DNA of 63,025 bases, the filler included, from Stramenopiles sp. TOSAG23-6 (taxonomy: Eukaryota): the NCBI GenBank assembly GCA_900128565.1. It is 11 parts of 11 records of this genome, joined end to end, with 100 filler letters (N's around TTAATTAATTAA, not from the genome) between each part and the next. Parts side by side here need not be neighbours in the genome. Positions count along the whole stretch, not along the records: positions 31,104 to 37,214 come from LT636783.1; 10 more parts are not named here. One strand, written 5' to 3'. A model generated the notes under the pieces. It had not been told where the DNA came from, ran no database searches, and saw nothing but the letters and a program-made list of their open reading frames with translations. Positions within the stretch are counted from its first letter, which is position 1; the number at the start of each line of letters is the position of its first letter. Shown here in pieces: positions 1 to 63,025 of this stretch. The position numbers and the translations under genes are program-made.

Positions 1-4
1 TAAC

Positions 5-116
5 GTATGTTTTATTTTTTTGAAAATTTGAATTTTTTTTTTTTAGTTTTCATACGAAATTTTGTACCTAACAAAATGTTTTTGATTTTTTTTTGAAATA
101 TTTTTCCAAAATACAT
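5..116 (+). mobile_element. Introner-like intron, GT...AT
   Basis: GTATGTTTT...CATACGAAATTTTGTACCTAAC...TGAAATATTTTTCCAAAATACAT; upstream exon cut by the contig edge. Confidence 0.75.
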
Positions 117-3100
117 ACAATTTCATGTATACAACCAACATTAAACACTACTTTCAGTGATATACAATTGGTGAACCGGGTATCCAGACAACCAAAGATT
201 CCAGGACGTCATCGAAAACATGGAACAGATTTGGCAAGAATAATATATGTTTTTTTTTTTTTGCCCGGATACAAAAAAATTTGATGTGAAAAAATGGTAT
301 TTATCCCCCGTAGCTGATGATAGAATAGACGATTATCCCCAACAACAACAACAACAACAAATGCATGACGTATCATCTATGGATCATGCATCTTTGGGAC
401 ATCATATTCGAAATACTGATCCATATGCAAATAACTCTAATCGAAATGAATTAAATATATCTCAAGGTACGAAATTTGGTATGGATTTGAGTAGTCAAAG
501 ATTTGTATCACAACATGTTATGGACCCTAATGGTAGAAAGCGTTCTAATTCTGATTCATCTAATTCTTATCACGAGTATAAACAACATTGTGAAAATTTA
601 ATCACACAAGTTGAACGCCTCGATTCGTATGAGGAAAAAATGTTTGATTTTCAAGGTGTTAGAGCTCGTGTACGAAAAGGTGCATATAAAAAACAACATG
701 GATTTACTGATGCTATAAAACGTGTCATAGAAAAAGTACGAAAGAAAGAAGAAGAGCACCAGAACGAGAAGTTTTTTAGAGCCACTGAAGTGTTGGAGGA
801 ATTCAAAAAATTATTAAAGAATTTTCGTAGTGATATGAATCATTTAAAAAAACAGGGGTATAGTGATCAAATATATCCCATAAGTCAAAAAAAACGTATG
901 AGAATGTATGTTTTATATGAATTTCTAATTTAATTTTTGTTTCACACGAAATTTCATACTAAACGATTTTTTTTTTGAAATATTTTTTCACTATATATGA
1001 CGCATCATGGAGGAGATGTCATTCATGGTACTCATCAATATGGATATGAGGATACTCGTAGATGGTCTTCAACAAGCAGTTCGATTAACAATGATGCAAT
1101 CAGTAATAATTATTGTTATGAAGATGATAGGCATCAGTTTGAAAATTCATCAAACATGAATCGATACAATCAAGGAATTCGACCTTCGAGTGGACTTAAA
1201 ATTAAGATTGATCGTGCTCATGCTACAGACATTATTAACCTACAACACCACCCTTCATCCGCACGTTCAACGAGCAGTCGTCAAAGCTATGTGGATGAGA
1301 TCCAACAACAGCAGTTCGAACAACAACTACAACAACAACAATTACAACAACAACAACAACAACAACAACAACTATTACAACAACAACAACAACAGCAACA
1401 ACAACAATTCCAGCTTCAGCAACAACAACAACTAAAAGAAAAAATGCGTAGAGAGCAACAGCGGGTGTTACAACAACATAAACATTCATATGTAAATCAG
1501 AGAAAATCGGAGTCTCACAGAAGACCGACTGTTCGCAGTGCTCAACAAAACACGAATTCTTCGAATAACTCTAACAAAATGTATCAGAAAGTTCCTGTCG
1601 TATTATTACTCGGAGCTCCATGCTGTGGTAAAGGAACACAAGGTAAAATATTACAAAGTGCTCTGCGGTGGCATTATGTATCATGTGGTGAAGAATTGCG
1701 TAAAGCACGAGTCATCAGCGCGAATGCTCATGCGATAAAAAATTTGGCACGTCTAGAGAATGATCCAAATTCGAAATCAGAAGCTTATGTCTTGCGGTGT
1801 CGAATTATTGATGAATTATTAAAGCGTCAATGTCTTCGTGCTTGCTTAGTAGAAAGTAATTATGCTGGCTTAGTGATTGATGGGTGCCGAACTGTAGAAC
1901 AAGCGAGGGCAATGGAGCAGACACTATCATGTATCAAAGGTCTCCCACCCCTAAAAATTCAGATTGTTGTAACTTTGCATGTACCGAAGGAAATTGTAAA
2001 AGAAAGAACATTTGATCGATGGATACATGCTCCAAGTGGTCGTATTTACAGCAAAACCATACGACCTCCAAAAAACCCTGGGTTTGATGACGTCACCGGT
2101 GAACGTCTTACCCAAAGAAGTGACAATGATATGTGGGGAAAAAGACACGATTTTTATATAGAAAAACTTGAAGATGTACAAAATTATTTTGTAAAAAGAG
2201 GCGCCTTATTATTAAATGTTGATGCTACATCAACGCCATTGAATGTTCATTCTAAAGTTACCAATGTAATCAATCTAGGTTTATATAATCGGAAAATAAA
2301 ACTTTCTCTTCCGGGTGAAGCCGCTTTATGCAGTCGTCCTCGATTGGCTCATTCATCAGCTTTACCTTCTTGGAACAAAGCTAATGGTGGTGGATGTCTT
2401 ATTTTATGTCGCAAACCACTTGCTGATTTAATAATTAGAGCTTTAGCTGAAGTTGATGAAACTCCTTTAAAACTTTCTCAGAATACGAATATACCTACAA
2501 CAGAAGTGTCAACATCACTTAGGAAAACACTTGCCTGGCCTATTACGCAAAATCCTGAGCGACTGCGTGATTTTTTAGTAGATGTTGCTTCTAGTAACAA
2601 AAATATTTCTGTTGTGCAACAAACTGTTCAGCTTGGAGAATGTTTAGGTTTACAATCATTATTACGCGAATCAACTGATATGAGTGCTTATTTTGGTACT
2701 GTCACTGGATTAAAAACGTTTGAAAATGGTGTTCAATTTGGAAAAATTTCATATAACCCTAACCCAGATGAACCTTTAAATGAACCTTTAAATGAACCTT
2801 TAAATGAGCATTTAAATGAGCATTCAGGAATAGTGAAAGAAATAGAGTTTAGTATGGATGAAGTTCGAACACCTACCATTGATATCACAAAAGATATGGA
2901 GGTTTCGTTTAATATTGTATCTAGACAGGGGAAAGATTGGGCTGTTAACATTGAAATTTGGGATGAAAAAAAAGTGAATATTTTAGATGTTTTAGAAAAT
3001 GAAAATAATGAAATTTGGAATCTTGAAAAGACGAAAAATACAAAAAATGATACGATGGACAAATTAGATCCTAAAGATTTGGAATCGACGACGGTTACAA

Positions 3101-4230
3101 CAGATAGAAATTTGATTAATTCTGGCCATTCTTTTGATTTGACTACGAGACTCTCAGACAAACACGAATTACCAAAGAGTGATACGATGATGGTTAAAAA
3201 TAATGTAGCTGATGAAACATGTACTCGTAACCCTAACCCTAATGATACAATTGGAGTTGAACAAAGTTCAATTAATACGGAATTAACTACAGAAAATGAA
3301 AACCTTTCCGTAGATGGTGAAAATCACAAAAATAATAAGAACAATGAAACATTGAAATCAGTGATGGATGATTCTAAAACAATAATGAATAAAGAGATAA
3401 AAAACAATGAAACACAAAATACTACAAAAACAATGAATGACGATACAAATCAAGAAATAACGACTAAAAAATTATTTGAGAATAATGGAAAAGATATCCA
3501 ACCATCTTCAAATTGTGATGAAAAAACTGGAAAAACTGAAAAATCGAAAACGAATAAAGAAATATGGTGTGGTTTGCTCACATTTGGATTAAAATTACCT
3601 CAAGTTGTTCTCCCCAGTGGTGTCTTTCAAGCCGAAGATTCGGGACATTCTCTAAATTGCGCAGCGCGAGAATTGAAGAAACATCTTGGCATCGTTTTAG
3701 AATCAAAAATTTGGACTAGTACGACACAACAATATTTACGACAAAAACAATTAAATCCAAAATATGGTACATTAGAGTTATATAGAGATTCGGTTAGTCA
3801 ACCCAAGCATCGCGTTTATTATATTTTATTACCAGAGGCAAAAGATGCTATTGTCAGTGTTTTGTATGATAAAGATGGCCGGCGTATCATTCGAATATCA
3901 ACAAAACATCCAGCGTCTAGTTCAACAGTTACATCAACAAAAAGTCGATCAACAATAAAAAAAAATGAAAAACAGCCTAATTGGGTTGTTAAAACTGTGG
4001 ACGGTGTGCACTTCTTTTATAATATGCATAAAAAAGTATTTGTCTCTCATACATTACCTCAAGAATGGATAGCAGCAGGATGGCAAATTGCTTGTCAGAG
4101 TGCTGGTACAATGTTGTATTGGTTTAATAAAATATCACAAGAGTCTGAATGGAGAGCAGGCGATAATGCAAAATCACCACCAGGATTTGAACCGCACCCG
4201 GATCATAAAGAAGTGAAAATCCCAAATTAA
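117..4230 (+). CDS. Multi-exon, 5'-partial protein: polyQ region, adenylate-kinase domain, cold-shock-like domain, degenerate Nudix box, two WW-like domains
   Basis: P-loop GAPCCGKGTQ, LVIDG.RT.EQA and LID RWIHAPSGRIY...DDVTGERLTQRSD. Exons 117-905 (apparent frameshift in the T-run near 250-262) and 999-4230. Confidence 0.75.
906..998 (+). mobile_element. Introner-like intron, GT...AT, 93 nt
   Basis: AT|GTATGT...TTCACTATATAT|G joins ORF 247-933 to ORF 997-4230 in frame; contains an in-frame stop and no AG. Confidence 0.85.
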
Positions 4231-4842
4231 AAAACTTTTCTTAAATAGTAGGATTTGAACCGCCGCGTTCATAACAGAATCAGAGGGAAGACATCTAGAG
4301 AGTAAGATTTGAATAAATAAGGATAATTTCTCTAGAAAAGTAGGACTTATTTTGGTTAGTTGAAGCCCTAATCCTATTTATTATCTCTGTAGGGTGATGT
4401 CGTGTTTGGTTTTATTTTGATTGGATTGTTGTCAAATCATATGTGAAGATGAAACATAATTTTATTCTTGTTTTGCTGGTGTAAAGAGTAAAAGCAGTTG
4501 TATGTTTTTATAAATATAGTATTAAGCTATTTCTTGTTTTTCACATTTTTTGAATTTTTTGATTACTATTATTTTTTTTTCTAAACAGGGCATTTGTTTT
4601 CGCTAAAGTTTCATTATTATTGTAGAGCTTGTATAGGCCCAGTAAGACATGAAAAATGTCGGTCATTGTATTGTAAATGATCAACTTTATCATATATCTA
4701 GTATTGTTGAAGAAGTACAAGATAAGTGATTTCAACAAATTGCACTAAAAATGATCATAATGCTAATGTATAAAAATTCGAATATGATGATGGAAAATAT
4801 ATTTGTGTATTACGACTACATTTAATTGAATAATAAAAACAT

Positions 4843-5879
4843 CTAAACAATACCGCTCTCACCTGTAGTTAAATTCACATTTTCATATAACCCATTCAAA
4901 TGTTCATTCATTTTCTCAAGTAACACGAAATCCTGTATTTCTTTTGGTTTTTCAATTTCTAATTTAATAGCTCCTTTTATATTTCTGTATAAAGCTGCTT
5001 TTTGGTATGAGTTTCCTGCTGTTTGTGCTAATAATGCTGTAACTGTTGTATTCAATCTAAGAAGTTTTTGTATTTCTTTAATTTCTGAATTTAGAATTTG
5101 TCTTCTTTCATGAAACCAATTCCAAAAATTTGGACTTTGCACGAAATATAGTAAAAGTTGAAACCAAGTTGAATTTCGTCCAGTTCCACAAATAGCCGCA
5201 ATATTTGGCATTTTCTGTGGATTTATTGTTTTTTTTTTCATATTTGATAAAAATAAATCAATTTCAAATTTAGGTATCAGATGTGTAGGATTTTCATACG
5301 GTCCAAAACCAGTCGATCCAAACCCTAACCCTAATGATATATTTTTACTGACATTTTGGGTATTTGAATGCATTGAAAAAAATGATGCTGAGCTACCAAT
5401 ACCTCCTGGAACGTACATTTTTTTATGTCGTGTTTTTTTGGAAATTTGAAAAAAGGGTTCAAATGGTAGTAATAATTCTGTAGTTAAATGTCTAAAATGT
5501 GATTTTAAAATTTTAGTATTAATCGAACAAAATGGATCTATGGACAAACCTGTTACAGATTGTACAGTAGTATCTGAATGTATGGATGAGGATGATGACG
5601 TATTGCTTCTGGTACTTTTATTATTACTCATACTTATTGGATAGGAAAATGATGAATTTCTTTGTGATTTTTGTGATGGTATTTTATCTTGTAGATTTCG
5701 TGATTGTTTTGAAAATGATGAACTTATTCTTTTCCGTATATTTCGTGTTGTTGTAGGTTTTTTTAATAATTGTTTCATAATAGTTTTATAAGGTGAAACT
5801 ACAGGCAAATTACGACATATAAGATATGCTCTATATGAATGTAATTTATTATCTGATTGTGAACTACCTGCAACAGCCC
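4843..5879 (-). CDS. DENND6/FAM116-like protein, last exon
   Basis: LKSHFRHLTTELLLPFEPFF...FVQSPNFWNWFHERR resembles the DENND6 C-terminal region; preceded by a family intron tail. Confidence 0.65.
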
Positions 5880-5974
5880 AAATAATGTGAAAAAATATGT
5901 TCCCATTCAAAATTTGTTACATTCAAGATTTTGAAAGGTTTTGAAAGGAAAACATGGAAATTGAAAAAATATAT

Positions 5975-6122
5975 ACATTTGAACAATACATTTGAACAAT
6001 ATATTTGAACAATACATTTGAACAATATATTTGAACAATAGATTTGAACAATACATTTGAACAATATATTTGAACAATACATTTGAACAATACATTTGAA
6101 CAATACATTTGAACAATACATT
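5975..6122. repeat. 13-bp minisatellite (TTTGAACAATACA)n inside an intron
   Basis: About 11 tandem units running to the contig end. Confidence 0.9.
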
Positions 6123-6222
6123 NNNNNNNNNNNNNNNNNNNNNNNNNNNNNNNNNNNNNNNNNNNNTTAATTAATTAANNNNNNNNNNNNNNNNNNNNNN
6201 NNNNNNNNNNNNNNNNNNNNNN
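6123..6222. other. Artificial contig spacer N44-TTAATTAATTAA-N44 (also 12345, 18566, 24786, 31004, 37215, 43406, 49581, 55754, 61919)
   Basis: Ten identical 100-nt linkers with stops in all six frames; contig lengths decrease monotonically. Confidence 0.98.
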
Positions 6223-6338
6223 TAACGTATGTTTTATTTTTTTGAAAATTTGAATTTTTTTTTTTTAGTTTTCATACGAAATTTTGTACCTAACAAAATG
6301 TTTTTGATTTTTTTTTGAAATATTTTTCCAAAATACAT

Positions 6339-9300
6339 ACAATTTCATGTATACAACCAACATTAAACACTACTTTCAGTGATATACAATTGGTGAACCG
6401 GGTATCCAGACAACCAAAGATTCCAGGACGTCATCGAAAACATGGAACAGATTTGGCAAGAATAATATATGTTTTTTTTTTTTTGCCCGGATACAAAAAA
6501 ATTTGATGTGAAAAAATGGTATTTATCCCCCGTAGCTGATGATAGAATAGACGATTATCCCCAACAACAACAACAACAACAAATGCATGACGTATCATCT
6601 ATGGATCATGCATCTTTGGGACATCATATTCGAAATACTGATCCATATGCAAATAACTCTAATCGAAATGAATTAAATATATCTCAAGGTACGAAATTTG
6701 GTATGGATTTGAGTAGTCAAAGATTTGTATCACAACATGTTATGGACCCTAATGGTAGAAAGCGTTCTAATTCTGATTCATCTAATTCTTATCACGAGTA
6801 TAAACAACATTGTGAAAATTTAATCACACAAGTTGAACGCCTCGATTCGTATGAGGAAAAAATGTTTGATTTTCAAGGTGTTAGAGCTCGTGTACGAAAA
6901 GGTGCATATAAAAAACAACATGGATTTACTGATGCTATAAAACGTGTCATAGAAAAAGTACGAAAGAAAGAAGAAGAGCACCAGAACGAGAAGTTTTTTA
7001 GAGCCACTGAAGTGTTGGAGGAATTCAAAAAATTATTAAAGAATTTTCGTAGTGATATGAATCATTTAAAAAAACAGGGGTATAGTGATCAAATATATCC
7101 CATAAGTCAAAAAAAACGTATGAGAATGTATGTTTTATATGAATTTCTAATTTAATTTTTGTTTCACACGAAATTTCATACTAAACGATTTTTTTTTTGA
7201 AATATTTTTTCACTATATATGACGCATCATGGAGGAGATGTCATTCATGGTACTCATCAATATGGATATGAGGATACTCGTAGATGGTCTTCAACAAGCA
7301 GTTCGATTAACAATGATGCAATCAGTAATAATTATTGTTATGAAGATGATAGGCATCAGTTTGAAAATTCATCAAACATGAATCGATACAATCAAGGAAT
7401 TCGACCTTCGAGTGGACTTAAAATTAAGATTGATCGTGCTCATGCTACAGACATTATTAACCTACAACACCACCCTTCATCCGCACGTTCAACGAGCAGT
7501 CGTCAAAGCTATGTGGATGAGATCCAACAACAGCAGTTCGAACAACAACTACAACAACAACAATTACAACAACAACAACAACAACAACAACAACTATTAC
7601 AACAACAACAACAACAGCAACAACAACAATTCCAGCTTCAGCAACAACAACAACTAAAAGAAAAAATGCGTAGAGAGCAACAGCGGGTGTTACAACAACA
7701 TAAACATTCATATGTAAATCAGAGAAAATCGGAGTCTCACAGAAGACCGACTGTTCGCAGTGCTCAACAAAACACGAATTCTTCGAATAACTCTAACAAA
7801 ATGTATCAGAAAGTTCCTGTCGTATTATTACTCGGAGCTCCATGCTGTGGTAAAGGAACACAAGGTAAAATATTACAAAGTGCTCTGCGGTGGCATTATG
7901 TATCATGTGGTGAAGAATTGCGTAAAGCACGAGTCATCAGCGCGAATGCTCATGCGATAAAAAATTTGGCACGTCTAGAGAATGATCCAAATTCGAAATC
8001 AGAAGCTTATGTCTTGCGGTGTCGAATTATTGATGAATTATTAAAGCGTCAATGTCTTCGTGCTTGCTTAGTAGAAAGTAATTATGCTGGCTTAGTGATT
8101 GATGGGTGCCGAACTGTAGAACAAGCGAGGGCAATGGAGCAGACACTATCATGTATCAAAGGTCTCCCACCCCTAAAAATTCAGATTGTTGTAACTTTGC
8201 ATGTACCGAAGGAAATTGTAAAAGAAAGAACATTTGATCGATGGATACATGCTCCAAGTGGTCGTATTTACAGCAAAACCATACGACCTCCAAAAAACCC
8301 TGGGTTTGATGACGTCACCGGTGAACGTCTTACCCAAAGAAGTGACAATGATATGTGGGGAAAAAGACACGATTTTTATATAGAAAAACTTGAAGATGTA
8401 CAAAATTATTTTGTAAAAAGAGGCGCCTTATTATTAAATGTTGATGCTACATCAACGCCATTGAATGTTCATTCTAAAGTTACCAATGTAATCAATCTAG
8501 GTTTATATAATCGGAAAATAAAACTTTCTCTTCCGGGTGAAGCCGCTTTATGCAGTCGTCCTCGATTGGCTCATTCATCAGCTTTACCTTCTTGGAACAA
8601 AGCTAATGGTGGTGGATGTCTTATTTTATGTCGCAAACCACTTGCTGATTTAATAATTAGAGCTTTAGCTGAAGTTGATGAAACTCCTTTAAAACTTTCT
8701 CAGAATACGAATATACCTACAACAGAAGTGTCAACATCACTTAGGAAAACACTTGCCTGGCCTATTACGCAAAATCCTGAGCGACTGCGTGATTTTTTAG
8801 TAGATGTTGCTTCTAGTAACAAAAATATTTCTGTTGTGCAACAAACTGTTCAGCTTGGAGAATGTTTAGGTTTACAATCATTATTACGCGAATCAACTGA
8901 TATGAGTGCTTATTTTGGTACTGTCACTGGATTAAAAACGTTTGAAAATGGTGTTCAATTTGGAAAAATTTCATATAACCCTAACCCAGATGAACCTTTA
9001 AATGAACCTTTAAATGAACCTTTAAATGAGCATTTAAATGAGCATTCAGGAATAGTGAAAGAAATAGAGTTTAGTATGGATGAAGTTCGAACACCTACCA
9101 TTGATATCACAAAAGATATGGAGGTTTCGTTTAATATTGTATCTAGACAGGGGAAAGATTGGGCTGTTAACATTGAAATTTGGGATGAAAAAAAAGTGAA
9201 TATTTTAGATGTTTTAGAAAATGAAAATAATGAAATTTGGAATCTTGAAAAGACGAAAAATACAAAAAATGATACGATGGACAAATTAGATCCTAAAGAT

Positions 9301-10452
9301 TTGGAATCGACGACGGTTACAACAGATAGAAATTTGATTAATTCTGGCCATTCTTTTGATTTGACTACGAGACTCTCAGACAAACACGAATTACCAAAGA
9401 GTGATACGATGATGGTTAAAAATAATGTAGCTGATGAAACATGTACTCGTAACCCTAACCCTAATGATACAATTGGAGTTGAACAAAGTTCAATTAATAC
9501 GGAATTAACTACAGAAAATGAAAACCTTTCCGTAGATGGTGAAAATCACAAAAATAATAAGAACAATGAAACATTGAAATCAGTGATGGATGATTCTAAA
9601 ACAATAATGAATAAAGAGATAAAAAACAATGAAACACAAAATACTACAAAAACAATGAATGACGATACAAATCAAGAAATAACGACTAAAAAATTATTTG
9701 AGAATAATGGAAAAGATATCCAACCATCTTCAAATTGTGATGAAAAAACTGGAAAAACTGAAAAATCGAAAACGAATAAAGAAATATGGTGTGGTTTGCT
9801 CACATTTGGATTAAAATTACCTCAAGTTGTTCTCCCCAGTGGTGTCTTTCAAGCCGAAGATTCGGGACATTCTCTAAATTGCGCAGCGCGAGAATTGAAG
9901 AAACATCTTGGCATCGTTTTAGAATCAAAAATTTGGACTAGTACGACACAACAATATTTACGACAAAAACAATTAAATCCAAAATATGGTACATTAGAGT
10001 TATATAGAGATTCGGTTAGTCAACCCAAGCATCGCGTTTATTATATTTTATTACCAGAGGCAAAAGATGCTATTGTCAGTGTTTTGTATGATAAAGATGG
10101 CCGGCGTATCATTCGAATATCAACAAAACATCCAGCGTCTAGTTCAACAGTTACATCAACAAAAAGTCGATCAACAATAAAAAAAAATGAAAAACAGCCT
10201 AATTGGGTTGTTAAAACTGTGGACGGTGTGCACTTCTTTTATAATATGCATAAAAAAGTATTTGTCTCTCATACATTACCTCAAGAATGGATAGCAGCAG
10301 GATGGCAAATTGCTTGTCAGAGTGCTGGTACAATGTTGTATTGGTTTAATAAAATATCACAAGAGTCTGAATGGAGAGCAGGCGATAATGCAAAATCACC
10401 ACCAGGATTTGAACCGCACCCGGATCATAAAGAAGTGAAAATCCCAAATTAA
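6339..10452 (+). CDS. Duplicate copy of the adenylate-kinase multidomain gene
   Basis: Identical to 117-4230. Confidence 0.75.
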
Positions 10453-11064
10453 AAAACTTTTCTTAAATAGTAGGATTTGAACCGCCGCGTTCATAACAGA
10501 ATCAGAGGGAAGACATCTAGAGAGTAAGATTTGAATAAATAAGGATAATTTCTCTAGAAAAGTAGGACTTATTTTGGTTAGTTGAAGCCCTAATCCTATT
10601 TATTATCTCTGTAGGGTGATGTCGTGTTTGGTTTTATTTTGATTGGATTGTTGTCAAATCATATGTGAAGATGAAACATAATTTTATTCTTGTTTTGCTG
10701 GTGTAAAGAGTAAAAGCAGTTGTATGTTTTTATAAATATAGTATTAAGCTATTTCTTGTTTTTCACATTTTTTGAATTTTTTGATTACTATTATTTTTTT
10801 TTCTAAACAGGGCATTTGTTTTCGCTAAAGTTTCATTATTATTGTAGAGCTTGTATAGGCCCAGTAAGACATGAAAAATGTCGGTCATTGTATTGTAAAT
10901 GATCAACTTTATCATATATCTAGTATTGTTGAAGAAGTACAAGATAAGTGATTTCAACAAATTGCACTAAAAATGATCATAATGCTAATGTATAAAAATT
11001 CGAATATGATGATGGAAAATATATTTGTGTATTACGACTACATTTAATTGAATAATAAAAACAT

Positions 11065-12101
11065 CTAAACAATACCGCTCTCACCTGTAGTTAAATTCAC
11101 ATTTTCATATAACCCATTCAAATGTTCATTCATTTTCTCAAGTAACACGAAATCCTGTATTTCTTTTGGTTTTTCAATTTCTAATTTAATAGCTCCTTTT
11201 ATATTTCTGTATAAAGCTGCTTTTTGGTATGAGTTTCCTGCTGTTTGTGCTAATAATGCTGTAACTGTTGTATTCAATCTAAGAAGTTTTTGTATTTCTT
11301 TAATTTCTGAATTTAGAATTTGTCTTCTTTCATGAAACCAATTCCAAAAATTTGGACTTTGCACGAAATATAGTAAAAGTTGAAACCAAGTTGAATTTCG
11401 TCCAGTTCCACAAATAGCCGCAATATTTGGCATTTTCTGTGGATTTATTGTTTTTTTTTTCATATTTGATAAAAATAAATCAATTTCAAATTTAGGTATC
11501 AGATGTGTAGGATTTTCATACGGTCCAAAACCAGTCGATCCAAACCCTAACCCTAATGATATATTTTTACTGACATTTTGGGTATTTGAATGCATTGAAA
11601 AAAATGATGCTGAGCTACCAATACCTCCTGGAACGTACATTTTTTTATGTCGTGTTTTTTTGGAAATTTGAAAAAAGGGTTCAAATGGTAGTAATAATTC
11701 TGTAGTTAAATGTCTAAAATGTGATTTTAAAATTTTAGTATTAATCGAACAAAATGGATCTATGGACAAACCTGTTACAGATTGTACAGTAGTATCTGAA
11801 TGTATGGATGAGGATGATGACGTATTGCTTCTGGTACTTTTATTATTACTCATACTTATTGGATAGGAAAATGATGAATTTCTTTGTGATTTTTGTGATG
11901 GTATTTTATCTTGTAGATTTCGTGATTGTTTTGAAAATGATGAACTTATTCTTTTCCGTATATTTCGTGTTGTTGTAGGTTTTTTTAATAATTGTTTCAT
12001 AATAGTTTTATAAGGTGAAACTACAGGCAAATTACGACATATAAGATATGCTCTATATGAATGTAATTTATTATCTGATTGTGAACTACCTGCAACAGCC
12101 C
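11065..12101 (-). CDS. Duplicate copy of the DENND6-like last exon
   Basis: Identical to 4843-5879. Confidence 0.65.
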
Positions 12102-12570
12102 AAATAATGTGAAAAAATATGTTCCCATTCAAAATTTGTTACATTCAAGATTTTGAAAGGTTTTGAAAGGAAAACATGGAAATTGAAAAAATATATACAT
12201 TTGAACAATACATTTGAACAATATATTTGAACAATACATTTGAACAATATATTTGAACAATAGATTTGAACAATACATTTGAACAATATATTTGAACAAT
12301 ACATTTGAACAATACATTTGAACAATACATTTGAACAATACATTNNNNNNNNNNNNNNNNNNNNNNNNNNNNNNNNNNNNNNNNNNNNTTAATTAATTAA
12401 NNNNNNNNNNNNNNNNNNNNNNNNNNNNNNNNNNNNNNNNNNNNAGGTACAAAATTTCGTACCTAACAAAAAAAATTTCAAAAAAATTTTCAAAAAAATT
12501 TTCAAAAAAAAAAAAAAAAAAATCTAAAATCTAAAAAAGTTATAATTTTTTTTCTTTTTTTACATTATAG

Positions 12571-13609
12571 CACGTCAGGAAAAGGGTATGTCGAGGTTCG
12601 GTTCTCAGGGGTGAGTAAAGGTATTATGGTAGAGAGGATTATATCCATATTAGAACGTGGAAGTAGTAAAAAAATTGACTTTATTTTGTGCGCTGGTGAT
12701 GACAGTTCAGATGAAACAATGTACGTAACCCTAACCCTAAAAAAAAACAAATGAATAATAATTTCTGTACAACATTTGTATAAAAATTTTGTACCTAACC
12801 AAGAAGAAGAGAAAAAAAAAACTATATATATTTGTATTATACATGTTTGAAGCCTTACTAAGACGTCGTAAAAATTGTACATCGGTGTTACCACCTGGTT
12901 TTAAACAATATGTATGTTTTATTTTTTTTTAACAAAAAAAATCGATTTTTTTTTTTTTTTTTTTTTAAAAATTTTTTTACCTAAAAAATTTTTTTTGATT
13001 TTTTTTTACGGTAGGAAAGAAGCCAAGTGCAGCAGAGTTCTTTGTTGACGATTCTGATGATGTAGGTACGTGTTCAGTTTTCAAAATTTAATTTTTTTTT
13101 TCATACGAAATTTTGTACCTAACGTTTTTTTACGAAAAAAAAAAAATATTTTTTCACAATATTTGATCGCTTCTTTTAGCATTGACTAAAATGAATACAA
13201 CAATGTCTCGTAGTTTATCAATGAATGATTCAAGGACACTTCAGACAAAGTGGAATCGAACAACGAATGGTGTAGGTTTTCATTAATTCATAATTTCATT
13301 TTTTTTTTTTGCTATGAAATTTTTTTTTTTTTTTTTTGTTACTATGAATTTTTTTTTTCTAAACAATACTAAATTTTTTTGACTTTTTTCACAATACATG
13401 ATTCGAAATTGTTTCGATTCCGCTATGGTTCACTTACCGACTGTAGTGATATGTCGAATAATAACCCTAACCCTAATGATGTTCCAGTATCTTTGTTAAA
13501 TGATAAGTCTTTAAAAAGTGAACCAACAATTGATGAATTTCTGGACGAAATTGGTACAAATGTCAGTGAAAGTAGTGCAGATGATGATGAAGGTGGTTTA
13601 TGGATGTAG
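12571..13609 (+). CDS. Trehalose-6-phosphate synthase/phosphatase, C-terminal TPP (HAD) part, 5 exons
   Basis: GKGYVEVRFSGVSKG, DFILCAGDDSSDETM|F, TVGKKPSAAEFFVDD. Exons 12571-12720, 12845-12911, 13008-13065, 13165-13271, 13400-13609. Largely missed by the ORF track. Confidence 0.85.
12721..12844 (+). mobile_element. Introner-like intron, GT...AT, 124 nt
   Basis: AT|GTACGT(AACCCT)2...TTATACAT|G restores the HAD motif GDDxSDExMF. Confidence 0.9.
13066..13164 (+). mobile_element. Introner-like intron, probably GT...TT, 99 nt
   Basis: GTACGT...TCACAATATTT| gives DDV-GSLLLAL; an in-frame AG 15 nt further downstream is an alternative. Confidence 0.65.
13272..13399 (+). mobile_element. Introner-like intron, GT...AT, 128 nt
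   Basis: GTAGGT...TCACAATACAT| phase-0 join RTTNG-DSKLFR. Confidence 0.8.
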
Positions 13610-14016
13610 GGTTAGGGTTTTAAAAAAATAAAAAATAAAAATTTGCAGTTCATAATTCAATACTTAGGGTTGATGAGCTCACACATTAACTGCGAAATTC
13701 AACTACAAATATCATGTGTACTCATGTGTGAAGAATGAAAATAAAAAATTCTAATAATTCAATAATTGTCCACTTTTTGTATATAGCTACTATACTATAA
13801 ATAATATATATATAATATGTACGATAACTAATGACTATAAATCCACCACTAATAGAAAAGTACTATGAAATGAAAAAAATGAACATTGTANGTACTTAAT
13901 TTCGTACCAATTCCAAAAAAAGAAAAAAAAAATTTGTATACTACATTGTCATTTTATGTTTTGAACATTGACATTTTTCTCTAGATACAGAATTAACTAT
14001 AAATAATAACTACAAA

Positions 14017-14682
14017 TTATACTCGGTTCCCCGTTTGAAAAGAACGCGAAGTAGGTTGTTGAATCGTACCCATTTTCTTGTGATCTTTGAATTTCGTTTG
14101 TAGCTTTTTGTTAACGTTTCGAGGATGATCAACTTGAGTTTTCATTGATTTTGTTTTTGCCTTGAAATCACTTTTTGATAAATACACTTGTTTCTGATTC
14201 TGGATAACCAATTCATCACTATTGTCTAGATCATGTTTCTTTGAGGTAGATCCATTCAATTTCAAGTCACCATTTGAGCTGTAGTGTAGGACAATGTAGA
14301 GTCAAAACGAATATAGATGAGATGATAGGATAATAAAGATACACAAAATGGGAAGAGTGATAAAGAGTGACACGTGTAAACAGGTATACTTGTAAAAAGT
14401 TAATACGAAATCAACTCCGGGATATATAAATGAGTGTTTTAATGTCTGGGGAATGAGGGAATAAATCATCAACTTTACATTCTTGAGAAGTTTTTGATAG
14501 TGGAGATTTTTCAAATGAATGAAATGAAAAAAAAAAAAAAGACGAAAAAAAAAAGTTGTTATTTTTACTTACTCTTTACTTTCAGATTCAGCACGATGCT
14601 TCTTATAGTGTGCTGACATCCTTGGACTTTTTACTCGGCGTCCACCAACTTTTGTAGCTTTGTTCTGCTTTGGTGCATTCAT
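14017..14682 (-). CDS. Small DAP1-like protein, 2 exons (14682-14573, 14278-14017)
   Basis: N-terminal ATKVGGRRV and C-terminal IQQP resemble death-associated protein 1; joined by a canonical GTAAGT...CAG intron (14279-14572). Confidence 0.5.
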
Positions 14683-14976
14683 TGTAGTTATAAAGTACTT
14701 TTCAATCTCAAAAAAGATTTAGGATTTTTACTGACCAGTACGGGTAGCTACGTTCATTCATGATCTAGATCGTTTGACTGGAGTTTTTCTGTTCGGCGAT
14801 ATTTCAACGAAAATGAAACCGAAAAACGCAGAGAAAAAGCCGGAAAGCAATCAAAAAGTAGAAAAACGAGAACTACCTACAGCTAGTTTTGTAAAAAGAT
14901 ATCATATATCTTTTTAGATCTTTTTATATATTGACAGCCTAATTTGAAAATCGACTTTTATTGAATATTAAGCAAT

Positions 14977-15904
14977 ATGTCTGAATTGGATACATATCCT
15001 AATCAAATACATTTGCCTGCAGATCCAATAGAACAGGTTTGTTTGCTGTACGCTGTCGGTGGATTTTTCACCATTAAAGATGCCAAAACTGTATGTAAAA
15101 AGAGCAACAATTTCTTATTCTTTTTTCATTCTTTGTATCAACTATATGTAAACCAAATACGTTTCTTTTTTACTTACTATAGTATGATCAATTAGTAGAT
15201 TGTACTAAATAGTATATTCTATAGTCTGTGTAAATATATAAATGAAACAGACGAAAGAAAGTGTTTTCGAATTTTGTCTTGATTTTTTTACATTTTTTTT
15301 TCCGTACGAAATTTTGTACCTAACGATTTTTTTTGTCTTTTTTTTTTTTAAAGTCCACCATGAGTTTTTTTTGTCTATTTTATCAGTATACAATATACTA
15401 ATACTATAATCTATATATTGAGCTATTCTATGTATTACATGCAATTCGTGTACGTCAATATTCACTTTAATTTCGTTTTTTTTTCATACGAAATTTCATT
15501 AAATTTTTTTTTTTTTTTACCTAACAAAAAAAATATCTTTATTTATCCAAATTATACATGCGCTATTTGAAGTAGGTGGCTTCCCCACTGAATTAGAACT
15601 AAAAGATTTCGTAATATCAAAATCCAAAGATGGAAAAATATCAGTTAACGATTTCATGATAGAGATGAAAAGAAGGCAGAAGAAATGTATTTCTGCAGAA
15701 AATTATTTAAAAAAAAATATTTTTGAAGAATTTTCAAAATTTGGAATTTCCAATGGAGAAAAAATTGAAGATATTTTGAAATGTTTGGCTGACAAATTAT
15801 TTACTGAGGAAGTAGAAGATTGGAAAAAACTCAGTGGTATTGGATTAAAAGGGCGTATAGATCCGACTCGTATTTGGAATGATACTATTGAATTTACAAA
15901 GTGA
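14977..15904 (+). CDS. Divergent calmodulin/myosin-light-chain-like EF-hand protein, 3 exons
   Basis: GFFTIKDAKT|VLHAI and FPTELELKDF...DGKISVNDF align to calmodulin. Exons 14977-15090, 15432-15449, 15560-15904; second junction ambiguous. Confidence 0.6.
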
Positions 15905-16060
15905 TGCATTAGGGTTAGGGTTAGATGTACAAAAACACTACAGAAAAAAATAAAAATTAAGTTTGTATAATTGTATTTTTATTTTCATTGAAAAATTACA
16001 ATACAACCATTTGAAAGTTGAAATAAGAAATATACTCTACATGATATTTAAATTTTCGAA

Positions 16061-16570
16061 TCACTTCCGACGTTGGATCACTGCCAACATCTTTTTTAAA
16101 CTAGCTGCTGTTGATGATCGGGGAATAAGTGGTGGTTCTATTCCTCTAGCACTGTACGCTGCGTAAATTTTTCCTTTTAACTCTTCAATCTGTCTTGTTG
16201 CACTCGCTTTCTGTGCATTTTCAAGTGATCCATGATTCGCAGCTTGGCGTGAAAGTGCGGCTTTTGCTGCTGCCTCGCTACTTCCAGAGGCAGATGTTCC
16301 CCCATATTTCGTGGTGTTTAGATTGACTGTATTGCCTACAGGCTTCCCCCCCCCTATATTGTTTGTACCTTTTCTATTTCGCGCTGCCGTAGACCTTGAT
16401 TGTCGACCACCAGCACGCATCATTGCAGCTTCGGCTGCTGAACTAACGTTGCCCTCACCACCGAGTTTGCGTCCATTTTTACCAGTACCAAAGTTTGTTT
16501 GAGGACCTGTTTGATGAAAATTGTTTTCAGGTTCATCGTCGTCGTAGTGACCACAACAACAAAGTCCCAT
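16061..16570 (-). CDS. N-acylated small protein, possible SVIP-like p97/VCP cofactor
   Basis: MGLCCCG acylation start, GRKLGG and two AAxAAxxR motifs. Confidence 0.5.
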   Translation of the reverse strand: MGLCCCGHYDDDEPENNFHQTGPQTNFGTGKNGRKLGGEGNVSSAAEAAMMRAGGRQSRSTAARNRKGTNNIGGGKPVGNTVNLNTTKYGGTSASGSSEAAAKAALSRQAANHGSLENAQKASATRQIEELKGKIYAAYSARGIEPPLIPRSSTAASLKKMLAVIQRRK

Positions 16571-16977
16571 GTCCTATTTGAAAGCTATTAAAATACCAAA
16601 AATCCAAATTGACTATAAATTGGAAAAGGAAGAATCTGGCTAGAAGAGTATTGTTGATTTCAAAAGGATATATTTGAAATTCTTTTTTTTTATATACTAT
16701 ATCGATAAAGTAAAAAAAGGGAAGGAGGAGATGAAGATTTTTCATAAAAAATTTACTCGGTTCATGACAGTTTCGTTACTAGGGTTAGGGTTTGAACAAT
16801 CCTGTACTGGTACAGTAGAGTAGCTACTAGGGTTAGGGGTTTTGAAACACTGGTCGATCATTTTGTACTTCGTTCGTCGACACAAAAAGACAATTCTTTC
16901 CCATTTCTTTGACAGTTTTTTTGTAAAAAAACAATTCACCATTAAAGAACAAAACAAAACTTGTTTTTTTTTGTAGC

Positions 16978-18435
16978 ATGAAGTTTACTGCCCAACATGG
17001 TTGCGTTATTACATGTTTGTTTGCAGTTTTTGTATATAGTGGATGCATTTTCGGATGGTCTTCGGTAGAACAAATGTTAATTCAGTTAAATGTCTTTGAC
17101 GAGAAAAAATGTATTTCTTTAAAAACCTCAGATATGTGTGAGAAACCACAATACAGCTGTACATGGAATAAAGATTCTAGTATTTGCTTAGCACCAAGAC
17201 AATCATCTAATTTAGCTTTAATCTTTGCCGTTGCTGCCTTCTGTCAAAGTGGTCCTGCTTTACCTGCTGGAATGTTTCTTGACTATTTTGGACCAAAAAC
17301 ATTGATTTTGATAGCTGGTTGTTTATCAGCAAGTGGTTTCTGCATCGTTGGTTATGCTTCTTCACTTGAGTCTTTATATATGTTTGTTGCTGGGTTTAGT
17401 GCAATTGCAATAGGTGGAATGAGTTTCTTCTTTTGTTGTTTCATAGCATGCAGTTTTTTTCCAAAACAACAAAATGGATTACTCAGTACTACATCTGTAC
17501 TATTTGATGCAAGTACTATTACTTTTGTTATAGTCGCTCTCACAAAACCAAACACCAAAGATTCATTCTATACTGCAATGTTTTTTATGGCAGGTTTAGC
17601 ATTATCTTTATCCATAATAGGTTGTATTTGTTTTGGTCAATCCAATATTCCATGGAAAATTCCATCAAAAAAAAAAAAAAAAAAAAAAACTTTACTAGAC
17701 AATGATGGCTTAATAAGTCATCCTTCCTCTCTTGTCGATATTAATGAAGATGTTGAATGTTCAGTATATGTATCTCCAAATGCTTCTAATAGTACTCCAT
17801 ATGCTTCTTCTGAATATTCACTTGGACATCATCCTCCAAAAATTGACAGTATCTCAATAAGTACACTACCTGTACGTCAACCCTAACCCTAACCCTAACC
17901 CTACTAGTGTCACCTCAATTTTGAATTTTTTTTTTTTTTTTGGTATGAAATTTTGTACCTAACAAAAAATTAAAAATATATATATTTTTTCACAACACTT
18001 GTACGTCAACAGATACAATCAGCAGAATATATATTTATTCTTTTCTTTACTATGATTCATATGACACATAGTAATGTTTTTCTCGGTACTTTTGCGACAC
18101 AATTCAAACAAGTAGGAGATCATGTAAGTGTATCAATGTATCATTATGAATACTATATTATTTTTTTTTTTTTCGAATATTTTTTTTTTCGAATATTTTT
18201 TTTAAATTTTTTTTTCGTATGAAAATTTGTACCTAACGAAAAAAAAAAAAAAAATCAAAAAAAAAATATATTTTTTCATATTAAATAATGGAATGTATAC
18301 AAAAATATGTGCATTACTCATTCCTGCTGGTGTTATTTTTATTCCTTTTATTGAGAGAATTCTGTCACGCTTAGGGTTCGGTGTTGCCATTACAATCGTA
18401 AATATTTTAGCAATATTGATTCCGCTACTACTTGT
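16978..18435 (+). CDS. MFS transporter (SLC43/FMP42-like), 3'-partial
   Basis: SGCIFGWSS, GMFLDYFGPK, STTSVLFDAS and multiple TM helices. Exons 16978-17871, 18001-18123, 18287-18435. Confidence 0.8.
17872..18000 (+). mobile_element. Introner-like intron, probably GT...TT, with telomeric repeats and an 11-bp flanking direct repeat
   Basis: TGTACGTCAAC at both junctions, (AACCCT)4 next to the donor, family core motif present. Confidence 0.75.
18124..18286 (+). mobile_element. Introner-like intron, GT...AT, about 163 nt
   Basis: AT|GTAAGT...GTACCTAAC...TTCATATTAAAT| joins GDH to NGMYTKIC; no AG between branch site and exon. Confidence 0.75.
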
Positions 18436-18665
18436 GTAGGTTAAAAAAACTTTTTTTTTTTTCTTTTTTTTTCGTAGATAATTTTGTACCTAACGAAAAT
18501 AATTTCTACAAAAAAAAAAAAAAAAAAAAAAAATTAACTTTAAAATTTTTACCTAAAAAAAAAAANNNNNNNNNNNNNNNNNNNNNNNNNNNNNNNNNNN
18601 NNNNNNNNNTTAATTAATTAANNNNNNNNNNNNNNNNNNNNNNNNNNNNNNNNNNNNNNNNNNNN

Positions 18666-19626
18666 TGCATATGGCTTCATAGGTGATTATCATTACACAA
18701 TATCAGCACAAAGTATTTTGGGAAACATTCATGTGCATCAGGCTCATGCAGGTGCGGTGGATCATGATGATATTACTGATACTGATTATGGGCAAGACTA
18801 TGATGAAGGAAAAAAAAAAGGCTCATATTTTAGTATGAAATATAATGGAATTCTTATACAGTTTAGTGTAGTTGGTGAGTCTGGATCATACAATTATGAT
18901 GCTTGTATAGCTACTATTGTTGGTACTATGAGTTTGCTTGTTCTTGGTTCCATATTTCTAGATTTTTTAGCTTTCGTAGTTTTGGGAAAATGGACAGATG
19001 GTGGTCGAGTAAAACAAATTCACAGAATTGACGGTGAGCATTTCCTAAAAGTTAAGATTATTCAAGTGAATGGTATTTCAAAAGATATTTCAGATGATAT
19101 GATGTATGATTACACTGTAAAGCTTGAATGTAACCATCAAATGTTTATAACACCTATGATAGATCCAAACTCTGTGAATTTAAATGCCAGGGTATATGAA
19201 TTTGAATATGATACACTGGGTATGCCAAATCAAAATCTTACAATATCTTTATTAAAACTTGAAAAGGGAAAAGATTCCGACGCCCTAAATGGTTATGTAA
19301 TATCATATAAAGATGTCAATCTTGTCAAGGTACAAAATGATGTAGGAGAATATTTAAAATATGGAAGGCGGTTAGATGAAATGAATGTATGGGTAGATTT
19401 GAATGTTGGTGGGTCATATGAAGAACAACAAATAAGAAAACATAAAATTAATTTATGTTTAAGTCTACACAAAAAGAAAAAGAAAAAGGAGTTTTATAAA
19501 CCTCCAAAAGAAGAAAAGGAAACAGAAATGATCCTGAGTAGTACAAAAGCGTGTGAAGTAGCATATGATGAAAAAGAAAGAAAAATGTCTCAAACAAAAA
19601 ATCCAATTTCTGTTTTATTCAAATGA
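18666..19626 (+). CDS. P2X-receptor-like channel C-terminal half followed by a C2-like domain, 5'-partial
   Basis: KYNGILIQFSVVGESGSYNY...IVGTMSLLVLGSIFLDFL resembles P2X KxYGIRFxxxVxGxAGKF...TM2; then FLKVKIIQVNGI...FEF...LTISL. Confidence 0.6.
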
Positions 19627-19950
19627 CAGGAAGGATAGCCTCTTCATGAAGATCTCAAGCCATTCTCAGGGCCAAAATACGATGAAAAAAAATCGTCGTT
19701 TTTTCCGTCGATTTCGATTTCGATCCTTGGTGTTCCCAAATATTCCCCAAATATAACAAAAGAATCATATTATATAACAAAATAAAAAAATAAATATTTT
19801 GATTTTTTTTTTTTTTTGGAATTTTCAATTTTGTGATTTTTTTTTTTTGACCGCTTTTTGACCCTTGCCGAAGATGCCGAAGATTAACTGGACAACTATA
19901 AATGTCCTGTACTACTAGTGGAATCTTAATATCATTCTTAATTCAAAGAA

Positions 19951-21234
19951 ATGTCTACAAAGAATGTCGAAGCATTGCATGAACACTATCTATATCGACA
20001 ACATCATACAATTTCGCATCACAGACGTTTAGAACTTTTGGCTTTGCTACACTGGCATAAAGAAAATGGTGCAAATCCTGCTGATCTCATGGGCCTCAAA
20101 TGCCTAACGAATCGTGAACGTGAAGCTCTTCGACAAAGTGCAATACATTCTTGTCAATTGGATAATACACATTTTCAACACGCAACTAATGATGGTGTTT
20201 CATTAGTTGATGTAGATTTTTTAAAAAAGCGAATTCCATTTCTATTTACAAAACAAAAACGTTCTACTTCAAAAATAAACAAGTCATTGAAAAAGACAGA
20301 AAAAACGAGTCTTTCAGAGTATGTTGCAACATCAACAAACGTAACAAAACAACCAAAACAACCCAAAGAAATACTAAACATGGCAACAAAACAACACATT
20401 TATAAACCTGTCGAAACGATACAAAAAAGCGACGTACGTTTAGAAAATAATTCGGATTCTGTAGCAAATGGCTCTCTCTCAAATTCTGTACAAAATGGCT
20501 CTCTCTCGAATTCGGCACAACACGGTTTGACTGTTTTACATAATATCGAGAATAATAGTAACAAAAACAATCCCAATGGTCACAGTATACCTACTTTTCC
20601 AAAGTCAACAACTCAATGTAATACAATGAACAATGTACAAAGTAGTTCAAACTGTATTAAAAATAACCCTAACCCTAATACAATGAACAATGTACAAAGT
20701 AGTTCAAACTGTATTAAAAATAATAATAATTACAAACATCATTATAAAAAACAATTCAACAACAACTACAAGAATAATTACATGAATAAGAATCAATTCA
20801 ATAACAATAATAATAATAATCATAACTCAATCAATAATAATAATAATAATACTAATAATCATTATTTAAACAAACAATTCAATAATAATAATAATAATAA
20901 TAATAATAGTCATTATTTTAACAAACAATTCAATAATAATAACAATAATAATAACAACAATAATAACAAACAATTCAATAATAATTACAATAATAAAAAT
21001 AACAAACAATTCAATAATAATTACAATAATAACAATAACAATAAAAATAACAATAATAACAATAACAATAAAAATAACAATAATAACAATAACAATAATA
21101 ACAATAACAATAATAATGATAATTTTACTTTTCAAACAGCATCAAACGTATTACGTACCCAAGATAGACACAAAGTCGGACGAAAAAAAAAGAATTCTTA
21201 TAATAACAATAATAACAATAATAACAATAATAAC

Positions 21235-21269
<35 letters not shown>

Positions 21270-21589
21270 TAATTTCATAGGCAACCAGCGTCAAGGAAGA
21301 AATTCTTCGGGTCTCTACCAAAATAGAATGAATATATGTTTCCATCATTTTTTAATTTAATTTTTTTTTCATAGGAAATTTTGTACCTAACAAAAAAAAT
21401 TCAAAAATTCAAAATGTTTGAAATATTTTTACAAAATAAATGGATGTAAAAGAAAATTCAAACCACCTGGATCTATAGCGAATAATAGGGAACAATGTTC
21501 TCGTCAAACAACACGAAATCGAAATGCTGGACATAAACGTAACGCTCCTAAGCAAGGTTTATCTGGAAAAAAAGGCAATGTAATCTAAA
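19951..21589 (+). CDS. Asn-rich protein, possible fidgetin-like-1 N-terminal region, truncated at the fold-back
   Basis: FQTASNVL (FxxA) and, after intron 21334-21441, KRKFKPP; no AAA domain in the window. Confidence 0.45.
21334..21441 (+). mobile_element. Introner-like intron, probably AT...AT, 108 nt
   Basis: ATATGT in place of GTATGT; core motif and ACAAAATAAAT end align with the family; in-frame join MN-GCKRKFKPP. Confidence 0.65.
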
Positions 21590-21861
21590 TCTTTCAAAAG
21601 ACAAAAAATATTTTTTTTGAAAAAAAAAAAATTTCAAAACATCAAAACATCAAAAATTAAAAATATTTTTTTTTTTTTTTTTTTTTTTTTTTACCAAACA
21701 TTGTACCAAAAAATTTTTTTTTTTTAAAAAAAAAAAATTTTTTGGTACAATGTTTGGTAAAAAAAAAAAAAAAAAAAAAAAAAAATATTTTTAATTTTTG
21801 ATGTTTTGATGTTTTGAAATTTTTTTTTTTTCAAAAAAAATATTTTTTGTCTTTTGAAAGA

Positions 21862-22181
21862 TTTAGATTACATTGCCTTTTTTTCCAGATAAACCTTGCT
21901 TAGGAGCGTTACGTTTATGTCCAGCATTTCGATTTCGTGTTGTTTGACGAGAACATTGTTCCCTATTATTCGCTATAGATCCAGGTGGTTTGAATTTTCT
22001 TTTACATCCATTTATTTTGTAAAAATATTTCAAACATTTTGAATTTTTGAATTTTTTTTGTTAGGTACAAAATTTCCTATGAAAAAAAAATTAAATTAAA
22101 AAATGATGGAAACATATATTCATTCTATTTTGGTAGAGACCCGAAGAATTTCTTCCTTGACGCTGGTTGCCTATGAAATTA

Positions 22182-22216
<35 letters not shown>

Positions 22217-23500
22217 GTTATTATTGTTATTATTGTTATTATTGTTATTATAAGAATTCTTTTTTTTTCGTCCGACTTTGTGTCTATCTTGGGTACGTAA
22301 TACGTTTGATGCTGTTTGAAAAGTAAAATTATCATTATTATTGTTATTGTTATTATTGTTATTGTTATTATTGTTATTTTTATTGTTATTGTTATTATTG
22401 TTATTTTTATTGTTATTGTTATTATTGTAATTATTATTGAATTGTTTGTTATTTTTATTATTGTAATTATTATTGAATTGTTTGTTATTATTGTTGTTAT
22501 TATTATTGTTATTATTATTGAATTGTTTGTTAAAATAATGACTATTATTATTATTATTATTATTATTATTGAATTGTTTGTTTAAATAATGATTATTAGT
22601 ATTATTATTATTATTATTGATTGAGTTATGATTATTATTATTATTGTTATTGAATTGATTCTTATTCATGTAATTATTCTTGTAGTTGTTGTTGAATTGT
22701 TTTTTATAATGATGTTTGTAATTATTATTATTTTTAATACAGTTTGAACTACTTTGTACATTGTTCATTGTATTAGGGTTAGGGTTATTTTTAATACAGT
22801 TTGAACTACTTTGTACATTGTTCATTGTATTACATTGAGTTGTTGACTTTGGAAAAGTAGGTATACTGTGACCATTGGGATTGTTTTTGTTACTATTATT
22901 CTCGATATTATGTAAAACAGTCAAACCGTGTTGTGCCGAATTCGAGAGAGAGCCATTTTGTACAGAATTTGAGAGAGAGCCATTTGCTACAGAATCCGAA
23001 TTATTTTCTAAACGTACGTCGCTTTTTTGTATCGTTTCGACAGGTTTATAAATGTGTTGTTTTGTTGCCATGTTTAGTATTTCTTTGGGTTGTTTTGGTT
23101 GTTTTGTTACGTTTGTTGATGTTGCAACATACTCTGAAAGACTCGTTTTTTCTGTCTTTTTCAATGACTTGTTTATTTTTGAAGTAGAACGTTTTTGTTT
23201 TGTAAATAGAAATGGAATTCGCTTTTTTAAAAAATCTACATCAACTAATGAAACACCATCATTAGTTGCGTGTTGAAAATGTGTATTATCCAATTGACAA
23301 GAATGTATTGCACTTTGTCGAAGAGCTTCACGTTCACGATTCGTTAGGCATTTGAGGCCCATGAGATCAGCAGGATTTGCACCATTTTCTTTATGCCAGT
23401 GTAGCAAAGCCAAAAGTTCTAAACGTCTGTGATGCGAAATTGTATGATGTTGTCGATATAGATAGTGTTCATGCAATGCTTCGACATTCTTTGTAGACAT
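21862..23500 (-). CDS. Mirror copy of the Asn-rich gene
   Basis: Reverse complement of 19951-21589. Confidence 0.45.
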
Positions 23501-23824
23501 TTCTTTGAATTAAGAATGATATTAAGATTCCACTAGTAGTACAGGACATTTATAGTTGTCCAGTTAATCTTCGGCATCTTCGGCAAGGGTCAAAAAGCGG
23601 TCAAAAAAAAAAAATCACAAAATTGAAAATTCCAAAAAAAAAAAAAAATCAAAATATTTATTTTTTTATTTTGTTATATAATATGATTCTTTTGTTATAT
23701 TTGGGGAATATTTGGGAACACCAAGGATCGAAATCGAAATCGACGGAAAAAACGACGATTTTTTTTCATCGTATTTTGGCCCTGAGAATGGCTTGAGATC
23801 TTCATGAAGAGGCTATCCTTCCTG

Positions 23825-24785
23825 TCATTTGAATAAAACAGAAATTGGATTTTTTGTTTGAGACATTTTTCTTTCTTTTTCATCATATGCTACTTCACAC
23901 GCTTTTGTACTACTCAGGATCATTTCTGTTTCCTTTTCTTCTTTTGGAGGTTTATAAAACTCCTTTTTCTTTTTCTTTTTGTGTAGACTTANACATAAAT
24001 TAATTTTATGTTTTNTNATTTGTTGTTCTTCATATGACCCACCAACATTCAAATCTACCCATACATTCATTTCATCTAACCGCCTTCCATATTTTAAATA
24101 TTCTCCTACATCATTTTGTACCTTGACAAGATTGACATCTTTATATGATATTACATAACCATTTAGGGCGTCGGAATCTTTTCCCTTTTCAAGTTTTAAT
24201 AAAGATATTGTAAGATTTTGATTTGGCATACCCAGTGTATCATATTCAAATTCATATACCCTGGCATTTAAATTCACAGAGTTTGGATCTATCATAGGTG
24301 TTATAAACATTTGATGGTTACATTCAAGCTTTACAGTGTAATCATACATCATATCATCTGAAATATCTTTTGAAATACCATTCACTTGAATAATCTTAAC
24401 TTTTAGGAAATGCTCACCGTCAATTCTGTGAATTTGTTTTACTCGACCACCATCTGTCCATTTTCCCAAAACTACGAAAGCTAAAAAATCTAGAAATATG
24501 GAACCAAGAACAAGCAAACTCATAGTACCAACAATAGTAGCTATACAAGCATCATAATTGTATGATCCAGACTCACCAACTACACTAAACTGTATAAGAA
24601 TTCCATTATATTTCATACTAAAATATGAGCCTTTTTTTTTTCCTTCATCATAGTCTTGCCCATAATCAGTATCAGTAATATCATCATGATCCACCGCACC
24701 TGCATGAGCCTGATGCACATGAATGTTTCCCAAAATACTTTGTGCTGATATTGTGTAATGATAATCACCTATGAAGCCATATGCA
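23825..24785 (-). CDS. Mirror copy of the P2X-like/C2 gene
   Basis: Reverse complement of 18666-19626. Confidence 0.55.
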
Positions 24786-24956
24786 NNNNNNNNNNNNNNN
24801 NNNNNNNNNNNNNNNNNNNNNNNNNNNNNTTAATTAATTAANNNNNNNNNNNNNNNNNNNNNNNNNNNNNNNNNNNNNNNNNNNNATTTTTTTCGTACGA
24901 AATTTTGTACCTAACAAATTTTAAAAAAAAATTTGAAATATTTTTCCAAAATACAT

Positions 24957-25901
24957 GAAGGCTGGATTGAATCAGCACTAGAGTTGAGAAAAGTTGTTTT
25001 CACTGCAAAGATGGGATTTTTGCAAGAAACAAATTCACATGAAACTGCCTGTGCTGCACGAAATATCGCATATACTTTACGTCGATTCAATGATCCAAAA
25101 AAACTTCTACAATCCGTAGAGTTATCTAAAAAGGCACTCTTGATTGATTCGATATTATTTGGTGAAAGTAGTGAGCGATTTTTTACTGCACTTAGTTCAC
25201 TTGCAATATTTCAATTTGAATCAGAAGAGTGTGATGCAGAAAAGTCGTATCGGTCTTTGTTGAAATTTCGACAGAAACAATTGGAAAATTTTTATTCCGT
25301 AGCTCAAGGAACAGAATATAATAGCAAAATATTGGATACAAAAAAGACGAAACTTCATATGAATGATATCTTACAACATGGTACTATAAAACATATAAAA
25401 AAGTTAATGCTAATGAAGCTTAGATTAAGTGGTAGTTTACTAGACCTAAGTCTTGTTTTATTTTCAAAAGGTAAAATCGAGGCTTCTGAATTCTATATTA
25501 TGGACGCATCTACAATAAGAAATGAGGTGTGTCATTATTGGAATAAGGGTGGCACTCAACAAATTCGAAATTCGTTAGATATGAAATTGGGTAGAAAAAC
25601 CAATGCAATTTCAAATATGCACACTGAAACGATTCACACTACTTTTGACTTTTGTACTGATAAGACAGCTGGAAATCTAAATGATATTCCAATTTCTGTC
25701 GTAAAAGGACTAAAAGATCCTGAAGCATGTGTAAAGCCATATATAAATGGTTCAATGACAGAACTGACTGCATATGTAAGAAAAGTTGGGAGATTCCGTC
25801 AAACACCTATTCGTATTAGGTTAACACATGATAGATTATTACTTTATTGGAATACAATGTGGATGAGTATGTTGAAAAGTTCAGAAGAACAAATTGTGTA
25901 G
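24957..25901 (+). CDS. TPR-like helical protein, last exon
   Basis: SALELRKVVF...HETACAARNIA, kinesin-light-chain-like TPR pattern; follows an intron tail ending CAT at 24956. Confidence 0.55.
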   Translation, partial: EGWIESALELRKVVFTAKMGFLQETNSHETACAARNIAYTLRRFNDPKKLLQSVELSKKALLIDSILFGESSERFFTALSSLAIFQFESEECDAEKSYRSLLKFRQKQLENFYSVAQGTEYNSKILDTKKTKLHMNDILQHGTIKHIKKLMLMKLRLSGSLLDLSLVLFSKGKIEASEFYIMDASTIRNEVCHYWNKGGTQQIRNSLDMKLGRKTNAISNMHTETIHTTFDFCTDKTAGNLNDIPISVVKGLKDPEACVKPYINGSMTELTAYVRKVGRFRQTPIRIRLTHDRLLLYWNTMWMSMLKSSEEQIV

Positions 25902-26109
25902 TAAATACTAAATAAATACTCATATTTTTATGATATAAAAAAGATTTATTTTTTTTTTGAAAGTATATTTCACTATTTAGGATTTTAGGATTTTAGGATT
26001 TTTGGATTTCTGTTGTAACAGACTCCGAGACCTTATTCATTAAGAAATAACCTAAAGAGATATTCTTCTAATCAGTACTAGTCAATATAGACTTACGATT
26101 TGATTGATA

Positions 26110-26745
26110 TTAGGGTTTAGGGTTTACTCTTTGTGATGGAACTTGGCTTGTTGGGAAAAATATACTCATTCGATCCTTTTTAGATGGGCATATTTTTGGT
26201 GGGCATGGAGGTACCTCAGGTTCTTTCTCCTTCAAAAGCAATTCATGTGCTTTCGACAACTCTTTGCTCTGGTCGAGGTAACTTTTATTTAGCTTTTCTT
26301 TCGCAGACGTTTCACGAGACAAGAATTGCTCTAATTGTTCGACTCTTCTTTGTAAAGTATTTATTTTCAAATATAATTCAGACATTTCTGCATCGTGGAA
26401 CTTTCTTAGATCCTCTTGCTGAATTTTGGACGTTTTGCGAAATAAATACAGCTCAGTCTCACAAGCTTCGGCGCGTGATATAGCTTTATTCTTTTCCGTA
26501 GTTATAGCCACGTTTTTTTTACGTAAATTCCTTAGTTCCGCTTCAACTGAGAGCAGGTGGGTTTGAAGCTGTTTTTCGGAACGATCTGCGCGAGAATAAA
26601 ATCGCCGAAGAGTCTCTACCGTCCCTCTTTCGCGAACTAAGTCCTCGGCTAGAATGATATTTTCGTCAATGAGCTTTGCTTGCTCCATACGACTGCGGAC
26701 TCTGGCATTTACGTTGTTGCCATCTCCAAGGCGACGATTTATCAT
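26110..26745 (-). CDS. Coiled-coil hypothetical protein
   Basis: 211-aa ORF rich in E/K/L/R heptads. Confidence 0.7.
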   Translation of the reverse strand: MINRRLGDGNNVNARVRSRMEQAKLIDENIILAEDLVRERGTVETLRRFYSRADRSEKQLQTHLLSVEAELRNLRKKNVAITTEKNKAISRAEACETELYLFRKTSKIQQEDLRKFHDAEMSELYLKINTLQRRVEQLEQFLSRETSAKEKLNKSYLDQSKELSKAHELLLKEKEPEVPPCPPKICPSKKDRMSIFFPTSQVPSQRVNPKP

Positions 26746-27036
26746 GATCTCAATAAGGAAACTACTTCAAAGAAGAATATAGCCATCCATTAGAAATTAT
26801 TTTGCATGAAATGCCTTTTTTTCTACCCTTTGGTGGTTCATGCTTGCGATTCTATTGTTGTACTAAATATTAATGCTTTGTACAATCTCTACCCTGTTTA
26901 GGATAGCTGCTACAAACTGTAGTCCTACTAGCTACAGAAGCGTTAATATCCGTTAGCTACGTCCGTTAGAATTTTGAGATCTTCTTCTTTCTTCTCTTTC
27001 CAGAGGAGAGCGCTTACAGATAGATTCAGGGTTCTT

Positions 27037-28628
27037 ATGGCAAGAATGTATGATAGTTTAGGCTTTTGTTTTATCCACATTGATGGTCTGGAAAATATTC
27101 CAGTATCTTCGCTTGAATTCTTAGAGTCTTTTAAAGATGGTATTTTTGTCGACGTTCGTTGGGGAAATGCCTCTTCTGAAAATGAGCAAACTACTCTTAG
27201 TCATTGTAGTTGTGGGCACATAAAATGGGATACGGATATTATACTTGACAAACCAACACAACAGCAAGATCCAAAAAGTATTCGGTTTAGTCTATGGGCA
27301 TATCGTGAAGGCTTTAAAGCCTCTGAATGTTTAGCATTTCACGAGTTTATTTTCCCTGATAAACCGAAAGTTTCAGTACAATACGATTTACGACACACAA
27401 TGGTACTTTTAAAAAATAGTGCCATAGTAGGCAACTTTACTGCTGTTTGTACTCTATTTACCACTCGAGAGATTGCGAAAATGGTATGTACAACTTCAAT
27501 TTTTGAAAGGGAGACAATACAAAAAAGCAAAAATGAAGTCGAAATAGAAACAAATTTACTGAATAGCGTACAGTCCGACGACGCTAAAGCCACAAAAAAT
27601 CTTATACAAAATATCAGAGAATTTAAAAATGAAAAAAGAGTGAATAACCTAATGTTGGATTATTCAGTAAAACATCCAGATGAACCAAGGCTATTCGAAG
27701 ACTACGAGTTTCTTGATTCCACGCAACTTGACGATTTTCGAAAAAAAATGAGCAGAAAAGATTTTATTCATCAAATTATGTATGTTTTACTTTTTTTCAA
27801 ATTCGATTTTTTTTTGTACGCAATTTTGTACCTAACGAGTTTTTTTTTGAAATATTTTTCTACAATACATAGGAACTGGAAAAATGAGAGAAAAAATGGG
27901 TTTAAAATTTAGAAGGAATAAATATCCTGAAGATTCGTGAACTTCAAAAGGATAAACAGAAGCAAAGTGAATTTGACAATATGTCAGACACTATAAACAC
28001 ATTGCCAATGAAATTTTTACCTAACAATATGTCAATGACAACAACACGGAATTTTTCTGACAAAGAGGATAAACATGAAAATATAAAACATACATTATAC
28101 GATCCACCACCACTGCTTAATCCAAGTGACATCGTTCGCAAAGAGGATAAACGTGAAAATATAAAACATACATTATACGATCCACCACCACTGCTTAATT
28201 CAAGTGACATCGATTCTTCATTAGATAAGAAAAGTAGTCGTATTCAAAGAAAATCTGATAGTATTTATAGAAATCAAATGTTTGTTCTACAAGACGAATT
28301 TCAGTATTCAAGGCGTCCTAAAAAACTAACTCTAACAGATGCAACAGATAAAAGTAAAGCAAATGCTGCTTTGATGCTAAAGAATACGAACGAAAAGTTG
28401 AATACATATAAAAGTGAGATTTTCCCACAGAATCTTTTTGAAAATCAACAAATAGACTGTATCAAAGCCCTTGGTCGCATTGGCAATCATACTAATAGTG
28501 CTAACAAAACTTTCTCTTGGAAACCTTCAAAAATCCTTCGAGAAAAACTTGTGAAACTATCCGCGACTGAATTAAAGATTGTCCAGAATCTGATGAACGA
28601 AAATTTGAAAGAAAGCAAAACCTCATAA
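27037..28628 (+). CDS. Hypothetical protein with N-terminal C2-like domain
   Basis: IFVDVRWG...IKWDTDIIL...IRFSLW; intron 27780-27870; needs a 1-nt frameshift near 27904 to join ORF 27981-28628. Confidence 0.5.
27780..27870 (+). mobile_element. Introner-like intron, GT...AT, 91 nt
   Basis: AT|GTATGT...GTACCTAAC...TCTACAATACAT|; near-consensus copy; an AG lies 2 nt downstream. Confidence 0.75.
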
Positions 28629-28674
28629 TAAACTTATTCAAAACATTATTAAACTTTATATACAAATACAACAT

Positions 28675-31003
28675 TCATGCAATATCAACGTCATTCTCTT
28701 TCACCTCAATACTTCTGGGTTCCTTATTTTTTATTGATGTATTATCATTGGGTGCTTCTTTTTCACCATTGTTCATAGTAGGGCCAATCAAAGAGAGCAA
28801 AACAGGAAAGAGGACGAGACCAAAAAGGGCCCCTAAAATAATTATACTAACAAACATTTTGAAGAATGTTCTAAACACATTACTTGATGCTAAAATGCAT
28901 GGCATAATCCCCAGAAATGAAGTTTCTACCCCTAGCAAGACAGAAGGACCAATTTCAACCATAGTATTGATAACCCTCTCATTTCTTGATATCGAGTGAT
29001 CTTGGAGGGTGTAGCAGTGAACAATGTGAGCGCTGTAGTCAACTACGATTCCTATGGCCATAACTAAATTAATGGCTGTTATGGAGTTAAGCTCTAGGTT
29101 CCAGAGTGGTAACATTCCTACAAGACAAACATCAATCATTCCCATGACTAATCCAACAAGAAGAATCAACACTGGGTCTGATAAAATAACCGTAGAAATA
29201 AGAACAACAGCTGTAAGACATAGAGCAAAATTGGTATACAGTTCCTTGCGTATAATCCGAAATTGATCAAAAAATGCATACGGATATGTATATATGAGCA
29301 CTTTATTCCCGAGACTACTTTTATCGACGAATTCTTGTGTCTGTATCATTGCATCCACCTGTTCATCACTTGTTTCTAGTGAAACATGATATGCAAATGC
29401 TTGACTAGCAGTAATTGTGCAAGTCGTCGTACAATCTTTAGGGCTAAATATGATATTACTTTTAAATCTTTCGTAGAGAGGCTCCTTCAAAAAGGCTTTC
29501 ACAGCAGTAGTGAATGTTTTACCTGTGACAAAATTTTTGGTCCCAACAGTTTCTATGTTTGCAGAGTATGCAGGATTTTTCAAAGCCCATATTGTGAACG
29601 CTGAATGCCAGTCATCAACTCCTGCATCTGCCCATACGAAGGAAAGCTTGAGTACATCCTCTGAAATTCGACTCATTTCAGCCTGTACAGCTGCATTCTC
29701 ATAGTCAATATCTTTGTAGTATATACCAAAAGGAACATTTGAAGCTAACTTTCCAAAGAGTGGATCACTTGTATTTATCATATCTCGCACATAGCTCTTG
29801 TCTGGTGTGAGATCAATTAGCTCGAATCCAGTTGTTACATTTGAAACACCATATGCAGCCAAACTAATCATACCTACAAATGAGATTATTACTATAATTT
29901 TAACCACAGGTTTCATCAAGAAATGAGAGTATACCTTCATGAATTTTCTAGTACGACTTGCTTTTCTTTCGAAAATTTTATTTGGTGTGTTCGGTCTATT
30001 TTCATTTTGTTGTTGTTCAATTGGCTCAGCATCCCCCGAGTTTGTTATTTTAACATGATTTTTGAAGCAACATATACAATCGAACCTTTGGCTTTGCTTT
30101 CTTGATTCGTCAATCGCAATCATAGCGGGAAAGCAAACTAAGTGAAAAACGTAAATATAGACTATGCTGAAGGCTGCATACACACAAAAATACCTTATTG
30201 CTGGTAATGTTGTAGTCATTCCAAGAAAAAAAGCAACCACATCAGTGAGAGATGTCATTGTAATAGACATCCCGCAACGATGGTATGCTTTTTTGATACG
30301 TTCTTCGACAGGTTGCTTTAGAAGTGTATTATCAAAAGCATTCGTAACAACAAAACTATCATCGACGCCAATAGCAATTAAAACAAATGGGAGAATAGCT
30401 GTCAACTGAGTAAATGGGACTTGAAGAATCATTGAAGTACCATATCCAGCAAGCATAGCTAGTGTTACCATGAAAACACTGCTACTAGCTAAAGCTACAC
30501 GGCCATTTATTTTTTCACAAACTTTACCTAAATTAATTTGAGCAAAAATAACCATTCTGTCATGTCATAAAAATATGTCAAATTCGAAAATTATCAGGGT
30601 ACGAAATTTTCTGAAAAAAAAATGAAATCAATGATGAAAACCTACATAATAATTGCAGCAACGAAAAGATGAATATCCAAACTTACACCACGAGCTAACT
30701 CGTCGTCAATGGATCTGAATAGCGAAATATCTAATCGTATGTACTTGTATGGGGATTGAATGACAAGCTGGGTATCAGAATTTACAAATGTGTTTCTCAA
30801 CTCACTCTCCAAATTCATTAAAACTGCGTCAGAGTTCTCTATTTCACCTTGGAGTCTTATAATTACCCGTAGTCCGTTTGAGACGACACCTCCTGTATTT
30901 TTATCAACAGTAAAATTAGCCATGATTCGTTTCTGCTGAACTGGTTCGGTTCCCCCAGTATCTGGGTAAAACGCAACACTTGCTTGCTTTTGCGTAGCTA
31001 AAT
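28675..31003 (-). CDS. Patched/NPC1-family sterol-sensing RND membrane protein, 5'-partial
   Basis: PFVLIAIGVDDSF, GMSITMTSLTD, MAIGIVVDYSAH; exons 31003-30646 and 30556-28675. Confidence 0.92.
30557..30645 (-). other. Diverged family intron with canonical GT...AG ends, 89 nt
   Basis: GTAGGT...AAATTTCGTACCCTGAT...ATATTTTTATGACATGACAG; joins AAIII-MVIF. Confidence 0.85.
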
Positions 31004-31157
31004 NNNNNNNNNNNNNNNNNNNNNNNNNNNNNNNNNNNNNNNNNNNNTTAATTAATTAANNNNNNNNNNNNNNNNNNNNNNNNNNNNNNNNNNNNNNNNN
31101 NNNGTACGAAATTTTGTACCTAACGATTTTTTTTTGAAATATTTTTCCAAAATACAT

Positions 31158-34100
31158 GATACAATAAAATATCTGAGGAAATTTGGTCAAGCTACTGAGT
31201 ATGAAACACTACTTACAGAAAATGAATACGATAATTCTTTTTGTAGAAAGCTTTTACAAAATGAATACGATAATTCTTTTTGTAGAAAGCTTTTACAAAA
31301 CGGAGAACAATGTGGTCTTCTTCCTCAACATATAATTATGTTATCTGATTTCATCTCTGGTGTTTTCGTTTCTCATAGAACTCAGCGAAATATGTTTGTT
31401 TTATTTTTTTTCAAATTCGAAATTTTTTTCGTACGAAATTTTGTACCTAACGATATTTTTTTTGAAATATTTTTCCAAAATACATGCAGTCTATGATTAT
31501 CAAATGTATTTGTTTGTATGCTTCACCTAGAGTCCTCGGTATCGAATCATTAGGTTTAGTATTGCGCCAAATAGATGTAAGTATACTTTGGCAAAATAGA
31601 ATTCAACTTAAGACATGGTTTCTTTCCTGTGAAAGCACACCTCGAATTATTTTTGATATTCGTTCTGTTGTAAATGGATTTTGTGAAAGTACAAATCCAA
31701 ATCAATCAAATGACAATTTTTCATTTTCGGAGTTTTCAGGGATTTTTGGTAATTTCAAAATATCTGATTATATTCTTGAAAATTGTGAGAAAAATGTATT
31801 TTCTAGAAAAGAAGATGAAACTGCAATGCGCCAAGCATTTCATTTGCAAAAGACAAGAGATAAAGATTGTGGTACGACAATGATATCTTATGTATTTGCA
31901 TTACTTTTGATCATTGAAGATGAACATATAGTAGAAAATGTAAATATTGATCAAGAGTTTGTTATATTTGATTTATTGGGTGATATTGGATATGTTTTAT
32001 CAAATTTGTATAGGAGTTCTTACATAAGTAAACCAAAAGCAGCTCGTTGTCTCTCATTATTCAATGCAATATTTACATGTATGATGAAAAATGATGATTG
32101 TGTAAGTAAAGACATGAAATATCAAAGTTTATTGACTAAAGTACAAACTATCTTTATCAATTCCTGTGATAGCGTCATGTCTTATTGTACTCTTGAACTT
32201 GAAAGAAAATTGCCTGTCGTGCCAACATCTGAAGTAGATGTAGATTATCAGTGGCGTATACTGTGCTTGTCAGCAATAAAATGTATGACTAAAGTGTACC
32301 CATCAGATCCTCGTGTTTTACCAATTGCTGATTGCTTTTTGAAAAAGGCACTCTCAATTCTTCGTTCCTCAAATACATCAAACACTTCCGTACACAAAAC
32401 GATATCAAATACATGTCAAAATTTACCATTAGCAGTTGATATAATTCGTGCAGTACAAGACATAGAGTCTGTAGCCATGTGCAGAAGTAATTTTTGTTCT
32501 GCTGACGTCAGATTAATTATGGATAGCAAATGTGATATATTTTCATGTGCAACTGAACTAGATTTGACTAGGATTCCTTCAAAATTAACATCTATACATT
32601 TTTTTAAAAAATGGAAGATTTTAAGTATCATTATGGAAAGCTCAAATACTACGACTTTTACTACTTTAAATGGTGTCCTCGATTGTGTGATAAGTGTGAC
32701 TGAAGCAATTCAGACTTGTGGTTCAAAACCTGATATAGTCATATCTATATTGAAATGTGTTTCATCATCATTATTATATCTTTATGATAGTTCATTGAAT
32801 AGTGAAATGTCTATGGACCAAAGATCTATACAGTTAACAACAATAGTTTATAACTCATGGAAAGCTGTATTTGACTGCGAACGATGTACAACTGAAATAA
32901 TACAGACATATATAGAATGTATTTTTCAACCATTTTTGTTTCTCATTCCAAGTGCTAGAAAGGTATTACTTGATGAATTTAAAAGAATTACAAATGTTTG
33001 TGGCCCGAAAAGTAATCGAGGATCGGGAGATCGACCATTACTACTCAGATCATTAGTTGCTCAATGTTGTAAAGTTTGGTCGTTTTCGTATCGGCATTTA
33101 GAAACAGCTAATGAATTTCTGGATCCATTGATAAACATTTGTTTAACGAATGAATTCTCAAAGGATAATTCTCATTCGAAGACAGAAAAAATACCAAAAA
33201 TGGAAATGGCTCGTTGTGTTGTTTTGGTTTTTCTTGATCAATTGATGAACCGATGTTCAAATGACGTACATAACAAATGTAGTAAAAAATTTGCAAAAAC
33301 TGCTTCTTTATTTCTGGATTCAATGATATTGAAATTACTAGACGTAAACTTCCAGCCAAAGCATATTTTTGAAGCGTCAAAACTTCGCCCTGGTAATCCT
33401 CAACAAATGGAAAAACTTCGATGTTGGCAGACATTATGTATGTTATCTAAACATTTGCCTGATGTTTCAAATGTTGGCAAAGAATTGGATAATCATAGCA
33501 ATGTACGTCTAGATTTTATTCAAAATGTTCATAATCGATTATGGAGATGTGTTTTACAGAATAATGATTCAAATGTACGACATCAAATTGAAATGTTTGC
33601 TTGTATAGCTACTGTCCGAACTCCTCAAATTGTTCTTGATGATATCTTACTCTTGGAATTATCTGATACAAATCAACCTGTAGGATGTTTGTGTTCATAT
33701 GTAATTGTTGGTTATGTAGCTGTAAAATATCTTGATAAAGAGCATCCACTTAGAGTAATATTTATACCAAATTTTGTTAAGAAACTGATCCCTCTTTTGT
33801 CTTGTGTTGATGGGATTTTACGTACCTTATCCCAAGCAGTTGTTTCATACGTATTAAATGCCACAAAAGCTACCTTTGATGATTTTGTTTGTGAAGAACT
33901 TTTAGGATATTTCAAAGCAAATAAAAAAGCATCAAGTATGATTGAAAGACAATTGAAAACGCTTCAAGCCTATGATCCTAAATGTTGTTTTAGTCTCAGT
34001 AGACTTTTGTCAGTTGAAGATCCCTATACAAGTGAAGGTGATATCATTCCCATTTCACTTATTGAACGGATAAAATCGACAATGTTAAATACATTTATAG

Positions 34101-35144
34101 TATTTGATCAACTGGAAAAGGAAAATATTGTACATTCAGAAATTCGAAGTAAAACTATACAAAATGACATATACAATTATTCTAAACAAATCCTTATTGA
34201 TCATCCTATTCAAAACAAAAAAACAAACGAAATAAAAACTGAATTAATTGATGTTTTTACACAAAGAAAAATTGTTCCTTGGGAAGTGATGGAATCATAT
34301 AATAATGATTTGATAAAAAAATCAATATGTATGTTTTATTTTTGTTTCAATTTCGAATTTATTTTTCGTACTAAATTTTTTACCTAACGAATGTTTTTTT
34401 GAAATATTTTTCCAAAATACATATACTGCAAAAAGAAAACAAAAGATAATAATAGTTGCCAGTTTGATAGATAAAATTCCAAATCTTGCTGGATTAACAC
34501 GTACATGTGAAATATTTCAAGCGGAACAATTGATATTACCAAACATGAAGTGCACGAAATCAAAAGGTTTTAAGCAGATTTCTGCTTCAGCCGATACCTG
34601 GATAAATGTACGTTTTCATTTCATTTCAAATTTATTTTTTTTGATACGAAATTTTGTACCTAAACAAAAAAAAAAAAAAAAAAAAGATTGAAATTCGATG
34701 TTTGTTTTTGTTTTAATTGTAATATTATAATTCATTTGAATTCATTTCAAATTTATTTTTTTTTCCGTAAAACTTTTTTTGTTTTTGTTTTTGTACCTAA
34801 CAAAAAAAATAGAATGAAAAATATTTTTCACAATATAAACCAAAGCTATTCCTCCTGGTGTTCAACTTCACAATTTTTTAAATAAAAAACGGAGTGAAGG
34901 ATACAATATTATTGGCTTGGAACAGACTTCAACTAGTCAATGTATTACAGAATATAAATTTCCTGAACAGACAGTATTAATTCTAGGCATGGAAGGTAAG
35001 GGCGTTCCTGCAGAGTATCTAAAAAATGTTGATGCATGTATTGAAATTCCTCAGTTAGGAATCATTCGATCTTTAAATGTTCATGTAAGTGGCGCAATAC
35101 TTTTGTGGGAATACACTAGGCAACGTATCGTAAATTCCGATTAA
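31158..35144 (+). CDS. TARBP1: tRNA (guanosine-18 2'-O)-methyltransferase, SpoU family, 5'-partial
   Basis: IIVASLIDKIPNLAGLTRTCE, IGLEQT, LILGMEGKGVP, IEIPQLGIIRSLNVHVSGA. Exons 31158-31393, 31486-34328, 34423-34607, 34839-35144. Confidence 0.9.
31394..31485 (+). mobile_element. Introner-like intron, GT...AT, 92 nt
   Basis: AT|GTTTGT...CCAAAATACAT|G; the nearest AG is out of phase. Confidence 0.85.
34329..34422 (+). mobile_element. Introner-like intron, GT...AT, 94 nt
   Basis: Restores frame and keeps KIIIVASLIDK; the first in-phase AG would delete part of the conserved strand. Confidence 0.9.
34608..34838 (+). mobile_element. Introner-like intron with duplicated core, GT...AA, 231 nt
   Basis: Gives W-I-N-T-K-A-I-P-P, the same spacing as TARBP1 W-L-P-L-V-E-V-K-P as I recall it. 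Confidence 0.8.
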
Positions 35145-35198
35145 GGTTAATCAGTAAAGGTTATGCAAGTTATTTTTCTTATATATATATTCGTTTTG

Positions 35199-35519
35199 TC
35201 AGTCATATAACCCTTCCGCCTCCCACGTGTCAACTAAGACATCAATCAGTTGGGATAGCGGGATTGGTGCAGAAAATTTTCTATCCGGAGATTTAGAGTA
35301 TAATGTTTCTAGAATGTCTTCCGTTTTGACGGTTGATGTTCTTTTCACAACAGGTGGTTCGTGTCTGATGGACTTGTCTAGAGACCAATCCTGCCTCAGA
35401 CTGTTCCAACTTGAAACGCCTACTTTACTCTGGGTAGTCTGATCTTGAGCTACGTTTGTGTTTGACGAAGGATTCAAGCTTTTTGTTTCCATTCTTTCAG
35501 TTTTTGCATTATTATTCAT
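35199..35519 (-). CDS. DUF4050 / Gag1-like clamp family protein
   Basis: WNSLRQDW...PIPLSQLIDVLVDTWEAEGLYD. Confidence 0.8.
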   Translation of the reverse strand: MNNNAKTERMETKSLNPSSNTNVAQDQTTQSKVGVSSWNSLRQDWSLDKSIRHEPPVVKRTSTVKTEDILETLYSKSPDRKFSAPIPLSQLIDVLVDTWEAEGLYD

Positions 35520-35689
35520 ATTATGCTATTGGAAAACTAGAAAATGCGAGAAGAGCAAAGTCTTAGCCCTATACTGTCAGTCTTGACTAATTTGCTCAAA
35601 AATGACAGCAAAAAAAAAAGGTCAAGTTGATTCCCGAAAAATCAACAAAACACATTCTCATCATTTTATACGTAATTTTTTGTGTTTAA

Positions 35690-36478
35690 ATGGAATCCCC
35701 AACAGTGTCACTAGATTTATGCGTGGGGAAGCCTGCACCATATTATGTGCCTGATATAGAAAACTTGAGTAATCCTGACCTTATTTTTATGGCTCGTTTG
35801 GCAGAGCAGTGTGACCGTTACGAAGATATGATTTCATATATGAATCGCGTAGCAGAATCTAAGGGAACGTTGGACGTAGAAGAGCGTAATTTATTTTCTG
35901 TTGCGTATAAAAATGTAGCAGGTGGTCAACGTGCATCATGGCGTATATTGACTTCCTTATTGGATGCGAGTGAGAAAGACTGGGAGGTTGGTGCGTTATT
36001 AAGCTACAAAACATCTGTAGGAGACGAATTGGATAAAGTATGTGACCGTGTAACATCTTTACTTCAAAGTGTGCTTATTCCCTCTGCAGTAATGCCGGAG
36101 GAAAAACTTTTTTATTTTAAAATGTGTGCCGACTATAAGCGTTACCAATCCGAAATCGTAAAGAGTACTTCAGAGAGAGGCATTGAAATAATATCATCAG
36201 CAAGAAAATTTTATGAAGAAGCAAAATCAGTTTCAGTTGAGTCAAAGTTACAACCTACTTCCCCCATGGTCTTGGGGCTGGCATTAAATATGTCTGTATT
36301 TCAGTATGAAATCATCAATGACGCAGAAGAAGCTTGTCGAATAGCAAGAGAAAGTTTCGACGCGGCTGTGTCGGAATTAGATACTCTCGAAGAGTGTTCG
36401 TACAAAGATGCAACCCTAATCATGCAACTATTACGTGATAATTTAACTTTATGGACTGAAGAACAACAAAGTATATGA
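35690..36478 (+). CDS. 14-3-3 protein
   Basis: ARLAEQCDRYEDM, ERNLFSVAYKN, SYKDATLIMQLLRDNLTLWT; intronless. Confidence 0.97.
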   Translation: MESPTVSLDLCVGKPAPYYVPDIENLSNPDLIFMARLAEQCDRYEDMISYMNRVAESKGTLDVEERNLFSVAYKNVAGGQRASWRILTSLLDASEKDWEVGALLSYKTSVGDELDKVCDRVTSLLQSVLIPSAVMPEEKLFYFKMCADYKRYQSEIVKSTSERGIEIISSARKFYEEAKSVSVESKLQPTSPMVLGLALNMSVFQYEIINDAEEACRIARESFDAAVSELDTLEECSYKDATLIMQLLRDNLTLWTEEQQSI

Positions 36479-36550
36479 TATTTTTCAAGTTTATGATACA
36501 TAAAATAAGTATAATATGGTAGTTATGTTACTCTTAATTAATTAACGCTA

Positions 36551-37132
36551 TCACCAACAACCAAAACGATATTGCAACTTAGCAAGATTTTCCTTTACTT
36601 GGCTTTTACCGACCGTTGTAGCAAATTGAAGTAATTTTTTTGCTCGCCTTTTCAAATCTGAATTTTGGATTAAAAAGCGACTTCGATATTTTCCTAATTT
36701 ATGATTTCTTTCAGCTCGATCATAAAAATCACAAAATTTATTTACATCAAACTCAAACATTTTAATCGTGTCAGTACTACTTATACTACCATTACTGATA
36801 CCGTTACTAATGACTTCACAACTCTTTCTTGAAGCCGAGGCACTACTTGCCCTTTTTCGTTGAGATATTGAACTTTTTTTATTTGCCCGTTGAGATATTG
36901 AACTTTTTTTATTTGCCCGTTGAGATATTGAACTTTTAGAACTTTTTATTCTTTCATTTTCGGTTATACAATTAGATATTCTATTTTTTCTGTTAGGAGG
37001 ATGAGATTTTAATGATGAATTTCCATTAGTAAATTGCAATACTTCTTCTTTCGAGTAAATTCCGTCACCATCTTTATCAATAAACGAAAACTGATCTCTA
37101 ACTTTTTCCGTATCAACACTTGAAAAACCTGC
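36551..37132 (-). CDS. EF-hand-containing protein, last exon
   Basis: DKDGDGIYSKEE loop; follows an intron tail ending CAT at 37133. Confidence 0.65.
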   Translation of the reverse strand, partial: AGFSSVDTEKVRDQFSFIDKDGDGIYSKEEVLQFTNGNSSLKSHPPNRKNRISNCITENERIKSSKSSISQRANKKSSISQRANKKSSISQRKRASSASASRKSCEVISNGISNGSISSTDTIKMFEFDVNKFCDFYDRAERNHKLGKYRSRFLIQNSDLKRRAKKLLQFATTVGKSQVKENLAKLQYRFGCW

Positions 37133-37362
37133 ATGTACTTTGGAAAAATATTTCAAAAGAAAATCGTTAGGTACAAATTTTCGTACGAAAAATAAATTCG
37201 AAATTGAAAAAAAANNNNNNNNNNNNNNNNNNNNNNNNNNNNNNNNNNNNNNNNNNNNTTAATTAATTAANNNNNNNNNNNNNNNNNNNNNNNNNNNNNN
37301 NNNNNNNNNNNNNNATTTTGTACCTAACAAAAACAAATTTGAAATATTTTTCCAAAATACAT

Positions 37363-38406
37363 AATATTGATCAGAGATCGCCAGTGTTTCTTCAATTTCT
37401 TGATTGTACTTGGCAATTAACACAACAATATCCTTGTGCGTTTGAATTTTCTCCCGCAATGCTTCTTACTATTGCTCATCATTTACATTCGTGTAGATTT
37501 GGAACATTTTTAGGAAATTGTGAACGGGATAGGTATGAATTATTGTTACCAAGAAGAACAAAAAGTCTTTGGGACTATCTTGGAGCAAATGATGGTCCTG
37601 ATGTTGTCAGTAAAACACCAAATGAACCTTCATCTATTTCTGGTTTTACAAATACGAATAATACAAATGATAAACATGTATATAAAGAAAATCCACAAGT
37701 GAGAGCTGCAAGAATAGCATTATTTCGTAATCCGTTTTACGACAAAAAAACAAAATCTTCTATACTTAATTCCGTACTTATTCCTCCAATGCCAGCATCT
37801 ATTCGAGCTGTTCGTTTATGGGATGAATATTTTCTGCGATGGACTGCACACCTACCATGTTCATCATTATCCGTGCCAGCAATGGCCGAACCACAATCAA
37901 ATGGTTCAGTTTTTTCTATCGCACGTTGCTCATATTCGGGTAATCCTGTACCAAAACATTCAAAAGGTACAAATAAAGGTACAAAAAATGATGATAATGC
38001 ACAAATGAGTTGGAATACGCCAACAGTGAATAATAGTATAGTAAATGATGAAGACGTAGTAAAACCTGTATTAGGATCTATTGGACGATGGGCGATGGAT
38101 ATGAAACAAAAACTACACAAAATGGAAGAATTGTTATTGAAGCATGGAATAGATCCAAATTTAGATGGTGAAAATGTTGATTACAGTCCAGTAGAGAAAA
38201 TATCAAGAAAAAGATTCGTATCAAGTGATTCACACAACGTTCAATCATATGGAACGGAACTGCCAAGTAGAAGAAAATCAATCAAAGAATCTGCAAGTGC
38301 TTCTGCGAGACGTTTAAGCGCAACCTCATCTAATGTGAAAAATAGTAAATCAATGAATTCTTTTGGGATAAAAAATATTACAGGGAATACTGAGGCATAT
38401 GTGTAG
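37363..38406 (+). CDS. Myotubularin-family phosphatase, last exon
   Basis: QRSPVFLQFLDCTWQLTQQYPCAFEF...HSCRFGTFLGNCERDR...TKSLW. Confidence 0.92.
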   Translation, partial: NIDQRSPVFLQFLDCTWQLTQQYPCAFEFSPAMLLTIAHHLHSCRFGTFLGNCERDRYELLLPRRTKSLWDYLGANDGPDVVSKTPNEPSSISGFTNTNNTNDKHVYKENPQVRAARIALFRNPFYDKKTKSSILNSVLIPPMPASIRAVRLWDEYFLRWTAHLPCSSLSVPAMAEPQSNGSVFSIARCSYSGNPVPKHSKGTNKGTKNDDNAQMSWNTPTVNNSIVNDEDVVKPVLGSIGRWAMDMKQKLHKMEELLLKHGIDPNLDGENVDYSPVEKISRKRFVSSDSHNVQSYGTELPSRRKSIKESASASARRLSATSSNVKNSKSMNSFGIKNITGNTEAYV

Positions 38407-38566
38407 GATCTCAATCGAAATATAATCAATTTATAAAAAAAATATTTAATTTCCTTCATATATATATATATATATTGGTATATCGAGTCTTTGTCCACGT
38501 CAGAACGCGAAACCTCTTTTACGGTATGTGAAAAAGGCGTAAAAATAATATAGATAATCACATCTC

Positions 38567-39988
38567 TCAGAGCCATGTAAGTTTTCGGACATTTTCTTGA
38601 GGCACTTCTTCGTGCTCTAGTGACAATAAAACTTCTGCAATTTCATTTTCTCTTTCAGCAGTCGTTTTGTGTCTTTTGCGTCTGGGCTTTCCGAGTTGTG
38701 TCGCGGGGTGTGTCATTTCACGCTTGGGTAGGGGGGGCTGTCCGAGTTGTGCCGTTCTATACTTGGGCAAGGGGGGATTTCTGAGTTGTGTCATTTTACG
38801 ATAGGGTAGGTGGGGCTGTCTGAGTTGTGACCCAGGTTGTGTCATTTTACGCTTGAGTAGATGACCAACTTTATCAGCTAGGTCATTTTTTACAGCCGAA
38901 GCAACAACAGGAACACCAGTAACAACAGGGAAAACAGGAACAACAGGAACAACAGGGAAAACAGGAACAACAGGAACAACAGGAACAACAGGAACAAAAG
39001 GTAATCTACCGGTGTTTAATCCAACACTACCTTTGGATGCAGATGAAACAGCACGAAATGAACCACCAGCAATTTTTTCTACCTTTTTCACGAATTTAAA
39101 AGCTTCAACTTTTAAATCTTTTGCCCACAAAAGTTGACTACCGTGATCTAGAAATATTCCTTTTTCATCTACAAGCCGAATCTGGCAGCCATTGAATCTT
39201 CCATATGGCAGGCTGTATGGATCAGGATGTCTCATTTTAAATTGTAAGAAATCAACACTACAACGGAAAGCCAAGAAGCTCGCTCGAACCGGGCCCGAGG
39301 TATCACGATAACTCGATGAAGATTTAATTTTAAATTCTAGCTTTAGCATATTTTTCTCTTCAAAGTTTTCGCTAACTGCTTTTTCCATTTCATCTTTCTT
39401 CCACTGTACAACTTCTTTTTGAAAGCGTTCGAGGTCTTTCTTCACAGCTTTTTCCGCTTCATGTTTTCTCCAGTTTGCAGCATCTACTTTAAAGCGTTCG
39501 AAATGTCCCCGCACATCTGAGTTGACGTCATCAGAGGGATTCTTTTCATTTGCCCAGATATCACCCATAAATCTTGTGAGATTCAAATTTAATTTGCTTC
39601 CTTGAAATGTGTCCCTTATCTTTGGATACATAAAACTACTGAAAAGATCCCACAGTGACCTTGGACTTTTGAATGAAAGCTTATGATTCGCGCTTCGAGG
39701 AGCTTCTGGGTTCTTAGTTCTACTCATTCTTTCCAAATCACCAACGGGAATAAATCCAAAATGAGGCGGTCGATCTGTGTTTAGTCTTATTTCCCCAACC
39801 ATATCTTCGTAAGTCATATTTTGATCCACGCTGAAGAGGATTTCAACCCGACTTTGTTTTTCAAAATCGGAAAGTCTTCGACTGAGATTTTTGTAGTCCT
39901 TAGAATTTGGGAACCACCTCATTGCTTCGAATTTCATTGCCTGAGCTTGAATGGCTATACATACCATGATGATCTTTTGGAGTAACAT
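38567..39988 (-). CDS. Hypothetical protein with PVV and KMTQ..P.LP repeats
   Basis: 473-aa intronless ORF; no family recognised. Confidence 0.65.
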   Translation of the reverse strand: MLLQKIIMVCIAIQAQAMKFEAMRWFPNSKDYKNLSRRLSDFEKQSRVEILFSVDQNMTYEDMVGEIRLNTDRPPHFGFIPVGDLERMSRTKNPEAPRSANHKLSFKSPRSLWDLFSSFMYPKIRDTFQGSKLNLNLTRFMGDIWANEKNPSDDVNSDVRGHFERFKVDAANWRKHEAEKAVKKDLERFQKEVVQWKKDEMEKAVSENFEEKNMLKLEFKIKSSSSYRDTSGPVRASFLAFRCSVDFLQFKMRHPDPYSLPYGRFNGCQIRLVDEKGIFLDHGSQLLWAKDLKVEAFKFVKKVEKIAGGSFRAVSSASKGSVGLNTGRLPFVPVVPVVPVVPVFPVVPVVPVFPVVTGVPVVASAVKNDLADKVGHLLKRKMTQPGSQLRQPHLPYRKMTQLRNPPLPKYRTAQLGQPPLPKREMTHPATQLGKPRRKRHKTTAERENEIAEVLLSLEHEEVPQENVRKLTWL

Positions 39989-40222
39989 CTCTCTCTAAAT
40001 TTCGGTGGAAATTACAATGGTATACGTAGTTAAGTTGGTTTGCGTCCAATTTTTTTAATCCGTCTGGTAATAATAGAATTGCACTGGCTCTCTGCACTGA
40101 CTCGTCGCTGACGCTGACCGATAAATATTGGATATGTAACTGTTGAAATAAAAATGTATACAAGTACTAGTACATTTTAACATTCATAACTATAATATTT
40201 ACTATAATATATTCGACACGTG

Positions 40223-40999
40223 ATGTCCAGGAGTTATAAAGGCCCAGCTGCATCTAGAGCAAGTAAGACAAAAAATGCATCCTGGAAAAATGTTGGTCGT
40301 GACACACACGCTGGAAGATTACTTGGCAAACTCTATGGTAGAAAAACAGAAATAAATTACCCTAAAGTTCGGGTAAAACGCAAAATAGAAAATGAAAAGC
40401 GAATCGCATTTTGCCCAGCTGGGGGTAAAGTAGGTGTAGATGCAAGAGGTGGTGGGAGTTGGCGAAGAGTAAAGTCTGAAGATCCGTCGAGAAAGTTTCC
40501 AAGAAATCGGAATTTACGTCGTCAGCAAGACAACTCACTGAGAGATGTTCCACAATTTGGTACGGTAGATATGTATCATAGAAAATCATATCAATCTATT
40601 CAAAAAGAAATGAAGCAAGATACATCATTACAGATAGATTCTAGAGAAATAGGTATGGATGCAATGAAGAGAGCTGAAATTCGAAATGCTCAAAAATGGC
40701 GAATGCAAAATAGTCATCTTTCAAAAGAACAAGCTGACCGTATTAGAAATCCTAACCCTAATCGAACACATATTGCTTCAGTGGCGACTGCTGAAACTTC
40801 ACCGAGAAAAATCCTTGATAAGGAAATGCTTGGACAACAGTTATTTAATGAAATTGCCGGAGAAATAGATGAGCGGCGAAAGCACATGATAGAAATCCGA
40901 AAGCTTGGGCAATCAAATGAAGCTTTTGAATTGCGAATTCAGAAAGAAATTCAACAGCGAGTCAAAGATCTCGAAACACTAAATAAAGATCTTTCGTAA
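40223..40999 (+). CDS. UPF0193 (EVG1)-like protein
   Basis: C-terminal LFNEIAGEIDERRKHMIEIRKLG...IQKEIQQRVKDLE. Confidence 0.65.
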   Translation: MSRSYKGPAASRASKTKNASWKNVGRDTHAGRLLGKLYGRKTEINYPKVRVKRKIENEKRIAFCPAGGKVGVDARGGGSWRRVKSEDPSRKFPRNRNLRRQQDNSLRDVPQFGTVDMYHRKSYQSIQKEMKQDTSLQIDSREIGMDAMKRAEIRNAQKWRMQNSHLSKEQADRIRNPNPNRTHIASVATAETSPRKILDKEMLGQQLFNEIAGEIDERRKHMIEIRKLGQSNEAFELRIQKEIQQRVKDLETLNKDLS

Positions 41000-41066
41000 A
41001 CTTATGTTATGTATATTAGATAATAGTATCATTTCATTACTATTGTGTTGATAATTGTTTTATAAA

Positions 41067-43370
41067 TTAATAAACAATTGACTTTTGAGTGAACTCATCA
41101 GCTTCCAGTGTAGCTTCTTCAAGGGCAGTAATTAACTCAACAAAAGAATTTGTTACATTGTTTGTGCTTGCAAAATCACCAGAATGATCTTTTTGAGTGT
41201 TTTCGTTTCGGTCTTTTTCGGACTCATTAACAATTCCTGTTATTATTGGCATTGTCATAACATATTTTAGTTTTGAAATGTTTCTTTTAGTATGTTCTAA
41301 AACCAAACTAGGTGAATTCGATGATTTCACCAACATTTGTATAAAATGTTTTCTTTTACCAATCATAGACATCAAAGCCTTATCCCACATTCTATCTTTA
41401 TGACTACTTACAATGCTTTGATGTTTACTTTCATCCACCTTTAAAATAGACTCGTTTTTTATTTCTAAACTATTGAAGCTATCAGAAGAGCTGTCCAAGC
41501 TGTCATTTTCATATATATCTATGCTACCATACTCATTTTGAGTATCATTTATGCATACCATCTGTTTTGGAGTTGAGCACATACTGCACTGTAAATGTTT
41601 ATGGTGGTTGACAAAAGTACAAGCTACACAAGACCAATCTAGATCATCTGAGATTACTTCTGATGTATTTGATACATTCGTACTATTTATTTTTGTTTCT
41701 ACTTTATCTACCTCTGAAACAAGTGTTCCTAGTGGGATGACTTCCACAGAAACAGACTCAGATTTTGTTGTAGCCAAACGAAATTGTTTCCAACAACGAG
41801 GACAAACAACATTTTTGGCCATTGAAGGAATCAACATTCGCTGACCACAATATGTACATTTGGTTTCCAGTGTTTTCAATGTATTACGATCATCAAGGTG
41901 TTTAGAGCTATGTGTTTTTCTTAATTTATTCGTATATTCTTTTGGTGTATCTTTCTTGTATGATTTTGGTGTATGATTTTGTATTACTACATTATTCGTC
42001 GTCATAGCTTTTTGAGATATTTCTTTTTGTATGCGAGCATATGTGACATCGATAGCACGGGGTTGCTTTTCAAATGTATCTACTGCGCTCGTCGCTACTT
42101 TATTTTCTTCTAATGGTGCCTTTTTTAAATGATTCATTTGACGAATAGAATCAAATGACTGGATTTCATCAGGAACTCGTGACAGTTTCGCAATGTGTGA
42201 AGTAATTTGTGCATTTTTAAAAGGATTTTTAGGGTTTATAAAAGATTGCCTATCCTTTGATTTGATTCTCCTCGGGCTTATCAATTTTTCTAGCGAATGT
42301 TTTTTTCTTTTTCCTTCTTTGTGTAATGAATCTATCTGAGCGGCAAAGTGTTCCGCAGTCACATCATCATTTACTAGCTTTTGAATATCAAGTTGAGAAT
42401 ACCAGTCTGCATTACTATTAACACCGCTACGAAATTTAGATTTTACTGTGGTATCCGAATCAAATGACATTGTATCTGTATCAATAGAAAAGTTGTATTT
42501 TTTATCAGTTGTGTTATGAACCCAAAGCATATCTCCTACAGCTTTTGTTGTTTCGGAATTAAAACCAATACTTCCTAAAAACCTAGCTAGCTCATCTTTA
42601 ACATAATCAAGTGATAAATGATCGTTGAACCATTCTCCTGCCATATTTTCACATTGATGAGCAAGAGATTGACAATCACTTTTATTCATTGTAGATAATT
42701 TATCATTATTTTGCCTTGTGTCTTGAGTTATACCATCAAAAACGCTTGCCGCAGTAACAGCTTCTTCAAGTAATGACGTCACACCAGCACAAAATACACT
42801 ATCATTACTAACATGCATTTTGTTTGCAGGAGAAGTAAGTTGCTCTTGTAAATCAATATCAGCTGAAGCAAAGCATGAAAAATCTCCATCCTTGAAATTT
42901 TGCTCATGTTTCAATTGAACCTTAGTAAATGCCGATGTTGCTTTTATACATGAATCATATTTTGTTTCTTTATTGTCCAAAGACATACGACGAATATTAC
43001 TTGGGGCAGTAGTACTCATCAATGGAGGTGGTGCACTATTTTTCAAATGTATTTGTCTTTTAATATTTTGTCTATTTTTGATTGGTGAAAGTGGACTATT
43101 CAATATTCCAATTTGTGGTGCATGTACAGCACCACTCCATGCAAATACTTCATCTACAAGCTGAGCACGCAAAAATTCTTGTCTCTCTTCAATCTTTTCT
43201 TTCCATTGCTCTAAACATTTAATAGTTGGGGCTTCAAATACTATATCAACTACCTTTGTATGTATCAATGATGATTTGGATTCTTTGTTTTTATCACCTT
43301 CTGTTGAGAAAGTAATCACTATACGGTTCTGTAATTTCTCATCTAAAGATTTTTTTACATTGGAAAACAT
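41067..43370 (-). CDS. 5'-partial protein with PH-domain tail, zinc ribbon and RanBP2-type zinc finger
   Basis: FEAPT...EQWKEKI; CTYC...CPRC; WSCVACTFVN.....CSMC. Confidence 0.7.
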   Translation of the reverse strand: MFSNVKKSLDEKLQNRIVITFSTEGDKNKESKSSLIHTKVVDIVFEAPTIKCLEQWKEKIEERQEFLRAQLVDEVFAWSGAVHAPQIGILNSPLSPIKNRQNIKRQIHLKNSAPPPLMSTTAPSNIRRMSLDNKETKYDSCIKATSAFTKVQLKHEQNFKDGDFSCFASADIDLQEQLTSPANKMHVSNDSVFCAGVTSLLEEAVTAASVFDGITQDTRQNNDKLSTMNKSDCQSLAHQCENMAGEWFNDHLSLDYVKDELARFLGSIGFNSETTKAVGDMLWVHNTTDKKYNFSIDTDTMSFDSDTTVKSKFRSGVNSNADWYSQLDIQKLVNDDVTAEHFAAQIDSLHKEGKRKKHSLEKLISPRRIKSKDRQSFINPKNPFKNAQITSHIAKLSRVPDEIQSFDSIRQMNHLKKAPLEENKVATSAVDTFEKQPRAIDVTYARIQKEISQKAMTTNNVVIQNHTPKSYKKDTPKEYTNKLRKTHSSKHLDDRNTLKTLETKCTYCGQRMLIPSMAKNVVCPRCWKQFRLATTKSESVSVEVIPLGTLVSEVDKVETKINSTNVSNTSEVISDDLDWSCVACTFVNHHKHLQCSMCSTPKQMVCINDTQNEYGSIDIYENDSLDSSSDSFNSLEIKNESILKVDESKHQSIVSSHKDRMWDKALMSMIGKRKHFIQMLVKSSNSPSLVLEHTKRNISKLKYVMTMPIITGIVNESEKDRNENTQKDHSGDFASTNNVTNSFVELITALEEATLEADEFTQKSIVY

Positions 43371-43566
43371 ATTTTGTTGTGTATATTAATCTTGTGCTAA
43401 AATGTNNNNNNNNNNNNNNNNNNNNNNNNNNNNNNNNNNNNNNNNNNNNTTAATTAATTAANNNNNNNNNNNNNNNNNNNNNNNNNNNNNNNNNNNNNNN
43501 NNNNNAAAACATTTTTTTTTTTTTGATTTTTTTTGATTTTTTTTTTTAGGTAAAAAATTTACTATG

Positions 43567-43597
<31 letters not shown>

Positions 43598-43624
43598 AAT
43601 TTGAAATTCATGATGAAGATGTAC

Positions 43625-44505
43625 AAAGCTACCCGATGTAATAAACTCAAGTTTTTGGATGTTTTACATATTTGTAAAAACGAACGTAATACACCATTTT
43701 TTTCAAGTTGTTTGGAAATGTTTTCATCTCTTGAAATATTTGCAAGTATTGTGAAAAAATATTTTTTTTTTGTTTTTTGTTAGGTACGAAATTTACTATG
43801 AAAAAAAAATTGAAAAAAAAAAAAAAAATGGTCAAGTCGACAACGTACAATAATCCAAACACAATTACAACGAATTGAGTCTACACTTTTTACTTCCTCC
43901 TTATTTTTACTGTTTGCCGAGAGTGCGTTTTTTCCTAATAAAAATACTAGTCTTTTTAATAAATTATCAAATGTCGAAGTCAATAACCCTAACCCTAATT
44001 GTTTCAAGTGATGGATATCAATATTTTTTTTATGTAAAATATTGACAAGAGCAATTGTAGCTACCTCAATGGTATTAATATCTTTACTAAATGATAAAAC
44101 AGATGTTATAGTATCTACAGTATTACATTTTGTGTCTAGTGGACAAAGAGAATGAACAAACTGAACAGAATTATCATTTGTTTTTTTCTCTCCCATCTCA
44201 CTCAAAGAATTAATAGAACTTTTACCTATGATTGATAAAGAAGAAACGGTATTAAAACCTTCTACAGTAGACAATGACATACAATTAGAGCACGCGGATA
44301 TCATACTAAGAGCACCAACACTTTGTAAAATTGAATCTTTATGATTTTCTTGTGTGATACATTTCTGAATATTTCCATTGAGAAACTCAATTCCTCCAAT
44401 ATTTATAAAATATTCCAGGTTTTGTTTTTGTACTGGAGACTTCTCTAAAGCAAATGTTTGAGCTGCTATTGAGATAGAAAGAAATATATCTTGAGCAGTT
44501 TTCAT
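43625..44505 (-). CDS. Armadillo-repeat protein, 3'-partial
   Basis: FINIGGIEFL, ATIALVNI, CVWII|ANIS; exons 44505-43849 and 43743-43625. Confidence 0.65.
43744..43848 (-). mobile_element. Introner-like intron, GT...TT, 105 nt
   Basis: TT|GTACGT...TCACAATACTT|GCA restores the ARM pattern WxIxNI; in-frame stop inside; downstream AGs out of phase. Confidence 0.88.
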
Positions 44506-44957
44506 AGTGCTTGTAGTATTGTGTCTTGATACAAGTTTGGAATTAGAAATGATGTAACAATGAACACTTTGTAATTATTTTAGTATTTCATTTCACTGAG
44601 TAAAAACCGTACAAGAGATCTATAGAATATGCGCTTTTAATATCCATTAAGTATCTATTGATGTACTTAAATATGTGAACCTCTTATTCAATATATTAAA
44701 TATAGAATATTTGCTGCGAATATATCTCACAATGTTATCAAGTTATACTATATACTAGTACGTAATGATTAGCGATAAAAAATCTCAAAATAAAAGCCAA
44801 GTAACTGCCAAATTGGAAAAAAGCCAGTGTGGCAACAGCCTTTTACCAGCGGTCTCATACTACATCTCTGTCTCACTAGTATAGCTAGTACGTGACGACA
44901 TCTCCAAGCGATAGTTCCAATTGCTACTCTATCCAAGTTATAACAATATACATCAAA

Positions 44958-45890
44958 ATGAACCGTCATACAGGTTCTATCAAGAAACGATCAGTAAAGA
45001 ATCAAATACGTGGCATTGAGCGACTTTTACGCCAAGCCGAGAAGAAGAATTTACCGAAACAAAAAATTGCGGAAATGGAAGGTCGATTGAAGTCGCTACG
45101 CAAGAAAAAGATACATCTCAAGACATGTGAGAAAGAAAAGAAGNATGTGTTGCGCTACAAGAAAATCATGTTTATTGAAAAGAAGAAAATTCTTCGTATG
45201 ATTAAAAAGGCAAGACGACAAAATAAGTCTTCTGCAGTTATTGCTTCACTTGAGGCTGATTTACAATATATAGTTCATTTTCCCAAGACAGAAAAATACA
45301 TTTCACTCTTTGTTAAGTCTGACGATGCAGAAAAACTTGCCAGATCGACCAAAAAGCTAAAAGAACTTCGAGAAATTGCGGCAACGAATGCAAAATCTGC
45401 TATACAGCATGAGGAGAATGCGGACGGTTTTGTCAAGAAAAAGAAAACTAAAAAAGGCAAACGTGAACGCGCTGAGGCCCGTGCTGCAATGGCAATGACT
45501 ACAAATACCATTAATATCCAAAGTAATAATGAAATAGTGTCCAATTCGAGTGATATTGAATCATCCGAAGGAGAAGATGAGTCGTCAGAAAATAAAGTCA
45601 TTGACTCATCCGAAGCAGAAGATGAGTCGTCAGAAGATAAAGTCATAGATTCGTTTTTCTTAGATGAAGAGGCTGAACTAAAATCTGAAAGAAAAGAAGC
45701 GGAACGAATACAAGCTAAACTCAAAGCATCCAAGGGTAAATTACATCCTACAAGACGTGAAAAAGCAATATTGAAACGAAAAAATGAAGAGACAGAAAAA
45801 AAAAGCAAAAAGAAGAAAAGAAAGATTGCAAAGATTGATAGATATCATAATTCTAGTGTTTTTATAGATGCAAATAATAATAAAGATTGA
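44958..45890 (+). CDS. EFG1: rRNA-processing protein Efg1
   Basis: KNQIRGIERLL, RYKKIMFIEKKK, DLQYIVHFPKTEKYISLF. Confidence 0.88.
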   Translation: MNRHTGSIKKRSVKNQIRGIERLLRQAEKKNLPKQKIAEMEGRLKSLRKKKIHLKTCEKEKKXVLRYKKIMFIEKKKILRMIKKARRQNKSSAVIASLEADLQYIVHFPKTEKYISLFVKSDDAEKLARSTKKLKELREIAATNAKSAIQHEENADGFVKKKKTKKGKRERAEARAAMAMTTNTINIQSNNEIVSNSSDIESSEGEDESSENKVIDSSEAEDESSEDKVIDSFFLDEEAELKSERKEAERIQAKLKASKGKLHPTRREKAILKRKNEETEKKSKKKKRKIAKIDRYHNSSVFIDANNNKD

Positions 45891-46050
45891 TAGATATCAT
45901 AATTCTAGTGTTTTTATAGATGCAAATAGTAATAAATATAGATAGATATCATAATTTTAGTGTTTTTATAGATGCAAATAGTAATAAAGATTGATAGATA
46001 TCATAATTCTAGTGTTTTTATAGATGCAAATAGTAATAAATATAGATAGA
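45831..46050. repeat. About 4 tandem copies of a 52-bp unit spanning the EFG1 stop codon
   Basis: GATAGATATCATAATTCTAGTGTTTTTATAGATGCAAATA repeated at 52-bp intervals. Confidence 0.9.
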
Positions 46051-46226
46051 TAGATGAAGAAATGTAGAAGATATTTGTTTTGTAACTTTTGTTTTGTACG
46101 TTGCCTACATGTAAACCTTGATGTAACATATTGATGATGTCTACCATTTTTCCAAAATTAAAAATATTTTCTAAAAATTACTTTTATACAAAAATAGTTC
46201 ATTTATATATTAGGGTTAGGGTTAAA

Positions 46227-47413
46227 CTATAATGAAGATAAACCTCTAAGTCCCATCTCATACGCAAAAAATACAGCAGCATTGGACGGTGCAGCTCGCA
46301 GAACTGTTATACCCCATCCTTTATATAATCCACGAAATCCTTCTGTCAAATATATATGACGTAATACAGAATAAAACGTAGGGTTAGGGTTAGAGTTTTT
46401 CAAATGTCCTTTTCTTACGATCATTGCAAAGTCTGAAGTTTGACTAGATCCAGTTGATCCAGTTGTAGTATTCAATAATAATTGTTTTCCTTGAATGCTA
46501 CCTAGACCATGACCAGTTTGGATTCTAGATTTAACGACATCTGCTGGAAAAAAAGCTGTCCAATAAGCAACACCTGCAGATGCCCCAGCCGTAATATAAG
46601 CCAAAGGATGTAAATTAGATTTAGGATTAGGGGGACAATCATTACGTTTATATTTTCGTCTACGAAAAAAATCACAAACGATTTCGTATACACCAAAATA
46701 CGCAATATTTCCAGGTACTTCACGCATTATTGTACTCACATTGCCTCGAAAAAATCCACGTATGCCGTCCTCTTTCATAATCTCAATGATGCACATGAGA
46801 GGTAAAAAAATATTTGTTCATGTCAAAATAAAATAAATGGTTAGTTAGGGTACAAAAAAATTTGAAAAAAGAAAAAAGTTAAACAATACATTTGAACAAT
46901 ACATTTGAACAATATATTTGAAATTCGTGATGAGAAAGCGTACATGAAAGGTCCTTTTAAGCGAGTTGCCTGACTGATAGGCTTTAAATTTTCTATTTGT
47001 AAGCGACATTTGACCAACTCTACTGGAGTCAACACAGTCGAGACACAAATACCAGCTACTCCACTCGCAAGAATACGTTTCCACCAAACAATGTCACTCG
47101 CAAGACCACATTGTGTCGTATGACTAGTACGATCAATGGGGGAAAGTAATCGTTTTACATAACCATATGATGTCATAAGCGTGGATAGTTCTAGCATTGA
47201 CCCAAATAGTGGAGTCATCAATCCTCTATACAATGACTTCATACCACCATTATTGACTACTTGACGGATACAGTCGAAGGCTGAGGAATACTTGGGCATT
47301 TTATGATCTTGGGTCTGTAATAACACCTTCACTGTATCCATAGGATATTCAACAATCTTTCCTACAAACCCACCCAAGGTACCAGCTAAAAAATCCTTCG
47401 TCGAGGGGTCCAT
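46227..47413 (-). CDS. Mitochondrial carrier (SLC25, ornithine/carnitine-like), 2 exons
   Basis: Three Px[DE]xxK motifs (PMDTVK, PVELVK, PADVVK); exons 47413-46944 and 46794-46227. Confidence 0.93.
46795..46943 (-). mobile_element. Introner-like intron, GT...AT, 149 nt
   Basis: AT|GTACGC...CTCTCAT|G restores KGPFMC...EDGIRGFFRG; no AG in the intron; carries the 13-bp minisatellite. Confidence 0.9.
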
Positions 47414-47785
47414 TGAAAGTATAGTATTGGACTTGAGAAACCTCCACTGTTTAGATTCTACGTGAAGAATCTGATGATATCAATCTAATGTATATCGCTC
47501 TATTTTATATAATATATATTTCTCTAATTATCTCTCGATACTGCGAGGGTTGAAAATTGAAATTCTAATACTTAATGATGTTTGTTTGATGACAATTAAT
47601 TGGAATTATACAGCTTTTGTTTGACTGTCGGTCAACTGCTGTGCGAGGAGCGACCGCACTCACTCGACAAATTGGCAAATTCAATGAAATTCGCGGTTAC
47701 AAACCTTGTTGGTTCTACTAGTCAAAAAGCAAAATCCATCAACTAAAAAAAAAAGATATTTATNACGTTCAAGATATTTTAAAAA

Positions 47786-48589
47786 ATGGGAGCATCAGCA
47801 AGTGTCATGGAAAAGGCCACACCTGAGCAACAAGAGGCAATCACTAAAGAGATTGAAAAGTTGAAAGGTGAGGGCATTCCCGAGGAAGACATTCGAAAGC
47901 AAATGAACGAAAAATATCCCGAATTGGCACAGTTTGCTAATGCAGAGGGAACTCCTGCTGCAACCAGCACTACTGGGAAGAAATTTATAATTTCTGGTGC
48001 ACCAGCCAGTGGTAAGGGTACTCAGTGTGCATATATTAAGGATGAATTTAAATGTGTACATCTCTCAACTGGAGATATGCTGCGTGCAGCTGTAAAAGCT
48101 GAAACTGAAGTTGGTCTAAAAGCAAAAGTAATCATGGAGTCTGGTGGCCTAGTTGATGACGAAATCATTATCAAAATTATTCTTGATCGACTCAACGAAG
48201 ATGACTGTAAAACACAAGGTTGGCTTCTGGATGGATTTCCGCGCACTGCTGCTCAAGCCGAAGCTTTAGCTACAGCAGGAATTGTTTGTGATAAGTTTAT
48301 TTTACTTGAAGTTCCTGATGAAGCTCTTGTGAAAAGAGTAACGGGACGTCGGCTTGACCCCGATACAGGAGATATTTATCATCTTGAATTTAAACCTCCA
48401 CCTGAAGAAATTAAAGATAGGCTTGTTCAGAGGTCGGATGATACACCAGAAAAACTCAAACCAAGACTCGAAAATTACCATAAAAACTTGGATGCAATCC
48501 TAGGAAAATTTACGGAAAAACTTTTGAAGGTGGATGGCAACAAAAAACCTGACGAAGTATGGGTAGATGTTAAAGCGGGATGCAGCTAA
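47786..48589 (+). CDS. Adenylate kinase with N-myristoylation-type extension
   Basis: GAPASGKGTQ, HLSTGDMLRA, GWLLDGFPRT, QRSDDT; starts MGASAS. Confidence 0.95.
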   Translation: MGASASVMEKATPEQQEAITKEIEKLKGEGIPEEDIRKQMNEKYPELAQFANAEGTPAATSTTGKKFIISGAPASGKGTQCAYIKDEFKCVHLSTGDMLRAAVKAETEVGLKAKVIMESGGLVDDEIIIKIILDRLNEDDCKTQGWLLDGFPRTAAQAEALATAGIVCDKFILLEVPDEALVKRVTGRRLDPDTGDIYHLEFKPPPEEIKDRLVQRSDDTPEKLKPRLENYHKNLDAILGKFTEKLLKVDGNKKPDEVWVDVKAGCS

Positions 48590-48908
48590 GAAATGCATAT
48601 TGGTAATGACTTGTTAAATTATTTGGTGTGATGTTTTGTGTTTATATCTAAAAAAACAGTCAAATCGAATTTAACTTCTGTTTTTGTTAACATATAAATA
48701 TAAGAAGTTATTTTTGTTCTAGATACTTATATAGTTGTATCTGCGTAAATAGTATATATTCTAGAGATATTTTATTTACTTTTCTCGTTCAGTATAGTAT
48801 GATTATATTAATAATGGGGTCACATATTCTATTGCAAGGCAAAAAAAAACATTGGATATTTTTCCACTTTGCGATACAGTCTACGGACATTACAGTTCAC
48901 GAACGAAC

Positions 48909-49162
48909 TTAAATATCAATTGTATCGTTGACCTCAAACGTTATTAAATATCAATAGTATCGTTGTCCTCAAATTAAATATCAATAGTATCGTTGTCCTC
49001 AAATTAAATATTAGTAGTATCGTTGTCCTCAAACGTTATTAAATATTAGTAGTATCGTTGACCTCAAACGTTATTAAATATCAATAGTATCGTTGTCCTC
49101 AAACGTTATACATTTCACGGACGAACTTAAATATCAATAGCATCGTTGTCCTCAAACGTTAT
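48909..49162. repeat. Six 30-35-bp tandem copies of the 3' end of the adjacent gene plus the genic copy
   Basis: TTAAATATCAATAGTATCGTTGTCCTCAAA(CGTTA) at 48909, 48944, 48974, 49004, 49039, 49074 and 49127. Confidence 0.9.
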
Positions 49163-49354
49163 ACGTTGTGATGAAGAAGACTTTTTCATATGTGATAAGA
49201 GCAGCTTCAACTGGGTTAGAACGTCATCATTGACCGTTTCTTCCGACTCGGCAGTCATACTAGTATAATTCTCTCGTTCGTTAATAAACTTTTCAATGGA
49301 AGCCAATGCCTCGCTTTGACTGCACGGTGAGCGATCGCTTACTCGAATATCCAT
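49127..49354 (-). CDS. Small protein, weakly like RNA polymerase I subunit A14
   Basis: EALASIEKFINERE...VLTQLKLL two-helix pattern. Confidence 0.4.
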   Translation of the reverse strand: MDIRVSDRSPCSQSEALASIEKFINERENYTSMTAESEETVNDDVLTQLKLLLSHMKKSSSSQRITFEDNDAIDI

Positions 49355-49510
49355 TGAACTAAATCAAATATACTAGGACAATTTTTTAAATGAATCTATA
49401 GAGCTACGTTGGACAAGGCAGGCTCAAGTAAAATGTATTTGAAAATCGTAATAATAATAATACGGTGGTGCTACTATTATATTGAGTAGACTCTTGCGTA
49501 GCTTGGTAGC

Positions 49511-49513
<3 letters not shown>

Positions 49514-49551
<38 letters not shown>

Positions 49552-49565
49552 GGGGGGGGGGGGGG
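49514..49565. repeat. (GA)n microsatellite followed by a poly-G run
   Basis: Directly visible near the contig end. Confidence 0.9.
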
Positions 49566-49735
49566 CTGAATTTTTTTTTTNNNNNNNNNNNNNNNNNNNN
49601 NNNNNNNNNNNNNNNNNNNNNNNNTTAATTAATTAANNNNNNNNNNNNNNNNNNNNNNNNNNNNNNNNNNNNNNNNNNNNGTACGAAATTTTGTACCTAA
49701 CGAAAAACAATTTGAAATATTTTTCCAAAATACAT

Positions 49736-61873: not shown

Positions 61874-62018
61874 GTATGTTTTATTTTATTTATTTATTTT
61901 TTTTTATAGTAAATTTTGNNNNNNNNNNNNNNNNNNNNNNNNNNNNNNNNNNNNNNNNNNNNTTAATTAATTAANNNNNNNNNNNNNNNNNNNNNNNNNN
62001 NNNNNNNNNNNNNNNNNN

Positions 62019-63025
62019 TAATAAATTAAAAATACCAAATATAATGTATGCAATAATCAAACAACAAAACAAATGAATAATCATAATTTTATCAAATAAT
62101 TGTTCGGATTTACAATATTATTTATAATATATCAAAAGTACTCCATGTAATGTATACAATAATAAAACAACAAAACATATAAATAATCATAATTCTATCA
62201 AATGATTATTTGAACAAAACAAATGAATCATCATAATCACAATTCTATCAAATGATGATTCGTTCTCAGAATATGATTTGTAATAAATCAAACATACATA
62301 AAATAATCTGTGCAATTATAAAACGACAAAACATATAAATAATCATAATTCTATTAAATGCTTATTTGTTGTCAGATTATTATTTATGATAAATCAAACA
62401 TACCTCATATAGTATATACAATAATAAAACAGCAAAACAAATGAATAATCATAATTTTATCAAATGATGATTTGTTTTCTTACTATTAAGAAATAAATCA
62501 AAAGTACGACATATAATGTATACAATAATAAAACAACAAAACATATAAATAATCATATCAAATGATTATTTGTTCTCAAAGCATCTGTGATTAATCAAAC
62601 ATACCACATATGATGTATTTAATTATCAAACAGCAAAGCAAATGAATATTCATAATTTCATCAAATGATGATTTGTTCTCACAATATGAAAAAAAACAAA
62701 CATACTTCATATAATGTATACAATAATAAAACAACAAAACAAATGAATAATCATAATTCTATCAAATGATTATTTGTTCTCAAAGCATCTGTGATTAATC
62801 AAAAATACCACATATAATGTATTAAATAACTAAACTACAAAATAAATGAATATTCATAATTCTATCAAATGATTTGTTGTTTTCTTACCTTTTGTAATAA
62901 TTCAACATACGGCATAAAATGTACACAATATTCAAACGACAAAATAAATGAATCTTCATAATTTCATTAAATGATTTGGTGTTTTTTTATGTGTTCTCAT
63001 ACCCTTTGTAATGAATCAAACATAC
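62019..63025. repeat. Degenerate tandem satellite, unit about 100-107 bp, about 9 copies
   Basis: ATAATGTATACAATAATAAAACAACAAAACAAATGAATAATCATAATTCTATCAAATGATTATTTG recurs; no ORF. Confidence 0.88.

Follow-up and report, generated by a model that had tools for sequence, protein, structure and literature searches.

The contigs analysed here come from an uncultured marine stramenopile with a MAST-3 genome. On balance, we regard most of their introns as deriving from one small introner, non-autonomous and MITE-like, whose copies have a non-AG 3′ splice site. The initial annotation had proposed that they are transposon-derived introners whose 2-bp target-site duplication (TSD) serves as the 3′ splice site. 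The existence of a repeat family, the amount of sequence removed, the co-variation of the dinucleotides at the two intron boundaries and the register of these boundaries all speak for this proposal, whereas the terminal inverted repeats (TIRs) proved to be weak and the range of dinucleotides said to be accepted was too broad.

The layout that had been read at 34327-34422 is present as described (positions are those of the window, i.e. the whole 63,025-nt stretch of DNA that was analysed):

34329..34422, plus strand: intron P, 94 nt, GT...AT, upstream exon ending in AT; GTATGTTTTATTTTT...AAATTTTTTACCTAAC...GAAATATTTTTCCAAAATAC followed by AT and then exon
34329-34342, plus strand: 5′ block of intron P
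34373-34388, plus strand: branch-site block of intron P
34401-34420, plus strand: 3′ block of intron P
34327-34328 (exon) and 34421-34422 (intron end), plus strand: direct repeat AT of intron P

Composition of the window and the intron set

The window consists of 11 short contigs joined by N44-TTAATTAATTAA-N44 linkers. The second contig (6223-12344) is an exact copy of the first, and the fourth (18666-24785) is its own reverse complement, i.e. a palindrome. Because of this duplicate and this palindrome, the 23 complete non-AG introns counted initially are reduced to 20 unique introns, 17 of which passed a scripted frame test; one more (intron G2) was verified by hand, giving 18 verified introns. 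The other two are intron A, a candidate with only 4 nt of upstream exon at the contig start, and candidate intron K, which failed the frame test. Introns without AG represent approximately three-quarters of those seen in the window. In the following list, paired dinucleotides are those that end the upstream exon and the intron, in this order, and motif+2 denotes an intron end two bases past the 3′ motif.

Intron A, 5..116, plus strand: exon end AC versus AT; duplicate at 6227-6338
Intron B, 906..998, plus strand: GTATGT...CACTATAT followed by AT, AT/AT; exact duplicate at 7128-7220 in the duplicated contig
Intron D, 12721..12844, plus strand: AT/AT; split codon AT|G, encoding M in ..GDDSSDET-M-FEAL; CCCTAA repeats after the donor
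Intron F, 13066..13164, plus strand: exon end AG versus TT, without a repeat; motif+2 leads to 40 open codons, the other offsets to 5 and 8
Intron G2, 13273..13399, plus strand: donor GTAGGTTTTCATT, ...TTTTTCACAATAC followed by AT, exon end GT versus AT; verified by hand
Intron H, 17872..18000, plus strand: CT/TT; MFS-like transporter gene; CCCTAA repeats after the donor
Intron I, 18124..18286, plus strand: GTAAGT...TTCATATTAAAT, AT/AT; degenerate 3′ motif; another in-frame AT end 3 nt further on
Candidate intron K, 21338..21441, plus strand: located in the palindromic contig and mirrored on the minus strand, where the branch block is at 22060-22075
Intron M, 27780..27870, plus strand: AT/AT; scripted frame test
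Intron O, 31394..31485, plus strand: GTTTGT donor, AT/AT; motif+2 leads to at least 300 open codons
Intron Q, 34608..34838, plus strand: GTACGT...CACAATAT followed by AA, exon end AT, one-base mismatch
Intron T, 61520..61623, plus strand: GTACGA...CACAGTAC followed by AT, AT/AT; scripted frame test
Intron V, 59076..59220, minus strand: AT/AT; scripted frame test
Intron W, 58783..58877, minus strand: AA/AA; scripted frame test
Intron X, 58514..58642, minus strand: TT/TT; scripted frame test
Intron Y, 57919..58103, minus strand: family member, ..TTTTTTACAACAC followed by AG, exon end AA; GT-AG
Intron AA, 57048..57149, minus strand: ..CACAATAT followed by AT, AT/AT; scripted frame test
Intron AB, 56044..56150, minus strand: AT/AT; spliced product (translation) ..FDSIDLNH|DKRLSFTEF..
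Intron AD, 55066..55155, minus strand: CT/AT; 2OG-Fe(II) oxygenase gene; product HSDYGSITLLTT|DGTVGLE
Intron AE, 43744..43848, minus strand: GTACGT...CACAATAC followed by TT, TT/TT; scripted frame test

Introns D, F and G2 share one trehalose-6-phosphate (T6P) phosphatase gene, and introns O, P and Q share one TARBP1/SpoU-type tRNA methyltransferase gene. The Pfam MFS_1 score of the gene that contains intron H is under its cutoff. Intron M probably lies near the end of its gene, because the downstream open frame comprises only 23 codons, and intron Q looks like two tandem copies, because it contains two branch-site blocks (34649 and 34786).

The assembly also holds chimeras, namely the duplications in the second and fourth contigs and an inverted contig-end copy of intron W. 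The latter is an exact inverted copy of the 5′ half of W plus 10 nt of exon, located at 61864-61918, and was counted once together with W.

A repeat family with three conserved blocks

Repeats of ~90–230 nt interrupt unrelated genes in the window and share three blocks: a 5′ block (GTAYGTTTTATTTT), a branch-site block (AAATTTTGTACCTAAC) and a 3′ block (TTTTYCAMAATAC). The motif GTACCTAAC occurs 29 times in the window (0.20 expected) and TTTTYCAMAATAY 16 times (0.35 expected). Copies from different genes are 85–93% identical over 55–96 nt, spacers included, and 16 of the copies were aligned; introns O and P, for example, share 89.6% identity over 96 nt. These counts and identities confirm the earlier view that the introns constitute one repeat family and, as in introners, sequence is shared over the whole length by many introns in unrelated genes. 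Furthermore, 11 of the 19 contig ends lie inside or no more than 4 nt from a family copy, and four contigs begin at a nearly identical base of the branch block, which is the effect that high-copy, near-identical repeats have on assemblies.

The 5′ splice site of the element is GTAYGT(T)TTT, and its branch site is GTACCTAAC with the core CTAAC, the branch block being located 33–56 nt upstream of the intron 3′ end. All 18 verified donors begin with GT; the non-canonical end is therefore the 3′ end only. Splicing of this family by a transformed minor (U12-type) spliceosome, resembling that of Physarum, is an improbable alternative. The 5′ and branch motifs are indeed long and show almost no variation, the main difference between GTATGTTTT and the Physarum motif RTATC[C/T]TTT is at +5, and ACCTAAC is similar to TCCTTAAC, but both GTATGT and CTAAC match the yeast-like, major-type signals exactly, and the branch block is located beyond the usual U12 distance from the 3′ end. 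There is also no exact match to the U12 consensus in either motif: the element has GTAYGTTT and GTACCTAAC where the relevant passage of bioRxiv 10.1101/2020.10.12.336362 gives RTATCCTT for the 5′ site and TTCCTTRAY, near the 3′ end, for the branch site. A search of the window for snRNAs with Rfam returned 0 RNA families.

The element had also been described as bounded by imperfect inverted repeats. The repeat GTAT(G)TTTT/AAAATAC does exist, but it is confined to the CCAAAATAC subfamily and is reduced to GTAT/ATAC in the CACAATAY subfamily. The putative TIR of the family measures 4–8 nt with a 1-nt bulge, as against the 10 bp or more usual in class II TIR transposons and MITEs, and its 5′ arm doubles as the 5′ splice signal. 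An RNA hairpin joining the intron ends was considered and rejected: the 10 introns folded gave z values of −1.74 to +1.15, with 13 to 187 of 200 shuffles folding equally well or better, and the intron ends were paired by 4–6 bp in 5 of the 10 minimum-energy folds. The stable stem juxtaposing the splice sites that characterizes hairpin-defined introns is thus absent from these 10 introns.

Intron boundaries and reading frames

In all of the 17 scripted introns, the flanking ORFs are joined by no offset class other than that of motif+2, and the same result was obtained by hand for G2. This supports the conclusion, already drawn in the initial annotation, that splicing would remove the element plus two further bases; it agrees with the frames of the 18 verified introns and with three junctions compared at the codon level, two with homologues (AD and Q) and one with a domain pattern (AB). 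As expected of introners, the predicted removal restores the frame or the protein. Candidate intron K is the exception: it is AT/AT by the rule applied earlier, yet motif+2 is out of frame, and only motif+0 (GT...AA) or −3 is in frame. G2 has a second in-frame solution, with the donor at 13277 and the end at 13397.

In intron P, motif+2 alone joins the 954-codon and 89-codon ORFs, and the exon downstream of P aligns to residues 24-79 of the human TARBP1 methyltransferase domain (2ha8_A). The exons flanking Q align to residues 24-79 and 88-178 of the same domain, are near-colinear and abut within one residue. The spliced product of AD is colinear with its homologues, among which the pattern HSDYG.[ILV]TLL..DG..GLE was found in 53 of 56 matches; the position of AD, the only intron compared in this way, is uninterrupted in these 53 pattern-matching homologues, which are 40–48% identical and many of which were called on metagenome contigs. 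The junction of AB completes what we take to be a 12-residue EF-hand loop (pattern PROSITE PS00018). The exon upstream of D aligns to the T6P phosphatases 5dxl_A and 5dx9_A and ends in ..GDDxTDE, and DE-x-MF presumably represents the continuation of this motif across the junction. For AE (43848, TT/TT), no homologues were found when longer proteins were searched, and its junction is predicted from the frame and by analogy with the family.

The boundaries might instead lie two bases upstream (NN-GTATG...ATAC, mostly AT-AC), with a fixed 3′ AC and a variable 5′ dinucleotide. AT-AC is a known boundary pair, and the two registers are indistinguishable in 13 of the 18 introns because a perfect 2-nt repeat gives the same mRNA in both. 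Nevertheless, we consider the shifted boundaries very improbable. In that register, intron F reads GTT TGA, an in-frame stop. At the AD junction, where GT...AT gives T and CT...AC gives N, 42 of the 53 pattern-matching homologues contain T and 6 contain N. Moreover, intron Y carries AG at motif+2 and is therefore a canonical GT-AG intron cut at the same offset as the non-AG members. With the shifted boundaries, the 3′ ends would also vary, with ATAT in B, F, Q and AA and ACAC in H, and no precedent is known for donor cleavage two bases ahead of GTATGT. The F stop, the AD residues and the AG of Y favour the register GT...NN over NN...AC, i.e. the canonical GT donor and non-AG acceptor assumed initially.

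With this register, AT dominates among the 3′ dinucleotides seen, TT and AA also occur, and the AG of Y is the only one that contains G or C; because of this restriction, the acceptor is not sequence-blind. The initial annotation had stated that splicing occurs whatever the sequence of the duplicated copy and needs no AG target. Ends in AT, TT and AA do fit the frames, but ‘whatever’ overstates a set limited to these three and AG.

Direct repeats at the intron ends

A TSD of fixed length, as in class II TIR transposons and MITEs, is seen as a 2-nt repeat: the dinucleotide at the intron end is identical to that at the exon end in 13 of the 18 verified introns, a small sample, whereas ~7.8–7.9 matches are expected by arithmetic. 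The association of the two dinucleotides that had been noted earlier exceeds base composition within the window, a permutation of the 17 scripted introns giving a mean of 7.7 matches against the 13 found (p = 0.00055). In the same permutation, the three non-AT matches compare with 0.59 expected (p = 0.006). In this small sample, AT/AT accounts for 10 of the 13 matches, and AT is the consensus on both sides; the locus-specific signal comes from the three non-AT matches only.

The AT/AT matches are those with donors at 906, 12721, 18124, 27780, 31394, 34329 and 61520 on the plus strand and at 59220, 57149 and 56150 on the minus strand. TT/TT is found at 58642 and 43848 and AA/AA at 58877, all on the minus strand, and both are direct, not inverted, repeats. 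Four introns mismatch at one base (CT/TT at 17872, AT/AA at 34608, CT/AT at 55155 on the minus strand and GT/AT at 13273) and one at both (AG/TT at 13066). The excess of matches in the initial tally is thus real, although its 15 of 23 is corrected to 13 of 18 verified unique introns. Similarly, its 12 AT/AT introns become 10, its TT/TT and AA/AA introns stand as reported, and its statement that seven of the eight others differ by one base is replaced by the five mismatches above.

The main alternative at this point dispenses with both the transposon and the TSD. Splice signals that are unusually long and rigid (exon AT | GTATGTTTT ... GTACCTAAC ... YCAMAATAC AT | G) would be read by a diverged spliceosome, and the repeat would reflect an AT consensus shared by both sides. 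The predominance of AT/AT among the matches, the consensus-like G at exon position +1 in 12 of the 18 verified introns and the weak TIR are all compatible with this idea, as are five introns truncated on the 5′ side by the end of their contig (24954, 31155, 37360 and 49733, and 37135 on the minus strand), all of which have AT after the 3′ motif. However, the excess of non-AT matches is not accounted for, and a 3′ AT follows only 2 of 7 non-AT exon ends versus 10 of 11 AT exon ends (one-sided hypergeometric by hand, ~0.013). In addition, the 85–93% similarity runs through signal-free spacers, contigs break within the repeat, and intron density is high, unlike in intron-poor lineages with rigid signals. 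We therefore judge rigid signals to be unlikely, although less so than any other alternative considered here.

Since exon +1 is so often G, a 3-bp duplication of ATG is also possible, in which case the donor G would derive from the target. Other registers were also tried. Taking TG as the repeat gave 10 of 17 matches, whereas the AT register gave 13. If TA were the TSD, the element would be TGTTTT...CCAAAA, which has no inverted ends and was set aside by eye. A Helitron-like insertion into A|T without a TSD was likewise set aside because it leaves TT/TT and AA/AA unexplained.

Proposed mechanism and mode of spread

According to the introner model that we favour, the element would bring its own 5′ splice site, its own branch site and the conserved 3′ terminal block TTTTYCAMAATAC. 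It would insert into exons by a 2-bp (possibly 3-bp) staggered cut, preferably at AT and often with G following, leaving one target copy on either side. The major spliceosome would then cut at the GT of the element and, for the second time, two bases past its AYAC end, after the downstream target copy. Because the second cut would fall after this copy, the mRNA would return to its pre-insertion sequence despite an intron end of AT, TT or AA. Transposition at the DNA level, the use of the major spliceosome and the manner in which the non-AG 3′ site is recognized are what we infer from these features.

A further and more tentative possibility, which we hold to be less likely than the introner model itself, is that the spliceosome no longer reads AG but measures the position of the second cut from the element-borne AYAC, always two bases away. 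The element could then insert at nearly any A/T-rich dinucleotide in coding exons and be removed scarlessly, and most introns would now be GT-AT, GT-TT or GT-AA. If this is true, 3′ splice-site recognition would have been re-engineered (U2AF or step-2 factors) independently of the tunicate case discussed below.

The copies may alternatively have spread via RNA, through reverse splicing followed by reverse transcription (a route suggested for fungal introner-like elements), or by repair-mediated duplication, in either case without a cut-and-paste transposase. In line with the initial annotation, a scan of 20 large ORFs, out of 39 with a length of at least 180 aa, detected no transposase family, and the TIR is minimal. 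The verified copies are all genic and in sense orientation, no copies clearly outside genes were found in the window, and some introner families lack TSDs and TIRs according to a passage of PMC9860276. Reverse splicing, however, carries a fixed intron end and would not copy the target, as is seen in 13 of the 18 introns, and one antisense partial copy (~57617-57779) is present within an intron of the opposite strand. We rate this mode of spread about as low as the shifted boundaries, or slightly lower.

As short, AT-rich insertions into coding sequence that combine a 2-bp direct repeat with short inverted ends, the segments also recall the internal eliminated sequences of ciliates, which are removed from DNA with one repeat copy kept, and chimeras in the assembly might suggest amplification or assembly artefacts. 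Both explanations are extremely improbable in view of the full set of spliceosomal signals and the sense orientation in every copy, and of the occurrence of copies across many independent contigs with differing flanks. Stramenopiles are not known to show nuclear dualism.

Outside the window, a 25-base two-block pattern had no match in metagenome contigs. For the 16-base branch block alone, there were 28 viral loci and at least 118 metagenome loci, of which 80 were listed, with a single match per listed locus. As a second family block (donor or 3′ motif) was absent from all 146 of the branch-block loci examined, these are taken to be chance matches.

Comparison with known introners and non-canonical introns

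The comparisons below draw on passages of the cited papers. The precedent invoked initially, that introners bring one splice site with them and obtain the other from the TSD, is in print (PMC9860276). Like the introners of Micromonas pusilla and Aureococcus anophagefferens, the present elements are short, high-copy and near-identical and occur in unrelated genes; they carry one splice site, with the other boundary in the TSD and splicing restoring the mRNA; and they lack coding capacity and reside in marine picoeukaryotes, a host range that includes stramenopiles (PMC11282704, PMC9860276). The algal introners are described there as GY-AG introns with TSDs of 3–9 bp that supply the AG, whereas here AT, TT or AA serves as the acceptor, the duplication measures 2 bp or perhaps 3 bp, and approximately three-quarters of the introns seen in the window lack AG. 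The putative TIR of 4–8 nt is a further difference from the algal families.

The closest parallel to the 3′ end is found in the tunicate Fritillaria borealis, in which a TSD copy forms a non-canonical 3′ site (Henriet 2019, cited via PMC11282704), the exonic copy, TAC in that case, being mirrored by the intron end as in this stramenopile protist. Most introns of Fritillaria are non-canonical, as are most of those in the window, and they are species-specific with TIRs and TSDs (PMC11282704, PMC13326754). The Fritillaria spliceosome tolerates non-AG ends, which are bound by divergent U2AF paralogues (PMC11282704, PMC13326754). However, the introns of Fritillaria are described as non-canonical at both ends (AG-AC, AG-AT), whereas the elements here combine a strong canonical 5′ site and branch site with a deviating 3′ dinucleotide alone; a non-GT 5′ AG paired with a non-AG 3′ end was not found, as 18 of 18 donors are GT.

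Direct repeats overlapping the boundaries, together with inverted repeats near the ends, are also features of the introner elements of Amoebophrya (PMC7789003) and of the nonconventional introns of euglenids (PMC11282704), a comparison set in which >60% of introns are non-canonical (PMC7789003, PMC11282704). There, the direct repeats are 3–5 nt, the inverted repeats of 8–20 nt form an end-joining hairpin, and the terminal dinucleotides are not fixed, as far as these passages describe them. Amoebophrya is reported in PMC7789003 to be without detectable U1, in contrast to the perfect GTATGT donor here. Finally, a transposable element has been proposed to have spread the U12-type introns of Physarum polycephalum, with a 2-bp TA repeat flanking short inverted ends that also act as splice signals, and GT-AT, AT-AT and AT-AA boundaries occur (bioRxiv 10.1101/2020.10.12.336362). 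Those introns have U12-type 5′ motifs and a branch site 10–12 nt from the 3′ end, whereas the motifs here are of the major type and the branch block is more distant (33–56 nt).

Implications and existing gene models

A literature search found, among the matches listed, no report linking MAST-3, Nanomonadea or Incisomonas to introners or non-canonical introns. The main texts of PMC5778133, PMC12614181 and a 2026 single-cell preprint are silent on such introns, which their supplements could mention. If the introner model is true, the genomes with a majority of introns violating the GT-AG rule would include, besides those of Fritillaria and Amoebophrya, that of a free-living marine stramenopile. 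Because its donor and branch site are textbook and the acceptor dinucleotide alone is free, it would differ from the other two and offer a simple natural system for 3′ site choice without AG. The case bears on how transposon-driven intron gain is linked to loosened splice-site specificity.

The public gene models of the single-cell assembly force canonical sites and, judged from the sequence, are wrong at these introns; MAST-3 gene counts and functional inferences may consequently be biased. In the oxygenase model (P0121), the conserved SITLLTTDGTV is lost at AD where canonical sites were forced, and the 14-3-3 model contains a false 28-residue intron.

Repeated intron family and source contigs

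At 34327-34422, an exon ending in AT is followed by an intron that begins with GTATGTTTTATTTTT, contains AAATTTTTTACCTAAC and ends in GAAATATTTTTCCAAAATAC AT directly before the next exon. Three blocks of this intron, the 5′ (GTAYGTTTTATTTT), branch-site ((TTTTCGTACG)AAATTTTGTACCTAAC) and 3′ ((G)AAATATTTTTYCAMAATAC) blocks, are repeated across the window. We counted 29 occurrences of GTACCTAAC (0.20 expected) and 16 of TTTTYCAMAATAY (0.35 expected), although these raw-window counts are inflated because chimeric and duplicated contigs are included. Copies from different genes share 85-93% identity over 55-96 nt (alignment A2), identity that extends into spacers without obvious signal, and the 3′ end separates two subfamilies (CCAAAATAC versus TTCACAATAY). 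Of 19 contig ends, 11 lie inside a family copy or at most 4 nt away, and four contigs begin at almost one identical base of the branch block, as short-read assemblies do around a high-copy repeat with near-identical copies.

The window is more than a single locus: its 11 contigs, each ∼6.1 kb and ordered by size, are joined by linkers (N44-TTAATTAATTAA-N44) at 6123-6222 and then every ∼6.2 kb, and GC content is ∼24-38%. Contig 1 (1-6122) is copied exactly as contig 2 (6223-12344), contig 4 (18666-24785) is a perfect palindrome, identical to its own reverse complement, and 58833-58887 recurs exactly, in inverted orientation, as the final 55 nt of contig 10 (61864-61918). These parts look like whole-genome amplification chimeras, and the source, amplified single cells of an uncultured marine stramenopile, fits such contigs. 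In EukProt, a protein with the label of a MAST-3 single-cell assembly is identical to the 14-3-3 ORF at 35690-36475 (+) except for a 28-residue gap in its gene model; the next named matches are stramenopile, animal and fungal 14-3-3 proteins. In its available text, the publication describing those assemblies (PMC5778133) touches on introns briefly, in the methods, and mentions no unusual splice sites.

Intron boundaries and splice register

Keeping the GT donor and the AYAC motif end fixed, we determined which acceptor offset links the long upstream and downstream ORFs in 17 unique complete copies. In all 17 scripted introns, a cut two bases past the motif (motif+2, or this plus multiples of 3) was the sole offset that did so. 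An 18th intron, G2 (13273-13399), which was found via its 3′ motif and checked by hand, fits with a family-like donor (GTAGGT), and an alternative in-frame solution is also present. In the candidate copy K (21338), on the palindromic contig, motif+2 is out of frame and motif+0 is in frame. Copy A (5-116) has an upstream exon of just 4 nt and therefore lies outside the frame-tested set. Judged from ∼56 kb of unique sequence and 18 verified introns, the family very probably consists of real introns that are repeated, lack AG at their 3′ ends and are cut two bases beyond the AYAC motif.

Three junctions (AD, Q and AB) were also examined at the codon level.

Intron AD: 55066-55155, minus strand, in the 2OG-Fe(II) oxygenase gene

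The spliced product of AD, HSDYGSITLLTT/DGTVGLE, is colinear without gaps with homologues such as HSDYGTITLLSTDGVSGLE (alignment A1), its pattern is present in 53 of 56 matches, and no AG occurs from the branch block to the exon. The exons flanking intron Q (34608-34838, +) match residues 24-79 and 88-178 of 2ha8_A (human TARBP1 methyltransferase domain), and splicing leaves a loop one residue longer than in human TARBP1. Translation across intron AB gives ..DLNH/DKRLSFTEF.., which we take to be a complete 12-residue EF-hand loop. Intron D, in the trehalose-6-phosphate phosphatase gene, cuts ATG as AT/G behind ..GDDSSDET, where the expected continuation in this enzyme is presumably DE-x-MF. 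These junctions argue that the introns are real and not AG-ended.

Public gene models for this assembly are wrong at two genes, 35690-36475 (+) and 54604-55704 (-). The 14-3-3 model carries a false 28-residue intron inside an uninterrupted ORF, and the oxygenase model P0121 drops the conserved SITLLTTDGTV at AD because canonical splice sites were forced.

Where the repeat at the exon and intron ends is perfect, GT...NN and NN...AC introns yield identical mRNA, and three introns discriminate between them. Intron F, also in the phosphatase gene, has no repeat (AG/TT) and still requires motif+2; moving both cuts two bases upstream creates GTT TGA, a stop ahead of a 40-codon exon. In AD, the junction residue is T under GT...AT and N under CT...AC, and the 53 pattern-matching homologues have T (42), N (6), I (4) or A (1). 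In another family member, Y (57919-58103, minus strand), AG occupies motif+2. The introns therefore use the canonical GT as donor and an acceptor two bases beyond AYAC, irrespective of whether the exon end is repeated. Because the branch block is located 33-56 nt upstream of the 3′ cut, the cut is not fixed by branch-site distance. The initial annotation held that the element is removed with one repeat copy whatever its sequence, which goes too far: AT, TT, AA and AG are the sole 3′ dinucleotides observed, so the acceptor is relaxed rather than blind.

Direct repeats at exon and intron ends

The final dinucleotides of exon and intron are equal in 13 of the 18 frame-verified unique introns.

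Final dinucleotides (exon/intron) of the verified introns
Equal: AT/AT, n = 10
Equal: TT/TT, n = 2 (58642-, 43848-; minus strand)
Equal: AA/AA, n = 1 (58877-; minus strand)
Unequal by one base: CT/TT, AT/AA, CT/AT, GT/AT
Unequal by two bases: AG/TT

When the 3′ dinucleotides of the 17 scripted introns were shuffled, the mean was 7.7 matches (p = 0.00055); by our own arithmetic, adding G2, which the shuffle did not cover, raises the expectation to 7.9. In the same shuffle, the three non-AT matches compare with 0.59 expected (p = 0.006). The co-variation initially reported for 15 of 23 introns holds as an association; those 23 comprise the 18 verified introns plus A, K and three duplicates. The signal is real and thin: both sides have AT as their consensus, and locus-specific evidence comes from the three non-AT pairs only. 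Since TT/TT and AA/AA are direct rather than complementary repeats, duplication is favoured over pairing of the ends. Directly after the intron, the exon starts with G in 12 of the 18 (ATAC AT/G; e.g. 31486, 56043, 55065 and 43743), which reflects duplication of 3 bp (ATG), a preference for certain targets or a context signal of the acceptor. Given the invariant donor G, duplication of ATG is indistinguishable from that of 2 bp plus a preferred G.

Possible transposon origin

On this sequence evidence, we lean slightly towards transposon-derived introns, whose 3′ site would be the downstream copy of a 2-3-bp duplication. A young repeat family within unrelated genes, with a short direct repeat that changes by locus, speaks for this origin, as do the inverted ends (GTAT..ATAC), which in one subfamily extend to GTAT(G)TTTT/AAAATAC. 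The imperfect inverted repeats described initially are thus present; however, they span only 4-8 nt, and their 5′ arm doubles as a splice signal, which speaks against a transposon. In RNA folding of 10 introns, stability did not exceed that of shuffled sequences (z from -1.74 to +1.15), and 5 of the 10 minimum-energy folds paired the ends, over 4-6 bp only. Short, perfect palindromes occur in the element between donor and branch site (AATTCGAATT-like, TTTCGTACGAAA and GTAC; e.g. 34350-34372 and 31412-31435); they gave no measurable gain in stability in RNA folding.

Also in favour of a transposon, the 53 pattern-matching distant homologues have no interruption at the AD intron position. An antisense partial copy, in which the family branch block lies inside a GT-AG intron of a minus-strand gene (57617-57779, -) whose donor (GTACGTG) corresponds to a family-like 3′ end (..CACGTAC) in reverse complement, suggests that the element is able to insert in either orientation. 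Speaking against it, none of the 20 large ORFs scanned, out of 39 listed of at least 180 aa, matched a transposase family, in line with the initial annotation. A two-block pattern had no matches in metagenome contigs, and the branch block alone, among the 146 metagenome and viral loci covered, gave single, context-free matches only; these searches found no further copies beyond the window.

Comparison with known systems

Introners are MITE-like; one splice site lies in the element, and the target-site duplication supplies the other. They have GY-AG boundaries and are established in Micromonas, in Aureococcus and in numerous further eukaryotes, most of them aquatic (PMC11282704, PMC9860276, PMC12130899). 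Transposon-derived non-canonical introns are described in euglenids, Amoebophrya and Fritillaria borealis; in Fritillaria, the boundaries are AG-AC and AG-AT and an exonic TAC is mirrored at the 3′ end (PMC11282704), and the odd ends are bound by divergent U2AF paralogues (PMC13326754). Those of Amoebophrya have direct repeats of 3-5 nt and hairpin-forming inverted repeats of 8-20 nt, and U1 is not detectable (PMC7789003). The expanded U12-type introns of Physarum have GT-AT boundaries and short inverted ends flanked by a direct repeat of TA (10.1101/2020.10.12.336362). The MAST-3 family shares its logic with all these systems. What sets it apart is a non-AG acceptor alongside a donor (GTATGT) and branch site (CTAAC) of textbook form, together with its 2-bp repeat, lack of a hairpin and stramenopile host. 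Membership of the U12 type was rejected because the defining U12 motifs are not found in the family, and that of the Amoebophrya/euglenid type because the hairpin is lacking. We file it as an introner, in an apparently undescribed form, outside these groups. Neither the papers listed in our literature searches nor the available text of the MAST genome papers, whose supplements may carry relevant tables, reports such introns in MAST-3.

Other repeats

Intron Q contains both the branch-site block and CATTTCATTTCAAATTTATTTTTTTT twice, and resembles a tandem or nested pair of family copies removed as a single intron. In three family introns, the donor (GTACGT/GTACCT) is immediately followed by telomere-like CCCTAA repeats; a further run, AACCCTAACCCTAAT, is exonic and translates as NPNPN.

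CCCTAA repeats
12721-12745, plus strand, intron
17872-17915, plus strand, intron
58103-58070, minus strand, intron
13460-13477, plus strand, exon

They could be a subfamily mark or amplification chimeras. Tandem arrays comprise a 103-106-nt satellite (7 copies) occupying most of contig 11 (62233-62976), a 13-nt repeat (ATACATTTGAACA, 11.5 copies) at the end of contig 1 (5973-6122 = 12195-12344), and 52-nt and 35-nt arrays (45830-46052; 48909-49162). The end of contig 8 (∼49520-49580) is a (GA)n run followed by ∼17 G, probably a sequencing or amplification artefact.
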